From Spirochaetaceae bacterium (lineage in GTDB: Bacteria > Spirochaetota > Spirochaetia > DSM-27196 > Alkalispirochaetaceae), in NCBI GenBank assembly GCA_007695175.1, contig REEH01000143.1, forward strand, positions 69,152 to 133,151: a stretch of 64,000 nucleotides of DNA. Direction: 5' to 3'. This document shows, piece by piece, positions 1 through 64,000 of this stretch. Position numbers and translations under genes: made by a program. The notes under the pieces were generated by a model. That model was given only the letters and a program-made list of their open reading frames with translations. It was not told the origin of the DNA and searched no databases. How positions within the stretch are numbered: position 1 is the first letter of the stretch; each line of letters begins with the position of its first letter.

Positions 1-249
1 CGCGAATTCGCCGAGGAGTTCGGCGTAACGGTCAGTGTAGCGGAGGAACTCGGGAGCGTACCCTTCGAACACGCCGGTACCAGATACATGCTGGTAGGCT
101 ACCGGGTGGAGATTCCCCCGGTGCCGCTGGAGCTGAGAGAGCATGTTGAGGCGGGGTGGTTTCTGCCCGGGGAGGTCCTTCAGCTCGATCTGGCCGATTC
201 GGATCGCTCCCTGGTTCAACATATCCTGCCTGCCTGCCCTGACCAGTGA
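1..249 (+). CDS. NUDIX hydrolase, C-terminal fragment (5' end lies outside the window)
   Basis: Frame-1 translation REFAEEFGVTVSVAEELGSVPFEHAGTRYMLVGYRVEIPP... carries the Nudix-box core REx2EExGU (REFAEEFGV). Stop TGA at 247-249. Confidence 0.55.
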   Translation, partial: REFAEEFGVTVSVAEELGSVPFEHAGTRYMLVGYRVEIPPVPLELREHVEAGWFLPGEVLQLDLADSDRSLVQHILPACPDQ

Positions 250-1037
250 TTCCCCTGCGTGAGGAGATTCCCTCTCCATCCCTTCCGGAACTCTTTCGGG
301 CGGGCGTCGTCCTGAGAAGTCAGAAAACGGGTCATCCCTCGGGATTCTCCATAAGTGCCGCCGCCTCTCTTGCACCGCGGGAGGCTCGCCTGGGTGTGCG
401 CCTCTTTTCCGCTCACCTGGGTGTCCCGCCGGACTCGTTGAGAACGCTGCGGCAGGTCCACGGTACGGGCATCCTGCGGCGTAGTCGTGATGAAGACGGT
501 GCCGCCGGTCCACCGGTCGGGGACGCACACTGGACCACCGACCCGGATGTGGTGCTCCTGGTGTACGTTGCTGATTGCTGCCCGGTCGTTCTCGCGGATC
601 CCGCTACCGGGATATACGGTGTCGCTCACGCGGGGTGGCGCGGTACTCTGGGAGGGATTGTGCCGACTCTGTGGAAACGGCTGATCGAGGGAGGAGCGAG
701 GCAGGAGAGTATCCGTGGATGGATAGGGCCGTGCGCCGGCCCGGACCGGTATGAGGTCGGTTCCGAGGTGGCCACACGCTTTCTCCCCGGACACCCAGGG
801 GCGGTACGGGATCATCCCTCAGGAGAGGGGCGATACCTGCTTGATATACGGTCCGTCCTCAGGAGTCAGCTCAGATCGTGCGGAATGGCGGAGGCTACGC
901 TTTCCGTATCAGAGGCGGATACGATCGGAGATCACCGGTATCACTCGCATCGCAGGGACGGGGTCAGGGCGGGCCGCATGCCGGCTTACGTGATGCGTCG
1001 TGATCATCGCAGCCGCGATCATCGCAATGGACGATGA
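246..1037 (+). CDS. pgeF: Peptidoglycan editing factor PgeF (YfiH/DUF152, laccase-domain family)
   Basis: 263-aa ORF with family motifs QVHG, ADCCPV, HAGWRG and YHSHRRDG. GTG start overlaps the upstream stop (GTGA). Confidence 0.72.
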   Translation: MIPLREEIPSPSLPELFRAGVVLRSQKTGHPSGFSISAAASLAPREARLGVRLFSAHLGVPPDSLRTLRQVHGTGILRRSRDEDGAAGPPVGDAHWTTDPDVVLLVYVADCCPVVLADPATGIYGVAHAGWRGTLGGIVPTLWKRLIEGGARQESIRGWIGPCAGPDRYEVGSEVATRFLPGHPGAVRDHPSGEGRYLLDIRSVLRSQLRSCGMAEATLSVSEADTIGDHRYHSHRRDGVRAGRMPAYVMRRDHRSRDHRNGR

Positions 1038-1101
1038 GACTCCAGTTTTGTACCTTTGGCTCTCCCGCAACCAGCAAGTATTGAATGGGAGGAGTACTAT
1101 C

Positions 1102-1665
1102 ATGGCAGAGATTATTCAGGAGATTCAGGACCGACGCGCCCGACGGGGTTACCGGGAGGCGCCGGTGGACCGGGCGACGCTCGGGCGGATATTCACCGCC
1201 GCTACCATGGCTCCCAGCTGCAGCAACAAGCAGCCCTGGCGTTTTCTCCTGTGCGACAAGGAAGAAGCCCTGGCAAAAGCACGGCACGCTCTCAACGGAG
1301 GCAACTACTGGGCCAAAGTTGCTCCCGTGCTCGTGGTTGTCACGACCAGGGATGAACTGGACTGCCAACTGGAGGACGACCGGAATTACGCCCAGTTTGA
1401 TACGGGCATGTCCGTGATGGCGCTCATGCTCCAGGCCACGAGAGAGGGGCTGTACGCTCATCCCATGGCGGGCTTTGATCCGGCCAGAATCAGGGAATCC
1501 TTCCATATCGAACCGGAGACGCGGGTCATCACGATTATCGCCATTGGCCACCCCGGGGATGGGGCCAACCTGAATGAGAAACACGCCGAGTCGGAGCGTT
1601 CCGCCCGGCAGCGACGGCCCCTGGAAGAGGTGATCCAGTGGAATCACTGGGCGCCCCTCTCCTGA
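1102..1665 (+). CDS. Nitroreductase family protein
   Basis: Internal ATG at 1102 preceded by GGGAGGAG. MAEIIQEIQDRRARRGYREAPVDRATLGRIFTAATMAPSCSNKQPWRFLL is a typical nitroreductase N-terminus; the longer ORF upstream (from 1000) overlaps pgeF. Confidence 0.7.
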   Translation: MAEIIQEIQDRRARRGYREAPVDRATLGRIFTAATMAPSCSNKQPWRFLLCDKEEALAKARHALNGGNYWAKVAPVLVVVTTRDELDCQLEDDRNYAQFDTGMSVMALMLQATREGLYAHPMAGFDPARIRESFHIEPETRVITIIAIGHPGDGANLNEKHAESERSARQRRPLEEVIQWNHWAPLS

Positions 1666-1689
1666 AAAGGCGATAACCCGCGGCCGGTG

Positions 1690-2844
1690 CTACCCCTGAT
1701 CCCCGTCGTATCCCAGTTTGAGGCGGCGGGCGATTGCACGGGAGTACTCGGCCAGCCCCGCGTGGTCCTCCAGGCGCGTATGTTCCCACGCCGCAAGGCA
1801 GTTCAGCTCCTCGTCGCAACCGTCGCTCAGGGCGTGGGCGAGCAGGATGGCGTCGTCTACGGCTTTGGCGGTACCGGATCCGATGTGAGGGCGTATGAGG
1901 CTGGCGGAATCCCCGATGAGCACGACCCTTCCAAAGACCAGTCGTGGTATAAGCAGATCATCGATCGTCTGCATGAACGGCTCCGGCGTGGCGTGGACCA
2001 CCTCCGCGAAGGGTGCGCAGAGATCTTCCGACGCAGTGCGTCGTATGCGCTCCAGCGTTGACTCCGGCATCATACCGCGGGGCAGAGTAGCACGATGGAC
2101 CGCTCCGGCCGTATCGGTGAGTACCTTCTGCAACTCCGGTTTGTCCGGAATACTTTCGTACCAGACCCAGTTTATGCGGCGCCGGCCCTCCTGGATCGAC
2201 CCATCCTCACCGGGGACTTCATAGAGGAGTATGTGCGTCCGCTTGCCACCGTGGGAGCAGAGGCTGTCCTGGAAACGGCGTACCGTGTCGATCGAAAGAT
2301 CCTGCTCCGACACCATGCCGCGCCAGGCCACGTAACCCGCATACTTTGGTTCTATTCCCGGCACGAGAAGGCGGCGTGTAAGGGATCCCACACCATCGGC
2401 GGCGACAACGACGGTCGAGGCCGTCGTAGTACCGTCGCTCAGCTCCACCTCTCCGGAAGCTCCCCAATCGAGGATATCGCTCATCGCCACTCCGCGTTCA
2501 ATGCTGTCCGGCCCGACGACCTTTTCCAGCTCCCGGAGAAGAATGTCCCAGGAGGTATAAGCGGAGGCAGTCTCAGGCATCGTCAGAACGGACCCATCCT
2601 CCCGGAAGATCTTGCGGCTGCGGGCGGGTACGCCGACAACCCCGGTTATACCGATCCCGCGCCCGCGGAGGTACTCCATCATCCGGGGTTGAACCACCAC
2701 TCCGCCCCCCGTGCGTGATGGGGATCCTGAACGCTCTATAATACGCACCGCCCAGCCGTTTGCCTTCAGGGCCGCCGCGGCGACGAGACCCGCGTAGGAG
2801 GCGCCGATGATCAGAGCCGACGACGTGTCCGATGATTGGTACAT
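1690..2844 (-). CDS. FAD-dependent monooxygenase (UbiH/salicylate hydroxylase-like)
   Basis: 384 aa. N-terminal dinucleotide-binding fold ALIIGASYAGLVAAAAL. Later GDSA(S)LIRPHIGSG FAD-contact motif. Confidence 0.7.
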   Translation of the reverse strand: MYQSSDTSSALIIGASYAGLVAAAALKANGWAVRIIERSGSPSRTGGGVVVQPRMMEYLRGRGIGITGVVGVPARSRKIFREDGSVLTMPETASAYTSWDILLRELEKVVGPDSIERGVAMSDILDWGASGEVELSDGTTTASTVVVAADGVGSLTRRLLVPGIEPKYAGYVAWRGMVSEQDLSIDTVRRFQDSLCSHGGKRTHILLYEVPGEDGSIQEGRRRINWVWYESIPDKPELQKVLTDTAGAVHRATLPRGMMPESTLERIRRTASEDLCAPFAEVVHATPEPFMQTIDDLLIPRLVFGRVVLIGDSASLIRPHIGSGTAKAVDDAILLAHALSDGCDEELNCLAAWEHTRLEDHAGLAEYSRAIARRLKLGYDGDQG

Positions 2845-2891
2845 GCGGAAAGGATACGAAATTCATTACCATTCCGGAAAGGCGTGATACG

Positions 2892-3239
2892 ATGCACGGC
2901 ATGATTCCTCAGATTATCGGAACAAAGAAATCGGCCGCCTATCGCGCGTGTCTCCGGTACTGTCGGGAGCGCGGTATCGCCGTGCAGGAGCGCAACCCCG
3001 ATGAGAAACCCCTCTCCCCGGGGGAACTGGACCGTCTTGCTGCACTGTGCGGCGGGTACGAAGAGCTGCTTGACCGGGAGGGAAGCTCCTTCAGGAAACG
3101 CGGTCTTGCATGGATGGATTTTGATCCGCGCGAGGAGATTCTTCAGGACCCATCACTCCTGCGACGCCCCATAGTCCGTACCGACCGGGGAGCGGCGGTG
3201 GAGCCGGAGGGAAAGAGGCTGGAAGAGCTCCTGTCATGA
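2892..3239 (+). CDS. ArsC/Spx/YffB-family thioredoxin-fold protein
   Basis: MHGMIPQIIGTKKSAAYRACLRYCRERGI... resembles the ArsC/Spx N-terminus. ATG 2892 follows GGAAAGG; the upstream part of the ORF overlaps the divergent monooxygenase. Confidence 0.5.
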   Translation: MHGMIPQIIGTKKSAAYRACLRYCRERGIAVQERNPDEKPLSPGELDRLAALCGGYEELLDREGSSFRKRGLAWMDFDPREEILQDPSLLRRPIVRTDRGAAVEPEGKRLEELLS

Positions 3240-3298
3240 GTGAATGGCGGTGTCTCTGCATTCCCGCGATTGCCCGGAGCGATCTGTACTGGTAGTAT

Positions 3299-3571
3299 AT
3301 GGGGGTGACAGAACTGGAGAAGTATCGCGCTTCCATCGACAATCTTGATGCCGCCCTGGTGCATGTCCTGGCGGAGCGTTTCCGCGTAACCCATGAGGTG
3401 GGTCTGCTGAAGCAGCGGGAGGGAATCCCTCCGGCGGACCCGGAAAGGGAGAGGGATCAACTGAACCGGCTGAAGGAGATCGCCCTCGGCGCCGGTCTGG
3501 ATCCCGCCGTGGTGGAGGCTGTCTTCCCCCTGATCATGGCGGAGGTGCGGCGTCGCCACTCCTCGCTGTGA
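3299..3571 (+). CDS. Chorismate mutase (AroQ class)
   Basis: 90 aa; R-x-x-ID-x-LD-x-ALV-x-LLAER...VG-x-LK, the typical AroQ helix-bundle pattern. Confidence 0.7.
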   Translation: MGVTELEKYRASIDNLDAALVHVLAERFRVTHEVGLLKQREGIPPADPERERDQLNRLKEIALGAGLDPAVVEAVFPLIMAEVRRRHSSL

Positions 3572-3599
3572 GAGATCCTGACCGGACGATAACCCGCTC

Positions 3600-4571
3600 T
3601 CAATCACCCTCCCACGTGCCCAGCATGCGCTGCCGGATCTCGTCCCTGAGGGCGACGATCATTTCCTGGATTTCCGAATCCGGTTCAAGGCCACGCGCGG
3701 CCGCGTCGGAGGGGGTGATGACCGAGGCCTTCATCTGGAGCCCCTCCTCCCGAAAACGAATTTCCACTTTCCCGAGGTACTTTGAGTATTCGTTGGCCTG
3801 GACAAAGAGCGTATCGTGATGCACCTCACCGTGGAGAAGCAGATCGTGAGAGTGCCCGTCCACGAAGAGATCGATCCCGGAGACCTCTTTCACGATGTCG
3901 GTGGAGGGGTAATTGCGTCCGAAACCCACGTGGCCCAGGGCAACGACGAGATCCACCTCTTCCTCCCGCAGTTCCGCCACCGCGGTGTGCGCCGCATCGA
4001 CCATATCATCAAAAACCAGGCCCTCAATGTTGCGAGGGTGCGTGGTCTGGTAGGTATCGGGCGTGGCAAGACCAAAAATCCCGACTCTGTAGTCGCCCAC
4101 CCGGCGGATCACCCAGGGTCGAAAAAGGCGTTCATTCTCCTTGTAGACGTTGGCCGCCACCAGATCAAACTCCATCAGGTTCTCAAGCTCCAGCAGGTGC
4201 GGGTACCCGAAGTTGAAATCATGGTTGCCCGGGACCATCACGTCGTACCCGGCGGCGTTCATCGTTTCCACCACGCTTCTGCCCTGCAGCTGGTTGGCGA
4301 TCGGGCGTCCGTGAAGCGTATCGCCCGCATCCAGTACCAGTACGTTCCCGTATCGGGCGCGATAATCCTCCACCAGCGTTTTGATCGTGGGCATCCCGAG
4401 CAGACCCTCCGCAACTTCAATCCGCCCGTGAATGTCATTGGTATGGAGAATGATCAGATCCGGTGTATCCGATGTGTCCGCAAACAGGAGGGACGGGGCG
4501 ATGAGCGCCAGGGCGATCATCAGCAGGCGCAGGCACGTCGTGCCCCCGGTCCGTTCTTTTGTCCTCTTCAT
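3600..4571 (-). CDS. Secreted metallophosphoesterase (5'-nucleotidase/UshA N-terminal domain family)
   Basis: Start at MKRTKERTGGTTCLRLLMIALALIAPSLLFA (signal peptide) after a GGAGGAGG RBS. Motifs ILHTNDIHGR, GDTLHG, GNHDF/GNHEF-like, GHSH. Confidence 0.65.
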   Translation of the reverse strand: MKRTKERTGGTTCLRLLMIALALIAPSLLFADTSDTPDLIILHTNDIHGRIEVAEGLLGMPTIKTLVEDYRARYGNVLVLDAGDTLHGRPIANQLQGRSVVETMNAAGYDVMVPGNHDFNFGYPHLLELENLMEFDLVAANVYKENERLFRPWVIRRVGDYRVGIFGLATPDTYQTTHPRNIEGLVFDDMVDAAHTAVAELREEEVDLVVALGHVGFGRNYPSTDIVKEVSGIDLFVDGHSHDLLLHGEVHHDTLFVQANEYSKYLGKVEIRFREEGLQMKASVITPSDAAARGLEPDSEIQEMIVALRDEIRQRMLGTWEGD

Positions 4572-4625
4572 TTGATCCTCCTCCTGATCCTTAATTGCTG
4601 ATTTCAATGTATCAAACCTGGCGCG

Positions 4626-4681
4626 CCCCGGCCACCCGGCCCCGGCCACCCGGCCCCGGCCACCCGGCCCCCGCCACCCGG
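4626..4681. repeat. Tandem repeat, 4 x 14 bp (CCCCGGCCACCCGG; 4th copy has one substitution) in a divergent intergenic region
   Basis: Read directly: copies at 4626-4639, 4640-4653, 4654-4667, 4668-4681, between the metallophosphoesterase start (4571, minus) and the histidine kinase start (4742, plus). Confidence 0.85.
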
Positions 4682-4741
4682 CCCTGGTGATGTTGCGCCC
4701 CTCCCTCAGGGGTAGTACTATCCATGCGGAAAGAGGAAACA

Positions 4742-6535
4742 ATGAGCCGCCTATTCGATAGTGTAAAGACCAGGCTGACTCTGACGGTGGCCCTCATCGT
4801 TCTTTTCTACACGGCTCTGCTCCTCGCGCTGACCTACGGGCTGATGCGGGAGATGGCGGAGCGTAACTCCGCGGAGCTCGCCGATACGGTGCTGGAGGAA
4901 GCGGATACGCACATAACCCGGTTTTTCCGCAATATGGAGGAGGTGGCCTACTCCCTGGCCCGGTACTCCACGGTATACGACAAGGACATTCCCCGCCTGC
5001 GGGAGCTGATTCTGACCAACGTCTGGGCTCGGCGCAGCTACATGCGCGCCTTGTATCTCGGCACGGAGAACGGAAACATGTACGAGTGGGGGTACGGCGA
5101 GGGTTTCGTGGATAACGCACCCGTCTTTGCTCCCGGGTATGATCCGCGGGTGCGCCCCTGGTACCGGGATGCGCTCGCCGCCGACGGGTTCGCCGTGACC
5201 GATCCGTACCTCTACGCGAGTATCGACGACTACGGAATAACCTGCGTCCTGCCCGTTTATCACCCCGAGTCCGGAGAGCGGGTGGGCGTGCTGGGGCTGG
5301 ATATCATGCTGGACGCGCTCCAGAACCTGGTGGAGGAGTTTGAGATCAGCATGGGCGGCAAGGTGCTGCTGGTCGATCGCTCGGGCAGCCCGATCGTGGA
5401 CCAGTTTTCCTCCACCGCCGGGGGTGAATTGCGGGCGTCGATACGGGAGGTGAGCGGGCAGGAACTCCCGGGCCGCTTCATGGCCGATTCGGGAGGAGTC
5501 CCCCATTTCTTCTCCTACAAGAAGAATCCCGTCACGGACTGGATGATCTTCGTGGGGCTTCCCCTGCCGGAAATCATGGCTTCCACCTATGCCGGAATCA
5601 GACTCAGCGTGGCGCTCTATTTCTTTCTGATGATACTCCTGCTCATAACGCTGGAGTGGTCCGTCGGGCGGATGGTAATCGAACCGGTGGAGAAGATGGT
5701 TCAGACGATCGACCGGATGAGATCCGGGGAGGGAAGTGCCCGGATAGACATCGCGAGAAATGATGAGTTCGGACTGCTGGCGCGGAGCTTCAATGGGCTT
5801 GCCGACAGAGTCCAGGAGTATGCCCGGGACATGGAGAGGCAAGTCCAGGAGCGGACGGACCGTCTGCAGATTCTGCAGCAGGAAAACCTCCGTCTGCGCA
5901 TCATCGAGGAAAAGGAACGCATTTACGGATACCTGCACGACTCCCTTGGCTCCCGATTGACCAATATTTTCATCTCCAACAACGTGGCCCGATCGGCCGC
6001 CACGGTGGACGGCGGGGTGTTAAAAGACATGCAGGACCGCATCGAGGAAAACGCCCAGGCCGGACTGGACGACCTCAAGGAGATTCTCTCCAGCAGCATG
6101 GAGATCGACCGGAGAATGATCGATTTCTCCATCGTGCTGGAGTTGCAGGTCCGGAGACGCCTGGAGCTGAAAGCGATCGGGTTTTCCTACGACGGCAGGG
6201 TTGCGGAGTTGAATTTCCTGCCCCGCGGGATGGCGGTGGAAGTGGAAAAAGTCCTGCAGGAGCTCGTCACGAATGTGCTCAAACATGCGGATGCGCGGCA
6301 GGTGAACCTCACCACCGATCTCACCGGGGAGCGACTGCACCTGGTATTTCGCGACGACGGCCGCGGGTTCGATCCTCGGTCCCTGCCCGTCGGATGCTTT
6401 GGATTGCGGGGAATCCGGCAGCGTCTGGAGCGGCGGGGCGGCTCGCTGAACATCACCTCCACTCCCGGGGAGAGAACGGAGGTTGTGATCGACCTTCCCC
6501 TGGTGGAATGTGAATCGGGAGACCGGGGTGAGTAA
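4742..6535 (+). CDS. Sensor histidine kinase: TM - Cache-like periplasmic domain - TM - HAMP - HisKA_3 - HATPase_c
   Basis: AGAGGA RBS 5 nt before ATG 4742. Two hydrophobic segments flank a ~250-aa extracytoplasmic domain. H-box YGYLHDSLGSRLT (HisKA_3, NarX/DegS type). C-terminal ATPase G-boxes (DDGRGF, GLRGIRQR). Confidence 0.8.
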   Translation: MSRLFDSVKTRLTLTVALIVLFYTALLLALTYGLMREMAERNSAELADTVLEEADTHITRFFRNMEEVAYSLARYSTVYDKDIPRLRELILTNVWARRSYMRALYLGTENGNMYEWGYGEGFVDNAPVFAPGYDPRVRPWYRDALAADGFAVTDPYLYASIDDYGITCVLPVYHPESGERVGVLGLDIMLDALQNLVEEFEISMGGKVLLVDRSGSPIVDQFSSTAGGELRASIREVSGQELPGRFMADSGGVPHFFSYKKNPVTDWMIFVGLPLPEIMASTYAGIRLSVALYFFLMILLLITLEWSVGRMVIEPVEKMVQTIDRMRSGEGSARIDIARNDEFGLLARSFNGLADRVQEYARDMERQVQERTDRLQILQQENLRLRIIEEKERIYGYLHDSLGSRLTNIFISNNVARSAATVDGGVLKDMQDRIEENAQAGLDDLKEILSSSMEIDRRMIDFSIVLELQVRRRLELKAIGFSYDGRVAELNFLPRGMAVEVEKVLQELVTNVLKHADARQVNLTTDLTGERLHLVFRDDGRGFDPRSLPVGCFGLRGIRQRLERRGGSLNITSTPGERTEVVIDLPLVECESGDRGE

Positions 6536-7175
6536 AATCCGGGTGGCGATCTGCGAGGACGTGCGGGAAGTACGGGAGGGGTTTCGGTATCTGCTGAACC
6601 TGGACCCGGAAATACAGGTACTCGGTGCGTACAGCGACGCGGAATCGCTGCTGGAAGCCCTGGAGACGGTGATCCTTGAACCGGATATCATTCTCATGGA
6701 TATCGGTCTGCCCGGTATGAGCGGGATCGAGGCGACGGGCATCATCAAAGAACGCTTTCCCCGGATGGAAGTACTGATTCTGACGATCTTTGAGGAAGAG
6801 CGGAAAATTATCGACGCTATCGAACGAGGTGCCGCGGGGTACGTGATGAAGAACACCCGGCCCGGGGATCTTGTGGCGCAAATCAAGGAGCTCAATGCCG
6901 GGGGGTCGCCCATCAGTCCGGGGGTGGCGCGCAAACTCTTCGCTGAGCTGCGACGGGAGCGGTCTCATTCCTCCGGTACCGAATACCATCTTACCGCTCG
7001 GGAACATGAGGTGGTGCATGCCATCGTGGAAGGGCTCACATACCGGGAGATAGCGGACCGGTACGGCATTGCCGGATCGACGGTCAAGAAGCATATCCTC
7101 AACATCTACAAAAAACTTGATGTGCGCTCCAAGGTTGAGTTCATGAAGAAGGTGATGAACTCGGACCTGATATAA
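6510..7175 (+). CDS. Response regulator, NarL/FixJ family (REC + LuxR-type HTH)
   Basis: REC motifs ICEDV...D54-like DIILMDIGLPGMSG. C-terminal HTH LTAREHEVVHAIVEGLTYREIADRYGIAGSTVKKHILNIYKKL. Overlaps the kinase stop; a GTG start at 6528 after GGAG is an alternative. Confidence 0.85.
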   Translation: MNRETGVSKIRVAICEDVREVREGFRYLLNLDPEIQVLGAYSDAESLLEALETVILEPDIILMDIGLPGMSGIEATGIIKERFPRMEVLILTIFEEERKIIDAIERGAAGYVMKNTRPGDLVAQIKELNAGGSPISPGVARKLFAELRRERSHSSGTEYHLTAREHEVVHAIVEGLTYREIADRYGIAGSTVKKHILNIYKKLDVRSKVEFMKKVMNSDLI

Positions 7176-7194
7176 CACTCCTCTTTCCCTATCC

Positions 7195-7212
7195 ATACAC
7201 CAAATGGTGTAT
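7195..7212. promoter_or_regulatory. 7-2-7 inverted repeat ATACACCA-AA-TGGTGTAT, a candidate NarL-family regulator site
   Basis: Perfect palindrome immediately after the regulator stop and ~135 bp upstream of the symporter start. No T-tract follows, so it is not a terminator. Confidence 0.3.
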
Positions 7213-7313
7213 ATTCCCCGTCGCACCGGCCCTTAAAAGCCCAAAAATGAAGAAAAGATACACCCTTGGGGGCATATACGGGAGAGAAAAAGGGCCTGAG
7301 AATACTGTATCTA

Positions 7314-7323
7314 AATCTAGATT
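7314..7323. promoter_or_regulatory. 10-bp perfect palindrome AATCTAGATT flanked by TGTA...TACA, just upstream of the symporter RBS
   Basis: Read directly; lies ~20 bp before ACAGGAGGG-N7-ATG(7345). Confidence 0.2.
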
Positions 7324-7344
7324 CAGGTACAGGAGGGTCGTATA

Positions 7345-8628
7345 ATGAGTGAAGGGAAAAAGGGCGCGCTGGACTGGTACTTCAAGTCCAACCTGCTCAT
7401 GCGCATTCTGATAGGTCTCATTCTGGGAGCGATTGTAGGGCTCCTGGCGGGCGATTCCATAATGTGGGTCGCGCCGTTCGGGACGCTTTTCGTTAGGTTG
7501 CTGCAGATGATCGTCATGCCGGTTATCTTCGCAACTCTGGTGATGGGTTCCGCCAGCATCAGCCCGGCGGAACTGGGTAAAGTGGGTGTGAAGATCGTTC
7601 TCTTCTACCTTTTTACTTCGGCTCTTGCCGTGGCGATCGGCCTCGGTATGGCCAATATCTTTCGACCCGGTTCCGGGCTCGGCCTGACCGGCGCGGACGG
7701 CGTGGCGGGACGGGCGCTGCAGCAGCCGGCGCTTCGGGACACGTTGCTCAATATCGTGCCCACCAACCCCTTTGGAGCACTCGCGAGTGGCGCGGTTCTG
7801 CCGGTGATTTTCTTCGCGATTCTCTTTGGTATCGGTATCTCCTACCTCAAGATCAGCAGTGACGAACGCATCCGGAAGGCCGGAGAGACGCTCTTCGTGA
7901 TCTTTGACGGTGCCGCCGAGGTCATGTACATCATGGTTCGCTGGGTACTGCAGTATGCTCCCATCGGTGTGTTTGCTCTTCTGGCGGTTGTTTTCGCCCA
8001 GCAGGGTGCCGCTGCGGCGGGTCCTCTGGGAATCGTCATTGTAGCAGTGTACCTGGGACTTATCCTGCACGTGGTGGTGGTCTACGGCGGAATCCTGAAG
8101 ATCAACGGTCTGAGCTTCGTGAAGTTTATCAAGGGCTCCCGGGAGGCTATGCTCACCGCTTTTGTTACACGCAGTTCCGGTGGTACGCTTCCGGTGACCA
8201 TGCGCAACGCTGAAGGAAACCTCGGGGTAAGCCGCAAGGTGCACTCCTTTACGCTGCCCCTGGGTGCAACGATCAACATGGATGGCACGGCGATCTACCT
8301 CGGCGTGTGTGCGCTCTTCATCGGTTACGCTATCGGGATGCCTCTCGGTTTCGGCCAGCAGATCACGATCATCCTGACGGCGGTACTCGCTTCAATCGGC
8401 ACGGCGGGCGTGCCCGGTGCGGGGGCGATCATGCTGCTTATGGTGCTTCAGTCGGTGGGTCTCCCCATCGAGGACGGCTCCGCAGTGGCCGCCGCGTACG
8501 CGATGATCCTCGGTATCGATGCGATCCTCGACATGGGACGTACCTGTGCCAACGTGACCGGTGACCTGACCGGTACCTCAATCGTCGCCAAGAGCGAGAA
8601 CGAACTGGATCTCTCCTGCTGGAGCTGA
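7345..8628 (+). CDS. Dicarboxylate/amino acid:cation symporter (DAACS family, GltP/GltT-like)
   Basis: 427 aa, ~8 TM plus re-entrant loops. Typical DAACS N-terminus ([17 protein letters not shown]) and conserved C-terminal core ([28 protein letters not shown]). Confidence 0.85.
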
Positions 8629-8646
8629 ACAGCCTGAGCTGAATCC

Positions 8647-8676
8647 GGGCCCGGATGCCACCTGGTGTCCGGGCCC
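8647..8676. terminator. GC-rich hairpin (9-bp stem GGGCCCGGA/TCCGGGCCC, 12-nt loop) between convergent genes; likely bidirectional terminator
   Basis: Read directly downstream of the symporter stop. Followed by AATCTTT on the plus strand. Confidence 0.45.
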
Positions 8677-8727
8677 AATCTTTGCGCGGTCAGTCCGGAG
8701 CCCGGCCCATGGGGGAGCCCGGCCGGA

Positions 8728-9105
8728 CTACTCCTTCCGGAGGGCACTCAGGAAGGAGGGCAGACTCTTTTTCAGCACGTTGGTGAAGGTGTAGGATCCG
8801 CCGATGGTGTCGATCCGCAGGGACGCGAGGAAGAAGCCCTTCCTGTGTTCCGTGTGACGGATTTCCTCCCGCTTGATTCCAACCAGGCGTGGATCCGCCA
8901 TTGTAGGCTTGGACAGCAGGAGCAGACGGTGCTCGGTGAGCAGAATATACCAGCGGGCTCCCTCGCGGATCCCCGAGGTTATGGCGATCAGCGTTTCGTC
9001 CCGCTCGAGGCATTCCGGGAGACGCTTTATCTCCCGGCGGTAGCCAAACTCGTTTTCCAGGCCCAGCACCCGAAGGCGGGCCCGTATTTCTTTCATCGTC
9101 GCCAT
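8728..9105 (-). CDS. Hypothetical protein, bacterial PH/GRAM-like domain
   Basis: MATMKEIRARLRVLGLENEFGYRREIKRLPECLERDETLIAITSG...WYILLTEHRLLLLSKP fits the bPH-domain pattern. Start chosen at the ATG within the longer ORF. Confidence 0.4.
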   Translation of the reverse strand: MATMKEIRARLRVLGLENEFGYRREIKRLPECLERDETLIAITSGIREGARWYILLTEHRLLLLSKPTMADPRLVGIKREEIRHTEHRKGFFLASLRIDTIGGSYTFTNVLKKSLPSFLSALRKE

Positions 9106-9192
9106 GGTAGTATCGCTACCGTACGGACTTTGTCGGGGCCTCGTCAATAGAGGTGGAATCGATCAGCGGAGATCGGCACGGAGGGTGAACGG

Positions 9193-9990
9193 ATGGATCG
9201 TCCCTTGATTCTGATCGGCGGGGGCGTGGGCCCCATGGCGGGTGTGGAGCTGCACCGCCGGATAATCGAGAATACCCGGACAAACGGCACGGACCAGGAT
9301 CACCTGGAGGTACTCCACCTGTCCCGGTCGCACCTGGTGGGTGACCGGACGGACTTTCTCGCTGGTATTGATGTGCCTGATCCGGCGGCGGGGATGGCGC
9401 GGGTTTTCCGCATGGCAGCGGGAGTACTGCAAAGCGAGGATCGTCGTGCCCTTGCGGGAGTACCCTGTAATACCTTTCACGCCCCGAGAATATTCAACCC
9501 CTTTGTCGAGGAAATCGGGAAGCTGGGTTTGCCCCTTCGGGTGGTGAACATGATCGACGAGACGAAAGAATGCGTATTCCGGGAGTTTCCCCGCAGCCGT
9601 CGCGTGGGACTGCTCTCCACCACGGGAACACGGGCTACCGGGGTGTATCGGGATGCACTGCTTGAATCGGAGATGGAGCTGGTCCAGATTCCGGAGTCGG
9701 AGCAACCCTTTCTGCATGAAGCGATCTACAATCTCACCTGGGGGCTCAAAGCGGTCTCACCACCGGATGCGCGCGCCCTGGAGCGCGTTGAGCGCTATGC
9801 CGTGATGCTCGCGGAATCGGGGGCGGAAGTGATCATTCTCGGTTGTACGGAGCTTCCTCTCGCATTGGCGGCGCCGGACTTCCGGGGTATTCCCCTGCTT
9901 GATCCCCTGACCGTTCTTGCACGAGCATTGGTACGCGCCACGGCACCGGAGAAGCTGCTCCCGACGGGCGAAGGAGAGATGCAACGGTAA
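9193..9990 (+). CDS. Aspartate/glutamate racemase family protein
   Basis: LILIGGGVGPMAG near the N-terminus and IILGCTELP near the C-terminus (the two catalytic Cys-region motifs of Asp/Glu/hydantoin racemases). Confidence 0.7.
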   Translation: MDRPLILIGGGVGPMAGVELHRRIIENTRTNGTDQDHLEVLHLSRSHLVGDRTDFLAGIDVPDPAAGMARVFRMAAGVLQSEDRRALAGVPCNTFHAPRIFNPFVEEIGKLGLPLRVVNMIDETKECVFREFPRSRRVGLLSTTGTRATGVYRDALLESEMELVQIPESEQPFLHEAIYNLTWGLKAVSPPDARALERVERYAVMLAESGAEVIILGCTELPLALAAPDFRGIPLLDPLTVLARALVRATAPEKLLPTGEGEMQR

Positions 9991-10861
9991 CCATCAGCAG
10001 CGCACCCGCGATGGCGGTGATGCCAAGGGCTCCTCTCAACGACACCGCTTCATCCAGCAGAAAAAATCCGAACAGAGCTGCCGCCGCCGGTTCGGCGAGC
10101 GAAACGGTGCCGGCCATGGCACCACCCACGCTGCGAAGACCCCGGGAAAAGAGGACGTAGGCGAGACCGGTCGCCACCACCCCCAGGTAGAGAACGGTTC
10201 CGACTCCATGGGCGGAATGGAGCCAGTCCAGCGGGCGAAGAATGAGCACCGGTGCAACCACCAGGGACGCCAGGAGGAAGAGGCGGCCCATGACCATCTC
10301 CGGTGGATGATCCTGAACGAGCCTCCGGATTACGATCGTCTGTGCCGCGTACGCGCCGGCCGCAAGCAGCGCGAGTCCGATACCGGCGCGGTCCATGGTG
10401 ACTTGAACGCCCGCCACATCCCCGCCACCCGCCAGCAGTATGACTCCGACGATGGAAATTGCCGTGGCGGGGAACCAGACCGGCCGCAATTTTTCCCTGA
10501 GGAAGACCGACGCGAGTAATCCCGCGAAGACGGGGGTGGTGCCGATCGTCGTTACCGTCGCCACCACGACGCCGGTCTGCCGCACCGCGGAAAAGAACGC
10601 GAACTGAAAGATCACGACGAAAAGAGTACCCGCCGGAAGGAGCGTGCGTGACCAGGGAAGGGTCGATCGCTGCCGCATCCGGTACGCCCGTGCGCTGATC
10701 AGAGCGCCCCCGATGATGATCCGGAGCGCCCCCACCGCGATCGGATCAATACCGGCGGGACCGAGGGTCTGTACCGTTCCGGTAGTACCCCAGATCAGTG
10801 ACGTGAGAAGAATCAGAAGTATACCCTGTGCCTCCGTCTGCCGATACCGAAGCTCGTTCAT
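9833..10861 (-). CDS. DMT superfamily transporter (EamA-like, 10 TM)
   Basis: Start at MNELRYRQTEAQGILLILLTSLIWGTTG... Two EamA-like halves. The 3' end overlaps the convergent racemase gene by ~158 bp. Confidence 0.7.
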   Translation of the reverse strand: MNELRYRQTEAQGILLILLTSLIWGTTGTVQTLGPAGIDPIAVGALRIIIGGALISARAYRMRQRSTLPWSRTLLPAGTLFVVIFQFAFFSAVRQTGVVVATVTTIGTTPVFAGLLASVFLREKLRPVWFPATAISIVGVILLAGGGDVAGVQVTMDRAGIGLALLAAGAYAAQTIVIRRLVQDHPPEMVMGRLFLLASLVVAPVLILRPLDWLHSAHGVGTVLYLGVVATGLAYVLFSRGLRSVGGAMAGTVSLAEPAAAALFGFFLLDEAVSLRGALGITAIAGALLMVTVASLLRPSGAASPVPWRVPMLVQERSGDQAGEYPGSPAPPMREEAPYNRE

Positions 10862-10953
10862 CCCGCGGGATTGTACAGGGAATCCGGCCGCGGGGGAATC
10901 TTTCGGTTGTTCCCCACCGGGAGCCGTGGTACCCTTGAAAACGGGAGTTGCCA

Positions 10954-11937
10954 ATGGCCTTGAACGGAGGGAGTACTCGACGGGATTTTCTGAAGCGCGC
11001 CGGCGTGGCGGCGGTCGGGATGGGCCTTGCCCTGACTCATCCCCTGGTTGCCCGGGACGCCTTCGTCGGTGAGGAGGGGCGGCCGGATCCGGGGAGCATG
11101 CCCTGCCGGCCGCTGGGCCGAACGGGTGCAAAGGTCGCTCTTTTCAGCCTTGGCGGGGAAGCGACGGTGCAGAACCGGCAGCGTCGACGGGATGCGACGG
11201 CGATCATCAATCGGGCCCTCGATCTCGGCGTCAACTATATCGATACATCCCCCACCTACGGCGGTGGAGGCAGTGAATCCAACATCGGGGATGTTCTCCA
11301 GGATCGTCGGGAGGAGGTCTTTCTCGCTACAAAGACGCACAGTCGCACCTACGACGGGACCATGCGCCTGGTGGAAGAGTCCCTGAAGCGTCTGAGGACG
11401 GACAGGATTGATCTCTATCAGATTCATAACGTGCGGCTGCCCTCGGATCTCGCGACCGCTCTCGGTCCCGGGGGCGCCCTGAAGGCGCTGGAGGAACTCC
11501 GGTCCGCCGGAGTTATCCGCTTTACGGGAATCACGGGCCATCGCGACCCGGATGTTCTCCTGCGAGGTATCAGGGAGTACCCCTTTGACTCTCTTCTCAT
11601 GACACTCAACGCGGCGGACATACACGAACGCCCCTTCCAGAAGGAGCTGCTCCGGGAGGCGGTGCGCCGTGAGATGGGCGTGATCGCGATGAAGGTTACC
11701 GCGGTGGGTCGGATCTTCCGCGAGGGAGGAATAACCTCGATGGAGGAAGCCCTGGGATACACCCTCTCCTTCCCCGTGAGTACGGCGATCGTTGGTGTCT
11801 CCAATTTGCGGGAGCTGGAGCAGAATGTCCAGGTGGCCCGTCGCTTCACACCCTACGCGGAGGCTGAAAAGGCGAGGATCGAGAGTCTGACCCTCCCTTA
11901 TGCGGCGGAGGGCAACTTTTTCAAGCACCACTGGTAG
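10954..11937 (+). CDS. Aldo/keto reductase with twin-arginine (TAT) signal peptide
   Basis: MALNGGSTRRDFLKRAGVAAVGMGLALTHPLVA, then AKR motifs (NYIDTSPTYGGGGSE, DLYQIHN). ATG 10954 after GGGAG. Confidence 0.8.
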   Translation: MALNGGSTRRDFLKRAGVAAVGMGLALTHPLVARDAFVGEEGRPDPGSMPCRPLGRTGAKVALFSLGGEATVQNRQRRRDATAIINRALDLGVNYIDTSPTYGGGGSESNIGDVLQDRREEVFLATKTHSRTYDGTMRLVEESLKRLRTDRIDLYQIHNVRLPSDLATALGPGGALKALEELRSAGVIRFTGITGHRDPDVLLRGIREYPFDSLLMTLNAADIHERPFQKELLREAVRREMGVIAMKVTAVGRIFREGGITSMEEALGYTLSFPVSTAIVGVSNLRELEQNVQVARRFTPYAEAEKARIESLTLPYAAEGNFFKHHW

Positions 11938-11962
11938 GAACGGATGGTGCGGGAGGTGAAAC

Positions 11963-13054
11963 ATGGCGATCTCGAGACGGGGGTTTTTGAAGAGCGCGGC
12001 CCTTGCGGGCGGAGCCCTGCTGTTCCAGAGTCACTCGTCCCGCGAGCAGGATCCCGATTCAGTCACCGGTGCGACCCCGTCCGAGGGTGCAGCGCGGGTG
12101 TCGGGAGAGTGGGTGCCGGCTTACCGCACGCTTGAGGAAGAGGGACGCTTTTCGGACAGGATTGACGAAGCCTGGGAGCACCTTGGCCGTTGCGATCTCT
12201 GTCCGCGCCAGTGCGGAGTCAATCGCCTGCAGGGCGGTCGCGGTCTGTGCCGCGCCCCGTCCAGGGTGGTGGTCTACTCCGCCCAGCCCCATTTCGGGGA
12301 GGAGATCCCCCTTGTAGGGCGGGGCGGGTCCGGTACGATCTTTTTCTCAAACTGCAACCTGCGCTGCGTATTCTGCCAGAACTGGCCCATCGCCCATGAG
12401 GGGCGGGGCCGGGAGATCAGCGACGCGGAACTGGCGGATCTCATGCTGGCGCTCCAGCGCCTGGGGTGCCACAATATCAATGTGGTAACACCGACCCACG
12501 TAATGCCCCACATACTCAAGGCGACGCGCCTGGCGATGCTCCAGGGTCTGAATCTCCCCCTGTGCTACAATACCGGCGGTTACGAGCGGCCGGAGATCGT
12601 GAAGCTCCTGGACGGCATTGTTGATATCTACCTGCCTGATATCAAGATGATGAACGGCTGGGAGGCCCGGCAGTACCTGGGAAGCGCCGAGGATTACCCG
12701 GAAATGGCCATGGGCTCCGTCCGGGAAATGCATCGGCAGGTGGGGGAGCTGCAGAAGGACAGTGCCGGTATCGCCCGGCGCGGAGTTATGATCCGCCACC
12801 TGGTGATGCCCAACGGAATCGCCGGCACGGCGGATTTTGTCCGGTGGGTTGCCTCAGAGCTGACTACCTCCACGTACGTCAATATCATGGCCCAGTACCG
12901 CGTGGAGCACCGGGCGTTCGAGTATCCACCGATTGCGAGGTCCATAACGTCCCGGGAGTTCGTGGAGGCGATGCAGCTCGCCCGGGAAGCCGGACTTACC
13001 AACCTGGATGAGCGATCGGTCATGCAGTACCAGGTGCATCGCAGTCGCGTCTGA
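11963..13054 (+). CDS. Radical SAM enzyme, PflA-like (AmmeMemoRadiSam-type architecture) with TAT-like N-terminus
   Basis: MAISRRGFLKSAALAGGALLF. N-terminal CDLCPRQC. GSGTIFFSNCNLRCVFCQNW (CxxxCxxC). GGGAGG RBS 5 nt before the ATG. Confidence 0.75.
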   Translation: MAISRRGFLKSAALAGGALLFQSHSSREQDPDSVTGATPSEGAARVSGEWVPAYRTLEEEGRFSDRIDEAWEHLGRCDLCPRQCGVNRLQGGRGLCRAPSRVVVYSAQPHFGEEIPLVGRGGSGTIFFSNCNLRCVFCQNWPIAHEGRGREISDAELADLMLALQRLGCHNINVVTPTHVMPHILKATRLAMLQGLNLPLCYNTGGYERPEIVKLLDGIVDIYLPDIKMMNGWEARQYLGSAEDYPEMAMGSVREMHRQVGELQKDSAGIARRGVMIRHLVMPNGIAGTADFVRWVASELTTSTYVNIMAQYRVEHRAFEYPPIARSITSREFVEAMQLAREAGLTNLDERSVMQYQVHRSRV

Positions 13055-14218
13055 TCAGCTCCACCGTCCGGGTATCGCCCCGTTGCAGCGTGAGCAGTGC
13101 CCATCCCGTATGTTGATCTCCTCGATTACGAAACCGAGACGCTTGATCGCGGTGGCTCCGCAGGAGGGGCAATAGGTGTTTTCTCCCTCGTGCCCCGTGA
13201 CACGGGCGACATACACGTAGTTGAGGCCCGCCTCCCGGGCCGCATCACGGGCACGATCGATCGTCGCCACCGGTGTGGGCGGGAGGTTGCTCAGCTTGTA
13301 GAGCGGGTAGAAGCGGGCCAGGTGAAGCGGCACGTCCGGACCGAGTTCGTCGTGGATCCACCGGCACATGCGGCGTATCATCGCGGTGTCGTCGTTCATG
13401 GTCGGGATCAGAAGATTGGTGATTTCCAGGTGAACACCGTTCTTTCCGAGCACTTTCAACGTATCCAGGACCGGTTGCAGCTCGCCCCCGCAGAGATTCC
13501 GGTAAAACTCCGGATCGAAGCTCTTCAAGTCCACATTCACCGCGTCCAGATTGTCCATCACCGCCGTGAGCGGCTCCCTGTTGATGTAGCCGCTGGTATG
13601 CAGAAGATTGTGCAGTCCGGCGCGGCGGGCACGTACACTCGTTTCCTGTACGTACTCCCAGAACGCTACCGGTTCACCAAAGGCATAGCTTACCGACTGG
13701 ACACCGGTGCTGCGCGCATGCTCCACCACATCCCGGGGCGGGAGGTGGTACGTATGGACCTCCTCCGGAGAAACAAGCGCCATATCCCAGACCTCACAGA
13801 AGGAGCACGACAGGGGGCAGCCGGCGGTGGAGATGGAGAGGGCCCGGGAACCGGGCAGAAAGTGGAAGAACGGCTTCCGTTCCACCGGATCCGACTGAAC
13901 GAGCGCGGGATTGCCGTAGGAGAGGGTATACCCGGTGCCGTTCTGGTTTGTCCGGACGCGGCAGCTTCCGCGTTCACCCGGCCCGATGCGGCACTCCCGC
14001 GGGCAGAGCAGGCACTGCACACCCTTGCGGGAGAGAGAACGGAACCACGGTGAGGGGTGTTTGCCCGTTACGCCCCGCGCCGTGGTCTGGGCATGCGTCG
14101 TGTGCAGGAGCCCCGGCGCTCCCAGGAGACCCGAAAGGCAGAGTGCCCCCGCACCGAATGCGCCGGCTTTCAGTATTGCCCGCCGTTGAAGATCGATCCC
14201 TTCTTTTCCCTTTTTCAT
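13055..14218 (-). CDS. Radical SAM enzyme, PflA-like paralog with TAT-like N-terminus and C-terminal CxxC...CxxC
   Basis: Start at MKKGKEGIDLQRRAILKAGAFGAGALCLSG (ATG 14218, ATGA overlap with the upstream stop). CLLCPRECRIG. AGCPLSCSFCEVWD. C-terminal CPSCG...CSRCNG. The listed N-terminal ORF extension overlaps the upstream gene in another frame. Confidence 0.75.
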   Translation of the reverse strand: MKKGKEGIDLQRRAILKAGAFGAGALCLSGLLGAPGLLHTTHAQTTARGVTGKHPSPWFRSLSRKGVQCLLCPRECRIGPGERGSCRVRTNQNGTGYTLSYGNPALVQSDPVERKPFFHFLPGSRALSISTAGCPLSCSFCEVWDMALVSPEEVHTYHLPPRDVVEHARSTGVQSVSYAFGEPVAFWEYVQETSVRARRAGLHNLLHTSGYINREPLTAVMDNLDAVNVDLKSFDPEFYRNLCGGELQPVLDTLKVLGKNGVHLEITNLLIPTMNDDTAMIRRMCRWIHDELGPDVPLHLARFYPLYKLSNLPPTPVATIDRARDAAREAGLNYVYVARVTGHEGENTYCPSCGATAIKRLGFVIEEINIRDGHCSRCNGAIPGRWS

Positions 14219-16638
14219 GGCCCGCTTCCTTTCTCCGATATCCTCAGTATACCATGGGATACGGCGTTTCCCGTAGCGGCGAGCATGCAGCACGCCACGA
14301 TTCCCAGCACGGGAGCCACCGCGAGTCCCGCAAGAAGCGATCCGAGACACGCCCCGAAAAGCTCCATGCCATATACGATTCCGGTCGTGCCCTCGGCGTT
14401 GCCCCTGATCCGGTGGTAGCAGGCCGTCGTGAGGGGGAAGTCGAAGCCGTTCAGAAATCCTGCCGAGAACGTGAGGGTGAAGAAGAAGCCCAGGAGAATC
14501 ATTGGTCTTTCGATCGTTGCGATAGGGGGGAGAGCGAGCCCGATAAGAAGCGCCCAGACCGCGATGATCAGCTGCACCCGACGGAGAACGAGGCGGCTTC
14601 CGGGATCCGGAACGAAGCGCCGGGCCGCCGTCGCGCCGAGAGCCAGCCCCACCATGAAGGCCGCTACGATCAGCCCGATCATCTCGTAGACGTATCCGTA
14701 AAAACTCTGGAAGGCGAAAAGAAGCGCGATCTGCAGCGCCATCGTGGAAAGGCCGGTGGTGAAAACCGCCACGAGAACGGCATACCGGTCGCTGCGCTTT
14801 CCGTCGCGTCGCTTGTCGCGCCCCCGGAGCAGGACCGCCGTGAGGAGAGCCAGGAGGATCGGCGGAATGATCCACCAGGGGCGGATACGGAGGATCCACG
14901 TAATCACTCTCCCCGGGGAATCCCGGGTCAGAGTACTCCAGTACGCCAGGGTATGCACGTATCCGATCGGTCGGAAGTCGGAATTGATAAAGTAACCTTC
15001 ATTGATCGGAGGCAGATCCTTCTCCATGCTTTCCTGCTCCGGTATGGTGGGAACCAGGAGCGGCACGGGCTCCGGCCCGTCCATGTGGGCCGATGGTGTC
15101 CGCCCGTGATTGCGAAGAATCCAGCCGAGCCGTCGGAGCGGGTCCTCCTCCAGGAGGAGCTGGAACTGGAATGGCGAGAAGGTGCTCTCCCGGATGCCCC
15201 GTTCGAGATAGCGCATTTGCAGGATCGATGGATCGGCGGTGGTTATCCCCGCACTTCCGGCGGCCACGAAGGTCAGGTGGCGCTGCCCCAGGGGCAGCAC
15301 GTGGTCAAAGACTCGTTTCAGGGTGTGATAGATGGTAGCGTTGCGGTTTGCCAGAGCGCGTCCACGCAGATCGGCGGCGGAGCCGACGCCGATCACCAGA
15401 ACGCCCCGCTCCTGGAGGCGCCGTGCCGCTTCCCGAAAAAACTCCTCCGTGTAGTAGCGGTTCAACACCGCCGTGAAGGGATCGGGTGTATCAATGATGA
15501 TGATGTCGTAGAGCTCCGCCTCGGAATCCGCACCGCCCCCTCCCGACTTGATAAAGAGGCGCCCGTCGCCATGGAGAAGACGCACCTCCCGCCGGTCCAG
15601 GGGTTCCGTCCTTGATCGGGGCAGGTGCTGTCGCGCCACCCTGGTCAGTACCGGATCGAGCTCAAGGTAATCCACCCGTTCCACCGGATGGGTCAGGATT
15701 TCGCGCAGAATGCCCCGCAGACCGCCTCCTACAAGCAGAATCCGTCGCGGCCGGGGATGCTGCGTCAGGGCCAGGTGCGCTGCGGTGATCGCCTCCTGTT
15801 CCTCCAGTTCCACCTCACCGGCGGAGAAAACCAGGTTGCCGCTCTGGAAGAAACTGTACTGGCCCTCCCGATGCGCGACGGAAACCGTTCCGTAGCGCGA
15901 CTGGTGGACCGCGAGGAGCTGGTGTTCCGGGCTGAAATACTTCCATTGCTGCTGGTGCGCCCACCCGTCGAAGGTGTCCAGAAAGGGGAGGGAGAGAATC
16001 AGGGTGGCGATCACGATCCAGAGCGGAATACGGCCGGTACGGGATGCCACGGTGAGCGAGGCCAGGGCCATCACGATACCTGCCAGAACCACCGCATGAA
16101 AGGAAGAGATGCGGTTCACCAGGAGGAGGGAGAAGAGCACCCCCCCCAGTGCGTTGCCCAGGGCCTCGGTGACGTAGGTCTTTCCCGCGCCGCCCTCGTT
16201 TTCCAGACCGTCCCGGAGCCGCCACGCCCGGGCGAGCAGAACAAAGAGCATTCCCAGGAGCACCCCGACCGGTGCGGTTACCAGGAAAACGGAGAGCGTC
16301 ATATCCGGTATGGAGAGATACGCTCCCGGCTGAACGGAGAAGAATGAGCGCAGTATCCGCACGAGGAAGAGCGTTACCGGCAGCAGTATCGGCAGGATCG
16401 TGCCGGTGAGCGCTATTGCCGGAGCGGGAGACGTGTCTCCGGTGAACCGGCTCGCCACGTATCCGGCCCCCACGCTGCCCAGACCGACCCACACCATCCA
16501 CGCTCCGAGAATGATTCCCATGGAGAGCTCGTTGCCGTGAAAGACGATCAGCAGTTCCCGCAGGAGTACGATCTGCCCGATCTGACCCACGATACCCAGG
16601 GAAAGTACGAGTGCCGGTGTAGCATGTGTCCTCTTCAT
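14215..16638 (-). CDS. Fused MFS-like membrane domain / spermidine synthase-like (aminopropyltransferase fold) protein
   Basis: 807 aa. N- and C-terminal polytopic membrane regions flank a SpeE-like core (ILLVGGGLRGILREI...YLELDP...DIIIIDTPDP...GVLVIG). Confidence 0.7.
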   Translation of the reverse strand: MKRTHATPALVLSLGIVGQIGQIVLLRELLIVFHGNELSMGIILGAWMVWVGLGSVGAGYVASRFTGDTSPAPAIALTGTILPILLPVTLFLVRILRSFFSVQPGAYLSIPDMTLSVFLVTAPVGVLLGMLFVLLARAWRLRDGLENEGGAGKTYVTEALGNALGGVLFSLLLVNRISSFHAVVLAGIVMALASLTVASRTGRIPLWIVIATLILSLPFLDTFDGWAHQQQWKYFSPEHQLLAVHQSRYGTVSVAHREGQYSFFQSGNLVFSAGEVELEEQEAITAAHLALTQHPRPRRILLVGGGLRGILREILTHPVERVDYLELDPVLTRVARQHLPRSRTEPLDRREVRLLHGDGRLFIKSGGGGADSEAELYDIIIIDTPDPFTAVLNRYYTEEFFREAARRLQERGVLVIGVGSAADLRGRALANRNATIYHTLKRVFDHVLPLGQRHLTFVAAGSAGITTADPSILQMRYLERGIRESTFSPFQFQLLLEEDPLRRLGWILRNHGRTPSAHMDGPEPVPLLVPTIPEQESMEKDLPPINEGYFINSDFRPIGYVHTLAYWSTLTRDSPGRVITWILRIRPWWIIPPILLALLTAVLLRGRDKRRDGKRSDRYAVLVAVFTTGLSTMALQIALLFAFQSFYGYVYEMIGLIVAAFMVGLALGATAARRFVPDPGSRLVLRRVQLIIAVWALLIGLALPPIATIERPMILLGFFFTLTFSAGFLNGFDFPLTTACYHRIRGNAEGTTGIVYGMELFGACLGSLLAGLAVAPVLGIVACCMLAATGNAVSHGILRISEKGSGP

Positions 16639-16723
16639 GCGTCCGTGGAACCGCCTCCACCCCCCACTGTAACGCTCCCGGTTTTTCCGGTCAATGCTCG
16701 GTACGACAGCTGCGACGGCGGTG

Positions 16724-16743
16724 GCCGCGGCCGCAGCCGCGGC
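16724..16743. other. Perfect GC hairpin GCCGCGGC-CGCA-GCCGCGGC abutting the mnhD-1 stop codon
   Basis: Read directly. No U-tract on either strand, so not called a terminator. Confidence 0.3.
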
Positions 16744-18276
16744 TTATCCGAAGACGACGAGCTGCAGGTAGATCATCTCCGTAAAGAAAAGCACCACGAT
16801 GTAGAGGAGTTCGTAGTTCAGATTACGGAAGAAAAAGCGCGTATCGAGACGGGAAAGAATTGACAGCCGGCGATACAGGGGACGGGCAAATACCAGGGCA
16901 CTCCCCATAACGGCCAGATCTATCAGGAAAGCAATGCCGGGCCGGCTGAGCGGGTAGGGGAAGGCAAGGTAATAGATCGCAAACATGGCAAGAAAGGTGA
17001 GGTAGAAGAGGTTGTTCTCCTTCTTCCGGACGATGCGATATCGGAACTTGAAGAACGCCCCCAGCACCAGAAACATCGAGAAGTAAACAACCAGGCGATA
17101 ACCCCCGAAGGACCCGACGAACTGGTACTTCAGTGCGTACGTCAGGGCGGGAAAGAATCCGGTGGTGAACAGAACGCCCAGACCACATATGGTGAGAGCT
17201 TTCCAGCTTCCCGCAACGCGCAGGTCGTCCTGGCGGGACTCGTCGTAGTCGAACTGGTCGTAGAGGAGGAAGAGGAGGCACTTGTACAGACCGTGAACGA
17301 CGATGTACGTAAAGGCTACCTCGTACATGCGGTAGGAGAGCATCAGCCCGATAAAACCGATCGTGAAGACCGTGGTTCCCGCGATGACGCGTTTGAGATG
17401 GGGCTCGAAGAAGAGAAAGAGTGCCGGCAAGAGCATGGTCGTCACCGAGAGAATACGCAGAAAATCGAAGATCCCCGTAAACCCCAGCAGGTCCGCCGGT
17501 ACAAGAACGAGGTAGTAGAGCCCGTAAATACCTGTGAAGATCGTAAAGGCCGAAAGAAATGCGGAGATGAGGGAGTTGGTGGCGGTATGGCACGTGCTGA
17601 CCCAGCTTGAGACGGGGAAAAACGCACCTTTCACAAAGAATGCGGTGCTGAACAGCAGCAGCACCAGGTGCAGGTTGTATTCACTGAAGGTCATTATCTG
17701 ATCCACGAAGGAGAACCCGAAGTAGGAACCGGAGGCGTAGAGCAGGATCACACCACCGAGGAAAAGCGCCGAACTTGAAGCGCCGATGATCATGTACTTG
17801 ATTGAGGCGTAATACTTGCCCTTGATACCGATCAGGACGTAGGCAGCCATGATCATTACCTCGTAGAAGACGTAGAAAGTAAAGACGTCGCCCGTGACCA
17901 GAAGCCCACTGCAGCCGGCCAGGTAAAAGAGGAGGATCATGCGGACGTACTGCGTCTTGAAGAGGTGAAGGCGGAAAAGGGTAAAGAGAAGCGGTGTCAG
18001 GTAAGCCGCGAGGAAGTAGGTTTTGTGGGCATCAAAGGCAAATACTATTGAGTAGTCCCATTCGGAAATGGCTGTTACAAAGACACCCTCGTAACCGATG
18101 AAGGATGCGATAATCACTGCCCCCGAGGCCAACTGGGCCAGGACTACCGCTACGATGACGGCCGAGGAGATGTCACGGCGCAGAAGGTACTTGGCGGTGA
18201 GGATAAACACATTCCCCAGGAGCGGGAGAACGGGGAAGAAGAGGAGCAGTGTCCGCACCAGGTATTCAGCGTTCAT
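16744..18276 (-). CDS. mnhD: Mrp/Mbh antiporter subunit D (NuoN/MbhH-like proton-translocating subunit), cluster 1
   Basis: 510 aa, ~14 TM, complex-I subunit 2/4/5 family pattern. Confidence 0.8.
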   Translation of the reverse strand: MNAEYLVRTLLLFFPVLPLLGNVFILTAKYLLRRDISSAVIVAVVLAQLASGAVIIASFIGYEGVFVTAISEWDYSIVFAFDAHKTYFLAAYLTPLLFTLFRLHLFKTQYVRMILLFYLAGCSGLLVTGDVFTFYVFYEVMIMAAYVLIGIKGKYYASIKYMIIGASSSALFLGGVILLYASGSYFGFSFVDQIMTFSEYNLHLVLLLFSTAFFVKGAFFPVSSWVSTCHTATNSLISAFLSAFTIFTGIYGLYYLVLVPADLLGFTGIFDFLRILSVTTMLLPALFLFFEPHLKRVIAGTTVFTIGFIGLMLSYRMYEVAFTYIVVHGLYKCLLFLLYDQFDYDESRQDDLRVAGSWKALTICGLGVLFTTGFFPALTYALKYQFVGSFGGYRLVVYFSMFLVLGAFFKFRYRIVRKKENNLFYLTFLAMFAIYYLAFPYPLSRPGIAFLIDLAVMGSALVFARPLYRRLSILSRLDTRFFFRNLNYELLYIVVLFFTEMIYLQLVVFG

Positions 18277-18577
18277 GTATCTCCGATATCTCTATCGTCC
18301 CGTGGTGTTGAAAATACTTCACGACAAAGGCGAGGGCGAGCGCGTTGAAGCAGACCCCTATTACGATCGCCGTAAGCATCAGGGCCTGCGGTACGGGATC
18401 CACGAATGTGGACTCCGGCACGCTGAGAATCGGAGCGGCGGCATGCGCCTGGAACCCGGTGGTGAGAAAAGACATCACCACGATACCCTGAACGACCGTG
18501 AGGCTCATGATTTTCCTGATCAGGTTGTCACAGACCACCAGCCCGTAGAGACCGACAAAGAGAATCAGCAGCGTCAT
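18266..18577 (-). CDS. mnhC: Mrp antiporter subunit C (NuoK-like), cluster 1
   Basis: 103 aa, 3 TM, MrpC-like; overlaps mnhD by 11 nt. Confidence 0.8.
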   Translation of the reverse strand: MTLLILFVGLYGLVVCDNLIRKIMSLTVVQGIVVMSFLTTGFQAHAAAPILSVPESTFVDPVPQALMLTAIVIGVCFNALALAFVVKYFQHHGTIEISEIHER

Positions 18578-18861
18578 GAGGTGCTCCGGATATACTTCAT
18601 ACCGAAGACGGTGAGGATCACCACGTTCACCTCCAGGAAAGTATCAAAAATCCGCGGTCCCAGGTACACCACCGCCACCATGTTCTCAATGTTCATGTGT
18701 TCCGCCAGCCCCCGGAAATCGGGAACGACCTGGCTGAAAACGAGATCGATTCCCCGCATGTAGGTCGCCACGTACACCAGCGATCCCAGCAGTATCACCG
18801 CCACGAGGGAATCAAAGATGACCTTGCGTCGTTTTTTCCTGTCAGTCCCGGTATGGTTCAT
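18574..18861 (-). CDS. Mrp subunit B-like small membrane protein (MbhF-like), cluster 1
   Basis: NMVAVVYLGPRIFDTFLEVNVVILTV matches the MrpB signature (NVV-x-IL-x-x-R-x-FDT-x-GE). 4-nt overlap with mnhC. Confidence 0.6.
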   Translation of the reverse strand: MNHTGTDRKKRRKVIFDSLVAVILLGSLVYVATYMRGIDLVFSQVVPDFRGLAEHMNIENMVAVVYLGPRIFDTFLEVNVVILTVFGMKYIRSTS

Positions 18862-19273
18862 CGCCTTTCCATTCTATCAGGGATCGGTAGATCAGGATCA
18901 GGGACCCCGAAACCTCGCTGTAGATAGCGAGGTTGAGGAGCCAATAGAAGACGTTTGAGAACATGGGGCTTCTCGTGGTGACCCCGTAGAGACCGGAGAA
19001 AAAGAAGTCCGTCAGGAAAAACCCGACGATGAGCGCGGTAAAGAGAAAGATAATGCCCAGGAACTCGATCTTCATATAGAAGGAGTTCTCAAAAATACGG
19101 CGACTGAAGACCATTTCCACCACGATTACCACCGTTCCGAAGACAACCCCCGCCTGGAAGCCGCCGCCGGGGAAGTTTGCTCCGTAGGAAGTCAGGTAGA
19201 ACCCGAACATCGCTATGAAAGGAAAGAGCATTCCCACGGTGTTTTTCAGTATGGCCGATTCACGAAGATCCAT
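18842..19273 (-). CDS. MnhB-domain membrane protein (MbhE-like, GGGFQGG motif), cluster 1
   Basis: 143 aa with FPGGGFQAGVVFG. In cluster 2 this region is fused with the MrpB-signature region in one gene. Confidence 0.65.
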   Translation of the reverse strand: MDLRESAILKNTVGMLFPFIAMFGFYLTSYGANFPGGGFQAGVVFGTVVIVVEMVFSRRIFENSFYMKIEFLGIIFLFTALIVGFFLTDFFFSGLYGVTTRSPMFSNVFYWLLNLAIYSEVSGSLILIYRSLIEWKGDEPYRD

Positions 19274-19629
19274 TACTTCCGTACCTCGTACTCCGCACCG
19301 ATGTAGATCGGGCAGGGAAAGGCCATCAGCGTACCCACCTCCGGTTGCGTCAGATCAATACCGTCCCGTCTGAGAGCGGCGTTCAGGGAGAATATGGTCT
19401 CCCGGTCAGGAACGACCGAGATTATCGTTTTGTTGAAAAGGATATCCTGCCCGAAGAGCGCGGTGACCTCGCTGAGAATTGGTGCGGTCTCGGTCGCCAC
19501 GTTTTCCACACCCTCACCGTCCAGGACGGAGGTGTCGAAAAGTCCCAGTTCCACCAGGGTCGATACAACGGGTTTCGCGTAGGCCTCGCTTTTCAGGATG
19601 ATGATCACCACATGCATGGAGTTGTCCAT
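19273..19629 (-). CDS. Hypothetical P-II-like (GlnB-fold) protein embedded in Mrp cluster 1
   Basis: MHVVIIILKSEAYAKPVVSTLVELGLFDTSVLDGEGV has the beta-alpha-beta spacing of P-II/SbtB-like proteins. Start uncertain (ATG 19629 or 19617). 1-nt overlap with the downstream MnhB start. Confidence 0.4.
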   Translation of the reverse strand: MDNSMHVVIIILKSEAYAKPVVSTLVELGLFDTSVLDGEGVENVATETAPILSEVTALFGQDILFNKTIISVVPDRETIFSLNAALRRDGIDLTQPEVGTLMAFPCPIYIGAEYEVRK

Positions 19630-19636
19630 CGTTGTA

Positions 19637-20095
19637 CTAATCCTCCCGGGGCTCTTCAAATGCACTGATCAGATCCCGCACCGCCTGGGGATCGCGCTTG
19701 AGGAAGACCTCCTCCGCATCGGGTCGCGAGAGGAATCGGGAAAGGCGGGCCATCAGGCTGAGGTACGTGCGGGACATCGAGTCCGGTACGATGATGCAGA
19801 GTACCGTATGGGCCGTTTCCCCCCGGCGATATCGTACGGACTTTGACAGGAGACCGACGCTGATACAGATTTCCGGGATCTCCGACGTGCGGGTATGTAC
19901 GAGAAAGAAACCGTTCCCCAGGTTCACCTCTTTCTTCCGGCTGAAAGCGGTGATATCGCTGTATATGCGCTCGTGAAAGCTTTCCGGTTCCTCCGGCAGG
20001 GCAGCGGCAATGAGTATACGCAGAATCTCCTCCCGACGGTCCGTCTCTACCGGTATTATTCTATCCGCCGGAATGTATTCCAAAAGGCTTTTCAT
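19637..20095 (-). CDS. PTS EIIA type-2 domain protein (Fru/Ntr class) embedded in Mrp cluster 1
   Basis: 152 aa. GNGFFLVHTRTSEI places a His at the position of the phosphorylatable His of EIIA-2 domains. AAGGAGA RBS. ATGA overlap with the upstream DUF4040 stop. Confidence 0.65.
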   Translation of the reverse strand: MKSLLEYIPADRIIPVETDRREEILRILIAAALPEEPESFHERIYSDITAFSRKKEVNLGNGFFLVHTRTSEIPEICISVGLLSKSVRYRRGETAHTVLCIIVPDSMSRTYLSLMARLSRFLSRPDAEEVFLKRDPQAVRDLISAFEEPRED

Positions 20096-20346
20096 TGATC
20101 ATTCTCCTTGCTGGTTTTCCGAATTGCTACCAGAAAAACGATTGTGGTGAGGCCCGTTCCCAGAGCCGCCTCGGTAATCGCCACGTCCGGTGCGTTGAGT
20201 ACAAAGTAGTTCAGAGCGAGAAACATGCTGAAAACGCTTAGCCCAAGCAGCGACATGATTATGCTGCGGGAGAAGACGACCACCACGGTGGCGGCAAGCA
20301 GAAAAACATGAAGCAGCTGGTCGAGCGTAAGGGGTAACTGGAGCAT
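20092..20346 (-). CDS. DUF4040-like small membrane protein (MnhB N-terminal domain, MbhD-like), cluster 1
   Basis: 84 aa from the internal ATG of ORF 20092..20694; 3 TM; the listed upstream part of that ORF overlaps mnhG in another frame. Confidence 0.55.
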   Translation of the reverse strand: MLQLPLTLDQLLHVFLLAATVVVVFSRSIIMSLLGLSVFSMFLALNYFVLNAPDVAITEAALGTGLTTIVFLVAIRKTSKENDQ

Positions 20347-20348
20347 CA

Positions 20349-20639
20349 CTACTGTCCCGCCCGATATTGACGGTACTTGATATAGGACAGGCCGAGAATA
20401 TGAGCGATCAGCGGTGAGGTTATTATGGTAATCGCCGCGAGTACGATGACCTTGATGATAAAACCGATACCATCCACCAGGAGAAGCAACCCCAGGAATA
20501 CCGTCAGGGACCCGGTGGCTCCACACTTGGTGCCGGCGTGAAAACGGGTAAGAGTATCGGGGAGAATGATCATTCCCAGGTTTCCCCAGAAGACGATGAA
20601 GAGACCAAGTGAAGCGAGAACGTACCCTATAATAGTCAT
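20349..20639 (-). CDS. mnhG: Mrp antiporter subunit G, cluster 1
   Basis: 96 aa; LTRFHAGTKCGATGSLTV matches the MrpG RxHAxTKxxTxG signature. Confidence 0.8.
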   Translation of the reverse strand: MTIIGYVLASLGLFIVFWGNLGMIILPDTLTRFHAGTKCGATGSLTVFLGLLLLVDGIGFIIKVIVLAAITIITSPLIAHILGLSYIKYRQYRAGQ

Positions 20640-20902
20640 AACGATACCATTTCCTCCGAGCGGTCCGGTCCGACGAGACGTACATAGGCGACAATCTCCG
20701 TGAAGGAGAGCAGCGCGTAAATCATCGCGACATCCATGTAGAAAACGTGATTGTAATGAACGGCGTAGAACGCCATCAGAAGCGTGACGTGGGCTGACAC
20801 CATATTAAGAGCAAGCAGTCTATCGTAGAGATTTGGGCCGATGATGAGGCGCACGATACTCATGGCGGTGAGGGCGTAGGTAACGTAAATAAGCACTATC
20901 AT
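20636..20902 (-). CDS. mnhF: Mrp antiporter subunit F, cluster 1
   Basis: 88 aa, 3 TM; N-terminus IGPNLYDRLLALN... is MrpF-like. Confidence 0.7.
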   Translation of the reverse strand: MIVLIYVTYALTAMSIVRLIIGPNLYDRLLALNMVSAHVTLLMAFYAVHYNHVFYMDVAMIYALLSFTEIVAYVRLVGPDRSEEMVSL

Positions 20903-21444
20903 CCGAAGATCCTTTCCAGAATATCCTCGATGAGGAAGGTGATCATGCGGGATGCTCTCTTGCTGTGCCGCGTTTCCACGTTGAACCAGTGCACGTATAT
21001 GGTGCTGCCTTCCATCCAGAGCGAAAGGGTTCCCGGCACGATTGATATGGTATTGCAGAGAACGGCGCGCCCGAAGGGGGAGCGCAGGCGCGTCCGTATC
21101 TTGACTATGCCCGGACGATAGTCTCCGGTAAGCATGCGTCGGACGATATCGATGATGGCGATGTAGCTGAGATAGAGGATGACCGCCACGTATATGATAA
21201 CCAGATCGAGACGGAGAAAGATCCGTGCCGTAGGACGCAGGTGCTGCTCGTAAAAGAGTCCAAAGGAGTACAATGCGGAGGCGAAGGAAAGCACCACCGC
21301 CACGGAGAGGGAGAGGGGATTAAGATCCTGCGCCATCAGGATCCAGAAGATGAAACACAGCAGGAAAACGGTGAGAATGCGCATAATGATGAGCCGCTTT
21401 TCCTTTTCCCGTTGCTGGGCTATCGGTGCGATGGTGTTTCTCAT
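20899..21444 (-). CDS. mnhE: Mrp antiporter subunit E, cluster 1
   Basis: 181 aa; N-terminal TM pair plus ISIVPGTLSL (MrpE TLTPGT-like). First gene of the cluster. Confidence 0.75.
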   Translation of the reverse strand: MRNTIAPIAQQREKEKRLIIMRILTVFLLCFIFWILMAQDLNPLSLSVAVVLSFASALYSFGLFYEQHLRPTARIFLRLDLVIIYVAVILYLSYIAIIDIVRRMLTGDYRPGIVKIRTRLRSPFGRAVLCNTISIVPGTLSLWMEGSTIYVHWFNVETRHSKRASRMITFLIEDILERIFG

Positions 21445-21526
21445 TACGTACTCACTCAGCTATATCTTTATACCATGTTCCCTGCCGCATTGACAGACCT
21501 CCCGGTCGTCGGGAGATACTTATACC

Positions 21527-21973
21527 ATGCTGTTTACGGAACTGGACGAATCGCTGGTGGCGATAAATCTTCCCGCCAGGACACGGGACGAGGTGATAGA
21601 TCAGCTTCTCGGTATGCTGGACAGGACCGGAAAAGTAAGGGACCTCGATCTTGCCCGGACGGACATTGAGCGCAGCGAGCAGTTGATGGCATTCGGTATG
21701 CAGCACGGGATCGCGATTCCCCACGCCAAGACGGAGGCGGTGGAAGAACTGCTGGCTTGTTTTGCCGTTACCGAAAACCCGGTGGATTTCTCCGGCATTG
21801 ACGGCACACCGAGCCGGATATTCATCATGACGCTCTCACCGCCCGACCAGATTGGTCCCCATATCCGCTTCCTCAGCGAGATCGGTCGCCTTCTGAAGAA
21901 CCGGAAGGTGCGCAAGGCGATACTTGGCGCCGAGACTCCGGAACAGCTGCTGCGGATAATCAAGGGCCGGTGA
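21527..21973 (+). CDS. ptsN: PTS EIIA(Ntr)-like protein (PtsN family)
   Basis: 148 aa; HGIAIPHAKT with the canonical phospho-His context of EIIA-2; sits between the two Mrp clusters. Confidence 0.8.
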   Translation: MLFTELDESLVAINLPARTRDEVIDQLLGMLDRTGKVRDLDLARTDIERSEQLMAFGMQHGIAIPHAKTEAVEELLACFAVTENPVDFSGIDGTPSRIFIMTLSPPDQIGPHIRFLSEIGRLLKNRKVRKAILGAETPEQLLRIIKGR

Positions 21974-21975
21974 CG

Positions 21976-23454
21976 CTACCGGGGCCAGAGCAGACCCGCC
22001 GTCACCGCGAGAACCAGCAGGAAGAGCAGTACCTGAGCCTGGGGACCAAGGTTGTGGAGAGTCCGGGCTCCTCGGCGGAGACGGGTGCCCGGAGCGTGTG
22101 CTTTCCCGGGAAAGGGCTTTGCGCGGGTGTCCGTCGCGTGGACGCCTCCCGCGCCTGTCCCCGCCCGTCCCACCGTCGTCGCCGGTCTGGTGAGACGTTT
22201 TTTCAGGACCATCCATAGTAGAGCCGAAGCGGCGAGCGGAAGCAGCGCCGAAAGGAGCGATGAGGGCGTGAAGAATGCGCGGCGGGGAACACCGGGAACC
22301 GCGTGGGGAAAGAGACCGATAAGAACCGTGATACCCGCCACAAGTACGAGGGGGACCATGGAGGGAGCGCGGGTTTTCGACGGATCGGAACTGGGAGGAT
22401 TGGCCCTGTTGAAAAACAGGAGGTGGGTGAACTTGATGAAGGATAGCCCGGTTCCGACCGATGCGGCGTACAGAAGGTATGTGACCAGCGGTTGAGCCTG
22501 GGATGCTTCCTTGAGAAGGTACTTGCTCGCGTAGCCGCTCGTAAAAGGCACGCCGGAAATCGCCGCGGCCCCTATGATACCGCACAGGAGAAGAAGTGGA
22601 CGTCGCGATCCGAGACCGCCCATCCTCGTCAGGTCCTCATGACCCCGGTGATGTACCGCCTGCGCAGCCACCAGCAGGAGCAGAGCCTTGTAGAGCGTGT
22701 GTGTTACCAGATGAAACATCCCGGCCGTAGCAGCCATTGCGGAAAACCCCGCGGCGAGACCGATGCCGGCAACCATGTATCCCACCTGGCTCACGATGTG
22801 GTAACTGAGCAACTTGCGTGCCTCATGCTGCAGCAGAGCGAGAATCACCGCCCCTACCGCTGTACCCGCGCCCAGCCAGGCGAGCACCGGAAATCCCGCC
22901 GGGGAGATCCATATCAGCTGCGCCGCCGTCAGGACGCCCACCTTGGTGGTGTAGACGGAAAGGAGCGGCGTGATTGAGAGCTCGACCGAGGGATATGCTT
23001 GGGTAAGCCAGAAGTGGACCGGCATCGTCGCCGTCTTTATGAGGATCGCCGCTACCATGAAGGGTTGCGCCGAGGGCACAAGAATCCCCGTCACCAGGGA
23101 CCCAGTCTCGCCAAAGTGCAGGAGGGCGGCGAAGAAGAAGAAGACTCCGCCCGTTACCTGGATGACCAGGTACCTCAGAGAGATCCGGCGACCCCGGGCT
23201 GTTCCCGTGCCGCGTATGAGGATGAATGCGGAAAAGGCGAGTACCTCCCACGCTACAAGCAGCGTCATGATATCCCGTGCGAGGATCGCGAGAACCCCGG
23301 CGGCGACGTGAACCGCCGCGGGAAAGGCGTACCGTCCCTCCTTCTGCCGGAGGATATTGAGGAATAGAATCACCCCGAGGAAGAGAAAGACAAGAAAAGC
23401 GGAGAAGTATATGCCCTCCGGTATGGCGAGTGCGAAGGGAAAGAGCGTGTTCAC
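21976..23454 (-). CDS. Second MnhD/NuoL-family proton-translocating subunit, cluster 2
   Basis: 492 aa from GTG 23454 (GTGA overlap with the upstream stop). ~14 TM. The 400-aa N-terminal extension in the ORF track overlaps the upstream mnhD in another frame and is rejected. Confidence 0.65.
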   Translation of the reverse strand: MNTLFPFALAIPEGIYFSAFLVFLFLGVILFLNILRQKEGRYAFPAAVHVAAGVLAILARDIMTLLVAWEVLAFSAFILIRGTGTARGRRISLRYLVIQVTGGVFFFFAALLHFGETGSLVTGILVPSAQPFMVAAILIKTATMPVHFWLTQAYPSVELSITPLLSVYTTKVGVLTAAQLIWISPAGFPVLAWLGAGTAVGAVILALLQHEARKLLSYHIVSQVGYMVAGIGLAAGFSAMAATAGMFHLVTHTLYKALLLLVAAQAVHHRGHEDLTRMGGLGSRRPLLLLCGIIGAAAISGVPFTSGYASKYLLKEASQAQPLVTYLLYAASVGTGLSFIKFTHLLFFNRANPPSSDPSKTRAPSMVPLVLVAGITVLIGLFPHAVPGVPRRAFFTPSSLLSALLPLAASALLWMVLKKRLTRPATTVGRAGTGAGGVHATDTRAKPFPGKAHAPGTRLRRGARTLHNLGPQAQVLLFLLVLAVTAGLLWPR

Positions 23455-24968
23455 CGGCCCCTCCCGATGAGAGCGGGCCCGACGAAATCCGCCTGGTCGA
23501 CAAGCCCCTCCGCCGCTCTCAGGAGGAGGGACCGCACCTGCACGTCCCGGGTACCCGCCATTACGGCAGCAACCGCAAGAGCAAGGACAACAGCTGTCTG
23601 CAGGCGGGGTCGCAACGAGAGCGGATGTGGCGCCGGGAAAGAATCCGGTGGATCGCGCCGTGTAGCGATGAGAAAGAAGCGTCCGTAGTAGACGAGGGAA
23701 ATGACCGTACCCGCCCCGATCACGAGGACCGGAAGAAGGGCCTGCTGCGCCATGGCTACAAACCACTTGGATGCGAAGCCGCCCGTTGGAGGTATGCCGA
23801 TGATGGCCAGGGCGGCGAGAGAGAAGGCAATGATGCTGCCCGGTGCACGCCAGGCAATTCCGCCGAGATCCATAATCCTGGAGGACCGGGAAAGGTGTAT
23901 GAGGCGGTGTCCCGACCAGAACAGGGCGCTCTTCATCAAGGTGTGCATGCCGGTATGAAAGAGAGCGGCCGCGACCGCGTACACGGCGGCGCTCCCCCCG
24001 ATCCGTCCCGCCGCGGCGACGCCGAGCAGAATATACCCGACGTGAGCGATACTGGAAAACGCGAGCATCCGCACGAGGTTCCTCTCGATCATCGCCATCG
24101 AGTGACCTGTCAGAATGTTGACCATCCCCATGACGAGGAGTATGGAGTACACCCCCGGCAGCACAACCGGGGCCTGCAGGGGAAACCAGAGGAGACGCAG
24201 CAGCGCGTAGACATGGATTTTCAGACCGAAGGCGGAAAGGATTGCCGCCACGGTGGTGCCCGCGGCGTGATACGTCCGGGGCTGCCAGAAGTGCATCGGC
24301 ACCAGGCCAATCTTGATACCAAAGGAAACGATTATGGCAGCGGTTGCCATTCCGTGCAGGTGTGCGGGCAGGTCCGGGGCCGCCTGCGCAACAAGGGGCA
24401 TGGCGACGGTACCGGTGGCGACGTACAGAACGAGGACGGCGAAGAGCAGCAAGGCACCGCTTATCGTGGCCGCCATCAGGGCCACAAATCCGGCTACGGC
24501 ACTGCCGGGATGGCGCTTGCGTGCGATCAGCCCGATCGAGCAGACCGTCGCGAGCTCCACGAAGATAAACAGGTTGAAAAGATCCGCCGTGACGGTTATC
24601 CCCGACAGGGCCGCAAAGAAAAGGGCGATCAGCGCCGCCGATTTCCTCGCCCACTCGGAGCGATCCCCGCTCTCGATCCGGACAAGCGCCGAAGCAAGAT
24701 GGCCGATAGCCAGGAGCAGCAGAAAGAACGCGGAGAAACTATCTACCATCAACGAGATTCCGACCGGAGCGATCCACTCACCAACGGAATAGAGAAGGGC
24801 CGGGCCGGTCATGCCCCGGTACGCCGCGGCCACCAGCGTGGTGCTGTGAGCGGTTGCCACCAGCAGTGCCGCAGTGGACTTGAACGCCGGTCTGACCGTA
24901 TCCACCAGGGAGATGAGAAAGGCCCCGGCAACAGGTATCACCACAACCAGAACGGGGAGATGATTCAC
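23451..24968 (-). CDS. mnhD: Mrp antiporter subunit D (NuoM/N-like), cluster 2
   Basis: 505 aa polytopic; complex-I antiporter-like subunit pattern incl. GLVPMHFW... and HAG. Confidence 0.8.
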   Translation of the reverse strand: MNHLPVLVVVIPVAGAFLISLVDTVRPAFKSTAALLVATAHSTTLVAAAYRGMTGPALLYSVGEWIAPVGISLMVDSFSAFFLLLLAIGHLASALVRIESGDRSEWARKSAALIALFFAALSGITVTADLFNLFIFVELATVCSIGLIARKRHPGSAVAGFVALMAATISGALLLFAVLVLYVATGTVAMPLVAQAAPDLPAHLHGMATAAIIVSFGIKIGLVPMHFWQPRTYHAAGTTVAAILSAFGLKIHVYALLRLLWFPLQAPVVLPGVYSILLVMGMVNILTGHSMAMIERNLVRMLAFSSIAHVGYILLGVAAAGRIGGSAAVYAVAAALFHTGMHTLMKSALFWSGHRLIHLSRSSRIMDLGGIAWRAPGSIIAFSLAALAIIGIPPTGGFASKWFVAMAQQALLPVLVIGAGTVISLVYYGRFFLIATRRDPPDSFPAPHPLSLRPRLQTAVVLALAVAAVMAGTRDVQVRSLLLRAAEGLVDQADFVGPALIGRGR

Positions 24969-25315
24969 GAATCCTCCCTGGTGGCAATGAACAACCGGGC
25001 GATATCAGTTGTCCCGTAGTGACGATAAACGGCGACTGTCAGGGCAAGGGCAATCGCCAGAATGCCGGCTCCGATCACGATCGCTGTAAGAGCCAGCGCA
25101 TGGGGGAGCGGATCCACGAATCGGAGCGCCTCAAAACCTGCGATAGGAGCCGCTCCGCCGGGAACATAAGCGGCCGCCACAAGGGCCATCACAAAGGAAG
25201 AATCCATGATGCTGATGGAGATACAGATTTTGATCATATCCCGCTGGGTGAGCATGCCGTACAGGCCGATGGCGAAGACACCCGCGGCGGTCAGGTACGC
25301 AGCGGTCTGCATCAT
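24965..25315 (-). CDS. mnhC: Mrp antiporter subunit C, cluster 2
   Basis: 116 aa, 3 TM, NuoK/MrpC-like. Confidence 0.8.
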   Translation of the reverse strand: MMQTAAYLTAAGVFAIGLYGMLTQRDMIKICISISIMDSSFVMALVAAAYVPGGAAPIAGFEALRFVDPLPHALALTAIVIGAGILAIALALTVAVYRHYGTTDIARLFIATREDS

Positions 25316-26067
25316 CGGCGCTTCTCCGGAACGTTCTCCGCTTCGTGTCCCGCCAGGTGCACATAGATCGAACTGAGACCGGCGGCGACCTTCATACCGA
25401 CGAGAAGATTGAGCAGGGGAATTACCCCGCCCGAAGCCAGCGTACCCGCCGTGCCCCGGGGAAAGCCCGCCGCAACGTTGGCAAGGTACGCGGAACCCTG
25501 GAAAATCCCCACGAACCCGATTCCTACCAGGCCGATAGCCGCTCCGTACTCGGACAGGGCAAGAATCCTGTGCGGAATCACCTCTTCTCCGAAACGGTCT
25601 CCAAAAGCGACGTGGATCAGTATCACCAGGACGGCGAGACTGACACCGCCCTGGAAACCTCCGCCCGGCGACAGGTGTCCGTGAAAGATCACGAAGAGCG
25701 GAAAGATGAAAAAGAGCGGCAACAGCGCGGAGAGCTGCCGCCGTGATAGGAGACCCATCGTGCGGTTGGAGGGGGAACCGGGTTTTCCGAGAATGGCCGC
25801 CGCTACCGCCACGGACGCGAAGATCACCGTCGCCTCACCGAGCGTGTCGAAGGCCCGGTAATCCATGAGAATCGCCGTGACAACGTTGATGCTGCCTGTT
25901 TCGGCCACGCTCCGGGCGGTGTAGGGTTCCTCCATCTGTGTCGGTATCGTTTGTGCTCGGTGACGGCCCGCGTCCAGGAGAAGCACGACGAAACCGAGGG
26001 AGAGGAGCAGGCACAGAAAACCCGCGGTGAGGCGCGTCAGAAACACCCGGATCACCGGGCTCTCCAT
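25312..26067 (-). CDS. mnhB: Mrp antiporter subunit B (fused MrpB-signature + GGGFQGG domains), cluster 2
   Basis: NVVTAILMDYRAFDTLGEATVIF and LSPGGGFQGGV in one 251-aa protein. Confidence 0.8.
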   Translation of the reverse strand: MESPVIRVFLTRLTAGFLCLLLSLGFVVLLLDAGRHRAQTIPTQMEEPYTARSVAETGSINVVTAILMDYRAFDTLGEATVIFASVAVAAAILGKPGSPSNRTMGLLSRRQLSALLPLFFIFPLFVIFHGHLSPGGGFQGGVSLAVLVILIHVAFGDRFGEEVIPHRILALSEYGAAIGLVGIGFVGIFQGSAYLANVAAGFPRGTAGTLASGGVIPLLNLLVGMKVAAGLSSIYVHLAGHEAENVPEKRR

Positions 26068-26309
26068 GTTCGCTTGCGCGTTTTGCTTATGGCGGTAACG
26101 AAGAGCGCCGTCATAAGACCGGCGCCGATTACCGCTTCCGCCATCGCTACGTCGACGGCCTGGAGAAAGGTGAACTTGACGGTAGTAAGAACGCTGAAGA
26201 CGGAAAGAATGATCACTGCGTTCAGATGACCCCGCACATGGATTGCCGCGAAAGCGCTGACCAGGATTGCGGCGAGTATGAGATAGAACGCGATATCAAG
26301 TGCCATCAT
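26052..26309 (-). CDS. DUF4040-like small membrane protein (MnhB N-terminal domain), cluster 2
   Basis: 85 aa, 3 TM; paralog of 20092..20346. Confidence 0.6.
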   Translation of the reverse strand: MMALDIAFYLILAAILVSAFAAIHVRGHLNAVIILSVFSVLTTVKFTFLQAVDVAMAEAVIGAGLMTALFVTAISKTRKRTWRAR

Positions 26310-26676
26310 CGTCCTGTGATCCCGTATCCTGCAGAGTGTCTACCGCTTCGCCGTACTCATCAACCACAAGGTGACGGCGCGCGCGCTCGATGCGATAGGA
26401 CGCCCGGGCGATGGCCTGTGTTGAAATCGGGTTGGTCACCATCAGGAAGACGGCCACGATGATCATGCGCAGTGCCGTGACGTAGTCAGGGGCACGCATG
26501 GCCGAGCCGAGCATGAGCAGACCCGCACCGATTGTAAGTCCCTTGGTGCCGGCATGGAGGCGTGTATAGGCGTCGGGAAAACGCATGATACCCAGAGTCA
26601 TTGCCACGGCAAAGAGCGTCCCCGTAACGAGAAAGAGCGTGCTGATACCGGAAAGGAGGGCCGGAAGCTGTATCAT
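26296..26676 (-). CDS. mnhG: Mrp antiporter subunit G, cluster 2
   Basis: YTRLHAGTKGLTIGAGL signature. Confidence 0.8.
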   Translation of the reverse strand: MIQLPALLSGISTLFLVTGTLFAVAMTLGIMRFPDAYTRLHAGTKGLTIGAGLLMLGSAMRAPDYVTALRMIIVAVFLMVTNPISTQAIARASYRIERARRHLVVDEYGEAVDTLQDTGSQDDDGT

Positions 26677-26933
26677 GAGTCTTCGGAGCCTCCCTGCTCC
26701 AGATACTTGCTGATGATCATCAGATCCGCGAAGAGCAGCAGGGAATAGACCATGGCGATATCAATAAAGATGGTACGCTCAAACACCAGGCTCAGAAGAA
26801 CGAGAATCACCGTCATGAGCACCCCGATTGCGTCCGCGGCGGCTATCCTGTCGAGGAGGGTGGGGCCACGTAATACACGCACGAGGCAGATAGCGCTGAA
26901 GGCGGTCAGAAGAGCAACAAGGGCGTTTATCAT
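26673..26933 (-). CDS. mnhF: Mrp antiporter subunit F, cluster 2
   Basis: 86 aa, 3 TM; LRGPTLLDRIAAADAIGV is MrpF-like. Confidence 0.7.
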   Translation of the reverse strand: MINALVALLTAFSAICLVRVLRGPTLLDRIAAADAIGVLMTVILVLLSLVFERTIFIDIAMVYSLLLFADLMIISKYLEQGGSEDS

Positions 26934-27445
26934 CCCGAGATTCTCCGGACCCAGGGACGCATGCCGCTGGTGATTTGTCCGTCTATGTCCCGGGCTTCAT
27001 AATCGGAAACGTCCATCCAGTGTATGTACAGGGTATCGGAAGCGGGATCGTAGTCCATTGTGAGCGTGCCGGGAGTGAGCGTTATCAGGTTTGCGAGTAT
27101 CGTCGTGGCCCCGATCGTCGGGAGTCCCCCCGTTGTCTTCACGATTCCCGGCCAGAAGGAAACGCCCGGGGTGAACGCGAAGCGCGCGATGGCGATGCCG
27201 GAAAGGAAAATCTTTCCGAGAAAGAGAGGCAGGAAGACCAGCGTGTATACGATCCGGCCGGGATGGAACCGTTTGCGACCCTGTGGCTCATGTCCCGGCA
27301 GCCACCTGCCCTGAATGCTCCGGCGGAAGAGGATCATAGCAACCAGGATCACCATCCCCCCGAGCAGCGCCGAGAGCGGGTCCGCTGACCCGGCAAAGAC
27401 GATCCATGCCCCGAAGAGAGCGATCGCGTACGTGGCGATTCCCAT
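26930..27445 (-). CDS. mnhE: Mrp antiporter subunit E, cluster 2
   Basis: 171 aa from the internal ATG 27445; NLITLTPGTLTMD matches the MrpE signature. The upstream part of ORF 26930..28009 overlaps acs and is rejected. Confidence 0.75.
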   Translation of the reverse strand: MGIATYAIALFGAWIVFAGSADPLSALLGGMVILVAMILFRRSIQGRWLPGHEPQGRKRFHPGRIVYTLVFLPLFLGKIFLSGIAIARFAFTPGVSFWPGIVKTTGGLPTIGATTILANLITLTPGTLTMDYDPASDTLYIHWMDVSDYEARDIDGQITSGMRPWVRRISG

Positions 27446-27528
27446 AGGGCGCAATAATACCCCGGAGTTTTTACTCGGCGCAACAAGAGGAGGCGTTGGG
27501 TCCTTTTTCTCTCCTCGTGCCCCCCCTG

Positions 27529-29514
27529 TCAGTCGAAGCAGCCGTGCAGGGTCACGCACTCGTCCGGGAGTGCCATTCGTGCTTCTATCAGTTTCTCCAC
27601 TACCGCCGGGTCCGCCAGAGTGCTCACGTCTCCCAGGGAATCCATCTGCCGTTCGCCGATTTTGCGCAGGATCCTGCGCATGATTTTGCCGGACCGTGTC
27701 TTGGGCAACCCCGGCGCGATCAGGATGTGGTCCGGTGTGGCGATCGGACCGATCCGGTGGCGTACCTCTCCCCGGAGCTCGCCCACAAGTTCCGCGTCGG
27801 GTTCCCAGCCCTCGGCGAGAACAACGTACGCGAAAATCCCCTGTCCCTTGATCTCGTGGGGGAACCCCACCACCGCCGCTTCGGCGCAGGCGGGATGGTT
27901 CACCAGGGCTGACTCCACCTCGGCGGTGCCCATGCGATGCCCGCTTACGTTGATGACGTCGTCCACGCGGCCGGTGATCCAGTAATACCCGTCCTCGTCG
28001 CGGCGGCATCCGTCCCCGGTGAAGTAATAGCCTTTGAACGGAGTGAGGTACGTCTGGAGGAACCGGGGATGATCGTCCTGGATCGTGCGGGCCATGCTCG
28101 GCCAGGGCCGACGGATCGCCAGAAGTCCCGATACGCCGTTGCCGGGAATCTCCCGGCCCTGATCATCCAGAACGACCGGCTCGATACCAAAGAAGGGCAG
28201 CGTAGCCGATCCCGGTTTGGTGGGGGTGACCGCCGGCAAAGGCGTGATCATGATTCCACCCGTTTCGGTCTGCCACCAGGTGTCGACGATGGCGCACCGT
28301 TTCTCTCCCACCACGGTGTAGTACCACTCCCACGTATCGGGATTGATCGGTTCTCCTACCGTTCCGAGCAGCCTGAGGCTGGAGCGGTCGTACCGGGTGA
28401 CCCAGTCGGAGCCCTCCCGGGCGACCGCCCGCAGCGCCGTGGGGGCGGTGTAGAACTGCGTGATTCGGTGTCGCTCCACCATATCCCAGTAGCGCCCCGC
28501 GTCGGGGTAGACCGGGGTCGATTCAAACATCACCGTGGTGGCGCCGTTCGCCAGGGGTCCGTATACCACGTAACTGTGCCCGGTGATCCATCCTACGTCG
28601 GCCACGCATGCGTAGATGTCCCCCTCCTGGTAGTCAAAGACGTACCGGTGGGTGAGGGAGGTGTACAGCAGATACCCCCCGGTGGTGTGAGCTATCCCCT
28701 TGGGTTTGCCCGTGCTGCCCGAGGTGTAGAGCAGAAAGAGGGTATCCTCCGCGTCCATCGGCTCGGCGGGACAGTAGGGCTTCTGGTTCTTCATCATCTC
28801 CTCCAGGTCCACGTCCCGGGGCGGGAAAAAGGGAACGGTGGCACCGGTGCGGCGCGTGATGAAGACGTTTCGCACCGTGGGACAAGCCATCACCGCCTCG
28901 TCTACCGTCCTTTTCAGGGGGATCGTCTTTCCGCCCCGGAGACCCTGGTCCGCCGTTATTACCGCTACCGCCTGCGCATCCTGGATGCGATCCCGCAGCG
29001 CCTCCGCGCTGAAGCCGGCAAAAACGACCGTGTGTACCGCACCGATTCGTGCGCACGCGAGCATTGCATACGCCGCCTCGGGGACCATGGGCAGGTAGAT
29101 CGCCACGCGATCTCCTTTCCGTACACCGTAGCGGAGCAGCACGTTTGCCATGCGGCACACCTCTCTCTGCAGCTCCCGGTACGTAATATGCCGGACCAGC
29201 GCTGGATCATCTCCCTCCCAGAGAATCGCCGTCTGACTGCCCCGGGTTGCTACGTGACGGTCCACGCAGTTGTAGGCAGCGTTGAGACGCCCTCCGAGGA
29301 ACCATGAAATCGTACCATCGGAGAAGTCGTTGTCCATCACCGTGTGAAAGTCTTTTTCCCAGGTGAGGCGGTCGCGGGCCTGGTCCGCCCAGAACGCCTC
29401 CGGATTCTCTACACTCGCCCGGTAGAGTTTCTCGTATGACTCGCGATCGGTAACGTGAGGATCAGTGCCTGGGGGTGCTGAATAGACCGGATCGTAGATG
29501 GGGGAATCGGACAT
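27529..29514 (-). CDS. acs: Acetyl-CoA synthetase (AMP-forming acetate--CoA ligase)
   Basis: 661 aa; canonical Acs N-terminus ([20 protein letters not shown]). AMP-binding [12 protein letters not shown]-terminal [25 protein letters not shown]. Confidence 0.9.
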
Positions 29515-29625
29515 GGTACCTCCTGAAGCAGCGTTGTGGCCGGCACTTCCGGTGGTTCGCTCTGGTGAGATGCGGGGCCGACCCGGTCAGTATGAAGTAG
29601 GTTATAAAAACAGTCAAGAAATGGC

Positions 29626-29657
29626 GTGTGCACACCCTCCGGGAGCACACCCTCCGG
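29626..29657. promoter_or_regulatory. 10-bp palindrome GTGTGCACAC overlapping two direct repeats CACACCCTCCGG (3-bp spacer) in the acs/NMO divergent intergenic region
   Basis: Read directly at 29626-29635 (palindrome), 29631-29642 and 29646-29657 (repeats). Confidence 0.3.
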
Positions 29658-29780
29658 CTCCGCAAATCGGCCGTTGACCGGGAAAGTAAAGGTCTCTATG
29701 ATGAATACAGGTGCTCAGCAGAGAGTGAATCCGTGGCGGTGGAGCGACGGAGCGATGAATTGCGTACCGAAGGAGCTATC

Positions 29781-31268
29781 ATGAATCACCCCCGGATTAT
29801 ACAGGGAGGAATGGGCGCGGGAGTCTCGGACTGGCGGCTGGCCGGGGCGGTGTCCCGACAGGGGGCGATGGGCGTCGTTTCCGGAACGGCCCTGGATACG
29901 ATTCTGGCGCGGCGCCTGCAGCAGGGCGATCCCGGCGGGTATATGCGCCACGGCATCGACGCGTTTCCGGACAAGGCGGTGGCGTCGCGAGTCCTGGACC
30001 GCTATTTCCGCAGCGAGGGGACGCCGGACACGCACCGTTTCAAGCCGACCCCCATGGGTACCCTCGTGGAAACAACCGGTTCGGAAGGCACCCTTTCCGC
30101 TGAACTCCAGGAGCTGCTGGTGCTGGCCAACTTCGTGGAAATATTTCTGGCAAAAGAGGGACACTCCGGTGTAGTGGGCATCAATTACCTGGAGAAGATC
30201 CAGCTCCCGAATCCCGCCTCAATCTACGGGGCGATGCTTGCCGGTGTCGACTACGTACTCATGGGCGCTGGAATACCTCTGGAGATTCCCGGTCTCCTTG
30301 ACCGGTACGCCCGGGGGGAGAGCGGTTCCATAACCCTGACCGTGGCGGATGTCCCCCGGGAGGAGTCGATAAAACTTGTGTTTGACCCCGCCACTGTTCT
30401 GGCCTCGCCACCAGCGGTGTTGAAACGTCCCGCCTTTCTGGCGATTGTATCGTCCAACGTCCTGGCGAAGACGATGGTTACCCGGGCAAGCGGAACGGTG
30501 GACGGTATCATCGTGGAGGACCACACCGCCGGCGGGCACAACGCACCACCCCGGGGCACTCTTGTCCTCTCGGAGGAGGGGGAGCCCCTTTTCGGAACCA
30601 AGGACGAGGTGGACGCGGCCCGAATGTCGGAGCTCAATATACCCTTCTGGCTGGCCGGTTCAAGAAGTGACGCCGGGGCGGTGGAGATCTCCCGTCGTAC
30701 GGGAGCTCAGGGAGTACAAGTGGGAACGCTCTTTGCGTTCTGTCGGGAATCGGCGTTTCTCCCGGAACTGAAGAGACGGTTTCTCCATCTCGTGGAGGCG
30801 GGCAGGATGCGCATCTTTACACACCCGGAAGCCTCTCCCACGGGGTACCCGATAAAAATCGCCCGCCTGGAAGGCACTGTCGGGGACGACGAGGAGTTTG
30901 CCCGGCGCCCCCGGGTGTGCAACGTGGGACTGTTGCGACACATCTACCGCAAAGGTGAAAACGTGGGCGAGAAGAACGGGACCGCCTCCGTGCGCCTGGG
31001 GTACCGCTGTCCCGCGGAACCGATCGAAGCCTACGTGCGCAAGGGTGGGGCGGAAGCAGAAGCGCTCAACGCGCGCTGTCTGTGTAACAGTCTTCTTGCC
31101 GCGGTGGGACTCGCCATGGAATACGCCGGGGGATATCTGGAGAAGCCCCTCCTCGTACCGGGGGAGTACCTGGAATCGCTGCGGGAACTGATCAGGAAGG
31201 TCGGCCTTGATTACACCGCGGCGGACGTAATCCGCTTCCTCGGGGTTGCGGAGACGGATCCGGCGTAG
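29781..31268 (+). CDS. NMO-family FMN oxidoreductase (nitronate monooxygenase / 2-nitropropane dioxygenase-like), long form
   Basis: AGGAG RBS then ATG 29781. MNHPRIIQGGMGAGVS (NMO N-terminal motif) with a ~150-aa C-terminal extension. The ORF portion upstream of 29781 lacks an RBS. Confidence 0.7.
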   Translation: MNHPRIIQGGMGAGVSDWRLAGAVSRQGAMGVVSGTALDTILARRLQQGDPGGYMRHGIDAFPDKAVASRVLDRYFRSEGTPDTHRFKPTPMGTLVETTGSEGTLSAELQELLVLANFVEIFLAKEGHSGVVGINYLEKIQLPNPASIYGAMLAGVDYVLMGAGIPLEIPGLLDRYARGESGSITLTVADVPREESIKLVFDPATVLASPPAVLKRPAFLAIVSSNVLAKTMVTRASGTVDGIIVEDHTAGGHNAPPRGTLVLSEEGEPLFGTKDEVDAARMSELNIPFWLAGSRSDAGAVEISRRTGAQGVQVGTLFAFCRESAFLPELKRRFLHLVEAGRMRIFTHPEASPTGYPIKIARLEGTVGDDEEFARRPRVCNVGLLRHIYRKGENVGEKNGTASVRLGYRCPAEPIEAYVRKGGAEAEALNARCLCNSLLAAVGLAMEYAGGYLEKPLLVPGEYLESLRELIRKVGLDYTAADVIRFLGVAETDPA

Positions 31269-31295
31269 GAACCGGACCCGTCGATAGCTAACAGA

Positions 31296-31778
31296 TCAGG
31301 GAAGAACCTCTTCCGCCACCTCATTGGCCAGATCGTCAATCTTGTCATGGGAGTCCATATCCTTCAGACGCAACGCCCGGGAGACCACTTTATCGGCCTT
31401 GCGTACTTTCAGGGTATGGTTGATCTTTCGCATGAGCTGCTCGTAAATGCCGTATCCCACCACCAGGTTGACGATGGATTTTCCCTCAAGGTTGTCCAGC
31501 GCATTCAAAAAGGCACGTACCGCTGGGCAGAGCGAGCTGGCCCAGACGGGTCCGACGATCACCAGTATCTCCGCATCCTCCACGGGCGGTAGAGCGGCGA
31601 GTTTTGAGGGCCGTCGGAGGACGGACATGAGAACACCGGTCAGCGCTGAAAGAGGAACCACCGTTTTCAGTCCATGAATCTCGGCGGTATGCCCGCGCCT
31701 GGTGAAAGCATCTCGTACACCCTTGGCGAGTTGCTCATTCCTGCCGGTGATACTGTAGTACACAACCAGAGTTTTCAT
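31296..31778 (-). CDS. Flavodoxin-family protein, copy 1
   Basis: MKTLVVYYSITGRNEQLAKGV... (flavodoxin-like FMN-binding loop T/SGN); GGGAGAAG RBS. Confidence 0.6.
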   Translation of the reverse strand: MKTLVVYYSITGRNEQLAKGVRDAFTRRGHTAEIHGLKTVVPLSALTGVLMSVLRRPSKLAALPPVEDAEILVIVGPVWASSLCPAVRAFLNALDNLEGKSIVNLVVGYGIYEQLMRKINHTLKVRKADKVVSRALRLKDMDSHDKIDDLANEVAEEVLP

Positions 31779-31799
31779 TCTTCTTCTTCTCCCTGTCCG

Positions 31800-31989
31800 T
31801 TCTGTGTTCGTCAGCGGGCCGGTACCGGATCATCCGTATCTGAACAAACATGGAAAACACCATCGGACCGCGTACGCCGATCACCGCATCGAAGACAGTA
31901 GATCCAGGTTCGCCACCGACACCGCCCGTACAGGAGGGATTGTACATGATAATCAGCTCACGGAGAACGCCGGCAAGAAACTTTTTCAA
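31800..31989 (-). pseudogene. Degenerate remnant of the C-terminus of a membrane-protein paralog (compare 32645..33658)
   Basis: LIIMYNPSCTGGVGGEPGSTVFDAVIGVRGPMVF aligns with LIIMYTSPFMGGAGGKLGTTAFGAVIGIRGLIVI, the C-terminus of the 337-aa membrane protein. No complete gene present. Confidence 0.3.
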
Positions 31990-32033
31990 GCTGTTTCAGA
32001 GCTGTGCTACGAGGTGAGTTGCGAAAAAAAAAC

Positions 32034-32063
32034 GCGGCGTCCGGGACGCCGCGCTGAAAAACC
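32034..32063 (-). terminator. Intrinsic terminator: 9-bp GC stem (CGCGGCGTC/GACGCCGCG, loop CGG) followed by U9 in the minus sense
   Basis: Read directly: A9 at 32034-32042, then the perfect hairpin 32043-32063. Lies ~50 nt downstream of flavodoxin copy 2's stop. Confidence 0.65.
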
Positions 32064-32112
32064 GGTATCGTCTCCGGTATCATGAGAGGGTCGAACGAGG
32101 AAGCGACGCCGA

Positions 32113-32598
32113 TCAGGCAAGGATCCTCTTCACCATCCCTTCCGCGTACTCGCTCATCTTCTCCGGGTTGTCGACGTCCCGCAGCCGCAGAGCGTCGGAA
32201 ACGATCAGACCGGAATTGTGCGTTTTGATCTTATGGTTGATATCCCGGACGACGTTCTCGTGCGGATTGAAGCCCGCCACGATATTGAGCACCTTGCGTC
32301 CGCCCAGGTCGGGTAGCGTTCCCAGAAACGCGCGGATCGCGGGACACATCGCGCTTGCCCAGACGGGTCCCACCAGTACGAGCAGATCCCCATCCTTGAT
32401 GACCGGGGGGTCGACGAGCCGTGCCGGCATCTTGAAGACGGACATGAGGACGGTCGGGATTACCGATGCGTTCGGATGGGTTGTTTTCAGCTGGTTCAGT
32501 TCCGCCGCATGGCCCTTGTCTTCCAGTGCACGCGCTATCGCCCGGGCTAACCGTCCGTTATTGCCGGTGCGCGAAAAATAGACAACATTTGTTTTCAC
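32113..32598 (-). CDS. Flavodoxin-family protein, copy 2
   Basis: MKTNVVYFSRTGNNGRLARAIA...; paralog (~45% identity by eye) of 31296..31778. GTG start after AGGAGAAG. Confidence 0.6.
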   Translation of the reverse strand: MKTNVVYFSRTGNNGRLARAIARALEDKGHAAELNQLKTTHPNASVIPTVLMSVFKMPARLVDPPVIKDGDLLVLVGPVWASAMCPAIRAFLGTLPDLGGRKVLNIVAGFNPHENVVRDINHKIKTHNSGLIVSDALRLRDVDNPEKMSEYAEGMVKRILA

Positions 32599-32644
32599 GA
32601 TTCTTCTCCTGCGTAAAGATGGACTCTGTTAACGGAGCCGGTAC

Positions 32645-33658
32645 TCAGCTCTCCGGGACCGCATCGTCCGGATCCCGTAGTCCCAGAAGTCGTTGAACAC
32701 GCGCGCCGATTACGATCAGCCCGCGGATACCGATCACCGCGCCGAACGCGGTTGTTCCTAACTTGCCACCGGCACCACCCATAAAGGGAGAAGTATACAT
32801 GATGATAAGCGCGCATAGAAGTCCCGCGAGAACCATCCAGTACGCCTTCTCAAAGCGGTTGGTACCGCTCATACCGGCGTAGGTCGCAGAGGTGACACCA
32901 ATCGCCAGCAGTGCTCCCGATTCAACGCCGTGGAGCGAGGGTAATAACACACCCGCCGCGAGCGCGACGATCGCCGACGCAAGTACCGGACCTTGACCGA
33001 ACCAGACGCTGATGACGAACGTGAGTACCGCACCGAAGATGCAGTACATCACCAGGAGCCGGCCCACATCCCATCCTGGTACGGGACTGCTCAACAATGG
33101 ACTGCCTGTGATCAACGCCGCGAAGACAGCCCCGGCAAAGGCTATTGTCCCGAGTTTTCCGCCAAAGCCGTTGAAGACGTGTTTCCCCAGGACAAATACC
33201 ACACCGGCGATTACACCGGCAAGCATGAGGCCCGGCCAGTCAAGCAACGCCGATGAAGACATACCGACAAAGGCGCCGCAGTACGCCGGTACGGCATACG
33301 GTTTGACCAGTACAGCGGCGAATACGCCCACCAGTCCGGACGCGATAACCGCACCGTGGCCAAGATCAATGCTGATCCAATAGGTAACTGTCGCACCGAG
33401 AAAAACCGACGATACGATCAGGATATCCGTCGGTAAATCCCAGCGCTGTTCCACTGAGTCGGCCGCGTAGGCAAACTTCCACTCGCGGACCCCCTCGTAG
33501 GTAAGCCCGAGGACCCAGATCGCCAGAATGGCGGTAACCACGATCGAAAGACTGCTTGCCTGGTACAAGCCTGTTCCGTACACAGCGTAGGTAAACGCCG
33601 CGAGAATCAGAAATCCAACGATCGATGCAATCCTCCGATGAGATGCTAGATGTTTCAT
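32645..33658 (-). CDS. Hypothetical polytopic membrane protein (Gly-rich, ~10 TM)
   Basis: 337 aa; hydrophobic segments throughout; no motif I can assign to a named family. Confidence 0.5.
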   Translation of the reverse strand: MKHLASHRRIASIVGFLILAAFTYAVYGTGLYQASSLSIVVTAILAIWVLGLTYEGVREWKFAYAADSVEQRWDLPTDILIVSSVFLGATVTYWISIDLGHGAVIASGLVGVFAAVLVKPYAVPAYCGAFVGMSSSALLDWPGLMLAGVIAGVVFVLGKHVFNGFGGKLGTIAFAGAVFAALITGSPLLSSPVPGWDVGRLLVMYCIFGAVLTFVISVWFGQGPVLASAIVALAAGVLLPSLHGVESGALLAIGVTSATYAGMSGTNRFEKAYWMVLAGLLCALIIMYTSPFMGGAGGKLGTTAFGAVIGIRGLIVIGARVQRLLGLRDPDDAVPES

Positions 33659-33710
33659 TTCTTCTAATACTCCTCTTCATACGTATTTCCCGGTCCTCTC
33701 AACCCGACGA

Positions 33711-34319
33711 TCAATCGTTCCCGCGGATCGCGGATTCCCAGTCCGAAAGCAGCTCCCGCGCCAGGCGGCGCGACCCGACATCGGTGATGTCTCCCAGAAC
33801 GTCGCACAGTTCCCGACGTGATACCCGGAACATCCGCCGGGGATCGGGCGGTTCCCCCGCGTTCCATCGACGATCGACCCGGAGGTCGTAATCGGCTTCA
33901 AAGCACATCAGGTCCACCAGGAGATCGGGAAGCTCTCCCAGGGGCGGCGTATCGACGTGCGCCATATTCAGTTGGAACTGAAGGACAGTCCCATGCCCCG
34001 GTTCCGATTCCAGTTGATAGCCTCCACCGGTCTGCTCGACCGTCTGGAGCAGAAACGGAATTCCCAGGCCAACCCGCCGGCCGGGATGCTTGCCCGGTTC
34101 CGTGTAAAACGGGTCCAGGGCGGCGACACGCACCGCCTCATCCATTCCTCGCCCGTTATCCCGGATCATGATATCGAGCACCACGTCGCGCTCATCGATC
34201 ACGAACTCCACGACGCTCGCGCCGGCTTCCACGCTGTTCTGGACGAGGTCCAGAACCATATCTCCTATCGACCAGTGCATCGCGCTGTTGTGCCTCGAAC
34301 GAAAAACCCCGGAGAGCAT
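33711..34319 (-). CDS. GHKL/HATPase_c-like ATP-binding protein, co-oriented directly downstream of fdhA
   Basis: DLVQNSVEAGA (N-box), DNGRGMD (G1), GLGIPF (G2-like); ~90-aa C-terminal region of unknown nature. Confidence 0.5.
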   Translation of the reverse strand: MLSGVFRSRHNSAMHWSIGDMVLDLVQNSVEAGASVVEFVIDERDVVLDIMIRDNGRGMDEAVRVAALDPFYTEPGKHPGRRVGLGIPFLLQTVEQTGGGYQLESEPGHGTVLQFQLNMAHVDTPPLGELPDLLVDLMCFEADYDLRVDRRWNAGEPPDPRRMFRVSRRELCDVLGDITDVGSRRLARELLSDWESAIRGND

Positions 34320-34350
34320 TCTCTCCGGGGTATCCGCACAGTTGGCTTTC

Positions 34351-37230
34351 TCAACTCGCGACGGCGACTTTCTTCTTCGCCGCCGGGTTGGTCACCTTGA
34401 CGGCGCACACCTTCAGTTCCGGAATCTTGGCGGTCGGGTCCAGGTTCTCGTCCTGCGTGAGCAGGTTTGCCGCCGCTTCCCGGAAGTGGAAGGGGATGAA
34501 CACCATTCCCCGCTGAACGGTTGTGCCCACCCGTGCCGCCGCGCGGATCGAACCGCGCCGGCTCTCCACGACGACCGGTTTGCCGTCGGCGATGCCCATT
34601 TCCGCTGCGTCGTCCTCGTGGATCTCCACGTACGCTTTTGGCTGCTTCCAGTGCAGGACTTCCGTCCTCCGGCTCATCGTACCGGTGTGGTAGTGGTAGA
34701 GCATGCGCCCCGTTCCCAGGTAGAAGGGGTACTCCTCGTCGGGCATTTCCGCGGGACCCTTGGGCGTGACTGGGGTGAAGGCACCCTTGCCGCGCTTGAA
34801 CTGGCCCACGTGCAGGATCGGCGTACCCGGGTGGTTTTTATCCGGGCAGGGCCAGTTGAGTCCGTCACCGGGCAGACGCTCGTGGACGATACCGCCGTAG
34901 ATCGGCGATACCAGGGAGATTTCCTCCGCCACGTCGGCGGAGTCCCTGAAGTCCCAGCGGGTGTCGGTGTGACCCAGGATTTTTGCTACCCGCTTTCCGA
35001 TCTCGCTCACGATCCGCCAGTCCTCGCGGGCTTCGCCGGGAGCGGCAACGACCTGTCTGGAGAGCTGAACGCGTCGTTCCGTATTGGTGAAGGTTCCAAC
35101 CTTTTCCAGGGCCGCCCTGGCCGGAAGCACCACATGGGCCAGCTGGGCAGTTTCGGTGAGGAAGATATCCGCCACCACCAGGAAGGGGAGCGTCCGCAGG
35201 GAATGCTCCACGTGGGTGATGTTGGGGTCCGAGATCATGGGATTCTCACCCATGATGAACATCGCCTTGATATCGCCCGATTCAGCGGCACGCATCATCT
35301 CGACGATCGTCAGGCCCGGTTTGTTGGGGATCGTTGCGCCTCCCCACTTCTTCTCCACCGTCGTCCGCAGAGCATCGTCCGTTACCGCCTGGTACCCGGG
35401 AAGCACGTTTGGAAGCGCGCCCAGGTCACACGCGCCCTGGACATTGCCCTGACCGCGCAGAGGGTTCACACCGGAAGATTCCTTACCGATCATTCCGCAC
35501 ATCATCGCCAGGTTGGCCAGGGTGAGGACCAGTTCCGTCCCGTTGCTGCGCTGGGTTATTCCCATGGAGTAGAGGATCGTGGAACGACCGCGGCCCTCAC
35601 CGTATTTCGATACGCCCTCCTGCCTGATGCCGCCGGCATAGATCCGGGCGGCCCGGCGGATGTCCTCGGCGTCCACGCCGGCCACGCGAGCCGCTTCCTC
35701 GACGGTAACGTCCTCCAGACCGGAGGCAAAGAGTTCGAAGCCCTCGGTGCGCGTCTTGATAAATTCCTCGTCCGCCAGTTTCTCGTCCCGTATAACGCGC
35801 ATCATGCCCTGGAAGACCCATATGTCCGTACCGGACTTTGCCTGCAGGTGAATCGTCGCCTTTCGGGCGAGCGGTATGCGGCGGGGATCCACGACGATGA
35901 GGCTGGCGCCCTTCCTGAGCGCCCGCGTTACCTCGTACCCGATGACCGGGTGCGCCTCGGAGGTGTTGCTGCCCGTGATGAAGATACAGTCCGCGTGCCG
36001 CACCTCGCCGATGCTGTTGGTCATGGCGCCGCTGCCGAAGGCCTTCGCCAGGCCCGCTACCGTGCTGGCGTGGCAGAGTCGGGCGCAGTGGTCAACGTTG
36101 TTGGTACCGAACTCGGAGCGCATCAGTTTCTGGAACGTGTAGTTGTCCTCGTTGCTGCACCGTGCCGAGGCGAGACCGCCCACTGAATCGGGGCCGTTTT
36201 CCTTGACCGTTTTTGCGAGTCGATCCGCCACCACGTCCAGTGCCTGGTCCCAGCTCACGGGAACGAAGTTGTCCCGTGCGTCCTTGACCTTCAGGGGGCT
36301 GTCGCCGGGGAGCTCCCACGCTTCCCTGGTAATACCCAGCTCAAAGGCGAGATCCTTGCGGATCAGGGGCATGTCCAGGCGATCGGGCTTGGCGATGTAG
36401 TCCCAGCCATATCGTCCCTTGGTGCAGAGGAAAACCCCGTTTGCCGGGGCTTCCGGGAAACCGTTGACGGAGACGATCTCGGTCTTGCTCTTTCCCTGCG
36501 CGTCCAGGACCTGCCGGGTGCGGTATTCCATCTGACAGCCCACACCACAGTAGGTGCAGACGCTCCGGACCTTACCCAGCTCCCACTCCCGGCCCTTGCG
36601 GAGCCGGGATTTCGTCATGAGCGCCGCCGTGGGGCAGACTTCCACACAGCTCCCGCAGAAGACACAGGGTGACTCCTCCATGGGCCGGTCGAAAGCGGTG
36701 GCGATATGCGATTCAAAGCCGCGGTCCGCGTACTCCAGTGCATCCGCACCGACCACCTCGCTGCAGGCGCGTACACAGCGGCCGCAGAGGATGCAGTACT
36801 TGTGATCCCGCAGGAATGCCGGGTTGTCATCCTGGAAGAGCGTCCGACCCAGCTCAAAGTGCATGCTCGTCTCTTTCAGGTCGTACCGGTAGGCCAGTTC
36901 CTGGAGCTCGCACGCACCGGCCTTGTCACATGTGACGCAGTCCAGGGGATGGTCGGAGATAAACCCGTCCAGGGTTATCTTGCGGTGATTCTCGATCTCC
37001 TCGGTGACGGTAACCACTTCCATTCCGTCCCGGGCTTCCAGCGTACAGGAAGTCTGCATGCCCTGTATGCCGGAGACCTCCACCATGCAGAGGCGACAGC
37101 CTCCCGAGGGTGTGAGCTCCGGATGGGCGCACAGGCGCGGGATATCGATTCCCGCTTCGAGAGCGGCGTCCAGAATCGTATTGCCCTGAGCCGTCTCGAG
37201 CTCACGACCGTCTATCTTCAGGCGTACCAT
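34351..37230 (-). CDS. fdhA: Formate dehydrogenase alpha subunit, NAD-linked FdsA/NuoG-like type (2Fe-2S + 4Fe-4S + molybdopterin domains); Cys, not Sec
   Basis: 959 aa. N-terminal CAHPELTPSGGCRLCMVEV (2Fe-2S), Cx2Cx2Cx3CP ferredoxin motifs, CTYCGVGC. Mo-ligand region VDHCARLCH has Cys. AGGAGG RBS; TAATG overlap with the upstream gene. Confidence 0.85.
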   Translation of the reverse strand: MVRLKIDGRELETAQGNTILDAALEAGIDIPRLCAHPELTPSGGCRLCMVEVSGIQGMQTSCTLEARDGMEVVTVTEEIENHRKITLDGFISDHPLDCVTCDKAGACELQELAYRYDLKETSMHFELGRTLFQDDNPAFLRDHKYCILCGRCVRACSEVVGADALEYADRGFESHIATAFDRPMEESPCVFCGSCVEVCPTAALMTKSRLRKGREWELGKVRSVCTYCGVGCQMEYRTRQVLDAQGKSKTEIVSVNGFPEAPANGVFLCTKGRYGWDYIAKPDRLDMPLIRKDLAFELGITREAWELPGDSPLKVKDARDNFVPVSWDQALDVVADRLAKTVKENGPDSVGGLASARCSNEDNYTFQKLMRSEFGTNNVDHCARLCHASTVAGLAKAFGSGAMTNSIGEVRHADCIFITGSNTSEAHPVIGYEVTRALRKGASLIVVDPRRIPLARKATIHLQAKSGTDIWVFQGMMRVIRDEKLADEEFIKTRTEGFELFASGLEDVTVEEAARVAGVDAEDIRRAARIYAGGIRQEGVSKYGEGRGRSTILYSMGITQRSNGTELVLTLANLAMMCGMIGKESSGVNPLRGQGNVQGACDLGALPNVLPGYQAVTDDALRTTVEKKWGGATIPNKPGLTIVEMMRAAESGDIKAMFIMGENPMISDPNITHVEHSLRTLPFLVVADIFLTETAQLAHVVLPARAALEKVGTFTNTERRVQLSRQVVAAPGEAREDWRIVSEIGKRVAKILGHTDTRWDFRDSADVAEEISLVSPIYGGIVHERLPGDGLNWPCPDKNHPGTPILHVGQFKRGKGAFTPVTPKGPAEMPDEEYPFYLGTGRMLYHYHTGTMSRRTEVLHWKQPKAYVEIHEDDAAEMGIADGKPVVVESRRGSIRAAARVGTTVQRGMVFIPFHFREAAANLLTQDENLDPTAKIPELKVCAVKVTNPAAKKKVAVAS

Positions 37231-38807
37231 TATTGAGCCTCCTTAATGATGTACTCATCGCTAAAGTGCTTGATGGAGGAGAGCACCGGGTTCGGAGCTG
37301 TATTCCCGAGGCCGCAGAGTGAGCTCGATTTCATCCAGTGCCCTATTTCGGCGATTTTATCCAGGTCCTCCTGCGTTCCTTCTCCGTCCACAAACTTCTG
37401 AACGAGGCGCTTCAACTGGCGACCACCCACCCGACAGGGTACGCACTTGCCGCAGCTCTCTTCCACGGTGAATCCCAGGTAGAAGTTGGCTACCCCTGCC
37501 ATGGAATCGTCCTCGTCCATTACGATCATACCGCCGGAGCCCATCATCGATCCCAGCGCCGTAAGGGACTCGTAATCGATCGGGCTGTCCAGATAATCCG
37601 CGGTGATCATTCCACCGGAGGGTCCACCGGTCTGAACCGCTTTGAACTTTTTGCCCTTGGGAATACCGCCTCCGATATTGAAGATGATATCCCGCAGGGT
37701 GATGCCCATGGGTACTTCGATCAGGCCGGAGTTGTTGATTTTTCCGGTGAGCGCGAAAACTTTCGTTCCCTTGGACGTCTCGGAACCGATCGAGGCAAAC
37801 CAGTCTCCCCCGCGTGTCATGATCACGGGGATATTGGCCAGAGTCTCCACGTTGTTGATTACCGTGGGCTTACCCCAGAGTCCCTTCACGGCGGGGTAGG
37901 GTGGACGCTGGTTGGGCATACCGCGACGGCCCTCCACGGACATGAGAAGCGCCGTCTCCTCGCCGCACACGAATGCACCGGCGCCGAGGCGGATCTCGAT
38001 CTCGAAGTTGAAGCCGCTTCCAAAGATGTCCTCACCCAGGAGTCCCCGTTCGGTGGCCTCCATTATGGCGTGCTGCAGCCGCTTGATCGCCAGGGGATAC
38101 TCCGCACGGATGTAGATGTAGCCCTTGGAAGCACCCACCGTACAGCCTGCGATCGCCATCGCTTCCAGGATGGAGTGGGGATCACCCTCGAGAATGCTGC
38201 GATCCATATAGGCGCCGGGGTCTCCCTCGTCGGCGTTGCACACGATATATTTCTGCGTGGCCTTTGTGTCCTTCGTGAAAGCCCATTTTCGGGCCGTAGG
38301 ATACCCCGCTCCGCCGCGTCCCCGGAGACCCGATTTCTCGAGTTCCCTGATAACGCCATCAGGTTTGAGGTCAAAAAGCGCCTTGGCAAGTCCCTCGTAC
38401 CCGCTGCGGGCGATATACTCTTCAATATTTTCCGGATCGATGAAGCCGCAGTTGCGCAGAACGATCCTGACCTGTTTCTGGTAGAAGGAGATCTGGTCCG
38501 TCGTTTCCACCACGGCGGCCTTTTCCTTGTACTGGAGTCTGTCTATGGGGCGTCCCTTGTTAAGGTGCTCCTCCACGATCTCGTCCGCGTCGCGCGGTAC
38601 TACCTGGACGTAGAATGATTCGTCCGGGAGAACTTTAACGATCGGGCCCTGCTCACAGAAACCGAAACAGCCGGTCTTTACGACCTGCACCTGGTCCTCA
38701 AGTTTCTTCTCGCTCACCCCGGCCTGAATGCGCTTGTAGATCTCGTCGGCTTTGCTCGATTCACAAGCCGTGCCCCCGCAAATGAGGCAGTATGTTGAAT
38801 ATGCCAT
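37230..38807 (-). CDS. NuoF-family flavoprotein subunit (FdsB-like; NAD(H)/FMN/4Fe-4S)
   Basis: NuoF signatures: GRGGAGYPT, FKAVQTGGPSGG, CGKCVPCR. N-terminal thioredoxin-like CLICGGTAC. ATG 38807 with GGGAGG at 6-nt spacing. Confidence 0.85.
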   Translation of the reverse strand: MAYSTYCLICGGTACESSKADEIYKRIQAGVSEKKLEDQVQVVKTGCFGFCEQGPIVKVLPDESFYVQVVPRDADEIVEEHLNKGRPIDRLQYKEKAAVVETTDQISFYQKQVRIVLRNCGFIDPENIEEYIARSGYEGLAKALFDLKPDGVIRELEKSGLRGRGGAGYPTARKWAFTKDTKATQKYIVCNADEGDPGAYMDRSILEGDPHSILEAMAIAGCTVGASKGYIYIRAEYPLAIKRLQHAIMEATERGLLGEDIFGSGFNFEIEIRLGAGAFVCGEETALLMSVEGRRGMPNQRPPYPAVKGLWGKPTVINNVETLANIPVIMTRGGDWFASIGSETSKGTKVFALTGKINNSGLIEVPMGITLRDIIFNIGGGIPKGKKFKAVQTGGPSGGMITADYLDSPIDYESLTALGSMMGSGGMIVMDEDDSMAGVANFYLGFTVEESCGKCVPCRVGGRQLKRLVQKFVDGEGTQEDLDKIAEIGHWMKSSSLCGLGNTAPNPVLSSIKHFSDEYIIKEAQ

Positions 38808-39202
38808 CACTGACCTCCCTGGATGTCGGCGGCGGGGCGGTCGACGATGTGTCCGTCCAGCAGGCGCCCTTCCTTGAGATGAACCTGCACGATTTCCCGT
38901 GCTACGGCATCGTCCACCCGGCCGTAGATAACGGTGGGCATGCCCTCTTTGTGTACTTCCACGATGGGTTCCATGCTCTCCAGACCCATGCTGCCGGTCT
39001 GGCGCACAGGTATATCCGTGAGGTTCTGCTCTTCCAGCGCTTCCACGAGCGCCGCCAATGTCTTTTTTGCACCTGCTGCGATTCCGCTCGTACCCATGGA
39101 TACGACCAGCCGGGTCGAGCTGCCGCCGGACTCGCGCAGTCCCATCTCAAACTGTTTCTTGTCCCGAACTTTTCTCAGTTCGTCCAGTGTCATCCTGGGC
39201 AT
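38807..39202 (-). CDS. Thioredoxin-like ferredoxin-fold protein lacking Cys ligands (NuoE-C-terminal-like)
   Basis: 131 aa, no cysteine at all; position and size match the extra 2Fe-2S module of bifurcating enzymes, but ligands are absent. Confidence 0.4.
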   Translation of the reverse strand: MPRMTLDELRKVRDKKQFEMGLRESGGSSTRLVVSMGTSGIAAGAKKTLAALVEALEEQNLTDIPVRQTGSMGLESMEPIVEVHKEGMPTVIYGRVDDAVAREIVQVHLKEGRLLDGHIVDRPAADIQGGQ

Positions 39203-39684
39203 TACGCACCCTCCTGGTAATTATCCAACATCTCCTGCACCTTCTCAGGAGTCAACTTGCCGTACAGGTCCTCATCAACGAGCACCGCCGGAGCGAGACC
39301 GCAGCAACCAACGCAGCGCACTTCCAGCAGCGAAAACTGCTTGTCCTCGGTTACCTCGTTGACGCCTACCTTCAGCGTCGTGGAGAGTTCCTCCGTCAGT
39401 GCCGGCGCTCCTTTGAGGTAACAGGCGGTTCCCATGCAGACCGCGATCCGGTGCTTGCCCGGAGGCGTAAGGTTGAAGAAGTTGTAGAACGTTGCCACGC
39501 CGTAGATCTGCGCAAGGGACAGGTCCGCCAAGCGGGCCACCTCGTCGACAACCGGTTCCGGGAGATACTTGTAATGCTGCTGCACCCGGTGCAATATCAT
39601 TATGAGATTGCCCGGTCGATGTTTCCATTCCAGTATGAACTCGCAGAGCTCATCCGGAAGGGTCGTTCGTGTTTCAACTGCCAT
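39202..39684 (-). CDS. NuoE-family 2Fe-2S subunit (FdsG-like)
   Basis: CMGTACYLKG...CVGCCGLAP (NuoE four-Cys pattern); AAGGAG RBS; first gene of the operon. Confidence 0.8.
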   Translation of the reverse strand: MAVETRTTLPDELCEFILEWKHRPGNLIMILHRVQQHYKYLPEPVVDEVARLADLSLAQIYGVATFYNFFNLTPPGKHRIAVCMGTACYLKGAPALTEELSTTLKVGVNEVTEDKQFSLLEVRCVGCCGLAPAVLVDEDLYGKLTPEKVQEMLDNYQEGA

Positions 39685-39939
39685 GGCTTGCTCCTTTCAG
39701 TGTGTCTTTATAGTGATTGAATTCACAAGAAATTGTCAATAGATTTTTATAGTCTAGGCGTCGGAACTAATAAAATCCGATTGTGTTTTTTTAGGACCAG
39801 TCGGAAGGTTAGAAGCGCCATTCGTGGCATAAATTATACGGTACTTCCGGTGATGCCGCAACCGAAAAAAACGACCACTCCGCTCATCTACTTTACATGC
39901 CTCATGGCACGGGTGTTATACTCCGCCTGGAGTAACCTG

Positions 39940-41136
39940 ATGAAACCTCACACATCCCTGTCTCCCGAATCGGCTCTGGAGCGTATCACCTCTGATCTGG
40001 AGCCCTTGCCGGTGGAAGATGTCCCCCTGTCGGAGTGCCTGCATCGCGTTCTGGCGCAGCCTCTCCCGGCTCGGCTCGAGGATCCGCGGTTCGACAAGTC
40101 CGCCGTGGACGGAATCGGCCTGCGCCGGGAGGATTCCTCCCCGGAATTCGTCCTTGTGGGGGAGATCGCGGCCGGTGACAGCGGTGACTACACCCTCGAG
40201 CCGGGCCAGGCGGTACGAATCATGACGGGAGCTCGCGTGCCGCCGGAGGTGGGACGGGTTATCAAATTCGAGAATTGTCGGATCGAGGGAAACCGGGCGC
40301 GGATCATCGAGCCGGAACGCATCACGAACATCGCTCGCCGAGGGGAGTGTATCCGGGCCGGCGAGCCGCTGCTTTCCCCGCGCCGGCTCACTCCTCCTGA
40401 TGTGGGCGTCCTCGCCTCACAGGGGTATTCGCGCATCCCCGTCCGCGCCGTACCGCGAGTGGCCGTCATCGCCACGGGTGACGAAATCCACCCTGCCGGC
40501 AAGGACCTGCCCGTAGCCGGGATTTATGACAGCAACAGCTTTCAACTCAGTGCGTTTGCCCGGGACGCCCACGCGTCCGTTTCCAACCTGGGTATAGTCG
40601 GGGACGATCTCGACCGGATACGCGACACCCTGGCGGGAGCGGCGGCGGAGCACGATGTGGTTATCCTCTCCGGCGGTGTCTCCATGGGAGACCTTGATTT
40701 CGTGCCGGAAGCTCTGGCGGCGATCGGAGCTGAAACGGTTTTCCACGGCCTGGCCATGAAGCCGGGACGGCCGACGCTGTATGCCCTCTTGAAGCAGGGA
40801 CGGAGGACAACGCGTTTCTTCGGACTTCCCGGCAATCCGGTCTCCACGGCCGTGCAGTTTGAGATTCTTGTCCGGCCGACCCTGGAGGCGCTCGGCGGGG
40901 CACCGGCCGCGCCGCGGGAAGCGTGGCTGCCGCTGGCGGATGATTTCATTCGTCGTAACAGCGATCGCTTTGAGTTTCTGCCGGGGATCGTGCATGAGGG
41001 CGCGGTGGCACGGCTTCCCTACACCGGATCGGGGCATATTACCGTCCTGGCGGAAGCGACTCTCTTTTTTCGCGTTGATCGGGGGGTCTCCAATCTGCAA
41101 GCGGGAAGCGAAGTATATGTTCGATTCATTCGGTAG
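39940..41136 (+). CDS. moeA: Molybdopterin molybdotransferase MoeA
   Basis: MoeA motifs GPGQAVRIMTGA and LPGNPVS; start at MKPHTSL (ATG 39940). The listed upstream ORF extension crosses the promoter region. Confidence 0.85.
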   Translation: MKPHTSLSPESALERITSDLEPLPVEDVPLSECLHRVLAQPLPARLEDPRFDKSAVDGIGLRREDSSPEFVLVGEIAAGDSGDYTLEPGQAVRIMTGARVPPEVGRVIKFENCRIEGNRARIIEPERITNIARRGECIRAGEPLLSPRRLTPPDVGVLASQGYSRIPVRAVPRVAVIATGDEIHPAGKDLPVAGIYDSNSFQLSAFARDAHASVSNLGIVGDDLDRIRDTLAGAAAEHDVVILSGGVSMGDLDFVPEALAAIGAETVFHGLAMKPGRPTLYALLKQGRRTTRFFGLPGNPVSTAVQFEILVRPTLEALGGAPAAPREAWLPLADDFIRRNSDRFEFLPGIVHEGAVARLPYTGSGHITVLAEATLFFRVDRGVSNLQAGSEVYVRFIR

Positions 41137-41917
41137 ACGCATCGACTATCTGAGGATTTCCATAACGGATCGCTGCAATCTTCGCTGTACCTACTGCATG
41201 CCCTGCGGCCACTTCCGCCCGCTCGTGCCGCAGCGCATTCTGACGCTGGAAGAGATTCTGGACACGGTGGTTGCCGCGGCTGATCTGGGGATACGGAAGA
41301 TTCGCCTCACCGGGGGAGAACCGCTCGTGCGGCGTGGCGTGGTGGAGCTCGTCCGGTCCATTTCCGCCGTTCCGGGAATCGAGACGGTGGGCATCACCAC
41401 CAACGGGATTCTTCTCGCCCGTTTCGCCCGGGACCTCAAGGAGGCGGGACTCAAGGCGCTCAACGTTTCCCTGGATACGCTCGACCCGGAGCGGTTCCGG
41501 GAAGTGACGCAACGGGGCAGGGTAGAGAGTGTGATCGCGGGAATAGTGGCCGCCCGGGAGGCGGGAATCGAACGGATCAAGGTGAACACCGTGGTGGGGC
41601 CGGAGACGTCGGAGCATGATCTGGCGGCGATCCGCGCTTTCTGCCGGCGGCACGGACTCATACACCAGCGCATCGCCCTCTACAGCCTTGAATCGGACAA
41701 GCATGACAACCACGAATGCGACCGGCCCCTTCCCTGTGAGGAATGCAATCGGATCCGACTTCTCTCCACGGGACTGTTGAAACCGTGCCTGCACTCAAAC
41801 GAGGAGGTGCAACTGGATCTGGCGAATCCGGCGGAGAGCCTGCGTCGCACGGTGGCGCTCAAACCGGAGCGGGGCACGGTCTGTACCAATCGCTCCATGA
41901 TCGAGATCGGAGGATAA
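41117..41917 (+). CDS. moaA: GTP 3',8-cyclase MoaA (short form)
   Basis: RISITDRCNLRCTYCMP (CxxxCxxC), LTGGEPL, C-terminal cluster CEECNRIRL...C; 20-nt overlap with moeA. Confidence 0.85.
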   Translation: MFDSFGRRIDYLRISITDRCNLRCTYCMPCGHFRPLVPQRILTLEEILDTVVAAADLGIRKIRLTGGEPLVRRGVVELVRSISAVPGIETVGITTNGILLARFARDLKEAGLKALNVSLDTLDPERFREVTQRGRVESVIAGIVAAREAGIERIKVNTVVGPETSEHDLAAIRAFCRRHGLIHQRIALYSLESDKHDNHECDRPLPCEECNRIRLLSTGLLKPCLHSNEEVQLDLANPAESLRRTVALKPERGTVCTNRSMIEIGG

Positions 41918-41918
41918 G

Positions 41919-42377
41919 ATGGGGGATGAAGTGCTTTCCCACGTGGATGATTCCGGTAAGGCGCGGATGGTGGATGTCTCCGGGAAGCCCTCCGTGAGAC
42001 GGACCGCCGTTGCCCGGGGATTCATTTCCCTCGCCGCTGAAACGGTGGCGCTGGTGCGGGAGAACGGCATCCGCAAAGGTGACGTCCTTACGGTCGCGAA
42101 GCTGGCCGGTATAACGGGTGCGAAGCATACGGCTCTTCTCATTCCGCTCTGTCACCAGATCGGGATCGAGTTTGTTGACGTGCAGATGACCCTTCTGGAG
42201 GAGGGTGTCGCCATTGAGGCGACGGCGCGGTGCACCGATAAGACCGGCATTGAGATGGAGGCCCTGACGGCGGTCTCCGTGGCGGCTCTTACCGTTTACG
42301 ACATGTGCAAGGCCGTGGACAAGCAAATGCGCATCGGGCCGGTGGAACTGGTCCGGAAGACCAAGGAAACGGTCTGA
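41919..42377 (+). CDS. moaC: Cyclic pyranopterin monophosphate synthase MoaC
   Basis: SHVDDSGKARMVDVSGK...LIPLCHQI...YDMCKAVD, canonical MoaC. Confidence 0.9.
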   Translation: MGDEVLSHVDDSGKARMVDVSGKPSVRRTAVARGFISLAAETVALVRENGIRKGDVLTVAKLAGITGAKHTALLIPLCHQIGIEFVDVQMTLLEEGVAIEATARCTDKTGIEMEALTAVSVAALTVYDMCKAVDKQMRIGPVELVRKTKETV

Positions 42378-42838
42378 TGAAGACAATTTCCCTGGTGGGA
42401 TATTCGGACAGCGGCAAGACAACCGTTGCTTCCGCGATTATTGCTGAAGCGACTCGCCGGGGGCTGCGGACCGCAGCCGTCAAGGTGGGTCACCCTGCCG
42501 CGGAAGGCGGCCCGGAGGGAGCGGCGGGTAGGAAAACGCGTGATACCGACCGGCTTCTTCAGGCCGGTGCGGATCCGGTTGCCTTCCGGACGCCCGGGGG
42601 CTGGCAGGTGCAGGTTCACGATCCCGCGCCCCAATCCATGGAGATCCCCCGGTGGCTCCAGGCGATGATGGAGGATGTTGACCTGCTCGTTGTCGAGGGC
42701 CGGCGTATCGCCGGGGCCTTCGTGGTTCAGACCGTTGGTCATGACGGCCGCCGAAAGGTGGAGGATTTTGATCTGCTCATCGAAAACGCGCCGGCGGAAC
42801 CGTTGCCGCCGGAATTACTGGAAGTGATAGGAGGATAA
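42377..42838 (+). CDS. mobB: Molybdopterin-guanine dinucleotide biosynthesis adapter MobB
   Basis: MKTISLVGYSDSGKTT P-loop; TGATG overlap with moaC. Confidence 0.75.
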   Translation: MKTISLVGYSDSGKTTVASAIIAEATRRGLRTAAVKVGHPAAEGGPEGAAGRKTRDTDRLLQAGADPVAFRTPGGWQVQVHDPAPQSMEIPRWLQAMMEDVDLLVVEGRRIAGAFVVQTVGHDGRRKVEDFDLLIENAPAEPLPPELLEVIGG

Positions 42839-42841
42839 GGA

Positions 42842-43042
42842 ATGCGGAATTCAAATCAGCAGCATCGGATAAGTGAACGAAAGGTGGAGCTCAAGGTAGG
42901 AGGATCGCCGGTCGAACTCAACGGGTTCGTGCAGGATCTCTTCCAGGAAGTACTGGTGGGACTGGTGCGCAGCCTGGGGACGGAGGACCCCTCCAAGCGA
43001 ATCGAAGTCCTGATCGACGCCGAACCGCGGGACGTGCGGTAA
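42842..43042 (+). CDS. Small hypothetical protein (66 aa) inside the Moco operon
   Basis: GGAGGATAAGGAATG strong RBS; TAATG coupling to moaD; no recognisable motif. Confidence 0.35.
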   Translation: MRNSNQQHRISERKVELKVGGSPVELNGFVQDLFQEVLVGLVRSLGTEDPSKRIEVLIDAEPRDVR

Positions 43043-43281
43043 TGTCGGTCGCGGTACGTTATTTCGGACCGCTCCTGGATGTAACCGGTCGGGAGGGAGA
43101 GTCGATTGAACTGGAATTGCCCGCCACGGTAGCGCGTATCGAGGAAGAAATTCTCCGGGTTCATCCGGAACTCCGCCAACGGGAGTTTCGTATCGCCGTG
43201 GACGAAACGTTCCGTGAACGCGATGAGGTCGTGGAAGGTGCGCGAGAGGTTGCTCTTCTGCCGGCGTTCTCCGGCGGGTGA
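43042..43281 (+). CDS. moaD: Molybdopterin synthase sulfur-carrier subunit MoaD
   Basis: 79 aa ending in ...FSGG (C-terminal Gly-Gly). Confidence 0.65.
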   Translation: MSVAVRYFGPLLDVTGREGESIELELPATVARIEEEILRVHPELRQREFRIAVDETFRERDEVVEGAREVALLPAFSGG

Positions 43282-43739
43282 GGAGACTCGGTATGAAAAC
43301 TCTCTTTGATGCGACCGAGGTATTCCTTGAAGGTCCGATACCGCCGGAACTGGCCGGGGAATTCCAGGAGCGCTTCCGGGCGGATCATTCCGTCGGTGCT
43401 CATCTCGTTTTCCTCGGACAGGTGCGGGCCGATGAAATCGCTTCCGGCACCGTGACGGGGATCGAGTATTCCGCTCACGAGACGATGGCCCGCACGGCTT
43501 TTGCCGATCTTGTGGAACGGGTTACCTCCGGAAGCGATATCGCGGGCCTCGCGATCCGGCACAGTCTCGGATACGTACCGGCGGGGGGGGCGTCACTCCT
43601 GATTGCCGTTGCCACCGGTCATCGGGAACAAGCCTACGCCCTGTCCCGGGAGCTGCTTGAGGCGATCAAGAGGGAAGTGCCCATTTACGGCAGGGAGATA
43701 ACGAACGGGGATCGTTCGCAGTGGAAGGTCAACCGCTAG
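43278..43739 (+). CDS. moaE: Molybdopterin synthase catalytic subunit MoaE
   Basis: LVFLGQVR...GIEYSAHETMA...ATGHR, MoaE-like. Confidence 0.8.
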   Translation: MRRLGMKTLFDATEVFLEGPIPPELAGEFQERFRADHSVGAHLVFLGQVRADEIASGTVTGIEYSAHETMARTAFADLVERVTSGSDIAGLAIRHSLGYVPAGGASLLIAVATGHREQAYALSRELLEAIKREVPIYGREITNGDRSQWKVNR

Positions 43740-44268
43740 CCGACCTGGGGCGGAATGCTTCTATCACCGCCGGATCGGTCCGCAGCTGAGGACCGCCGAT
43801 GAGCTCAATGGCGTAGGGAACGGCGGGAAAGACTGCCCGCAGGCAGTCCGCTATCGCCGAGGGATTGCCCGGCAGGTTGATCACCAGGGTCCTGCCGCGA
43901 ATCCCGGCGGTCTGTCGTGAGAGGATGGCCGTGGGGACCGATTCCAGTGAAACAGCCCGCATCAACTCACCGAATCCGGGAAGCATCCTGGCGCAGGAGA
44001 GTTCCGTCGCCTCCGGGGTCACATCCCGTGGAGCGGGGCCGGTGCCCCCGGTGGTAATGACCAGGGCGCACTCCTCCCGATCGCAGAGCTCTTCAAGAAC
44101 TCCGCGGATGGCGGGGATCTCGTCCGGCACGACCCGGGCAACTGCCCTCCAGGGGGGTGACAAGGCCTCGCGAAGCCACTTCTCCACGGCAGGGCCGCCA
44201 CGATCAACATATTCCCCGCGGCTCGCACGGTCCGAGACCGTTATTATTCCTATCGGTACGTCCCTCAT
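43729..44268 (-). CDS. mogA: Molybdopterin adenylyltransferase MogA/MoaB family
   Basis: IGIITVSDRAS...VITTGGTGPAPRDVTPEA...INLPGNPSA; ATG 44268 gives the ~179-aa typical size. Confidence 0.7.
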   Translation of the reverse strand: MRDVPIGIITVSDRASRGEYVDRGGPAVEKWLREALSPPWRAVARVVPDEIPAIRGVLEELCDREECALVITTGGTGPAPRDVTPEATELSCARMLPGFGELMRAVSLESVPTAILSRQTAGIRGRTLVINLPGNPSAIADCLRAVFPAVPYAIELIGGPQLRTDPAVIEAFRPRSASG

Positions 44269-44369
44269 GAATCGAGTATGCCGGTTACCGGGCGACTGGT
44301 CCAGTAACGGCTCGCCGGAGGGCCCACCGCTTGTGGGAGACACCCCGATCCCGGTATTCTCCGTTCATC

Positions 44370-45161
44370 ATGAGTTTCCAGCTGCTCCAGGACGTAGAGA
44401 TTATTCGGGTTACGGCGGAGGACGCCGTTACCGAACAGGACGTGGTGGTACCGGAATATGCCCTGCATCTCACCGTGAACGGAGAGGAACTGGCCACGCT
44501 GATGTGTTTCCCTGAAGCCCTGCGGGAGCTGATAACGGGATTTCTCATCGCCGAGGGGCTGGTCCGGGACCTGACGATGATCCGGTCGATCCGCATAGAC
44601 GAGGAACGGGGGGAAGCGTCCGTCACCCTCTCCGGCGAAGCGGAGCTACCCCTGCGTCTGTACGGCAATCGTACGATTCAGGCGGGATGCGGCAGTCCGC
44701 CCCTTTTTCCCCGCACTCTGGAGTCGATTCGCGCCCGCGTGCTTCCCGAAGGTCCCCCCGTCGCGGTTTCCGTTATCATGGATTCCATGCGGGCGTTTCA
44801 GGGGCAGTCCGGCTTGTACGGCCGCACCGGAGGAGTTCACAGCGCAGCCATGGTCCACCGCGGGAAGATTGTGATCTTCCGGGATGATGTGGGACGCCAC
44901 AACGCGGTGGACAAGGTGGCGGGAGAAGCGGCGATGAAGGGGGTGCCCCGGGATGAATGCGTACTCCTCTCCTCGGGGCGCATCTCCTCGGACCTGGTGA
45001 CCAAGGCAGCGGTTCACGGAATCCCGGTGGTGGCTTCCCGTTCCGCTCCGACGGGGCGCGCCGTTGAGATAGCGCGCATGCTGAAACTGGGTCTGGCCGG
45101 GTTTGTCCGGGGAAAACGGATGAACATCTACGCCGGCGCGGAGAGGTTCGTGCTGCCGTGA
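44370..45161 (+). CDS. fdhD: Formate dehydrogenase accessory sulfurtransferase FdhD
   Basis: RDDVGRHNAVDKVAG and the catalytic Cys-region; ATG 44370. Confidence 0.85.
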   Translation: MSFQLLQDVEIIRVTAEDAVTEQDVVVPEYALHLTVNGEELATLMCFPEALRELITGFLIAEGLVRDLTMIRSIRIDEERGEASVTLSGEAELPLRLYGNRTIQAGCGSPPLFPRTLESIRARVLPEGPPVAVSVIMDSMRAFQGQSGLYGRTGGVHSAAMVHRGKIVIFRDDVGRHNAVDKVAGEAAMKGVPRDECVLLSSGRISSDLVTKAAVHGIPVVASRSAPTGRAVEIARMLKLGLAGFVRGKRMNIYAGAERFVLP

Positions 45162-45766
45162 TCCCGCCGGTAAGCGCCGCCATCGTTGCGGGCGGCGCCA
45201 GTTCACGTATGGGTTCTCCCAAGGGATTGCTCGAGTACGACGGGAAGCCCTTTCTCACGCGCATCCTGGACGTACTGGAAACGCTCAGTGAGGATCTGAT
45301 CTGCGTCACGTGCAGACCGGAGGAATATGACTTTGAGAAGCAGCGCCTGCGCTTTGTTCCCGATTATGGTGGTGAACCCCGGGGGCCGCTCTCGGGCATC
45401 ATGGGTGCACTTTCCGCGGCGCGGCACCCCCTCTGTATTGTCGTGGCGGTGGATATGCCTTTTCTTAACGGCCGCGTCCTGGGGTACCTGGCGGAACAGG
45501 CGGAGGGAGTTGACGCGGTCCTGCCCGTGATCGAGGGGGATCGTCTGGAGTGTCTCCATGCGGTGTACCGGGATACCTGTCTCCCCCACGGTGAGGAAGC
45601 CCTTCTTCAGGGACGTCTCCGCGTGTCCCGGTTTCTATCGGATCTGAAGGTTAAGCGCGTGACGGCGGCGGACCTGGGGATGATCGGGGAGGGCACGGGG
45701 AGTTTTGAGAACATCAATACCCCGGAGCAGTGGATCTCCGCCCTGCGGGGGACGGGGCCCGGCTGA
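45158..45766 (+). CDS. mobA: Molybdenum cofactor guanylyltransferase MobA
   Basis: AAIVAGGASSRMG-x-PKGLL and GPLSGI, canonical MobA; overlaps fdhD stop. Confidence 0.8.
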   Translation: MIPPVSAAIVAGGASSRMGSPKGLLEYDGKPFLTRILDVLETLSEDLICVTCRPEEYDFEKQRLRFVPDYGGEPRGPLSGIMGALSAARHPLCIVVAVDMPFLNGRVLGYLAEQAEGVDAVLPVIEGDRLECLHAVYRDTCLPHGEEALLQGRLRVSRFLSDLKVKRVTAADLGMIGEGTGSFENINTPEQWISALRGTGPG

Positions 45767-45861
45767 AAAAACCCGCGCAAAGCGGCGTCACGCATGGCAA
45801 CAACAGGGTGGAAAGTGTTACACTGCCGGAAGTTGGAACTCATCGAGACAAGGGGTCTTTC

Positions 45862-47250
45862 ATGAAACGGATACGCAGGGGAGCTCTTCGGTTCTCGCTT
45901 CTGGTGATGACAGCTCTCGCGGTGCTCGCGTGCGGCGATCGCGGAGCCGCCGATCCTGGTGATGCCGCAGCCTTTCGCGAAGCCTTCCTGGCGGGCCGCC
46001 TCTCCTGGACGGAGGTGGAAGAACGGGCGGCTCGGGAGGGGGAGGTTGAGTTTTACCACTGGGGCGGAAGCGAGGCTCTCAACAGCTGGATGGAGACCTC
46101 GGCGCGGCCTGATATTGAACGGTACGATATCCGCCTGAATCTGCGCCGGTCCGATACCCGGGACGTGGTGGACCTGATTCTCGCCGATATGGCCACGGGG
46201 CGTGGTCCCGGTGAGGGTACCGTTGATATGGTGTGGATCAACGGTGAGAACTTTCGCACCCTGAAGGACAACGATGCACTGTTTGGTTCTTTTGCGGCGC
46301 TCCTCCCCAATTCACGGTACTTTGCCCTTGATCCCGATGATCCCGCCTCAAGCGTCAATCTCTTTGATTTCGGTACGCCCACGGAACTGATGGAGATGCC
46401 CTGGGCTGCGTTTCAGTACACCTTCCGGATCGATACGGAACGGGTCCGGCCGGAGGACGTCCCCCGTACCTTTGCACAGCTTGAAGAATGGATGCGAGCC
46501 AATCCGGGCCGCTTCGCCTACGTGGCGCCGCCTCATTACATTGGAACAACCTTTGTGCAGACCCTCATGTACGAGAAGAATCCCGACGGCACACGATACG
46601 AGCCGTTTCTCCAGGATCCCGCCGATCTCGGCCGCGGCGAGTTTATCCGGCTCGTGAAACCGGCCTTTGAGTATCTGCGTCGCCTGGAACCATACCTTCT
46701 CGGCGGAGGCGGAACCGAGGGCCGGCGCGGCAGTCCCGTCTATCCCGCGACGGCGGGAGCGCTCCAGTCCCGCTTCGTGGGGGGGGAAGTGGATTTCGAC
46801 ATGGAGTTTGGAGTCTTCGACGTGGATCGGGACATCCGCTCCGGGGTATACCCCGAAAGCGTCCGGAATATCATCTTCCCCGAGTCGGGCATGATCACGG
46901 ACAAGAGTTTCCTCGCAATTCCCTGGAATGCCCCGAATCCCGCCGCCGCCCTTGTTGCGGTAAACGCTCTCTCATCTCCTGCAAGCCATCTTTCGAAGCT
47001 GGCGGACATCGGATACGCACCGGGACTCGATCTGCCCCTTCTTGATCCGGAGGACCAGGAGTCCTTCCGGCAGGCGGCGCCGGACCTGCACGGCGTGACG
47101 GCGGAGGAGCTGGCAAAGCACGAAGCGCCCAACGTGAATGCCCGTTTCGTGGATGTTATCGACGCGATCTGGATGACCTACGTGGCGGAGCGCTCCGAAC
47201 GCGAGTTTGAGGAAATCGTGGCCGATGCCTGGGACAGCGTTGTCCGGTAG
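45862..47250 (+). CDS. ABC transporter substrate-binding lipoprotein (family-1 solute-binding protein, 462 aa)
   Basis: Signal/lipobox LLVMTALAVLAC; large bilobed SBP; no specific substrate motif recognised. Confidence 0.65.
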   Translation: MKRIRRGALRFSLLVMTALAVLACGDRGAADPGDAAAFREAFLAGRLSWTEVEERAAREGEVEFYHWGGSEALNSWMETSARPDIERYDIRLNLRRSDTRDVVDLILADMATGRGPGEGTVDMVWINGENFRTLKDNDALFGSFAALLPNSRYFALDPDDPASSVNLFDFGTPTELMEMPWAAFQYTFRIDTERVRPEDVPRTFAQLEEWMRANPGRFAYVAPPHYIGTTFVQTLMYEKNPDGTRYEPFLQDPADLGRGEFIRLVKPAFEYLRRLEPYLLGGGGTEGRRGSPVYPATAGALQSRFVGGEVDFDMEFGVFDVDRDIRSGVYPESVRNIIFPESGMITDKSFLAIPWNAPNPAAALVAVNALSSPASHLSKLADIGYAPGLDLPLLDPEDQESFRQAAPDLHGVTAEELAKHEAPNVNARFVDVIDAIWMTYVAERSEREFEEIVADAWDSVVR

Positions 47251-47251
47251 G

Positions 47252-48145
47252 ATGTCCAGGAATTTTTTCCGTGACCGTCGTGTGGTGATCTTCCTCGGCC
47301 TCGCCCCCGCGGTGGGGACGCTCCTCTTCCTTTTCGTGGGTCCTTTGCTGGTTGCCCTGGTCCAGAGCCTCGGCCATGCGCCGATCTACCGGGTGCACCG
47401 CTTTCCGACCCTCGAGTTCCATCGACAGGTGTTGTTCTCGACGCGTTTCCGGATAGCGGCGGTGGTCACTCTCTACTACGCCCTGGTGCCGACGTTCCTT
47501 GCGACTCTTCTCGGGGTAGCACTGGCGGTAACCTTCTCGCGCCGCGTTCGGGGCAAACGCTTCCTCAGTTTCTTCTTCCGTCTGCCCCTGGTCGTGCCGT
47601 ACCTGGTGGGTGCCGCCATGGTGGTGGCGCTTTTCGCCAACGGCGGGCTGATCGCACGGTTGTTGTATGCGGCGGGCCTGATTGAGTCCACGGGACAGTT
47701 CCCCCGGATTCTGTTCAGCGCCGGCGGGTGGGGTATCATGCTGGTGTACCTCTTCAAGCAGGTGCCCTTTACCTTCATCATCGTCACCGCCGTACTCTCC
47801 GGCGTGGGCCCGGAATATGAGGAGGCGGCGCGCACTCTGGGAGCCTCCCGCATGCAGGCGTTCCGGTTTGTTCTGCTCCCCAGGATCATGCCCGGCGTCG
47901 TCACATCCTCACTGCTGGTCTTTGCGTTCAATTTCCAGTCCTACGAGATCCCCTACCTGCTGGGGGCTACCTTTCCTGCCACGCTTCCCGTGGAGGCGCT
48001 GCGGCGTTTCAACGTGCCCGACCTGACGCGCCGGCCGGAGGCGATGGCCTACGTTGTTGCCATTACGGTGATCTCCGGTATCGTGCTGTTTGCCTACCTG
48101 CGCCTGTACCGGAGGTGGGAGCGGTCACGGGGAGGTGTAGGGTGA
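47252..48145 (+). CDS. ABC transporter permease (binding-protein-dependent transport inner membrane component)
   Basis: 6 TM; EAA-like loop EEAARTLGASRMQAFRFVLLP. Confidence 0.8.
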   Translation: MSRNFFRDRRVVIFLGLAPAVGTLLFLFVGPLLVALVQSLGHAPIYRVHRFPTLEFHRQVLFSTRFRIAAVVTLYYALVPTFLATLLGVALAVTFSRRVRGKRFLSFFFRLPLVVPYLVGAAMVVALFANGGLIARLLYAAGLIESTGQFPRILFSAGGWGIMLVYLFKQVPFTFIIVTAVLSGVGPEYEEAARTLGASRMQAFRFVLLPRIMPGVVTSSLLVFAFNFQSYEIPYLLGATFPATLPVEALRRFNVPDLTRRPEAMAYVVAITVISGIVLFAYLRLYRRWERSRGGVG

Positions 48146-49005
48146 GGCGAGTATCCGTAACGGGACGGCTCTTTCTGGTGGTCATGCTTCTGGCGTTCGC
48201 CTTTCCCTTCCTGCCGCTTCTGGTCGCCTCCTTCTCATTCCGCTGGCACTGGCCCGCTCTGCTGCCCACGCAGTGGCTCTGGGACGCCCGGGAGACGACT
48301 CCCTTTCCCGTGGGGTGGGATTATCTCTTTTCTCCGATATCCGGCCTGGGTCCCGCATTTCTGAATACCGTGGTAATCGGGGTGGTGACGGCGCTCCTCG
48401 CGGTTGTCCTGAGTCTGCCCGCCGCCCGTGTGCTCGCACGATACACCTTCCGCGGCAAGGGAGTCGTGGAGTTTTTTCTGCTGGTTCCGGTCATCGTCCC
48501 GCAGATAGCGGTGGGCATGGGAATGCTGCTGCTCTTTATGCGTATCGGTATCGCCCGCACCTACGTGGGAATCATCCTCGCACACCTGGTGCCGGCCATA
48601 CCCTACGCGGTGCGGATTCTCACCTCGGTCTTCCAGAATCTCGACCCGCGCTACGAGGAGCAGGCCCGTACTCTCGGCTCGGGATGGCTGAGTACGTTTC
48701 GCCGGATCGTGCTGCCCATGGTGCTGCCCGGCGTCACCACGGCGTTCCTTTTCAGTTTTCTCATCAGTGCCAATATCTTTCTCCTGACCTTCCTCATTTC
48801 CGGTGGTCGCCTTCAGACGCTGCCCACCATGCTCTTTTCCCATATCGAGTCCGGGGCACCTCTGGACGCCACCACGGCGGGCCTGGTCCTGATCGTTTCC
48901 GTTCCGGGTCTGGTCTTTCTCATGATTTCCGACTGGCTTACCGGGGACCACGCGGCCCTGGGACGCACTTCCTTCGGATCCCGGTCAAAAAAGGAACGGC
49001 CATGA
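48142..49005 (+). CDS. ABC transporter permease
   Basis: GTG start (GTGA overlap, GGAGG RBS); EEQARTLGSGWLSTFRRIVLP EAA loop. Confidence 0.8.
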   Translation: MRRVSVTGRLFLVVMLLAFAFPFLPLLVASFSFRWHWPALLPTQWLWDARETTPFPVGWDYLFSPISGLGPAFLNTVVIGVVTALLAVVLSLPAARVLARYTFRGKGVVEFFLLVPVIVPQIAVGMGMLLLFMRIGIARTYVGIILAHLVPAIPYAVRILTSVFQNLDPRYEEQARTLGSGWLSTFRRIVLPMVLPGVTTAFLFSFLISANIFLLTFLISGGRLQTLPTMLFSHIESGAPLDATTAGLVLIVSVPGLVFLMISDWLTGDHAALGRTSFGSRSKKERP

Positions 49006-50105
49006 CCGATATAACACTGCACGGTGTCTCCAAGACCTACGACATGGATCCAGTCGTCCGGGATCTCACGCTTCACGTGCCGGCGGGGACGATGTTCGGG
49101 CTTCTTGGACCGAGCGGATGCGGCAAGACAACGATACTGAGAATGATAGCCGGCCTGCTGGAACCCGATTGTGGCGATATCGCCTTTGATGGCGTCTCCG
49201 TGCTGTCGGTGCCTACGGAACGGCGCCGGATCGGGATGGTTTTCCAGCAGCACGTGCTCTTTCCGCATATGACCGTTGAGGAAAACGTTGGTTTCGGGTT
49301 GCGCATGCAGGGCGTGAAGCTGAGGCAGGCACGGCCCCGGATCGATGAGGTGCTGGAGCTTGTACAGCTGGGAGGGTACAACCGGCGCTTCCCCGGGCAG
49401 CTCTCCGGAGGGCAGCAGCAACGGGTTGCCCTCGCCCGTGCAGTCGTAACCGATCCGGTGGTACTGCTCCTGGACGAACCGCTTTCCAACCTTGATGCGC
49501 GCCTGAGGGACGACATGCGCGTGTTGATCCGGGATGTGCAGCGCCGCCTGGGTATCACCACGATATTCGTCACGCATGACCAGGCGGAGGCGATCGAGCT
49601 CTCGGACCGGATGGTGGTGCTATTCGAGGGCGAGGCGGCGCAGGAAGGGCCGCCGGAAGAGGTATTTGAGCGGCCGGTCAGCAGCCGGGTCGCGCGCTTT
49701 CTCGGTTCCACCAATCTTATTCCCGTGCAGGTTCCGGTATACCCTGAGGAAGGGTGGGTGGATGCGCCTTTCGGCAGGGTTGCCGTATGCTGCGGCGGAT
49801 ACGCCGGGGGATCGGTGCCCCGGGAGCTTCTGCTTTCCGTCCGTTGCGAGCACATATCCCTGCACGGGGAGGACTCTCCGGGAACGGTCGGATCGGACGG
49901 GATCAACACCTTCCACGGACGTGTGCTGGATTCCGTTTTCAAGGGGGGTCTGATCTTCTACCGGGTGGACCTGGAGGGCTTTCCCGTGGACGTGATCGAT
50001 CGGTCCGACCGCCAGTTTGTTCCGGGTGCCCGCGTCGTCGTCCAGTTACCCGAGCAGCACCTCTGGGTGATGCCTGCTGTGGAGTATGATGGCGGCCCCG
50101 TATAG
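49002..50105 (+). CDS. ABC transporter ATP-binding protein with C-terminal TOBE-like domain (PotA/FbpC/MalK type)
   Basis: Walker A GPSGCGKTT, signature LSGGQQQRVALARA, Walker B LLLDEP, H-loop; ATGA overlap. Confidence 0.85.
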   Translation: MTDITLHGVSKTYDMDPVVRDLTLHVPAGTMFGLLGPSGCGKTTILRMIAGLLEPDCGDIAFDGVSVLSVPTERRRIGMVFQQHVLFPHMTVEENVGFGLRMQGVKLRQARPRIDEVLELVQLGGYNRRFPGQLSGGQQQRVALARAVVTDPVVLLLDEPLSNLDARLRDDMRVLIRDVQRRLGITTIFVTHDQAEAIELSDRMVVLFEGEAAQEGPPEEVFERPVSSRVARFLGSTNLIPVQVPVYPEEGWVDAPFGRVAVCCGGYAGGSVPRELLLSVRCEHISLHGEDSPGTVGSDGINTFHGRVLDSVFKGGLIFYRVDLEGFPVDVIDRSDRQFVPGARVVVQLPEQHLWVMPAVEYDGGPV

Positions 50106-50166
50106 GGTTGCTTGGTATAGGGCGGCTCCGGCATTAGGCGCCCCTGTACAAGAACGCCGGGCCCTC

Positions 50167-50811
50167 CTATGCTCCCAGGTGCCTGGCGGCCCACGCTACG
50201 CGCTGTATGGTGCTTATCAGTCCCGCGGCCGCCGCCACGATCGCGACCTCAACGACAAAACCGGGAACCCCCAGAAGCAGGCCGTACACCAGAATCGTCT
50301 CGGTCCCTTCGATAAGACCATGGGGCATTTCCACGGAAGTCTCATACGCACGGGCCGCGCCGGCGGCTTCGGCTTCGGCCGCGCCGGAGGAGCGGCGCTT
50401 CTCCAGGAGCGCCGAGAGATAGCTCCAGGAAGCGATGTTCATATAGAAGGCCGACATCATGAGAAGAATCGCCGTCGTGACAGCTGGTTCCGACCGGGCG
50501 TACACTATCCCGAGAGGGATCAGGGCGTAGACCAGGACGTCGCTCATCATATCCACGTACCCTCCGAAGTCACAGGCTTCTCCCCGGGCACGGGCAACCT
50601 CTCCGTCCAGGCCGTCGGCGAACCGGTTGGCCAGCCAGAACAGGAGGGCCGGCAGGGGCATACCCGCGGCCGCGCTGAAAGCGGCGCCGAGACCCATTGC
50701 CAGGGCCGCCAGCGTGATCGGCATCGGGCCGACGCGGCGGCCCAGCCAGCGTGCAAATCCGCCCACAAGCCGGTGCTTGACCCTGCGCATCGCCAAATCA
50801 ACCATGATCAC
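50167..50811 (-). CDS. CDP-alcohol phosphatidyltransferase family protein
   Basis: DGLDGEVARARGEACDFGGYVDMMSD = D-G-x2-A-R-x8-G-x3-D-x3-D motif. Confidence 0.7.
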   Translation of the reverse strand: MIMVDLAMRRVKHRLVGGFARWLGRRVGPMPITLAALAMGLGAAFSAAAGMPLPALLFWLANRFADGLDGEVARARGEACDFGGYVDMMSDVLVYALIPLGIVYARSEPAVTTAILLMMSAFYMNIASWSYLSALLEKRRSSGAAEAEAAGAARAYETSVEMPHGLIEGTETILVYGLLLGVPGFVVEVAIVAAAAGLISTIQRVAWAARHLGA

Positions 50812-50885
50812 TCCTATACAAATGCGGTAGTACTTGCATCAACCATAACCGACCGGTACGGTACCGTTACCAGTATCGCGGGCTT

Positions 50886-51440
50886 ATGAAAAAACTCGAC
50901 CGGTATCTCTCTCGCGCTTGGGCCGAGGGCAAACTGAAACAGATCGCTCCATTTCTTCCGCCCTCGGGCCGGATGCTGGACATCGGGTCCGGCCGGGGGA
51001 CAATCACCGGAATTCTTCGCCGGCGGGGGTACGGGGTAACGCCCCTGGACATCCGCGACCGCAGCATCGATTCCGATCTCAGACCCCTTCTCTACGACGG
51101 GGAAGCGATACCCTTTCCGGACGATTCCTTTGATTGCGCCCTGTTGCTCACGGTGCTGCATCATACCCCCGATCCCGTAGCGGTCCTGCGTGAGGCGGCT
51201 CGCGTGGCGCCTCAGCTTATCATCATCGAGGACGTCTTTTCCAATTCCCTGCAGAAACAGCTGACCTTTTTTACCGACAGTCTCTTCAATTGTGAGTTCC
51301 GCGGGCATCCGCACTCCAACAGGAGGGACGGGGAATGGCGGCGCGTCTTTGAACAGCTGGAGCTGACCCTTGCGGAGGAGCAATCTCGGAGAGTACTCCT
51401 CTTCTATCGGCAACAGGCGTACAACGTTCTCCGGAAGTAA
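50886..51440 (+). CDS. Class I SAM-dependent methyltransferase
   Basis: MLDIGSGRGTITGIL (motif I). Confidence 0.65.
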   Translation: MKKLDRYLSRAWAEGKLKQIAPFLPPSGRMLDIGSGRGTITGILRRRGYGVTPLDIRDRSIDSDLRPLLYDGEAIPFPDDSFDCALLLTVLHHTPDPVAVLREAARVAPQLIIIEDVFSNSLQKQLTFFTDSLFNCEFRGHPHSNRRDGEWRRVFEQLELTLAEEQSRRVLLFYRQQAYNVLRK

Positions 51441-51489
51441 TGGTACGCCTTCTCCGGCAGGAAAAGCACCCCGAATCCGTTCGCTGATC

Positions 51490-51521
51490 GAAAAAAAGTC
51501 CCCGACAGAACGTGTCGGGGA
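51490..51521 (-). terminator. Intrinsic terminator: 10-bp stem GTCCCCGACA/TGTCGGGGAC, loop GAACG, U7 in the minus sense
   Basis: Read directly ~45 nt downstream of the rhodanese-DedA stop. Confidence 0.6.
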
Positions 51522-51564
51522 CCGAAAGATCAGGATTTCTCCTTTCACCGCGTTCGGGACAGCC

Positions 51565-53253
51565 TTAATCGAGGACGTCCGCCACGCCCGCTTTCTTTTT
51601 AAGAAGCTTGGGCAGGAAGGAGAGCCCCACCAGGATTATGGCGCCGATCGCGAAATAGATCATGATCGTTCCCAGATCCGCACCGGAGGCGGCTGCTCCG
51701 GCAATGAATACATACGCCATCGTTCCGGGCAGCATAAAGAGCCACGAGAGAAGAGCGAATGTTACGAAAGGTATCTTCGTAAGCCCGTAGACGTAGTTCT
51801 GCACGTTGAAGGGAAAAAGAGGTACAAAGCGCGTGATCATGAGCATGCGCCACCCGTTGCGCTCCACGCCGTCGTCGATCTTCTTCAGCTTGGGGTTCTT
51901 GGCCACCAGGTTTTCCGCAAAGCCCCTGAAGGCGTACCGGCCCAGGAGAAAAGCCAGGGAGGCACCGATGGTGGACCCGATCGAAGCCCAGATAGTACCG
52001 AAGATGGGGCCAAAGACGATGCCCGCGACGATTCCGAAGGGACCTCCCGGGAGGAAGAATACGCAGGCGGCGATGAAGAGCAGCATGTAAACAACCGGAC
52101 CCAGCAGGCCGAAGCCCTCAATCCACATCTGCAGTTCGTTGATCCTGCTCATACTGATCAGGCTGAAGAGGTTGAAGAACCACATCAGGAAGATGGCGTA
52201 CACCACGAGCAGAAGGATGTCCACCTTCATGAGTCTGCTGGTTTTTCCCTGCTTGATCGTCTTGAAGTGGATCGCTCCTATGAAGAGGATTCCCACGATG
52301 AAGACTCCGCTCACGATATAGAGGAAGTACGCCGTGACGGGGCGATCCCGATGGTAACTCCACTCGATCCAGGATCCATCGTAGTTGCTGACGTTGGGAT
52401 ACCCCAGCATATCCGCCAGGACGGTGGTGGTCATGGCGGAGCGGACTCCGGACTGGCAGTAGGCGATAATCTCCTTGTCGGGAGTGATGCCGGCTGCCTC
52501 GTAGAGCGCCCGCAGCTCCGCGGCGGGTCTGATGCCGCCGTCGGTGAAGTTTTCCGTGAAGTTCACATGAATGGCGCCGGGTATATGTCCCTTGCGGAAC
52601 GCCCCGTCATACTGGGCGATTCCCCACCACTCCTCGGGAGTGCGCGTATCCAGAATGATCACGTTGGGATCCTTCCGGGCCCGGTCCAGGTCTTCCAGGC
52701 GAGCCAGGCGGGACTCGTCGATCGCGCGGGCCGGGCGGTAGGTCACGGGGGTGACTGTGGGAGCGTCCGTGCTGGTGGGCAGGCCCGCCGCGCTCCAGGC
52801 GGGGAAGAAACCGTCCAGGACGTGAACCTTGTCCCGGTCGTGGCCGTACATCGTGATGAGCCAGGCAAAGCGGAAGGAATCGTGGCCGCTGCTGTGGGTA
52901 TAGACGATCACCCGGGTGTCCGTGTCGATTCCCAGGTTTCCCAGAAGCTCGTGAATCTTCTGGGGGTTGCCGCGCATACCGCGGTAATCGTACTCACCGC
53001 TCGAGGCGCCGTACATCGGACGCCATACGTTGACCGCGCCGGGAATGTGGCCCGCCTCGTACTGGGCCGCCTGACGGACATCCACGAAGACGACGTTGTC
53101 CTCGGTCTGCATGAGGTGATGTGCCCGGGCCGGGCTGATCAGTACGTTCGATTCCACGTACTCCTGATATTTGGGCTCTATCTCAACTCCAGAGACGGCA
53201 GCCACCGAGACTGCCGTCATTACGACGAAGAAAACGAAAAGCGACCGTTTCAT
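51565..53253 (-). CDS. Fusion protein: signal peptide + tandem rhodanese domains + DedA/TVP38 (VTT) membrane domain
   Basis: Start MKRSLFVFFVVMTAVSVAAVSG after AGGAGG. Rhodanese 2 has the catalytic CQSGVRS. The C-terminal ~230 aa are polytopic with a DedA-like G-x3-G/LPGGP pattern (FLPGGPFGIVAGIVFGP). Confidence 0.7.
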   Translation of the reverse strand: MKRSLFVFFVVMTAVSVAAVSGVEIEPKYQEYVESNVLISPARAHHLMQTEDNVVFVDVRQAAQYEAGHIPGAVNVWRPMYGASSGEYDYRGMRGNPQKIHELLGNLGIDTDTRVIVYTHSSGHDSFRFAWLITMYGHDRDKVHVLDGFFPAWSAAGLPTSTDAPTVTPVTYRPARAIDESRLARLEDLDRARKDPNVIILDTRTPEEWWGIAQYDGAFRKGHIPGAIHVNFTENFTDGGIRPAAELRALYEAAGITPDKEIIAYCQSGVRSAMTTTVLADMLGYPNVSNYDGSWIEWSYHRDRPVTAYFLYIVSGVFIVGILFIGAIHFKTIKQGKTSRLMKVDILLLVVYAIFLMWFFNLFSLISMSRINELQMWIEGFGLLGPVVYMLLFIAACVFFLPGGPFGIVAGIVFGPIFGTIWASIGSTIGASLAFLLGRYAFRGFAENLVAKNPKLKKIDDGVERNGWRMLMITRFVPLFPFNVQNYVYGLTKIPFVTFALLSWLFMLPGTMAYVFIAGAAASGADLGTIMIYFAIGAIILVGLSFLPKLLKKKAGVADVLD

Positions 53254-53284
53254 GTAAGGTCCTCCTGATATGGTCTTAAAGGAA

Positions 53285-53309
53285 CGCCCGATGCTTTTGC
53301 TATCGGGCG
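53285..53309. other. Palindromic hairpin (8-bp stem CGCCCGAT/ATCGGGCG, 9-nt loop) between the HdrB-like and rhodanese-DedA genes
   Basis: Read directly; followed by UUCCUUUAAG in the minus sense. Confidence 0.3.
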
Positions 53310-53319
53310 ACACCGGGTG

Positions 53320-54087
53320 TCAAGCCAGAACTTTCTCGATGCTTTTCTTGGCCTTCCTGCGGTTTTTCCAGGATTCGACCGTCGATCCTGCTCCGGGGAA
53401 GGGCGTTTTTGAGGTCCATGGACCACCAAATACAAGGTCAAGGATGTGCAGCGACTGCTTGCCTCCCATCATCATGGACATGCGGCAAGCCGCGCAGTAG
53501 GTGACCATGTAGTCCGATTGCACCTCGCTGGTGCGGTTTTTCATTATCCGCTGAGCAAGATCAGGATTGGCGGGCAGCACCATTCCGCCAAAACCACAAC
53601 AGAGCGTTGTCATTTTGGTGTGCGCCGGTTCCTCGTACTTGTATCCCAGCTCGTCCATGATCCAGCGGATTCCCTCGTGGATATCCGGGCGATACCGGGT
53701 TGAGCAGGAGTCATGAATGGCAAAGGTGATGTCGCTATCCTTACCGATACCCCTGACCTCCTCCGGAAGGCCGATCTCGGGAAGAATCGTCCAGAGGGAC
53801 CGCACCTTCTGCTTGGGGCTGTACTCGGAGAGCGTGAGGAAACAGGACTGACACGCCACGATCACCTCTTCCGCGTCAAGCCGGTCGATCTCGGACTGTA
53901 CACCGGCGTACCGCTTCTTGAACTGGTCAATCTGCCCGAGAGCCTTGGTGGGTTTGCCGCAGCACTTGAGAATCGCTCCCGTTCCCGGCAGGTGGTTCTG
54001 CAGGTGCACCAGGGTCTTCTGTACAGCCATGGGATTGTATGAGGGCAGACTGCATCCCGGAAAGAAAACTCGTTTCGTGGTACTCAT
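53320..54087 (-). CDS. CCG-domain Fe-S protein (HdrB/GlpC-like)
   Basis: Two Cys-rich CCG repeats: PGCSLPSY...LKCCGKP and DSCSTRY...LCCGFGG. Confidence 0.7.
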   Translation of the reverse strand: MSTTKRVFFPGCSLPSYNPMAVQKTLVHLQNHLPGTGAILKCCGKPTKALGQIDQFKKRYAGVQSEIDRLDAEEVIVACQSCFLTLSEYSPKQKVRSLWTILPEIGLPEEVRGIGKDSDITFAIHDSCSTRYRPDIHEGIRWIMDELGYKYEEPAHTKMTTLCCGFGGMVLPANPDLAQRIMKNRTSEVQSDYMVTYCAACRMSMMMGGKQSLHILDLVFGGPWTSKTPFPGAGSTVESWKNRRKAKKSIEKVLA

Positions 54088-55898
54088 TTCCCACCTCCTG
54101 TGGGGGCTGTCGGCTGGTTGGTGCCGTTCCTGGCCGGGCGGGACGTATTGAAGAGGCGGGAAAAGCTCAGCAGCTGGTGCATGTCGATCACCTTGTGACC
54201 TTTCATCGGAGACTTGCCCCCGTTATTCATTACCATCTCCTTGCGCATGTTCATGAACGCATCCTGGAGTTTGAAATCCTTGGGACATACCAGCGTACAG
54301 GTACCGCACATGTTGCAGGAGTACGGAACGACCGGATCGACCTCGCCGGCGATAAGGGCATCCTTGAAGTATTTCTTGGGGCAATCCGGGGAGAACTCTT
54401 GGAGCATGAGACATTCCTTGACGCAGAGGCGGCATTCGCACTGGAGACAGCGCGACGCCTCCTCCACAGCCTGCTCCTCCGAGAAACCGAGATCAACCTC
54501 GGTGAAACTCCGCATGCGGGTGGCGATATCAAGCTTGCGCGTGTTGACGCGCTCCGGGTTTGTATCATCCGCGGGTATGGACGTTTCCAGATTAGTACGG
54601 TAGCCCCGTTCGTGGTCGCGCTGGATGCGCATGTCCTTGAGGTTCAGGTACCGGTGGAGCGATTCCGCCGCGATACGGCCTTCCGCCATAGCCTCAACCG
54701 CCATGAGGGAGATGCCCGTTCCGTCTCCGCAGGCAAACACTTTGCGGATGTTGGTCTGGAGTGTTTTCTCGTCCACGACAAAGCGTCCGCCGCGACCGAC
54801 CTCCACGGAGGTTGCAAAATCGCTGTCCACGCCCTGGCCGATCGCGAAAATCACCATATCCGTCTCTACGATCTCCTGGCAGCCCTCGTCGTAGGCGGGA
54901 TTGAAGCGCCCCTTGGGGTCAAAGACCTGGATACACTTCTTGAGGATGATCTGTTCAACCTTGTCGTCGCCCTTGATCGCTTCAGTTCCCCAGCTGTTGT
55001 GGAGGATCACGCCTTCCTCAAGCGCTTCCCGGACTTCCCAGTCGTGGGCGAACATCTCCTTGATATCTTTCTCAAGACAGACCAGGTGCACTTTTTCCGC
55101 ACCCAGCCGGACGGCGGTCCGGGCGGAGTCGAGCGCCACGTTTCCACCACCTATCACGGTGATCCGTTTGCCGAATCCCTTGTAGGTGCCGGTGAGACTG
55201 ACTTCCCGCAGGAAATCGACCGCCTGGATCGCTCCGGGCAGATCCTTGCCGTTTACCGGAAGCTTGAACCCTTTGTGGGCGCCTATAGCGATTACCACGC
55301 CATCGTAGGTGTCGACGATTTCCTGGAAAGGGATATCCTTGCCCACTTCAGTGGCCAGTTTGATCTTGATTCCCATACGGTGGAGCAAGCTGTATTCCGC
55401 ATTGATAATTTCCCGGGGGAGCCGATAGGAGGGGATCCCCACGTAAAGCATGCCCCCCACGACGGGGTGTTTCTCGTAAACTGTTACGCTGTAACCCTGG
55501 CGGCGTAAATCAAGCGCTGCCTGAGCACCGGCGGGACCGGAGCCGATGACGGCGATTTTTTCCGGGCGGTCCGGCTCCCGGGTTACGTCCCAGTCAAATT
55601 CATCGTCATAATTGTCCGCCGCAAAGCGCTTGAGGGAAGCGATGGACATGGCGTTGCCAACCTCGTTGCGCTTGCAGTGTTCCTCACAGGGGTGAGCACA
55701 AACTCTCCCCAGGGATTTAGGCAGAAAGAGTTTCTGCCGGATTGTCTGTATCGCTTCCTTGTACTTGCCTTCCGCAATGAGGTTTACGTACCCCTTGACG
55801 TCCGTGTGCATGGGACACGCCGTGTGACAGTACGGGGGCGCATCACCCATACAATCCTCAATGACCGGAAGCATCTCCCTGACTGTATCAGCCTTCAT
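54084..55898 (-). CDS. FAD/NAD(P)-dependent oxidoreductase, GltD-like (glutamate synthase small-subunit fold) with C-terminal 2x[4Fe-4S] ferredoxin domain
   Basis: N-terminal Cys cluster, VIGSGPAGAQAA and VIGGGNVALD Rossmann motifs, C-terminal CLQCECRLCVKEC...CNMCGTCTLVCP. ATG 55898 after GGAGG (the ORF-track start is a TTG 12 nt upstream). Confidence 0.75.
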   Translation of the reverse strand: MKADTVREMLPVIEDCMGDAPPYCHTACPMHTDVKGYVNLIAEGKYKEAIQTIRQKLFLPKSLGRVCAHPCEEHCKRNEVGNAMSIASLKRFAADNYDDEFDWDVTREPDRPEKIAVIGSGPAGAQAALDLRRQGYSVTVYEKHPVVGGMLYVGIPSYRLPREIINAEYSLLHRMGIKIKLATEVGKDIPFQEIVDTYDGVVIAIGAHKGFKLPVNGKDLPGAIQAVDFLREVSLTGTYKGFGKRITVIGGGNVALDSARTAVRLGAEKVHLVCLEKDIKEMFAHDWEVREALEEGVILHNSWGTEAIKGDDKVEQIILKKCIQVFDPKGRFNPAYDEGCQEIVETDMVIFAIGQGVDSDFATSVEVGRGGRFVVDEKTLQTNIRKVFACGDGTGISLMAVEAMAEGRIAAESLHRYLNLKDMRIQRDHERGYRTNLETSIPADDTNPERVNTRKLDIATRMRSFTEVDLGFSEEQAVEEASRCLQCECRLCVKECLMLQEFSPDCPKKYFKDALIAGEVDPVVPYSCNMCGTCTLVCPKDFKLQDAFMNMRKEMVMNNGGKSPMKGHKVIDMHQLLSFSRLFNTSRPARNGTNQPTAPTGGGK

Positions 55899-56172
55899 GA
55901 AAACCTCCAAAAATATTCTGTCCCTCGGGACGTTACCGACCGGTACGTGCCGAAGTATGTCTTCTACGAAGCGCGGTGCATAAACGCGGTGAAAAATCCA
56001 ACTCGATATCGCTTCGTATTATGTGATTATCGTAACTTAAAATACGACTCGGGTCAATTATAACGCGGAAAAATCATGACGATTCGTACAATCGAGCGAT
56101 ATAGAAGGATATTTCTTTCGTAATTTGTCCGGTTATCTTATCATGAGTTGTTTATTAATAGAATTCAATCAC

Positions 56173-56209
56173 ATAAACGCGGACCGGAAGAGTCCTTTCG
56201 GAGTCCGCG
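56173..56209 (-). terminator. Candidate terminator after the OMP-like gene: 7-8-bp stem CGCGGAC/GUCCGCG with internal UCC-GAAA-GGA, then UUUAU
   Basis: Read directly in the minus sense, just below the stop at 56216; long loop and short U-run make it weak. Confidence 0.35.
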
Positions 56210-56215
56210 GCGGCA

Positions 56216-57526
56216 CTAGTAGAGGTAGCGGAATCCCAGTGCGAGGGTGGCCGACTCCGCACGGCCCCAGCCGTATACGCTGGTATCATCTCCGGCCTGG
56301 ACCGACACGAAGGCGAGCATGTGGAATCCCTGGAAAACGTTCCACGCTACGCCGCCGGTTATCTCGGCGGATGCATCGATCGGGGACACCAGGCCGCGAC
56401 CGATCACCTGCACCGTCCGACCCGCCCCCCATACCAGCTCCGGGTGCAGTTGCACCGCGTATCCGGCTTCAGGATTCCGGAGGTCGTTCCAGGCGCCGGC
56501 GGGGGTAATCAGCGCTTCCAGCCGCGCCGCCAGGGTATGGTCCCGGCCGATCGGGAAGAGATAAAACGCGCCGAGGCTGAGCAGGGAGTAGTCTTCCAGC
56601 ACGTGTCCAATGCGCCCGCGGCCGGGTGGGGGACCATCCTCCGGCAGATGCAGGGCAGCGGCACCGTAGAGATCCGCCCCGAGGCTTCCCTGCAGCGCGA
56701 TCGCGGTACGGTGCACCCCGGCGGAACCGTCATAGAGCCAGGAGGGTTCCACCGTGAGAGGGCCCGCGGAACTGTGCAGGCGCAATCCCGCTCGGGAGTC
56801 CGCCGCCGGCGCTACCGCGGTCGCCCCGTTGCCGGTGGTGCCGGTGGAGGGGCTGCCGTCCGGATCGTCCGGGTAGTCCTGGGCGGCATTCGCTGTCCCG
56901 CCCAGGCTCAGTTCGGGCAGGGGCGGCAAGGCGACCGCCTCCAGATACCCCAGCGCACCAACGGGGAAATACAGCGCGAGAAGCCACGTCGTCTCATCCC
57001 GCACATCCTCGGACCGGGTGAAGTCCGCGGTGCTCCGCCCGTCGGCGCCAAAGATCAGGTCCGCCGCGTTGAAAAGGGACCCCAATCCCCAACTGAGACG
57101 ATCCCTCCCGGTGGTGACGCGCATCGAGTATTCTTCGGTCAGGGGGAAACGGAACCGGATGCTCGCCCGGGGGACTTCAAGGAATGCCGGGGAGGACGCG
57201 CCGGAGGAGTCCTCCAGCAGCGTCAGGCGCAGCTGGAGCCGGGACTGGACGTTTCGGTCTCCGGCGGAGCGAAAGTCCACCGTTCCCCGGGTCAGACCGG
57301 TGAGACCCAGTTCCTCACCGGTCCAGACCGTAGCGGCGAAACTCTCGATCTCCGTCTGGACGCGCGTCTCCGCGCCGAGAACTCCCGCCCCGCCAAGGAG
57401 CAGTACCATTGCCGCCGCGGTCGTCGCGCCTCTCAAGGCGCCACGCACGACGCCACGGCCGGCCCCACGGCCGGCGCCACGCCCCGTCTCGAACGATGCC
57501 CGCTTCCTCTGCTCCAGCGTTACCAT
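56216..57526 (-). CDS. Putative outer-membrane beta-barrel protein with Arg/Gly-rich N-terminal region
   Basis: Ends ...LALGFRYLY (aromatic C-terminus typical of OMPs); alternating beta-strand-like pattern; N-terminus MVTLEQRKRASFETGRGAGRGAGRGVVRGALRG before the hydrophobic MVLLLGGAGVLGA. ATG 57526 overlaps the upstream gene by 7 nt. Confidence 0.5.
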   Translation of the reverse strand: MVTLEQRKRASFETGRGAGRGAGRGVVRGALRGATTAAAMVLLLGGAGVLGAETRVQTEIESFAATVWTGEELGLTGLTRGTVDFRSAGDRNVQSRLQLRLTLLEDSSGASSPAFLEVPRASIRFRFPLTEEYSMRVTTGRDRLSWGLGSLFNAADLIFGADGRSTADFTRSEDVRDETTWLLALYFPVGALGYLEAVALPPLPELSLGGTANAAQDYPDDPDGSPSTGTTGNGATAVAPAADSRAGLRLHSSAGPLTVEPSWLYDGSAGVHRTAIALQGSLGADLYGAAALHLPEDGPPPGRGRIGHVLEDYSLLSLGAFYLFPIGRDHTLAARLEALITPAGAWNDLRNPEAGYAVQLHPELVWGAGRTVQVIGRGLVSPIDASAEITGGVAWNVFQGFHMLAFVSVQAGDDTSVYGWGRAESATLALGFRYLY

Positions 57527-58317
57527 GTCAGCGCATCCAGGGAGAAGATATTCCGGGGCAGGCTTACCCCGAGGCGTGCGGACTCGATAATCATTTCGGT
57601 ACCGCTGGAGCGGCGAGTCTCGTCCACGACTCGCATGCGCGACGGAAAGTGGTATCCGTCCCGGCGCATCGTCTCGAGAACGTGGACAGTTTTGAGCAGC
57701 CGTCCGCTCCGGGCAAACTGCTCCGCCCGACGCAGAACAAACTCCTCCCGGTCGACCCAGTAAACCTGGCGGGGGTAGGCTACGCTGGTGGTACGCGCCA
57801 CCAGCTCCACCTTGTACGAGGGATATCCGTCGACCTCATCCTCACCGATCAGGGTGAACCGGTAGTCTGACGCGAGACCCCGTCCGCCGGTCATGTCCTC
57901 GTAGGAGATGTCCGATCCGAGCAGGTTGTCCCGCAGGGCGGCGCCCTGGAGCCTGATTGTTTCGCGCGCGTCCGGGTAATAGAGGTAGAGGCTGTCGTCA
58001 CGACGCAGCACCCGCTGCCCCTCCTCCGCACGGGAGGTGAACTCTACCAGGAAGCGGTCCGCTCCCTCGCTGTGAGCGATGTAGGTACTGGAGCGGTCGC
58101 CGAAACGATCGCTGATTACCAGGCGCCCCTCGATGATCGCCGTTGAGTGCGTCTGGTTCGCCTCCATGCGCTCGATGATTTCATCGGCGGTGAGCGCCTC
58201 CGCCCGGGGGGGTGTCGCGAACAGGAAGCTCGCCGGAAGCAGCCATGCAGATATCAGTATACGCATACCGGCGCGGGTAATATTTCGACCGATTCGTTTC
58301 TTCTCAGAATTATGCAT
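57520..58317 (-). CDS. LolA-like periplasmic protein (outer-membrane lipoprotein-sorting protein family)
   Basis: Signal peptide MRILISAWLLPASFLFA; ~230-aa soluble domain of the LolA-like family usually found next to MacB/FtsX-type ABC permeases. Confidence 0.6.
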   Translation of the reverse strand: MHNSEKKRIGRNITRAGMRILISAWLLPASFLFATPPRAEALTADEIIERMEANQTHSTAIIEGRLVISDRFGDRSSTYIAHSEGADRFLVEFTSRAEEGQRVLRRDDSLYLYYPDARETIRLQGAALRDNLLGSDISYEDMTGGRGLASDYRFTLIGEDEVDGYPSYKVELVARTTSVAYPRQVYWVDREEFVLRRAEQFARSGRLLKTVHVLETMRRDGYHFPSRMRVVDETRRSSGTEMIIESARLGVSLPRNIFSLDALTW

Positions 58318-58368
58318 CTTTAACCTGTCCTTTCGCTTTCCGTTTTAAGCATCACCGCATCGGCGGGA

Positions 58369-59598
58369 TCACTCCGCCCGCAGCGCCTCCACCGGCCGCA
58401 GCTTTGCCGCCCGTCGCGCCGAGGGGTAGGTGGATACCATTGCCACGGCCAGGCCGAAGAAGAACACCAGCACGGTGGATCGCACATTCAGCACGGGGTA
58501 GAGCACGCTGGAGAGATCCATCTCCACCATATCCATGGCGGAACCGAAGTCGATGCCGATCCTGGAGAGTGGAATCGTAATCGCCACGCCGATCACCACT
58601 CCGACAAAGGATCCGATCGCCCCGAGGTACGCGGACTCCAGGAAGAAGAGGCGCACCAGCTCCCCACCGTGCATCCCCATCGCCGCGAGGGTACCGATCT
58701 CCCGGGTCCGCTCGTGGATGATCATCATGGTGGTGCTGATGATCACCGTGCTGGCCAGCAGGAAGAAGATCAGTGCGACGATGTTGTACACGACGCCGGC
58801 TGTCCGCAGGTAGGAGTACCCACCGCTGATCCGCGTCCAGGGAACGACGCTGAGCTCCGTCCTCCCTGATTCTTCAAGGAACGACCGCACACCATCGGCG
58901 AACTCCACGGTGTCACCACCGACACTCTTCAAGAGAATCTCGCTCGCCGCACCGTCCATCCGCATGTACCGGTCCGCGTTCTCGATCGGAAGGATATACC
59001 CGCTGCTGTTGAGCTGCGGTACGGGGAAGTCAGCCAGGCCTACCACGTCCAGGGTGAACGCGTTGGACCCGCGCCGGCGGGTCTGGATCAGAAACGTGAC
59101 GATATCCCCCGTTCCGATGTCCAGATCCGAGGCCAGACCGCGTCCGAGGATCGCCTCGTTGGTCCCGGATCGTGGAAGGCGCCCCGCCGCGATGACTCGC
59201 TCGAGATCCTGGTATTCCTGCTCCCGTTCCAGATCGAGGCCCAGCCCCAGAGTAGCAAACTGCTGTTCACCCCGGAACGCTGCTCCGAGAACGCGAATGC
59301 GGGGACTCACCGTTCTCACCTCAGGGTGCGCGCGGAGCCGGTCCACCAGGTCCCGGTAGTCCCCCACCACGTACTGAACGGGATTCAGGTACTCGTACCG
59401 GTCAAATTCGGCGTGGCGCAGGCGCACTTCCCCGGCGTCCCAGTCCCAGGAGTTGGTCTGGATGTTCGTTTTAATCCCCTCAAAGAGGGAAAAGAAGATG
59501 GTGATCGAAGTGGCCGCTACCGCCAGGGCAAGGATCGAGAGCAGACTGCGTCGCTTGTTTCTGAATATGTTCCGCAAAGCGATTCCTGACAGTCTCAT
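58369..59598 (-). CDS. ABC transporter permease, FtsX/MacB-like (4 TM + large periplasmic domain), copy 1
   Basis: MRLSGIALRNIFRNKRRSLLSILALAVAATSITIF...; C-terminal FtsX domain; ATGA overlap with the upstream stop. Confidence 0.8.
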   Translation of the reverse strand: MRLSGIALRNIFRNKRRSLLSILALAVAATSITIFFSLFEGIKTNIQTNSWDWDAGEVRLRHAEFDRYEYLNPVQYVVGDYRDLVDRLRAHPEVRTVSPRIRVLGAAFRGEQQFATLGLGLDLEREQEYQDLERVIAAGRLPRSGTNEAILGRGLASDLDIGTGDIVTFLIQTRRRGSNAFTLDVVGLADFPVPQLNSSGYILPIENADRYMRMDGAASEILLKSVGGDTVEFADGVRSFLEESGRTELSVVPWTRISGGYSYLRTAGVVYNIVALIFFLLASTVIISTTMMIIHERTREIGTLAAMGMHGGELVRLFFLESAYLGAIGSFVGVVIGVAITIPLSRIGIDFGSAMDMVEMDLSSVLYPVLNVRSTVLVFFFGLAVAMVSTYPSARRAAKLRPVEALRAE

Positions 59599-60866
59599 AC
59601 ATGCCTCAGACAATCGGTAACGCTCTTCTTGAGAATCCGCCGGGTGGGAAAGATCGCCACCACCCCGGCGACCAGGACGGCGAAAACCGTGGCGCTCACC
59701 ATCGTTCCATAATTCCATACGCCGTACAGAACGCTGTCAAAGCGGTAGCCCGCAAAATCGATCTCCGACATGAGCCTGGAGTAATCGACTCCGTAGGTGA
59801 CCAGCAGCCCCGTGAAGACGCTGCCCAGAGCAAGACCGCCGATCGCGCCGAGAACGCCGATTCCCGCCGCTTCCAGGGAGAAGAGCAGGCGGATCTCCCT
59901 GTTATGAAGACCCAGGGACCGCAGCATCCCGATCTCCCGTTCGCGCTCAAGGACCGACATGAGCATCGTGTTGGAGACCCCCACGATCGCGATAATCGCC
60001 AGGAGAAAGAGCAGCAGGTTGGTAAACCCCTCCTCCATCTCCATCATCTCCGTGAACTCCTCGGTCATATCCGCGTAGGAAAGGGCAACGACAGGGCCGG
60101 CGCCGACCGCTTCGAGAACCCGCCGCGCCGGGGCAGGGTCCGCCGTGCCCGGTATCGCTTCCGGAAGCTTCAGGTGAATCGAGGTAACCGCCCCCTTCAT
60201 CTCCAGGTAGAGATCCGCCACGTCCAGCGGCAGGTGTACCTTGTTGCGGTCCACGTAGGGATTGGGAGACTCGTAGATTCCTGCCACCTCCAGTTCCAGG
60301 AACTGCCGGTACCCGTCGCGAGTCCGGGTGGTGACGCTCACGGGATACCCCACCTCCGCACCGAGCTGCTCCGCGAGCCACCGCCCCAGGACGATCTCCT
60401 CCCGGCCCGATTCCAGCCAGCGGCCCTCCACGATCGCCTCCCGCAGACGGAAAACCCGGGAATCAAGCTCCGGGTCCAGACCGGCAAAAACCATCGGAAC
60501 AGACCCATCCTCGGGGAAGGGATCGTAGTGCACGATCAGGTCTCCCCGGAACGTCGTGCGCGGAGCCGCGGGTATACCGGCCTCCTCGAGTACCCGCAGA
60601 AGCGCCTCCGGGTCCTCCACGAGACGGTCCAGGAGGTACCGGTGCCGCTCATCCCAGTATTCCGGCGCGGTAATCGCGGCGTTGCCGATCTCGAAATCCA
60701 CCAGGTTCCGGTCGATTTCGCTGATGAAACCCACCAGGATCGAGTCCATGCTCGTATAGATCGAGATACCTACCGCCATGGCGAGGGCGGTAACAACCGT
60801 CCGACGTCTGTGACGAGTCAGGTTCCTGAAGGCCAGGACGAAGAAGAATCGCGCTCGTCGTACCAT
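59595..60866 (-). CDS. ABC transporter permease, FtsX/MacB-like, copy 2
   Basis: MVRRARFFFVLAFRNLTRHRRRTVVTALAMAVGISIY...; TGATG overlap with the ATPase stop. Confidence 0.8.
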   Translation of the reverse strand: MVRRARFFFVLAFRNLTRHRRRTVVTALAMAVGISIYTSMDSILVGFISEIDRNLVDFEIGNAAITAPEYWDERHRYLLDRLVEDPEALLRVLEEAGIPAAPRTTFRGDLIVHYDPFPEDGSVPMVFAGLDPELDSRVFRLREAIVEGRWLESGREEIVLGRWLAEQLGAEVGYPVSVTTRTRDGYRQFLELEVAGIYESPNPYVDRNKVHLPLDVADLYLEMKGAVTSIHLKLPEAIPGTADPAPARRVLEAVGAGPVVALSYADMTEEFTEMMEMEEGFTNLLLFLLAIIAIVGVSNTMLMSVLEREREIGMLRSLGLHNREIRLLFSLEAAGIGVLGAIGGLALGSVFTGLLVTYGVDYSRLMSEIDFAGYRFDSVLYGVWNYGTMVSATVFAVLVAGVVAIFPTRRILKKSVTDCLRHV

Positions 60867-61549
60867 CACACGCTCCGTTTCTCGTCGCTCTCGATCTCTC
60901 CGTCGTGCAGCCGGCAGAGGCGCCCGGCGTAGTCCATCACCATCGGATCGTGGGTTGAGAAGACAAAGGTGGTTCCCCGGTCATGGTTGATGCGCTTCAT
61001 GAGCTTCAGAAGAGCCTCGCCTGTTCCGGAGTCGAGATTAGCCGTGGGCTCGTCGGCGAGCACGATCAGGGGTTCCTTGATAAGAGCCCGGGCGACGGCC
61101 ACCCGTTGCTGCTGACCACCGGAGAGTTTGGACGGCCGCCGGTTCTCCATTCCTTCCAGTCCGACTTCGTGGAGCAGGGTCATTGTCCGTTCACGGATCT
61201 CTCCCCGGGGCAGTTCAAGCATCTCCAGGACGATCGCTACGTTCTCGTAGGCCGAAAGTACCGGGATGAGGTTGAAACTCTGAAAGACAAAACCGATCTT
61301 GTGGCGCCGGATCTCCACCAGCTCCTTTGCCTTTCGCCGCGCGAGTTCTTCACCATCGATCGAGATTTCTCCGCCGTCGATACTGTCGATGCACCCGATC
61401 AGGTTGAGCAGGGTAGTCTTTCCAGATCCCGATGGACCTGCTATGGAGAGAAACTCGCCCCGCTCGATTTCCATGGAGACACCCCGCAGAGCGTGCACCT
61501 TGATGTCCCCGTCGATGTAGTCTTTCTTCACGTCCTTGATCGTGATCAT
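60866..61549 (-). CDS. ABC transporter ATP-binding protein (LolD/MacB-ATPase/YtrE-like)
   Basis: Walker A GPSGSGKTT, LSGGQQQRVAVARAL, Walker B VLADEP, H-loop FSTHD. Confidence 0.85.
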   Translation of the reverse strand: MITIKDVKKDYIDGDIKVHALRGVSMEIERGEFLSIAGPSGSGKTTLLNLIGCIDSIDGGEISIDGEELARRKAKELVEIRRHKIGFVFQSFNLIPVLSAYENVAIVLEMLELPRGEIRERTMTLLHEVGLEGMENRRPSKLSGGQQQRVAVARALIKEPLIVLADEPTANLDSGTGEALLKLMKRINHDRGTTFVFSTHDPMVMDYAGRLCRLHDGEIESDEKRSV

Positions 61550-62700
61550 CGAGCGTTCTCCTCCCCACCGGCGGGACTGTCGCCGGTCGGACCTCGCTGG
61601 TCGTCCTCCCGATTCTGCATCGCCGCAAGCTTGTTCTGCAGCGCTACCAGTCCCACCGGGTGTCCCAGGTTCATCTGCTCCGCCGCGGAGGATGGTACCA
61701 GGACAACCGAGCCTTTGCTCTGACGCAGCGCGTCGTAGACCATGTTCATCGCCCGCAGCTGAAACGCCTGGGGGTTGTCCCGATAGTACTCGTCGGCGCG
61801 GCGCATCTTTTCCGCCAGCTGGATCTCCGTGTCGCCGAGAATGATCCGCGCCCGGTGCTCCCGGTCCGCCTGGGCGTGGCGGCTCATGGCGTCCTCCAGT
61901 TCCCCGGGAATCACGATGTCCGTAAACTCCACCGACAGAACGGTGATACCCCAGGGATTGGTCTTTGCGTCGAGAATCTTCTGCAGCTTCGCCCCCACCT
62001 GGTCGCGTTCGCTCAGGAGCTCCTCCAGATTATGCGAACCGATCGCCTCACGCAGGGCGGTCTGGGCGGAAAGCGTCACCGCCTCGAGGAAATCCTGCAC
62101 CTCCAGGACCGCCTTCTGGGCGTCCCAGATCATCCAGAAACAGATAGCATCCACGTGGACGGGAACGTTGTCCCGGCTCAGGGTGCGTTCCGCGCTGAAG
62201 TCGGTCACGCGAATACGCGTATCCACCCGGGCGGCAATGCGGTCGATGAAGGGGGGGAGCAGGAAGAGACCCGCCCCACGCACCCTGTGGAAGCGCCCCA
62301 GGCGCAGGATGACTGCCCGGTCCCAGTGGAGGAGCAGGTTCACCATCGCCGCCGGGAGAAGCGAAAGTGCGGGTACGGCGTACAGGATGGCCCGATCGGA
62401 CCCGCTCACGCTGTAAAGGACTGCCCAGCTCGCCATAAGCGCGATCACCAGCATCCCCCAGGTGGGAAGGGCAACCAGGAGGAGCGCCCCCAGGATCACC
62501 GCGTAAACGACTCCCTGAAACTCCTCGCCGGAGAGCGCGAAACCTGAAAGGTGCATCGCCCCGAACGCACCGGCACACACCACCGCCAGAAGCAGAAAGG
62601 AAAAAGTGGAAAACCGGAAGTCCCGCGGGATCACCCGGCGGGGAACGTTTTTTATCCGCGACACCCGGGGGTTGCGAAAGAGTCCCTGTAAACCCGTCAT
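61546..62700 (-). CDS. SPFH/band-7 (stomatin-prohibitin) family membrane protein
   Basis: Start MTGLQGLFRN... (ATG 62700). N-terminal TM segments. SPFH core ...VDAICFWMIWDAQKAV...LREAIGSHNLEELLSERDQVG... Coiled C-terminus. ATGA overlap with the ABC ATPase start. Confidence 0.75.
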   Translation of the reverse strand: MTGLQGLFRNPRVSRIKNVPRRVIPRDFRFSTFSFLLLAVVCAGAFGAMHLSGFALSGEEFQGVVYAVILGALLLVALPTWGMLVIALMASWAVLYSVSGSDRAILYAVPALSLLPAAMVNLLLHWDRAVILRLGRFHRVRGAGLFLLPPFIDRIAARVDTRIRVTDFSAERTLSRDNVPVHVDAICFWMIWDAQKAVLEVQDFLEAVTLSAQTALREAIGSHNLEELLSERDQVGAKLQKILDAKTNPWGITVLSVEFTDIVIPGELEDAMSRHAQADREHRARIILGDTEIQLAEKMRRADEYYRDNPQAFQLRAMNMVYDALRQSKGSVVLVPSSAAEQMNLGHPVGLVALQNKLAAMQNREDDQRGPTGDSPAGGEENAR

Positions 62701-62713
62701 AAAGACCTCCTGA

Positions 62714-63100
62714 TCATTCTCGCTCTCCCATTTCCCGGAGCTGGGCGATAATCTCCTCCAGGGAAAACCCGTAGGAACCGGCCTGGACGAGGGTCGACCG
62801 GCATAGCTCGGAGAGAATACGCTCCCGTTCCACCTCGGAAAATGAAATCTCCCGATCCGAGATGAACGTGCCGGTACCCTGCTGGGTGTTGACGATGCCC
62901 CGGATCTCCAGCTGGTTGTACGCCTTCGCCACTGTGTTGGGGTTGATCTGCAAGTCCACCGCAAGGCTTCGCACCGTAGGCAGCTGGTCGCCGGCGGCCA
63001 GGCGATCGCCGGCGATCGCCATCTCCACCTGGAGAATTATCTGCTTGTAATAGGGTATCCCGCTGTTGTTGTCGATTGTAAACCGGATTTCCCGCGCCAC
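62714..63100 (-). CDS. GntR-family transcriptional regulator, short YtrA-like subfamily
   Basis: 128 aa; N-terminal wHTH AAGDQLPTVRSLAVDLQINPNTVAKAYNQLEIRGIV; short C-terminal domain typical of YtrA. GTG start after GAGGAA. Confidence 0.8.
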   Translation of the reverse strand: MAREIRFTIDNNSGIPYYKQIILQVEMAIAGDRLAAGDQLPTVRSLAVDLQINPNTVAKAYNQLEIRGIVNTQQGTGTFISDREISFSEVERERILSELCRSTLVQAGSYGFSLEEIIAQLREMGERE

Positions 63101-63112
63101 GTCCTGTTCCTC

Positions 63113-63148
63113 TGTACTATTGTACTACATAAACAGTACAATAGTACA
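63113..63148. promoter_or_regulatory. Perfect inverted repeat TGTACTATTGTACT-N8-AGTACAATAGTACA (four GTAC cores), candidate operator of the YtrA-like repressor
   Basis: Read directly, 13 nt upstream of the gntR start. Overlaps a plausible -10 (TACTAT) with TTGCGT ~15 nt further upstream (minus sense). Confidence 0.55.
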
Positions 63149-63178
63149 GGAAAACTTTTTTACGCAATGGGTGCAGCG

Positions 63179-63934
63179 CTACAACTCAGCCACGATACAG
63201 AGGAGAAAAGAATCGTCTTCATCGAAAGGACTGCCCTCGTACCCGCCGTAGGTCCTGATACCGGTGAAGCCCGCCGCCCGAGCGGCCGCAACCAGCTCGT
63301 CCCGACGCAGCGTGAGGAGCGGCGTCGTGGCACTGACCGACTCCTCTCCCTCCCGTTCCAGTTCAACGTGAAAGACCGTCGTCCCCGGCGTACTCGAAGG
63401 CCGGTATTCGCGCCGCATGGTAATACCCGTCCGCTCCACGGGCGGTAACGGACGGGCTCTCTCCTCTCCACCCTCCGGGGGTGCAAACCGGGCGAAGTTG
63501 ATCACCTGAACAACCAGCCTGCCCGTTCCCGACGATCCGGGGGAGGCCAGCACTCGAGCCGCTTCCCGGAAAAAGATATCAACCGCTCCGCGATCGCTCA
63601 GGTGGGGCAGGGAGTTTCCGATGCAGAACATGCCGCCCCAGGGAATGGAAACGGCAGCGGTTATGGCCGGGATATCCTCCAGGGAACCAACCAGAAAGCG
63701 ACCATCCCGTCCGCAGCATCGGGCACGAGCGATCATCGCCTGGTCGGCATCGAATCCGACAACCGACATGCCCCGGGAGGCGAGTGCGGCTGTGTAATTA
63801 CCGGTTCCGCAGGCGGCATCGACGATAACCCCCGACACACCGCCAAAGGTTTCCTCCAGGAAATCGACGGTTTCATTTTCCGCCGGAAACAGCGTGTCGT
63901 AATACTGGGCCAGAATACTGTAGAAACTGCTCAT
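63179..63934 (-). CDS. Class I SAM-dependent methyltransferase
   Basis: VIVDAACGTGNYTAALA (motif I), VGFDADQAM (motif II-like). Confidence 0.7.
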   Translation of the reverse strand: MSSFYSILAQYYDTLFPAENETVDFLEETFGGVSGVIVDAACGTGNYTAALASRGMSVVGFDADQAMIARARCCGRDGRFLVGSLEDIPAITAAVSIPWGGMFCIGNSLPHLSDRGAVDIFFREAARVLASPGSSGTGRLVVQVINFARFAPPEGGEERARPLPPVERTGITMRREYRPSSTPGTTVFHVELEREGEESVSATTPLLTLRRDELVAAARAAGFTGIRTYGGYEGSPFDEDDSFLLCIVAEL

Positions 63935-64000
63935 ATCGCTCCGTCCCGTATTTCATCATAGCACGTTTGCCCATACGGTTCGGAAGGAAAAACGGGAGAA

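Follow-up and report, generated by a model that had tools for sequence, protein, structure and literature searches.

Unphosphorylated PtsN binds and inhibits the E. coli CPA1 K+/H+ antiporter YcgO (PMC11808508; bioRxiv 10.64898/2026.08.14.744764). AmtB and SbtA are plugged by P-II proteins, and the known P-II/transporter pairs dock trimer on trimer (PMC10710835). In LacS, an EIIA(Glc)-like domain fused to the transporter is phosphorylated by HPr (PMC10710835). The locus considered here lies in 64 kb of DNA from a soda-lake Spirochaetaceae bacterium, analysed as a whole (the window), and has an EIIA protein and a divergent P-II-like protein encoded together inside an operon of Mrp/Mbh type; no description of such an insert, in an Mrp or a CPA operon, was found in the literature. 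We consider it probable, if well short of certain, that the two proteins are a dedicated cytoplasmic regulatory pair of the antiporter in whose operon they sit (cluster 1). The features are as follows.

20899..21444, minus strand: MnhE/MrpE-type subunit, gene no. 1 of cluster 1 (Pfam PF01899, E 1.3e-23)
20636..20902, minus strand: MrpF/PhaF-type subunit (PF04066 on the equal-length, same-position gene of L104, which is the same organism assembled independently; 4-nt overlap with MnhE)
20349..20639, minus strand: MnhG/PhaG-type subunit (Pfam PF03334, E 4.4e-15)
20092..20346, minus strand: MbhD (DUF4040)-type subunit, 84 aa (Pfam PF13244, E 5.5e-19)
19637..20095, minus strand: embedded divergent PTS EIIA_2 protein, 152 aa (Pfam PF00359, E 3.7e-11)
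19273..19629, minus strand: divergent P-II-like protein, 118 aa (family profile and predicted structure)
18842..19273, minus strand: MnhB-domain subunit, 143 aa (Pfam PF04039, E 6.7e-16)
18574..18861, minus strand: 95-aa membrane protein, possibly MbhE-like or the N-terminal part of subunit B (weak NCBIfam match)
18266..18577, minus strand: MnhC/NuoK-like subunit (Pfam PF00420, E 1.9e-18)
16744..18276, minus strand: MnhD/NuoN-like antiporter-type subunit (Pfam PF00361, E 5.9e-24)
21445..21526, no strand: intergenic region between mnhE and the PtsN-like gene, 82 nt, presumed promoter (ORF coordinates)
21527..21973, plus strand: stand-alone PtsN-like EIIA_2, 148 aa, motif HGIAIPHA (Pfam PF00359, E 1.8e-27)
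21976..27445, minus strand: cluster 2, a second Mrp/Mbh-like cluster, E-F-G-MbhD-MbhE+MnhB-C-D-D' (Pfam matches and gene calls)

Read along the minus strand, cluster 1 runs MnhE-MrpF-MnhG-MbhD-EIIA_2 (152 aa)-118-aa ORF-MnhB-95aa-MnhC-MnhD and unites the Mrp families E, F, G, B, C and D (PF01899, PF04066, PF03334, PF04039, PF00420, PF00361); it is a predicted multi-subunit cation/proton antiporter of the Mrp/Mbh type. With one PF00361 protein only, alongside MbhD and the 95-aa protein, the layout is Mbh-like, and the MrpA/MrpD pair is absent; the MnhD/NuoN-like protein has NCBIfam matches of MrpD/NuoN type, every one below cut-off. The 95-aa protein, kept in place in all relatives, matches the N-terminal part of NCBIfam "antiporter subunit B" models weakly (E 4e-4). 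Cluster 2, in tandem with cluster 1, has two PF00361 proteins against the one of cluster 1 and offers an internal comparison, its Pfam matches and gene calls including no EIIA or P-II-like insert.

The sequence-only reading of this DNA had placed an EIIA gene and a 118-aa ORF between the DUF4040 and MnhB subunits, and both are found there. It also held that both were stitched in by ATGA and TAATG overlaps, which stands for the ATGA shared by the MbhD stop and the EIIA start and for the TAATG that joins the 118-aa ORF to MnhB, but not for the junction between the two inserted genes, a 7-nt gap with no overlap, where a GGGAGGA Shine-Dalgarno-like sequence precedes the ATG at 19629. Across cluster 1 seven junctions overlap, by 4, 4, 4, 1, 20, 4 and 11 nt, and two leave gaps, of 2 and 7 nt. 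The program-made ORF list gives the 118-aa gene as a longer, 130-aa GTG ORF; orthologue N-termini favour a start at ATG 19629, possibly ATG 19617. The two ORFs are more than chance, since their codon GC is of the coding type (GC3 0.69-0.73 against GC2 0.38-0.41), two further assemblies of this organism carry identical calls for both from independent gene callers, and the proteins are conserved in relatives at the same operon position.

For the gene upstream, the claim of a divergent, canonical PtsN fared less evenly. A divergent gene with the HGIAIPHA motif is present, and its product scores 96.5 bits against PF00359 (gathering score 27), has PtsN proteins as its closest PDB relatives (E 7e-12) and retains the second active-site His, in GPHIRFL. 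The PTS-Ntr/PtsN label is loose, however, both EIIAs of the locus falling below the cut-offs of the NCBIfam PtsN equivalog models (TIGR01419, 138.7 bits; NF008145, 221 bits): the divergent protein scores 47.5 and 42 bits and the embedded one 15.5 bits. The adjacency itself is not conserved; apart from the window organism, a single relative, L009, has the PtsN-like gene next to the cluster, and has it in the opposite orientation. In the window, the 82-nt region between this gene and mnhE shows no consensus sigma-70 site.

The embedded EIIA, which contains GNGFFLVHTRTSEI, exceeds the PF00359 gathering score of 27 bits (43.6 bits) and is 100% identical to NCBI EA427_10740, a "hypothetical protein" of a Spirochaetaceae bacterium. 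Its putative phospho-acceptor His lies within GFFLVHTR, a segment aligned to G(V/I)AIPHGR in PtsN proteins of known structure, and corresponds to His73 of E. coli PtsN; this His, in register with the PtsN phospho-acceptor, is kept in 9/9 Mrp-embedded orthologues, so that the EIIA assignment passes the check on which it hung. At the second active-site His (E. coli His120) all embedded EIIAs have Tyr instead, and the protein diverges faster than the membrane subunits of the operon. A tblastn search with two HPr query sequences found no HPr within the 64-kb window, and by Pfam neither embedded protein has a DNA-binding domain.

The 118-aa protein itself has no Pfam match, PF00543 included, and its kinship is read from its family. 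In a set of 63 aligned sequences, the window protein and 62 relatives from an HMM search, 25 match PF00543 (E up to 0.1; best 9.3e-8); some relatives exceed the gathering score of 25 bits, two of them with 33.7 and 32.2 bits, and many family members carry precomputed PF00543 matches and the name "P-II family nitrogen regulator". The family profile gives a full-length match to solved P-II proteins (E 0.0045), spanning positions 13-107 with the B-loop and beta4 in register, and hhalign against GlnB returns a probability of 56% (E 1e-4). The predicted model (pLDDT 90) has the double beta-alpha-beta ferredoxin-like fold with a long beta2-beta3 loop, and its top structural matches belong to the P-II superfamily (DUF3240, SbtB, CPII); PstA-like 3m05 is also among the neighbours, a set that covers nucleotide, bicarbonate and c-di-AMP sensors. 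By profile and predicted structure, then, the protein is classed as a divergent P-II-superfamily member, much as the sequence-only reading had supposed from its beta-alpha-beta spacing.

In the 118-aa protein a 25-residue insert (residues 40-64) fills the T-loop position with a conserved two-helix element, motif P-I-L-S-E / P-I-F-A-G, whose conservation in the close clade is 0.87 against 0.73-0.89 for the beta-core. The T-loop Tyr51/Ser49 modification site is absent: GVENVATETAPILSEVTALFGQDIL stands at this position, and it lacks the motif Y-[KR]-G-[AS]-[AE]-Y. Nor does the protein keep the canonical B-loop, TGxxGDGKIF, or the C-terminal RxR: the window protein reads QPEVGTLMAF, and the B-loop-aligned segment, QPEVGTLMAFPCPIYIG, retains one Gly and the Phe and nothing more. 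Hence nucleotide-dependent regulation, which had been proposed for this operon, is unproven, the ATP-binding B-loop motif of canonical P-II proteins having been lost.

The order E-F-G-MbhD-EIIA-PII-B-x-C-D is kept, with varying flanking genes, in a series of soda-lake Spirochaetes-type MAGs and contigs (L001-L012 and L015-L017), and related Mrp loci carry the insert in this place even where identity in the P-II-like protein has fallen to about 37-42% (37% in P0020/L017; 42% in L016). None of the three outcomes that the sequence-only reading had named as refuting it has thus come about: a 118-aa protein outside the P-II fold, an EIIA-like ORF lacking the His, or an insert missing from every related Mrp locus. 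In a single Mrp relative, L013, the P-II-like gene stands without an EIIA, and most Mrp clusters are without the pair. The tree groups the Mrp-linked P-II-like proteins in a clade of their own, next to a sister clade whose genes adjoin CPA2-like Na+/H+ exchangers, each a single gene of about 400 aa. Among the informative loci (n=43, those with at least 2.2 kb upstream; the 80 metagenomic loci were drawn from one sequence pattern and are not independent samples), a CPA antiporter is present in 41/43, an EIIA in 37/43 (86%) and both in 36/43, in a same-strand array; independent, Pfam-labelled CPA-linked examples are L018, L020, L102 and L103. The EIIA is absent from several CPA loci, L020, L036 and L057 among them. 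The EIIAs of these CPA/P-II-like modules score 105 bits to the PtsN-like EIIA of the window versus 32 bits to the embedded one, and CPA-type operons often begin with an HTH-EIIA fusion. There is also one natural fusion, P0081, of an EIIA_2 domain (6-150) to a P-II-like domain (166-262). Because dozens of metagenomic loci encode this P-II-like family and an EIIA alongside CPA-type antiporters, the idea of direct antiporter regulation, put forward from the window alone, is strengthened; and since sister-clade P-II-like proteins and EIIAs adjoin CPA2-like exchangers and one fusion joins the two, the pair is by its gene linkage a portable antiporter-associated module, and most likely a post-translational regulator. 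Domain and fold identities, the conserved His, the conserved operon position, the family-wide linkage to two unrelated antiporter types and the fusion are what the sequences show.

How such a pair might work can be sketched. The EIIA and the P-II-like protein would be produced in step with the membrane subunits of cluster 1. The P-II-like protein would be the core element, its conserved T-loop-position insert most likely docking on the cytoplasmic face of the antiporter to lock or release it, by analogy with GlnK-AmtB and SbtB-SbtA. Input would come through the EIIA: whether its conserved His is phosphorylated, as set through a PTS-type phosphorelay, would decide engagement of the antiporter, in a manner that would resemble unphosphorylated PtsN binding the YcgO cytosolic domain and inhibiting K+/H+ antiport. 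In a haloalkaliphile the likely use would be quick tuning of Na+(K+)/H+ exchange to the energy or carbon-nitrogen state. We infer physical binding in this scheme, along with which partner contacts the membrane, the ligand, the phosphodonor and the sign of regulation. Against the scheme count the missing P-II nucleotide-binding motifs, the 118-aa protein's want of a Pfam match of its own, the divergence of the embedded EIIA, the HPr search that found nothing in the window, and the loci without an EIIA. Geometry counts against it too: CPA antiporters typically form dimers, Mrp complexes are hetero-oligomers, and neither would offer the trimer-on-trimer arrangement of the known P-II/transporter pairs.

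The most durable alternative, though we think it unlikely, is that the P-II-like protein alone gates the antiporter through a small ligand (ATP/ADP/AMP, c-di-AMP, cAMP, 2-oxoglutarate or bicarbonate), with the EIIA as an input that is optional, separate or degenerate and does not act by His phosphorylation. The steadier pairing of the P-II-like gene with the antiporter (41/43, against 37/43 for the EIIA), the loci that do without an EIIA (L013, L020, L036, L057), the divergence of the embedded EIIA with its second active-site His gone, and the ligands sensed by SbtB, CPII and PstA-like 3m05 all speak for it. It has to contend, however, with a phospho-acceptor His retained in every embedded EIIA, with the 86% of informative loci that have an EIIA, once fused to the P-II-like domain, and with the missing nucleotide-binding motifs of canonical P-II. 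That loss, together with the divergent EIIA and a mid-operon position whose translational coupling suggests stoichiometric production, could instead mean that neither protein signals and that both are subunits for structure or assembly, their degenerate EIIA and P-II folds making up a cytoplasmic cap or chaperone of an Mbh-like, single-antiporter-subunit Mrp complex; the EIIA fold does serve elsewhere as a non-phosphorylated cytoplasmic domain, and P0081 has a weak Band_3_cyto match. This we rate as rather improbable, given that the pair also accompanies single-gene CPA antiporters of about 400 aa that need no cap, that tandem cluster 2 and most Mrp clusters do without it, and that the EIIA His is conserved. 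Less probable again is a pair merely co-expressed with the antiporter, which it would not bind, and acting elsewhere, for example on transcription, K+ uptake or C/N metabolism: PtsN and P-II proteins do regulate multiple targets (PMC13104625; PMC10710835), and the HTH-EIIA fusions opening CPA-type operons suggest a transcriptional branch, but if the antiporter is not the target it is difficult to see why the genes should be linked, across phyla, to two unrelated antiporter architectures, the embedded proteins have no DNA-binding domain, and the flanking genes are not conserved. Finally, that the 118-aa ORF is a generic ferredoxin-like (beta-alpha-beta)x2 protein, convergent with P-II and not its kin, could draw on the missing direct Pfam match and the middling GlnB probability, but is highly improbable for a family that grades continuously into sequences passing the Pfam P-II threshold and bearing P-II names, and whose profile aligns in register with solved P-II proteins.

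A dedicated regulatory pair remains our preferred reading. More tentatively, and at rather less than even odds in our judgment, the P-II-like proteins may constitute a new subfamily that, usually with an EIIA_2 partner, is a portable post-translational switch recruited to CPA2-like exchangers in many phyla and to Mbh-like Mrp complexes in soda-lake spirochaetes. If so, the pair would in the Mrp case be near-stoichiometric cytoplasmic subunits and, for Mrp-type complexes of any kind, the first protein regulator known. To our knowledge neither CPA exchangers nor Mrp complexes are trimeric, and a P-II-type regulator would then have non-trimeric targets in both. A shared pair beside unrelated antiporters points to an apparently undescribed, widespread switch in ion and pH homeostasis.

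Set against the described systems, the locus shares with PtsN-YcgO a stand-alone EIIA_2 with a phosphorylatable His and, as proposed here, contact at the cytoplasmic side of an antiporter, and the 148-aa EIIA of the window has PtsN proteins as its best solved relatives. However, E. coli ptsN is unlinked to ycgO, and PtsN binds a CorC domain fused to the transporter, whereas the gene of the embedded EIIA lies within the operon of a multi-subunit Mrp/Mbh-type complex, the putative target, next to that of a separate P-II-like protein; the putative target in the sister clade, a CPA2-like protein of about 400 aa, is too short for a fused C-terminal cytosolic domain, and both window EIIAs are below the NCBIfam PtsN cut-off. 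With GlnK-AmtB and SbtB-SbtA the common ground is a small (beta-alpha-beta)x2 P-II-fold protein with a long beta2-beta3 loop, encoded beside a membrane transporter (PMC10710835). Here the putative target is no trimeric channel or symporter but a cation/proton antiporter, and the window protein is without the canonical ATP-binding B-loop, has a conserved two-helix insert in place of a flexible T-loop and has an EIIA companion. CPII, the carboxysome-associated P-II-like protein of Thiomonas (PDB 5d4l), is of another sequence family (17% identity), has no EIIA partner and belongs to a carbon-concentrating context, not a full Mrp E-F-G-B-C-D cluster. CPII genes neighbour DabAB-type CO2 uptake genes, DabB being an MrpD/NuoL-like subunit; if that adjacency holds, it would be a precedent for a P-II-like protein beside an Mrp-type membrane subunit. 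LacS, like the arrangement proposed here, devotes an EIIA-type domain to one secondary transporter, with His phosphorylation modulating activity, but its EIIA is of the Glc type, not EIIA_2, is fused to a sugar transporter and has no P-II-like partner. As for the Mrp and Mbh/Mbx modules themselves, cluster 1 has MrpE, F, G, MbhD, MnhB, MnhC and MnhD in an Mbh-like order (MbhA-H) with one antiporter-like subunit; it differs in being without a hydrogenase/redox module and an MrpA-type second antiporter subunit, and in having two soluble signalling-type proteins between MbhD and MnhB.

Cluster 1, the Mrp/Mbh-type antiporter operon, consists of 10 tightly packed genes on the minus strand (16744-21444), listed here from mnhE onward with their Pfam matches.

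20899-21444, minus strand: MnhE (PF01899)
20636-20902, minus strand: MrpF (PF04066)
20349-20639, minus strand: MnhG (PF03334)
20092-20346, minus strand: MbhD/DUF4040 (PF13244)
19637-20095, minus strand: EIIA_2 protein, 152 aa (PF00359, 43.6 bits, E 3.7e-11)
19273-19629, minus strand: 118-aa ORF, P-II-like (no direct Pfam or NCBIfam match)
18842-19273, minus strand: MnhB (PF04039)
18574-18861, minus strand: 95-aa membrane protein between MnhB and MnhC (no Pfam match)
18266-18577, minus strand: MnhC (PF00420)
16744-18276, minus strand: MnhD (PF00361)

These positions bear out the claim of the sequence-only reading that an EIIA gene and a P-II-like gene lie inside an Mrp operon, apart from a small correction at one junction. 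Neighboring genes in cluster 1 either overlap by 1-20 nt or are separated by gaps of 2-7 nt. The embedded genes had been described as joined by overlaps, and this holds for MbhD and EIIA (ATGA) and for the 118-aa ORF and MnhB (TAATG), but EIIA and the 118-aa ORF are separated by a 7-nt gap, a junction at which GGGAGGA precedes the ATG of the 118-aa ORF. The whole arrangement was found again in two independent assemblies. The possibility that these are spurious ORFs of a high-GC genome was ruled out by the codon GC pattern, by protein conservation and by independent gene calls. Promoter and terminator predictions across 16400-22100 were about as numerous as in shuffled sequence, with no notable internal terminator or promoter, and an Rfam scan of the whole window returned no match.

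The 95-aa membrane protein (18574-18861) weakly resembles the MbhE-like N-terminal region of "subunit B" models, and thus the MbhE-like piece of cluster 1 may be located after MnhB, whereas in cluster 2, the neighboring tandem cluster, it precedes MnhB. The GC content of the cluster 1 region (16001-22000) is 0.54-0.57, below that of its flanks and below that of the equally membrane-rich cluster 2 (0.60-0.63). Directly downstream of cluster 1 (13055-16638, minus strand), a radical-SAM protein and a polytopic membrane protein of 807 aa that carries a spermidine-synthase domain (PF01564) are encoded. Beyond these, on the plus strand (10948-13054), come genes for an aldo/keto reductase and another radical-SAM protein; this neighborhood is absent beside the relatives of cluster 1. 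Elsewhere in the window, at 34351-41136, a NuoG-like/molybdopterin formate-dehydrogenase-type protein (959 aa), a NuoF-like and a NuoE-like protein on the minus strand, with MoeA on the plus strand, resemble a soluble formate dehydrogenase module linked to NAD.

The embedded EIIA matches the NCBI entry [quoted passage not shown] at 100% identity. The His whose loss would have counted against the sequence-only reading is retained: in alignment to PtsN structures, the His of FLVHTR falls on the phospho-acceptor His, and among 9 aligned Mrp-embedded orthologues it is invariant (9/9) within G-[KN]-G-F-x-L-x-H-[TA]-R. At the position of PtsN's second active-site His, all 9 have Tyr. Both EIIAs of the region score below the NCBIfam PtsN equivalog cut-off of 138.7 bits (15.5 for the embedded protein, 47.5 for the separate PtsN-like protein), and therefore what the alignments establish is an EIIA_2 protein with a putatively intact phospho-site, and not PtsN in the strict sense. 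No tblastn match to HPr was obtained within the window.

The case for the 118-aa protein comes from its family. The protein itself has no match in Pfam or NCBIfam, and a profile of its close family gave only a chance match against PDB sequences. A word-indexed search found 13 close relatives, whereas an exhaustive HMM search (E <= 1e-3) brought up 98 representatives, of which 62 were aligned with the window protein (63 sequences). When these were scanned singly, 25 of the 63 matched Pfam P-II (best E 9.3e-8), some relatives exceeding the 25-bit gathering score, and in a wider search many members carried precomputed PF00543 matches and the database name "P-II family nitrogen regulator". The family profile matched solved P-II proteins over positions 13-107 (E 0.0045), and hhalign against E. 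coli GlnB gave E 1e-4 with a probability of 56%. The P-II fold, which the earlier claim had left open to refutation, was thus supported. The B-loop signature TGxxGDGKIF is reduced to QPEVGTLMAF, the Tyr51 or Ser49 site is absent from the protein, and the T-loop position is occupied by a 25-residue insert with two short predicted helices. As judged from these features, the 118-aa protein is not a canonical P-II. The insert is as conserved as the beta-core within the close clade (0.87), and it bears a family motif, which for the Mrp clade is P-I-L-S-E and for the wider family P-I-F-A-G-[LF]. A neighbor-joining tree groups the Mrp-linked proteins in a single clade, next to the CPA-linked proteins, those adjoining single-gene cation/proton antiporters, and far from GlnB. 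The present database labels are "hypothetical protein" or the generic "nitrogen regulatory protein P-II", and the effect on annotation would be immediate.

The insert was sought in related Mrp loci, and it occupies the same place in L001-L012 and L015-L017, where the order E-F-G-MbhD-EIIA-PII-B-x-C-D is kept while identity to the window's P-II-like protein falls from 87% to about 37-42%; one variant, L013, has MbhD-PII-MnhB without EIIA. The genome-contig scan behind this comparison covered the close family (alignment A1), and few named genomes represent the CPA-linked clade. The loci belong to contigs and MAGs recovered from soda-lake sediments and mats, mostly labeled Spirochaeta, Spirochaetaceae or Spirochaetales. 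Close homologues of cluster 1 also occur in Latescibacterota (L009) and Sumerlaeota (L014) bins; either horizontal movement of the cluster among soda-lake bacteria or mis-binning of these contigs would account for this. The genes that flank the cluster vary (acetyl-CoA synthetase, a 2-hydroxyacid dehydrogenase or desulfoferrodoxin), and therefore it is the cluster itself that is conserved as a unit.

Beyond mnhE, the window continues with the following features.

21527-21973, plus strand: PtsN-like EIIA_2, 148 aa, HGIAIPHA (PF00359, 96.5 bits)
21976-27445, minus strand: cluster 2, complete and Mrp/Mbh-like, E-F-G-MbhD-(MbhE+MnhB fused, 251 aa)-C-D-D', with two PF00361 subunits

The first of these had been called a canonical PtsN encoded divergently upstream. 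The HGIAIPHA motif and the divergent position, 82 nt from mnhE, stand, and among solved structures its closest relatives are PtsN proteins (E 7e-12), but "canonical" does not, the score being below the equivalog cut-off. A promoter scan found no consensus promoter in the 82-nt divergent region. The PtsN-like protein resembles the EIIAs of CPA modules much more closely (105 bits) than does the embedded EIIA (32 bits). Only L009 shares the neighbor: there, besides a second Mrp cluster, a PtsN-like gene of 52% identity (5696-6139, plus strand) lies upstream of mnhE, co-directional with the clusters, whereas in the window the gene runs antisense to clusters 1 and 2. Wherever the flank of another relative is long enough, the gene is missing; the adjacency is lineage-specific. 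An invertible element was considered and rejected, the only flanking inverted repeats having arms of <=13 nt, consistent with chance. Cluster 2 lies directly beyond the PtsN-like gene, in tandem with cluster 1; neither an EIIA nor a P-II-like gene is inserted in it, and acetyl-CoA synthetase follows. Acetyl-CoA synthetase is the immediate neighbor of cluster 1 in relatives L005-L008, and thus cluster 2 and the PtsN-like gene look like an insertion in the window or a deletion in those relatives.

Among distant family members, the P-II-like gene adjoins genes for PF00999 Na_H_Exchanger proteins (CPA) and EIIA_2. The arrangements at individual loci were as follows.

L018: HTH-EIIA, EIIA, CPA, PII
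L020: PII, CPA
L019 and L021: PII adjoining EIIA
L102 (Aminicenantes) and L103: EIIA-PII-CPA-CPA

A metagenome scan with a PIFAG-motif sub-alignment yielded 80 loci, annotated with HMMs built from Pfam-labeled examples. Where at least 2.2 kb of upstream sequence was available (n=43), CPA was present in 41, EIIA in 37 and both in 36, all in a same-strand array, and neither in 1, these being non-independent samples of one sub-clade retrieved by one peptide pattern. Hand-picked family representatives, each looked up singly (P0020, P0030, P0036, P0045 and P0059), agree. The CPA proteins, about 400 aa and weakly CPA2-like, are too short for a fused C-terminal cytosolic regulatory domain. One representative, P0081, is a natural fusion of EIIA_2 (6-150) with a P-II-like domain (166-262); on its short contig, chorismate synthase is downstream and no antiporter is visible, so that it supports the EIIA/P-II-like partnership but not antiporter linkage. 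Many CPA-type modules open with a fusion of about 230 aa, an excisionase/MerR-like HTH joined to EIIA_2, with a second EIIA next (L018 589-1287; L023 3558-4244; L025, L027-L029, L033, L052, L077, L079, L082, L101), which suggests a transcriptional branch of the same signaling system. Two contigs (L069 967-5117; L072 1030-5295) each carry two divergent P-II-like/CPA pairs, of which the minus-strand P-II-like proteins branch off deepest in the family tree.

Taken together, these comparisons support the reading of the EIIA and P-II-like pair as candidate antiporter regulators and extend it to the CPA-linked loci, and none of the three refuting outcomes named in the sequence-only reading was obtained. 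Since the antiporter is constantly partnered by the P-II-like protein and frequently also by EIIA, the two being fused in one case, we adopted a model, somewhat favored on our analysis, in which the P-II-like protein would dock on the cytoplasmic face of the antiporter via its conserved insert, locking or releasing it, and EIIA would link docking to a PTS-type phosphorelay via its conserved His. For a haloalkaliphile that has two Mrp clusters, the ability to switch cluster 1 would allow Na+(K+)/H+ exchange to be matched to energy or C/N status. The loci lacking EIIA, and the loss of its second His, leave some room for a P-II-like protein that works by itself as a ligand-gated plug, EIIA being either optional or degenerate, but we think this unlikely. 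Somewhat less likely again are two non-signaling structural subunits: the lost nucleotide motifs and mid-operon position would fit, but the pair also occurs beside simple CPA proteins, and the His is conserved. Linkage to two unrelated antiporter types makes it improbable that the pair acts on another target and is merely co-expressed, and the continuous sequence bridge to PF00543 makes a convergent P-II resemblance scarcely credible.

Alkaliphily, salt tolerance and pH homeostasis depend centrally on Mrp antiporters, which are evolutionary relatives of the complex I membrane arm and of Mbh/Mbx hydrogenases. A conserved EIIA/P-II-like pair in an Mrp operon is a concrete, testable handle on their regulation, and the occurrence of this pair next to CPA-type exchangers of many uncultured lineages widens its reach. 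The sequence-only reading had not recognized the arrangement as described, and we likewise found no account of an Mrp operon with an internal EIIA or P-II-like gene, of a P-II-like subfamily dedicated to cation/proton antiporters or of an EIIA/P-II-like pairing in a full-text literature that covers a minority of subscription-journal papers, so that an earlier account may exist. Nor did this literature yield a report of an Mrp or CPA antiporter encoded together with a protein that regulates it.

We file the arrangement under transporter regulation by P-II-type and EIIA-type signal proteins. Mrp complexes are typically hetero-oligomers and CPA exchangers dimers, and therefore neither would fit the trimer-on-trimer pattern of known P-II/transporter pairs. 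The proposed docking mirrors the plugging of AmtB and SbtA by GlnK and SbtB (PMC10710835). Control of the antiporter by EIIA and its His would mirror PtsN in E. coli, which when unphosphorylated inhibits the CPA1 K+/H+ antiporter YcgO by binding its cytosolic CorC domain (PMC11808508; bioRxiv 10.64898/2026.08.14.744764; review PMC13104625). For the short CPA proteins and for Mrp, we infer that a separate P-II-like protein could take the adaptor role of YcgO's fused CorC domain. Such a system would extend two signaling paradigms, one being the control of ion homeostasis by PTS-type phosphorelays, as demonstrated recently with PtsN and YcgO of E. coli, and each of its ingredients has precedent: EIIA-Ntr acting on a CPA1 antiporter, transporters with P-II-like genes next to them, and LacS with its fused EIIA domain.

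Follow-up and report, generated by a model that had tools for sequence, protein, structure and literature searches.

A three-gene operon on the minus strand, at positions 51565-55898 of the window (the whole 64,000-nucleotide stretch of spirochaete DNA analyzed here), encodes a GltD-like flavoprotein, a protein with CCG motifs, and a fusion of rhodanese domains to a DedA membrane domain. We tentatively read its protein sequences as those of a system for capturing sulfur or selenium outside the cell, moving it by means of the DedA domain, and releasing it inside by NAD(P)H-driven reduction. Features of the operon and its surroundings are given in Table 1.

Table 1. Features of the operon and neighboring genes (window positions)
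Feature	Position	Strand	Evidence and remarks
YnjBCD-like ABC importer	45862..50105	+	NCBIfam, blastp
Importer substrate-binding protein	45862-47250	+	YnjB-type
Importer permeases	47207-48145 and 48115-49005	+	YnjC by blastp
Importer ATPase	49002-50105	+	YnjD by blastp
CDP-alcohol phosphatidyltransferase, YnjF-like	50167..50811	-	Pfam CDP-OH_P_transf; blastp E. coli YnjF, 34% identity, 4e-16
Class I SAM-dependent methyltransferase	50886..51440	+	Pfam Methyltransf_11/23; convergent with fusion gene
Intrinsic terminator	51497..51523	-	11-bp stem, 7 G-C pairs, then TTTTTTT; ends three-gene operon
Fusion: signal peptide, tandem rhodanese, YdjX-type (TVP38/COG0398) DedA domain	51565-53313	-	Pfam
YdjX-type DedA/VTT core	51565..52161	-	Pfam VTT_dom, phmmer, conserved columns
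Two linker TM helices, aa 310-328 and 346-364	52162..52326	-	Alignment, hydropathy, charge counts
Tandem rhodanese module, ~aa 38-300, predicted periplasmic	52354..53142	-	Pfam, PDB relatives, alignment, AF2
Signal peptide or signal anchor MKRSLFVFFVVMTAVSVAAVSG	53185..53253	-	Hydropathy 2.43 over residues 5-23, K and R before it
CCG protein, two complete CCG motifs (HdrB/HdrD-C-terminal type)	53320..54087	-	Pfam, NF045663, motif spacing
GltD/NfnB-like NAD(P)H Fe-S flavoprotein	54084..55898 (ORF to 55910)	-	Pfam, NCBIfam, Cys motifs, RBS
Sigma-70-like promoter candidate TTGACC-17-TACGAT	56029..56057	-	Consensus scan and sequence; pattern match only

The operon and its redox pair

The three genes make up a single operon, translationally coupled and closed by a strong terminator. 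As in the first-pass annotation, the two redox genes lie upstream of the fusion gene, and all three ORFs are on the same strand. The stop of the GltD-like gene and the start of the CCG gene overlap by 4 nt, a 66-nt gap separates the CCG gene from the fusion gene, and the terminator lies ~40 nt past the fusion stop codon. The promoter candidate sits in the 300-nt, AT-rich intergenic stretch that precedes the operon, and a GGAGG ribosome-binding site is found 7 nt before ATG 55898 of the GltD-like gene. The start codons more likely lie slightly inside the ends first assigned; for the fusion, ATG 53253 is the more likely start, giving a 562-aa protein identical to that of the NCBI MAG (P0001). 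A 632-aa plus-strand ORF (51370-53268) was rejected as a shadow ORF of GC-rich DNA rather than a gene. The source organism is a soda-lake spirochaete.

By its profile matches, the redox pair corresponds to a split version of NCBIfam NF045663 (“diclust_near_Sec”). The GltD-like protein (276.7 bits; PRK12771, 419 bits) covers the N-terminal two thirds of that family, and the CCG protein (225.6 bits) covers profile positions 419-662. Pfam places Fer4_20 (E = 4.9e-26), with 2x[4Fe-4S], at the N terminus of the GltD-like protein, along with Pyr_redox_2 (E = 2.3e-34) and FAD and NAD(P) Rossmann motifs (GSGPAG and GGGNVA). The GltD-like assignment made earlier stands, with the tandem 4Fe-4S motifs now placed in the C-terminal 2x[4Fe-4S] ferredoxin domain (Fer4_17), which bears CLQCECRLCVKEC and CNMCGTCTLVCP. 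The CCG domain was also correctly called (Pfam CCG, E = 6.3e-16, two stretches; motif spacings CX29CCX35CXXC and CX34CCX33CXXC), but with the C-terminal ferredoxin domain the CCG protein makes up a unit that is HdrD-like rather than HdrB-like. Homologues of the CCG protein with 70-75% identity occur in Clostridia and Halanaerobiales. In HdrB and DsrK, disulfides are cleaved at CCG clusters; CCG proteins are also found in enzymes that do not reduce disulfides, such as GlpC, LutA, and GlcF.

The rhodanese-DedA fusion and its topology

Pfam and hydropathy agree with the earlier description of the fusion as one polypeptide with a signal peptide, two rhodanese domains (Rhodanese, E = 4.3e-40, two stretches), and a DedA/TVP38 domain (VTT_dom, E = 3.5e-26, 92.5 bits against a cut-off of 33.9). 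The fusion is not an assembly or frameshift artefact, because the ORF runs unbroken from the rhodanese to the DedA region and independent assemblies hold fused orthologues (56-85% identity), with a second fused group at 34-41%. The active-site loop C266-QSGVR (562-aa numbering) lies in rhodanese domain 2, while domain 1 has no catalytic Cys. The CQSGVRS loop is kept in 11 of 13 aligned fusions, and the catalytic Cys is lost in some fused homologues (P0030 and L028). The closest PDB relatives of the rhodanese module are two-domain sulfurtransferases (8k55, 5e-38; 1uar; 1e0c; YnjE, 1e-15). The AF2 model has a pLDDT of ~90 for this module, but its confidence in the membrane part is only moderate (pTM 0.55).

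The DedA core runs from reentrant loop 1 (LPGGP) through TMH1, a cytoplasmic K/R-rich region, reentrant loop 2 (TRFVPLFPFNVQNYVYG), and TMH2 to a C-terminal TM, and it ends in KKK on the cytoplasmic side. It matches YdjX (3e-38) and YdjZ (8e-16) by phmmer, with no match to E. coli DedA or YqjA, and its P/G/R/N/Y columns are invariant in the alignments. The two linker TM helices, which flank a K/R-rich cytoplasmic loop and of which the second is the counterpart of the YdjX N-terminal TM, are both missing from Fusobacteria-type fusions in the alignment. With two extra TMs in the spirochaete fusions and none in the fusobacterial ones, TM parity is kept, which would leave the rhodanese outside in both types.

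The rhodanese is predicted to lie outside the cytoplasmic membrane and the reductase inside. The signal peptide and the K/R-rich loops 329-345, 426-489, and 548-562 (positive-inside) support an exported rhodanese, and of the 67 rhodanese ORFs in related loci, 61 have a comparable N-terminal hydrophobic stretch. An exported rhodanese agrees with the experimentally verified topology of TMEM41B (bioRxiv 10.1101/2020.12.18.423352, from which the DedA topology scheme is taken) and with the periplasmic location of E. coli YnjE (PMC10215317). The sequence scan detected no TM segment or signal in the GltD-like and CCG proteins, which are predicted to be cytoplasmic. The proposal of a compact NAD(P)H-to-persulfide/disulfide relay at the membrane overlooks this predicted separation: with reductase and rhodanese on opposite sides, direct electron transfer to the rhodanese persulfide is ruled out, and the DedA domain or its cargo would therefore have to couple the two.

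Distribution, neighboring genes, and likeness to ydjX-ynjF

The rhodanese-DedA fusion is present in ~28 sequence clusters. The DedA tree indicates that the fusion arose at least twice, in Spirochaetota and in Fusobacteriota, whose fusions form separate clades with unfused members nested inside. Outside these two lineages, the rhodanese and DedA genes are adjacent and unfused; by Rosetta-stone logic, fusion in two lineages and adjacency elsewhere count for a rhodanese-DedA partnership. Across at least seven phyla the gene set reappears with shuffled gene order. Of 56 full-flank loci, 39 have a GltD/ferredoxin/CCG partner no more than 10 kb from the DedA gene, as do 5/5 Spirochaetota; where the rhodanese is adjacent or fused to DedA, a CCG partner is that close in 27 of 32 full-flank loci from seven phyla. 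The redox pair thus does accompany such fusions elsewhere. All contexts built around the CCG protein led back to the same cluster (4/4), and NF045663 is the top match for all 28 fused partners. In Acidobacteriota, where it is ~7 kb distant and next to a NuoEFG-like molybdoenzyme, the reductase could have another partner.

Gene neighborhoods place the operon at the center of a larger conserved system that also includes an ABC importer (in 26-28 of 86 related loci) and a CDP-alcohol phosphatidyltransferase (in 20 of 86). The importer (NF008633/PRK11622, 283 bits, above the cut-off of 203; blastp, YnjB 6e-40, YnjC, and YnjD 2e-31) is directly downstream of fdhD-mobA on the same strand, with moeA, mobB, moaE, mogA, and genes for an NAD-linked FdhA/NuoF pair a short way upstream. 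The methyltransferase, which matches NF045667 (DVU_1556 family) weakly (45 bits; cut-off, 155), has an equal position in other spirochaete loci (L007-L010 and L051). With the importer and phosphatidyltransferase included, the locus corresponds gene for gene to E. coli ydjXYZ-ynjABCDEF. This homologous cluster is uncharacterised, and its rhodanese YnjE has poor thiosulfate and mercaptopyruvate activity.

Other lineages have split YedE/TsuA-like Sulf_transp genes, TusA, and extra rhodaneses near the system, and a selenium-metabolism LysR is the best model for the LysR regulators of related loci (14/14). Selenium-associated regulators and transporters accompany the system in other lineages. No selD was found within 10 kb in any of the 86 loci; the window has no sign of selenium use, and its FdhA ORF is uninterrupted.

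Possible routes for sulfur and selenium

From these sequences we infer the function of the module, including persulfide/disulfide reduction chemistry, and with it the donor, the transported species, and the reaction at the CCG site. The exported tandem rhodanese, held at the periplasmic mouth of the YdjX-type DedA domain, would take sulfane sulfur, from thiosulfate or polysulfide for instance, and carry it as a persulfide on Cys266; in selenium-using lineages it may instead take selenium as a perselenide. The atom would be handed to an acceptor, a small thiol or lipid head group possibly supplied by the YnjBCD-like importer and YnjF-like phosphatidyltransferase, which the DedA domain would move across the membrane. 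Inside, electrons would pass from NAD(P)H via FAD and four [4Fe-4S] clusters to the two CCG clusters of the soluble reductase, which would cleave the S-S (or S-Se) bond, freeing sulfide or selenide and regenerating the acceptor. Sulfurtransferase cascades that feed Hdr-like complexes offer a precedent (bioRxiv 10.1101/2023.12.18.572138). DedA proteins are currently seen as lipid or polyprenyl-phosphate flippases, not sulfur carriers (PMC10127716).

That DedA/TVP38 relatives are lipid scramblases or flippases would suit a lipid-centered role, which we consider unlikely. The YnjF-like enzyme would make an unusual phospholipid or lipid-linked compound that DedA flips, serving as a membrane-bound thiol/persulfide (or S/Se/As-sugar) carrier whose head group, imported by the YnjBCD-like transporter, is modified or used outside by the tethered rhodanese and reduced or regenerated inside by GltD-CCG. 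At least 20 loci, as well as the window and E. coli, have the phosphatidyltransferase and importer genes in one cluster. Clostridia would use a kinase, a CofC-like nucleotidyltransferase, and a GT2 enzyme in place of YnjF-like synthesis; Clostridial, Halanaerobial, and Fusobacterial loci have TIGR04283 and TIGR04282 (both above cut-off), an APH/choline-kinase-type kinase, and a nucleoside hydrolase, which together make up a route for activating a sugar or alcohol. However, such a lipid is not known, the phosphatidyltransferase count is low (many contigs being short), accessory sets vary by lineage, and the window has the phosphatidyltransferase and methyltransferase genes in transcription units of their own, on other strands. 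The fusion also matches, weakly, the curated family NF045694 (TsoB), in which periplasmic rhodaneses are fused to DsbD-like membrane domains. It is doubtful, though, that the module exports reductant in a DsbD/CcdA-like manner with no net sulfur import, GltD-CCG keeping a diffusible or lipidic thiol reduced and DedA exporting it, whether for the periplasmic rhodanese Cys and other exported thiol proteins or for detoxifying polysulfide, selenite, or tellurite. The most frequent fusion partners of COG0398 DedA proteins are pyridine-nucleotide disulfide oxidoreductases (PMC10127716), and DedA has been tied to selenite resistance (Ledgham 2005, as cited in PMC10127716). In one locus (L003) the gene immediately downstream of the fusion encodes such an oxidoreductase, Acidobacterial loci encode a DsbA-like thioredoxin_4 protein, and the E. 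coli cluster includes the AhpD-like YnjA. But the DedA part has no conserved cysteines in the alignments, so electrons could pass only through a carrier, and the importer and YedE/TusA-type uptake neighbors are left unexplained.

The molybdenum cofactor and formate dehydrogenase genes beside the importer, in a synteny kept in L007, would fit maturation or supply of formate-dehydrogenase-type enzymes: sulfur for the cofactor sulfido ligand or molybdopterin, selenium for Sec, or thio-molybdate/thio-tungstate in sulfidic brine. At least 12 acidobacterial loci have FdhA/NuoG-like and NuoF-like genes within the cluster, L050 has them immediately next to the DedA gene, YnjE is annotated as a molybdopterin synthase sulfurtransferase, and its cluster is FNR-activated. 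We nevertheless regard this role as very unlikely, as most Bacillota, Fusobacteriota, and Gammaproteobacteria loci have no such genes within 10 kb, YnjE-type rhodaneses are exported whereas cofactor synthesis is cytoplasmic, and the substrate-binding protein is YnjB-type, not ModA/TupA/WtpA-type. Least probable of all is that DedA performs general envelope housekeeping, with the rhodanese just anchored to it and GltD-CCG an unrelated hitchhiker. Catalytically dead rhodanese copies and the 17 of 56 full-flank loci with no CCG partner within 10 kb would fit; a neighborhood kept across seven phyla despite rearranged order, two independent fusions, and the recovery of the same cluster from CCG seeds argue against it. 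Taken with the match to E. coli, the gene set points to an as yet undescribed route for sulfur or selenium across the membrane.

The three-gene operon and its reductase

The window derives from a spirochaete metagenome-assembled genome (MAG) that is GC-rich (~60%), and the fusion protein encoded there is 100% identical to an NCBI entry for "Spirochaetaceae bacterium" (locus tag EA427_10940). The genes encoding a GltD-like Fe-S flavoprotein, a CCG-domain protein, and the rhodanese-DedA fusion (genes 1 to 3; see the table) are head-to-tail ORFs, all on the minus strand. This agrees with the first-pass annotation, which placed the two redox genes upstream of the fusion on the same strand, and all of the domains that it named were found by Pfam and NCBIfam. 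A 300-nt AT-rich spacer upstream of gene 1 carries a promoter-like site, and an 11-bp G+C-rich hairpin followed by seven T's lies about 40 nt past the last stop codon, which indicates that the genes form a self-contained three-gene operon. No tRNA or Rfam families are present in the window. Two plus-strand ORFs, at 51370-53268 (632 aa) and 54039-55508 (489 aa), are antisense to the fusion and GltD-like genes and lack family support; they were rejected as shadow ORFs, which are typical of GC-rich DNA. At both genes, a gene caller based on ORF length could pick the wrong strand.

Features of the operon and its surroundings in the window
Feature	Coordinates	Strand	Remarks
NuoG-fused FdhA	34351-37230	-	
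NuoF-like gene	37230-38810	-	
MoeA	39733-41136		
MobB	42305-42838		
MoaE-like gene	43278-43739		
MogA	43729-44343	-	
FdhD	44331-45161		
MobA	45158-45766		
Gene 3 (fusion)	51565-53313	-	Start probably ATG 53253, giving 562 aa, the length to which all homologues align
Gene 2 (CCG)	53320-54087	-	Start overlaps gene 1 stop by 4 nt
Gene 1 (GltD-like)	54084-55910	-	Start probably ATG 55898, seven bases past GGAGG
Exported protein, 436 aa	56216-57526	-	Upstream of operon; no Pfam/NCBIfam family; conserved in related locus L007
LolA-like protein	57520-58317	-	PF17131, 1e-47
Apparently polytopic membrane ORF	58369-59718	-	FtsX/MacB-type permease by eye
Apparently polytopic membrane ORF	59595-60869	-	FtsX/MacB-type permease by eye

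Gene 1 encodes an N-terminal Fer4_20 domain, dinucleotide-binding motifs for FAD and NAD(P), and, at the C terminus, a ferredoxin domain for two clusters with the motifs CLQCECRLCVKEC and CNMCGTCTLVCP. Fer4_20 represents the two [4Fe-4S] clusters of GltD/NfnB/DPD-type enzymes, and its combination with an FAD/NAD(P)-binding Pyr_redox_2 domain is that of GltD, NfnB, and SudA. The protein scores under every GltD/gltA equivalog cutoff (e.g., TIGR01316, 282 bits versus 471.75), and no GltB or NfnA gene was found near the operon; a glutamate synthase was rejected on these two grounds. Gene 2 encodes two complete CCG motifs (CX29CCX35CXXC and CX34CCX33CXXC), and all of the CCG and ferredoxin cysteines are invariant in 28 fused homologues. 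The label "HdrB-like" given to this protein in the first-pass annotation fits the two complete CCG motifs, but together with the 2x[4Fe-4S] ferredoxin domain at the C terminus of the upstream gene product, the predicted arrangement is that of HdrD/DsrK, here split over two genes. CCG sites cleave S-S bonds in HdrB and DsrK. The CCG protein has one weak match in the PDB (9ojn, 1e-4).

The succession of a 2x[4Fe-4S] ferredoxin domain and a pair of complete CCG motifs is shared with HdrD, DsrK, and HdrB. However, the electron donor differs from that of HdrD, DsrK, and sHdr systems in being a fused GltD-like NAD(P)H flavoprotein rather than HdrA/HdrC, HdrE, or DsrM. No HdrA, HdrC, HdrE, or DsrC gene was found in the neighborhood, and a true heterodisulfide reductase, with CoM-S-S-CoB (or DsrC) as substrate, was rejected for this spirochaete because of these missing partner subunits and subthreshold scores. 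Like the sHdr systems, which are fed by rhodanese-TusA-DsrE cascades, the window genes are linked to a sulfurtransferase, with TusA occurring in other lineages; unlike in sHdr systems, the associated rhodanese is predicted to be extracytoplasmic, and LbpA, DsrC, and HdrA are not nearby.

The GltD-like and CCG proteins jointly cover the NCBIfam model NF045663 ("diclust_near_Sec"), which describes pyridine nucleotide-disulfide oxidoreductase/dicluster-binding proteins of ~759 aa (759 profile positions; single-protein cutoff, 530 bits). Gene 1 scores 276.7 bits (profile positions 9 to 201 and beyond) and gene 2 scores 225.6 bits (positions 419 to 662), so that neither reaches the cutoff on its own while the two cover complementary parts of the profile. 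This indicates that these two translationally coupled genes are a split relative of the NF045663 proteins. Their equivalents in other genomes are often one protein of 710 to 890 aa, and some copies pass the cutoff, including the fused reductase of locus L039 (564.8 bits). NF045663 is the top match of all 28 fused orthologues found beside rhodanese/DedA genes, with scores that pass or approach the cutoff.

Architecture, topology, and origins of the fusion

Gene 3 encodes a signal peptide, a tandem rhodanese, and a DedA/VTT domain, in that order. PF00581 matches two stretches of the protein (136.7 bits; cutoff, 22.2), and the catalytic loop, C-QSGVR-S, lies in rhodanese domain 2, with no Cys at the equivalent position of domain 1. 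Two rhodanese-fold domains, of which the C-terminal one has a catalytic Cys heading a six-residue loop and the N-terminal one is inactive, are the features of TST/MST-type tandem rhodaneses, and the closest PDB relatives (8k55, 1uar, and 1e0c) match at E values of ~1e-35. The VTT domain scores 92.5 bits against a Pfam gathering threshold of 33.9, and LPGGP and PLFPFNVQNYVYG, the Pro/Gly marks of two reentrant loops, are invariant in 26 fusions. Using phmmer, the DedA part matches E. coli YdjX (3.2e-38) and YdjZ (8.3e-16), with no match to E. coli DedA or YqjA at E <= 10, which places it in the TVP38/COG0398 (YdjX) branch as judged by sequence; it also groups with YdjX in a neighbor-joining tree. 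The PDB comparison found no solved structure for the DedA part. An AlphaFold2 model of the fusion is confident for the rhodanese domains and not for the membrane part (pTM 0.55), and its domain arrangement was kept out of the evidence.

DedA-rhodanese fusions of COG0586 (e.g., Pseudomonas aeruginosa PA1209), which likewise carry both domains in one polypeptide, have been noted in print, with the connection called unclear (PMC10127716, PMC12893004). However, these have an N-terminal DedA domain of the UndP-flippase-like branch and a single C-terminal rhodanese, whereas the window fusion has the opposite order, with an N-terminal signal peptide and tandem rhodanese and a C-terminal YdjX/TVP38 (COG0398) domain. 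PspE, Sud, ExtH, and TsoB may offer a functional analogy as exported rhodaneses acting on external chalcogen species, and in TsoB, a rhodanese/DsbD-like fusion selenoprotein, the rhodanese is similarly tethered to a membrane redox conduit. The fusion weakly matches the NCBIfam models for ExtH (73.8 bits; cutoff, 200) and TsoB (36.9 bits; cutoff, 805). In contrast, its membrane partner is a Cys-less DedA domain and its reductase a separate cytoplasmic enzyme.

Several features combine into one coherent topology in which the rhodanese is predicted to lie outside the cytoplasmic membrane: the signal sequence, the alternation of K/R-rich loops (residues 329 to 345, 426 to 489, and 548 to 562) with K/R-poor loops (365 to 382 and 518 to 528), the experimentally verified scheme of TMEM41B, in which the N terminus is inside and a TM helix leads to a loop with its entry on the far side (bioRxiv 10.1101/2020.12.18.423352), and the reported periplasmic location of E. 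coli YnjE (PMC10215317). A hydrophobic N-terminal stretch is also present in 61 of the 67 rhodanese ORFs of related loci. The products of genes 1 and 2 have no hydrophobic segment, which indicates a cytoplasmic reductase. Thus, the compact NAD(P)H-to-persulfide/disulfide membrane relay proposed in the first-pass annotation was right in spirit, but the two halves appear to work on opposite sides, with the rhodanese predicted to be outside and the reductase a separate enzyme in the cytoplasm.

A search for rhodanese and VTT domains in one protein, suggested by the same annotation, found both together in about 28 sequence clusters (90% identity grouping). The spirochaete fusions are 55 to 85% identical to the window protein and contain an additional pair of TM helices linking the rhodanese to the DedA core; the second helix of the pair is the counterpart of the YdjX N-terminal TM helix. 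A second group of 505 to 519 aa (36 to 41% identity), found in Fusobacteriota in the genome scan, has neither linker helix. Loss of the two helices leaves the sidedness unchanged, so the rhodanese is predicted to sit on the side from which reentrant loop 1 is entered in both designs. In the DedA-domain neighbor-joining tree, which lacks bootstrap support and is indicative only, spirochaete and fusobacterial fusions fall into different clades, and unfused genes branch within the fusobacterial one. The two linker designs and the separate clades argue for at least two independent fusion events.

In some fusobacterial fusions, among them one from a Psychrilyobacter MAG (L028, 5858-7387) and protein P0030, the catalytic Cys is lost (SRSGEGS and SQSGVES versus CQSGVRS). 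The former gene is also split by an in-frame TAG at a conserved Trp position, and the same contig holds an unfused DedA, rhodanese, and ferredoxin-CCG set; this second set, the lost Cys, and the TAG make the fused copy look like a decaying paralogue. Selenoprotein readthrough was rejected there, since the stop is TAG rather than TGA and the catalytic Cys is also missing. A Spirochaetia MAG from Salar de Ascotan (L009, 8569-11689) has a tandem partial duplication, in which the full-length fusion gene is separated from the CCG gene by a CCG fragment and a shortened rhodanese-DedA gene (369 aa; P0014, "sulfurtransferase"). Nothing conserved was found in the small ORF and gap that follow the fusion in locus L005.

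Conservation across phyla and the E. coli ydjX-ynjF cluster

Eighty loci were obtained by scanning one genome from each GTDB species and were mapped together with other fetched loci using reference proteins. Among the mapped loci, fusion of rhodanese to DedA is confined to Spirochaetota and Fusobacteriota. The two are neighboring genes in most loci of Bacillota, Synergistota, Acidobacteriota, and Gammaproteobacteria, and in Desulfobacterota they flank the reductase gene. Of the 56 loci with 4 kb or more on each side, 39 have a CCG partner, usually together with the GltD part, no more than 10 kb away. The co-occurrence of the redox pair with the fusion, a check named in the first-pass annotation, was confirmed: the partner is present within 10 kb in 27 of 32 loci with an adjacent or fused rhodanese and in five of five loci from Spirochaetota, and contexts seeded from the CCG protein led to the same cluster in four of four cases (Orenia, Vibrio, Salipaludibacillus, and Clostridium carboxidivorans). 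CCG homologues are 70 to 75% identical in Clostridia and Halanaerobiales. The variation in gene order between phyla indicates that the cluster is conserved by function rather than by descent alone. Two independent fusions, and an NAD(P)H-linked HdrD-like reductase that travels along through seven phyla, argue that rhodanese and DedA act together.

The genes just past the operon encode a methyltransferase and a CDP-alcohol phosphatidyltransferase. An ABC importer is also encoded downstream, on the opposite strand, and its binding protein, for which no solved structure was found, passes the cutoff of NF008633/PRK11622 (YnjB family). The E. coli K-12 cluster ydjX-ydjY-ydjZ-ynjA-ynjB-ynjC-ynjD-ynjE-ynjF (b1750 to b1758) has the same components. 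In pairwise blastp comparisons, the C-terminal half of the fusion matches YdjX (39% identity, 2e-36) and the rhodanese half matches YnjE (31% identity, 3e-17), with further matches to YnjB (6e-40), YnjD (2e-31), and YnjF (4e-16), and of YnjC to both permeases. A YdjX-type DedA, an exported rhodanese, a YnjBCD importer, and a YnjF enzyme are thus clustered in both, and the window locus matches ydjX-ynjF gene by gene save for YdjY and the AhpD-like YnjA, which gave nothing at E <= 1e-3 by tblastn in the whole window.

Both loci pair an exported rhodanese with a redox protein. However, the window rhodanese has two domains rather than three and is covalently fused to DedA, the GltD-ferredoxin-CCG reductase stands in for YdjY/YnjA, and a methyltransferase is added. 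C. carboxidivorans (L090), with VTT-YdjY-VTT beside a ferredoxin-CCG protein, connects the two forms. In E. coli, FNR directly activates ydjXYZ-ynjABCD and ynjE, and YnjE has poor activity with standard donors, its physiological substrate being called unclear (PMC10215317). We found no paper in the searched literature that assigns a function to a ydjX-ynjF-type cluster.

Proposed cargo and function

Several genes added in other lineages are suggestive of traffic in sulfur or selenium. TusA and split YedE/TsuA-like Sulf_transp genes occur in 10 to 11 loci, extra rhodaneses are also encoded, and YedE-like halves and selenium-type LysR regulators are found in Bacillota and Fusobacteriota. The selenium-metabolism LysR is the best NCBIfam model for 14 of 14 of these regulators, with scores around the cutoff, and this subfamily is confined to SelD-containing organisms (PMC5322559). 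Using tblastn with E. coli SelD, no selD was found within 10 kb at the 86 loci and the window, and nothing within the window shows selenium use, both of which speak against a role strictly in selenium metabolism. In E. coli K-12 (L006/L091; 1,840,783-1,848,008), selD lies ~5.6 kb past ynjF, with the unrelated genes nudG, ynjH, gdhA, ynjI, and topB between; this is notable beside the family name "near_Sec" but is probably a coincidence.

The same lineages add TIGR04283 and TIGR04282 proteins (both above cutoff), an APH/choline-kinase-type kinase, and a nucleoside hydrolase, a set that points to sugar or alcohol activation. TIGR04283, TIGR04282, the APH kinase, LysR, and the YedE halves are all absent from the window. 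The two TIGR families, named "arsenosugar biosynthesis glycosyltransferase," occur with the kinase and hydrolase in L013, L014, L020, L039, L041, L087, and L090. Neither a radical-SAM (ArsS) nor an ArsM family is present among the recurring gene families of these loci or among the Pfam domains listed for L087 and L090, so the arsenosugar names may not describe their role in the cluster.

A formate dehydrogenase/molybdenum cofactor block (34351-45766) with an NAD-linked FdhA/NuoF pair lies directly upstream of the YnjBCD-like importer in the window, and the order MoaE-MogA-FdhD-MobA-binding protein recurs in L007. A NuoEFG-like molybdoenzyme is located inside the cluster in acidobacterial loci (L022, L027, L031, L053, L061, L062, L075, L078, L079, and L085) and one Desulfobacterales locus (L050), which may represent a separate, NADH-linked form of the system. 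There, the NF045663 reductase is separated from the rhodanese/DedA pair by genes for an 850-aa NuoG-like molybdopterin oxidoreductase (under every FDH and NuoG equivalog cutoff), NuoE/NuoF-like proteins, a histidine kinase, and a response regulator. Genes for further HdrD-like, DsbA-like, and unannotated membrane proteins are also close by in these loci. In one spirochaete relative (L003, 9891-11231), a mercuric-/glutathione-reductase-type gene (Pyr_redox_2 plus Pyr_redox_dim) directly follows the fusion gene, echoing a published finding that this class of pyridine-nucleotide disulfide oxidoreductase is the most frequent fusion partner of COG0398 DedA proteins (PMC10127716).

The predicted architecture is well supported: a YdjX-type DedA domain has a sulfur-transfer catalytic site tethered at its outer mouth, and in the cytoplasm a redox chain leads from NAD(P)H via FAD and Fe-S clusters to CCG sites of the S-S-cleaving HdrB/DsrK kind. 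The simplest connection of both sides, which we favor tentatively, would be transmembrane sulfur/selenium transfer with reductive release. The rhodanese would capture a sulfane sulfur (or selenium) atom outside and hand it to an acceptor for transport across the membrane by the DedA domain, and the reductase would free the atom inside as sulfide or selenide, regenerating the acceptor. In the main rival, which agrees with known DedA biology and seems to us rather unlikely, the transported species would instead be a dedicated lipid that the YnjF-like enzyme synthesizes. A lipid-linked chalcogen shuttle is an unlikely possibility, in which the cluster would produce a thiol carrier anchored in a lipid and cycle it across the membrane. 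The YnjF-type enzyme would furnish a lipid with an imported head group that bears a thiol (or is an S/Se/As-sugar), the DedA domain of the YdjX type would flip it outward, the tethered rhodanese would load a sulfane sulfur or selenium atom, and, once the lipid has flipped inward again, the NAD(P)H-GltD-HdrD reductase would strip the atom as sulfide or selenide.

Among the other readings, export of reductant in the manner of DsbD is quite unlikely, and a supporting role in molybdo- or selenoenzyme maturation is slightly less likely still. The absence of any specific coupling between the parts, against which the repeated fusions and the accompanying reductase speak, is the least probable of all.

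All of the domains were already known, as were DedA-rhodanese fusions of another kind and the curated but functionless NCBIfam model of the reductase. In the searched literature, we found no description of the N-terminal exported tandem-rhodanese/YdjX-type fusion, of its recurrent partnership with NF045663 reductases, or of the equivalence of the whole locus to E. coli ydjX-ynjF. The nine genes of that cluster still carry generic annotation names, and the fusions and the reductase turn this vague set of y genes into a concrete hypothesis of transmembrane sulfur/selenium transfer with reductive release, which covers three protein groups now without function. If true, the lipid-linked shuttle would be analogous to undecaprenyl phosphate for glycans and would give bacterial TVP38-type DedA proteins, as well as E. 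coli ydjX-ynjF, their first function at the substrate level. Should the selenium link be borne out, the cluster would be a candidate for an additional route of selenium acquisition in anaerobes.

Follow-up and report, generated by a model that had tools for sequence, protein, structure and literature searches.

The window analysed here, a 64,000-nucleotide (64-kb) stretch of DNA from a Spirochaetaceae MAG, contains seven minus-strand open reading frames between 63100 and 56216, flanked by a palindrome and a possible terminator. The sequence and its translations bear out the genes and overlaps that the first-pass annotation had reported:

63119..63142, no strand assigned: operator-like palindrome ATTGTACT-N8-AGTACAAT (sequence and inverted-repeat scan)
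62714..63100, minus strand: gntR, YtrA-type short GntR repressor, 128 aa (Pfam, NCBIfam, PDB relatives)
61546..62700, minus strand: SPFH/stomatin-type ("slipin") protein, 384 aa (Band_7, AF2 model, Foldseek)
60866..61549, minus strand: ABC ATPase, 227 aa, LolD/DevA/FtsE-like (ABC_tran, NCBIfam, motifs)
59595..60866, minus strand: type VII ABC permease 1 (MacB_PCD + FtsX), LolC/LolF-like (Pfam, PDB)
58369..59598, minus strand: type VII ABC permease 2 (MacB_PCD + FtsX), LolE/LolF-like (Pfam, PDB, TIGR02212)
57520..58317, minus strand: LolA-like periplasmic protein, PF17131 (Pfam, PDB, alignment, NCBI model)
56216..57526, minus strand: unclassified predicted 18-strand outer-membrane beta-barrel, 436 aa
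56181..56195, minus strand: weak terminator-like hairpin, possible operon end (consensus scan only)

The gntR stop (62714) and the SPFH ATG (62700), which is preceded by AGGAGG, are separated by 13 nt. The SPFH and ABC genes overlap by 4 nt (ATGA, 61549..61546), the ABC and permease 1 genes by 1 nt (TGATG, at 60866; permease 1 has an alternative GTG start at 60869), and the two permease genes at another ATGA (59598..59595). The LolA-like gene follows after 51 nt, or after 102 nt if it starts at the ATG at 58266, as in the NCBI model (product of 248 aa), and it overlaps the barrel gene by 7 nt (ATGGTGA, 57526..57520). The hairpin, a weak call, begins 21 nt past the barrel gene's stop.

The gntR product matches the Pfam GntR family (E 5e-16) and, partially and under cutoff, the NCBIfam models for Rv1152 and PmtR. 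Its best PDB relatives (3by6, 4r1h and 2du9) are short GntR proteins of 121-134 aa that align over nearly their full length, in agreement with the earlier identification of a YtrA-like repressor. The gene starts with GTG behind a GAGGA ribosome-binding site. The palindrome sits in the upstream intergenic region, which is 78 nt long, and ends ~18 nt before this start; its extended arms are 16 bp long (63111..63150), and it is unique within the window at ≤2 mismatches (0.01 expected). All 31 related loci examined have a relaxed form ahead of gntR, and the strict form occurs in 23 loci, one copy each, solely upstream of gntR. The promoter itself could not be pinpointed: the -35 region fits the consensus at just 3 of 6 positions. 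The seven genes are best explained as one operon autorepressed by the YtrA-type GntR, which would bind its own promoter region at the conserved palindrome, such that the operon would be expressed only on induction. A short YtrA-type repressor as first gene and a palindromic operator also characterize Bacillus subtilis ytrABCDEF and other YtrA-type GntR/ABC operons (PmtR/Pmt), but those operons belong to monoderm hosts and lack a LolA-like protein, a barrel and an SPFH protein, and their inducers (cell-wall antibiotics, phenol-soluble modulins) are not transferable to the spirochaete operon.

The ATPase matches ABC_tran (E 4e-34) and retains intact Walker A, Q-loop, signature, Walker B and H-switch motifs in its translation; its NCBIfam matches (DarD, DevA, FtsE and LolD, 204-220 bits) all fall under their cutoffs. 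Both permeases contain MacB_PCD and FtsX domains and are therefore members of the type VII ABC superfamily. Permease 1 is closest in the PDB to LolF (5e-14), LolC (2e-11), LolE (1e-10) and MacB (9e-9), and permease 2 to LolF (7e-20), LolE (4e-16), the FtsX/MacB-type permease YtrF (PDB 9o9x; 8e-11) and LolC (6e-7). The MacB-type pump that the first-pass annotation had proposed needs correction. With a single separate ATPase and two different permeases nearest LolF/LolC/LolE, the pump is Lol-like rather than MacB-like, and a domain search found no MacA-type adaptor, TolC-type duct or LolB encoded in the cluster. MacAB-TolC shares the permease domains but differs from the operon in its MacA/HlyD-type adaptor, its TolC-type duct and the fusion of ATPase to permease, and the MacB match is weaker than those to the Lol permeases.

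The product of 57520..58317 matches PF17131 (LolA_like, named TP_0789-like in newer Pfam; E 1e-47, 162.6 bits, profile positions 2-183 of 184), and its PDB relatives are 9tp6, 4z48, 3buu and 3bk5, so the LolA-like fold suggested earlier holds. Its type-I signal peptide ends ...RAEA/LTADE, and there is no lipobox. The adjacent gene had been proposed to encode a beta-barrel, and an 18-strand outer-membrane barrel is indeed predicted, with a signal peptide (...VLGA/ETRV), a conserved motif between strands 5 and 6 (GRDRLSWGxGxLFNAADLxFG), a low-complexity, variable loop between strands 7 and 8, and the C-terminus GFRYLY. It has no family match in Pfam/NCBIfam searches. Its best structural matches include the uptake channels Occ/OprD, maltoporin and chitoporin, and its likeness to diffusion porins is no smaller than that to export barrels (AlgE, Wzi), which counts against a role in export. 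In 45 of 46 loci the barrel gene is a neighbour of the LolA-like gene, and the 7-nt overlap is kept in 33 of 45 junctions.

LolCDE-LolA(-LolB), including the homodimeric LolDF variant, resembles the operon in its separate ATPase, its pair of non-identical permeases (each four-TM with a MacB-type periplasmic domain, and with LolF, LolE and LolC as the closest solved matches to the operon's permeases) and a soluble LolA-superfamily carrier encoded alongside. The operon differs in that its equivalog scores are all far under cutoff (85.5 and 117.5 bits against 362 for LolC/E, the higher being that of permease 2 with TIGR02212; 204 against 307.75 for LolD). In addition, its carrier belongs to PF17131 rather than LolA, the part of outer-membrane partner falls to an integral 18-strand barrel rather than to the lipoprotein LolB, and it is repressor-controlled, multi-copy and SPFH-headed.

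The SPFH product (384 aa also in the NCBI model) matches Band_7 (E 4e-34) and, in the PDB, PH1511 stomatin (3e-42), human stomatin and QmcA (7e-32). In the AF2 model, four N-terminal TM helices (residues 32-51, 58-77, 81-99 and 104-119) precede the SPFH domain (120-265) and a long helix (266-305). The positive-inside rule applied to 42 homologues, together with the model, predicts that the SPFH domain is cytoplasmic, in which case the protein could not bridge the periplasm; the N-terminus, predicted to be cytoplasmic too, contains the conserved motif RIKN...DF.FS. Of 950 SPFH matches on plasmids, none reaches residues ahead of position 89, and the four-TM N-terminus appears to be unique to this subfamily. 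All six homologues that were looked up (47-66% identity) lie within the same gene cluster. Stomatin, QmcA and HflK/C assemblies form cages, or caps, that enclose client membrane proteins (PDB 9zd2, 8z5g, 7wi3). [quoted passage not shown] The earlier remark that an SPFH-ABC pairing is uncharacterised agrees with our literature search, which found no paper on an SPFH-type VII ABC operon.

Among 41 informative loci from relatives, which are all Spirochaetota, 33 keep the gene order GntR-SPFH-ABC-FtsX-FtsX-LolA-like-barrel, with SPFH directly upstream of the transporter in the same 33, which answers the question of neighbourhood conservation raised by the first-pass annotation. The SPFH and ABC genes overlap or lie ≤20 nt apart in 20 of 23 loci, and order and overlaps persist down to 26-30% identity of the gene-7 product (P7) and across several genera. 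The arrangement is more than chance and is conserved in free-living spirochaetes. GntR and SPFH occur together in 29 loci (one further locus has SPFH at a contig edge), 8 loci lack both, and neither gene is found on its own. In paralogous clusters, the ABC-FtsX-FtsX-LolA-like-barrel core is kept and the two head genes are swapped jointly for TetR or a σ54 activator. These SPFH-less paralogues, with their other regulator, are nested inside GntR-SPFH clades in neighbour-joining trees that are rough and carry no support values, suggesting that both head genes were replaced together at least twice. GntR and SPFH behave as a single evolutionary unit. Because the core is kept when they are replaced, and because SPFH is missing from 8 of the 41 loci, SPFH is accessory to the core, which does not require it. 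Scaffolding of the pump by SPFH, as proposed earlier, is a hypothesis; SPFH co-varies with gntR and not with the transporter core. Some genomes carry several copies (two loci in Ca. Marispirochaeta associata, three in MAG B1Sed10_113R1), which argues against a housekeeping role.

On balance, we think that the operon probably specifies a Lol-like export route across the envelope, accessory and inducible, that would carry a hydrophobic cargo without an adaptor or TolC. An ATPase dimer and two non-identical type VII permeases would constitute a LolCDE-like extractor that, by mechanotransmission, pulls hydrophobic or amphipathic cargo from the outer leaflet of the inner membrane; the soluble LolA-like protein would ferry it through the periplasm, and the translationally coupled barrel would be its dedicated outer-membrane acceptor or exit. 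The four-TM stomatin-type protein would most likely form an oligomeric cap, as stomatin and QmcA do, and thereby confine or modulate the transporter (or its lipid patch) upon induction. These contacts among the operon products are all putative. The cluster encodes no cargo gene. We favour a lipid or hydrophobic small molecule over lipoproteins as the cargo, and the TetR-headed paralogues hint at a small hydrophobic inducer or cargo. YbbAP-TesA is a type VII ABC system that extracts hydrophobic compounds from the inner membrane (PMC12646458). Precedent for the three-part design comes from AmeABCD and the Pseudomonas DUF1302/DUF1329 + RND clusters: each encodes an inner-membrane pump together with a LolA-superfamily protein of the periplasm and an outer-membrane protein of its own, which act on hydrophobic compounds, and genetic evidence connects these clusters with the ability to grow on or tolerate monoterpenes, fatty esters and Tween (PMC6394551; bioRxiv 10.1101/2020.07.04.188060). 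Those clusters differ in having an RND rather than an ABC pump, DUF1302 and DUF1329 as partner families, proteobacterial hosts and no SPFH. The same design was described computationally for the Borrelia lp38 BBJ23-BBJ29 cluster (Biosci Rep 2026, PMC13078400), also from a spirochaete, in which a type VII ABC system (BBJ26/27) and a LolA-like protein (BBJ28) adjoining an outer-membrane barrel are suggested to carry a non-polar ligand out to the outer membrane. That cluster differs in its Omp85-type barrel, homodimeric permease and two TPR chaperones, and has no GntR or SPFH. In a plasmid search, our LolA-like protein had no Borrelia plasmid match at E ≤ 1e-3 and our barrel no plasmid match whatsoever, so the relation is one of design and not of close homology.

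Alternatively, the same core machine could carry lipoproteins as a second, regulated Lol pathway, with the barrel standing in for LolB or serving as a surface-lipoprotein translocon. Spirochaetes display surface lipoproteins in abundance. The kinship of the permeases with LolF, LolE and LolC and of the carrier with the LolA superfamily fits this reading, and the Borrelia study states that spirochaetes lack LolB and names lipoproteins as one candidate cargo of its analogous cluster (PMC13078400). We consider it a credible though unlikely alternative, given the LolC/E and LolD scores far under cutoff, a carrier outside the LolA family, a cluster devoid of lipoprotein genes, copy number that differs among genomes, and control by a repressor or, in paralogues, by TetR, usually a sensor of small hydrophobic ligands. 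A reading that concerns only the head, and is compatible with the favoured export route for the five core genes, is that SPFH is primarily regulatory, sensing membrane state or cargo load and controlling the YtrA-type repressor (e.g., by membrane sequestration) or gating the ATPase. The perfect co-occurrence and joint replacement of the two genes, their overlap in 22 of 29 loci (median -4 nt), the absence of a normal effector domain from YtrA-type repressors and the RIKN...DF.FS motif as a possible docking site all speak for it. However, inheritance of the head as a block predicts the co-occurrence equally, the trees are rough, and no case of a GntR regulator under SPFH control is known to us; we hold this role to be unlikely.

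Transport in the opposite direction, in the manner of Mla, with barrel, soluble lipid carrier and ABC transporter retrieving or importing a lipid or hydrophobic nutrient, would suit both the uptake channels among the barrel's structural matches and the likeness to the layout of OmpC/MlaA-MlaC-MlaFEDB (porin-like barrel, soluble carrier, ABC). It is quite improbable, since the characterised type VII ABC systems all act outwards or mechanically from the periplasmic face and none imports (PMC5985334, PMC12646458), and a domain search found no MCE/MlaD-like protein in the cluster. Since SPFH and porin-like proteins are widespread and no link of either to the ABC transporter is demonstrated here, one or both might be independent housekeeping genes that happen to adjoin it. 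This fortuitous adjacency is very improbable and already disfavoured by synteny: order and overlaps survive deep divergence, the SPFH subfamily with its distinctive N-terminus is met only in this cluster among the homologues looked up, and the barrel family adjoins the LolA-like gene in all but one locus.

Seven minus-strand open reading frames lie between 63100 and 56216 of the window sequence, and their junctions, read directly from that sequence, agree in every detail with the chain of start/stop overlaps described in the first-pass annotation:

gntR, minus strand: GTG start at 63100, stop at 62714, with a GAGGA ribosome-binding site
SPFH gene, minus strand: ATG at 62700, 13 nt beyond the gntR stop, with AGGAGG in front
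SPFH/ABC ATPase junction, minus strand: ATGA overlap
ABC ATPase/FtsX1 permease junction, minus strand: TGATG overlap
FtsX1/FtsX2 permease junction, minus strand: ATGA overlap
LolA-like carrier/barrel junction, minus strand: ATGGTGA, a 7-nt overlap

Between FtsX2 and the LolA-like gene lie 51 nt, a distance that grows to 102 nt with the NCBI start at 58266, and the terminator call at the end of the operon is weak. Database counterparts of the window proteins, identical at 100%, carry EA427_ locus tags. The upstream flank (63179-63934, minus strand) encodes a class-I methyltransferase, and the downstream flank (53320-55910, minus strand) encodes first a Fer4_20/Pyr_redox_2 oxidoreductase resembling the glutamate-synthase small subunit and then a CCG-domain protein. 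None of these flanking genes is a conserved neighbour of the cluster in other genera, and because the neighbours vary from genus to genus, we consider the seven genes to be a self-contained unit.

We compared this unit with 46 loci recovered by scanning species-representative genomes with a profile of the barrel and scored with the seven window proteins, a set that was extended with Spirochaeta africana, Marispirochaeta aestuarii, Pleomorphochaeta, and three more distant SPFH homologues. All 46 barrel-profile loci belong to Spirochaetota (Spirochaetaceae MAGs, Marispirochaeta, Sphaerochaeta, and Pleomorphochaeta). Conservation of the neighbourhood in related genomes, which the export apparatus originally proposed had presupposed, was found: the SPFH gene is directly upstream of the transporter in 33 of 41 informative loci and is present in all 29 scored loci that bear GntR, and all six SPFH homologues examined (47-66% identity) are encoded inside this cluster. 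Tight gene spacing recurs as well, with overlapping GntR and SPFH genes in 22 of 29 loci, SPFH and ABC genes that overlap or are at most 20 nt apart in 20 of 23, and the 7-nt overlap of the LolA-like and barrel genes at 33 of 45 junctions.

The transporter had been read as a MacB-type pump, a reading that we revise. Pfam and NCBIfam models matched ABC_tran once and MacB_PCD plus FtsX in each of two distinct permease genes; a heterodimeric permease pair with one ATPase gene is the canonical LolCDE layout, and the ATPase, encoded by a gene of its own, has all of its motifs intact. In a PDB comparison, MacB was a weaker match for both permeases than LolF, LolE, and LolC, with FtsX2 preferring LolE over LolC and FtsX1 placed about equally close to the two. 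A MacAB-TolC assembly was rejected on these matches and on a domain search of the seven products and both flanking genes, which returned no MacA/HlyD adaptor and no TolC-type factor. The canonical Lol pathway, for its part, is ruled out by the NCBIfam cutoffs: the permeases scored 85.5 and 117.5 bits against TIGR02212 (the LolC/LolE equivalog; cutoff 362.45) and likewise fell far below cutoff with the LolE and LolC exception models, and the ATPase scored 204.1 bits against TIGR02211 (the LolD equivalog; cutoff 307.75), with the DarD and DevA models scoring above TIGR02211 yet below their own cutoffs. Judged by these comparisons, the pump is Lol-like in design and is not the canonical Lol system. 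A defence system was also considered and set aside, as PADLOC matched only generic ABC-ATPase and LolE-TM models and no specific defence-system protein model.

The expected LolA-like periplasmic protein is present. The carrier matches PF17131 (LolA_like) at 162.6 bits (cutoff 30) over profile positions 2-183 of 184, has solved relatives (3buu, 4z48, 3bk5, and 9tp6), and begins with a type-I signal peptide without a lipobox; it matched neither the LolA family proper nor any NCBIfam model, and the only other Pfam match was a weak one to MucB_RseB. PF17131 is named 'TP_0789-like' in the newer Pfam release. A homology search with the LolA-like profile returned close relatives only and did not reach Treponema, so the connection to TP_0789 is solely that of the Pfam name, and literature searches on TP0789 and PF17131 found only incidental mentions.

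The last gene, annotated initially as encoding an OMP-like beta-barrel, gave no sequence match in Pfam, NCBIfam, or the PDB, and its AF2 model (pLDDT 81.6, pTM 0.73) upholds that annotation: the protein is predicted to be a monomer-type barrel of 18 antiparallel strands with a signal peptide and a C-terminal aromatic residue. It falls into no sequence family of the 18-strand class (OprD/Occ, AlgE, MOMP, maltoporin, Wzi). An alignment of 30 homologues shows a conserved MV start, which fixes the 7-nt overlap with the carrier gene, a signal peptide, and a C-terminal GFRYxF/Y that resembles an outer-membrane-protein beta-signal. Conservation is highest in GRDRLSWGxGxLFNAADLxFG, a motif located between strands 5 and 6, where classical porins have their constriction loop, L3, to which it may correspond in position. 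Strands 7 and 8 are joined by a long, variable, low-complexity loop of the kind expected at the cell surface. When 1.84 billion representatives were searched with a profile, 327 relatives were found, every named one of them from Spirochaetota, and no plasmid carries one. The predicted barrel belongs to a new outer-membrane protein family that numbers a few hundred representatives and is not covered by a Pfam model. Its signal-peptide n-region differs greatly in length among homologues (~95 aa in one of them, P0019); in the window (57410-57526) a Gly/Arg-rich stretch, GRGAGRGAGRGVVRGALRG, which is not a Tat motif, precedes the hydrophobic core.

The SPFH protein contains a Band_7 domain (PF01145, E 3.7e-34), and its sequence relatives include PH1511 stomatin (3e-42), human stomatin, and QmcA (7e-32); stomatin and QmcA are also its top Foldseek matches. 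The AF2 model consists of four N-terminal helices (pLDDT above 90), the SPFH domain, and a long helix (residues 266-305), so that the combination of Band_7 domain and coiled-coil helix characteristic of stomatins (slipins) is present; no NfeD domain occurs in the cluster or its flanks. Across 42 homologues, Lys plus Arg residues average 6.6 in the N-terminus and 4.5 in the segment after TM4, with almost none in loops 1 and 3, a distribution that by the positive-inside rule would put the SPFH domain on the cytoplasmic side together with the N-terminus. The N-terminal 130 aa matched no Pfam family even at E <= 10, and the 950 SPFH matches found on plasmids all leave the residues before 89 uncovered; the three extra helices therefore mark an SPFH subfamily. 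Residues 1-31 (window 62607-62700) include a conserved R-I-K-N-x-P ... D-F-x-F-S, with N18 and D27 invariant in 42 sequences. This motif of the predicted cytoplasmic N-terminus could be a docking site. To our knowledge, the clients of bacterial SPFH proteins are mostly unknown apart from FtsH, and the type VII ABC transporter is a testable candidate client for a bacterial stomatin.

At the head of the operon, the GntR protein has an N-terminal winged helix-turn-helix (PF00392, E 5.1e-16, residues 18-80) and a total length of 128 aa, within the ~120-135 aa of YtrA-type proteins with their short C-terminal domain of ~50 aa. In the PDB, its best matches are other short GntR proteins (3by6, 4r1h, 4ham, 3neu, and 2du9/2ek5; 121-134 aa), which align with it nearly end to end. 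By these matches its architecture is that of YtrA, and the YtrA-like repressor proposed at the outset stands. YtrA-subfamily regulators are encoded at the head of ABC-transporter operons and bind a palindromic operator; here gntR is the first gene, and a conserved palindrome upstream of it is a putative binding site. The palindrome is perfect, has 16-bp arms, and lies in the 78-nt region upstream of gntR:

63119..63142: palindrome core ATTGTACT-N8-AGTACAAT, putative operator

The core occurs once in the window, against 0.01 occurrences expected. A relaxed form is present in all 31 loci with enough upstream sequence, in nearly every case 16-47 nt in front of gntR, and the strict form is found in 23 loci, once per locus and upstream of gntR only. 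This conservation is strong comparative evidence for autoregulation at the head of a single operon by GntR, which would bind here, and the palindrome provides an experimental handle for finding the inducer. A second repeat, TTGTAC-N10-GTACAA at 49360-49381, was rejected as an operator; it lies inside overlapping long ORFs, has a 10-nt rather than an 8-nt spacer, and is probably due to chance. A consensus scan upstream of gntR found no promoter, and TTGCGT-18-TATTGT, read by hand there, matches at 3/6 plus 4/6 positions and is not claimed as one.

GntR and SPFH are both absent from eight loci. In four of them the first gene is a TetR gene, which overlaps the ATPase gene or directly adjoins it, and a divergent sigma-54 activator is found in Ca. 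Marispirochaeta associata:

L007, 5041-5724: TetR gene of a paralogous cluster
L011, 4918-5607: TetR gene of a paralogous cluster
L012, 5240-5962: TetR gene of a paralogous cluster
L047, 4735-5469: TetR gene of a paralogous cluster
L042, 4162-5826, minus strand: divergent sigma-54 activator with a GAF domain, Ca. Marispirochaeta associata

Among the remaining loci of this group, L046 is without an obvious regulator, L009 is permuted, and L023 consists of carrier and barrel only. Some genomes contain two or three copies of the core (ABC-FtsX-FtsX-LolA-like-barrel). Rough neighbour-joining trees, drawn without support values for the barrel, FtsX2, and the ATPase, group the TetR-headed loci in a single clade that falls within the GntR-SPFH clusters of their own haloalkaliphilic lineage, and L042 is sister to L035, a GntR-SPFH cluster of the same genome. 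This nesting and sisterhood point to at least two joint replacements of GntR and SPFH that left the five core genes intact. The suggestion that the SPFH protein is part of the export machine is corrected accordingly: it adjoins the transporter in the majority of loci (33 of 41), but it is not a constant component and travels with the repressor. The exchangeable heads (GntR plus SPFH, TetR, or sigma-54 activator) offer a natural comparison for determining what SPFH contributes. The core itself is extended in a Pleomorphochaeta/Sphaerochaeta-like subgroup and in one further locus:

L003, 4800-6053: third FtsX/MacB_PCD permease gene, between SPFH and ATPase; also in L031-L033, L040, L041, and L049
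L053, 13231-14481: extra permease gene between carrier and barrel

The best-supported interpretation is that the cluster is an inducible, accessory Lol-like export route, in which the type VII ABC complex would pull hydrophobic or amphipathic cargo out of the inner membrane, the LolA-like protein would take it across the periplasm, and the translationally coupled barrel would be its receiver or exit. Lipoproteins are conceivable as cargo, and we favour a lipid or small hydrophobic molecule over them, because the operon has its own repressor, paralogous clusters are headed by TetR, the number of copies varies, and the Lol equivalog cutoffs were not reached. The SPFH protein could be either a cytoplasmic cap around the transporter or a sensing partner of the repressor. 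An extended form of the latter, which we regard as unlikely, is that the four-TM stomatin and the YtrA-type repressor are a membrane-state sensing pair that switches on a Lol-like route ending in a spirochaete-specific barrel; the SPFH oligomer would sense, at the cytoplasmic face, how lipids are packed or whether cargo is building up, and would control either the repressor, by sequestration or release, or the ATPase. If this were true, it would provide the first example of an SPFH protein as a partner in transcriptional signalling and, in bacteria, the first with a defined ABC transporter as its client.

How lipids and lipoproteins are delivered to the unusual spirochaete outer membrane is an unresolved question, for which the operon supplies a complete, self-contained candidate route made up of extractor, carrier, and outer-membrane barrel. 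LolB is missing from spirochaetes, and the Borrelia BBJ23-29 cluster, a computational model, provides a design precedent for an export route (PMC13078400). Unlike the window cluster, clusters of the BBJ23-29 type have an Omp85-type barrel and TPR chaperones beside their ABC and LolA-like genes; homology between the two was rejected, as the carrier matched no Borrelia plasmid (E <= 1e-3) and the barrel matched no plasmid at all. Further precedents of design are AmeABCD and the DUF1302/DUF1329+RND clusters, which have been linked to hydrophobic compounds (PMC6394551; bioRxiv 10.1101/2020.07.04.188060), and YbbAP-TesA, a type VII system that extracts hydrophobic molecules (PMC12646458). A similar gene set is found on a Bacteroidota megaplasmid:

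L055, 4162-9792: Persicobacter psychrovividus pPP1; TetR, 381-aa secreted beta-rich protein, ABC, FtsX, FtsX, PF17131

With this gene content, the core design extends beyond spirochaetes. The pPP1 cluster differs from the window operon in having no SPFH gene. Its LolA-like protein is 33% identical to the window carrier. Its 381-aa protein may play an analogous part at the outer membrane; hhalign (probability 0.1) detected no relation between the sequence of this protein and that of the spirochaete barrel.

Full-text literature searches found no description of an operon pairing SPFH with a type VII ABC transporter, of SPFH with ABC/FtsX/GntR operons, or of the barrel family, in keeping with the earlier remark that SPFH coupled to a MacB-type (here type VII) transporter is uncharacterised. 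The single components are familiar; what is new here is their combination, the outer-membrane family, and the GntR-SPFH head, and all three are testable in the cultivable Spirochaeta africana, Marispirochaeta aestuarii, and Pleomorphochaeta, which have the operon. No Rfam family reached its gathering score in the entire window. Elsewhere in the window, the segment 16001-26000 has a lower G+C content (0.54-0.57 at 16-22 kb) than the rest and a strongly positive AT skew of up to 0.27.
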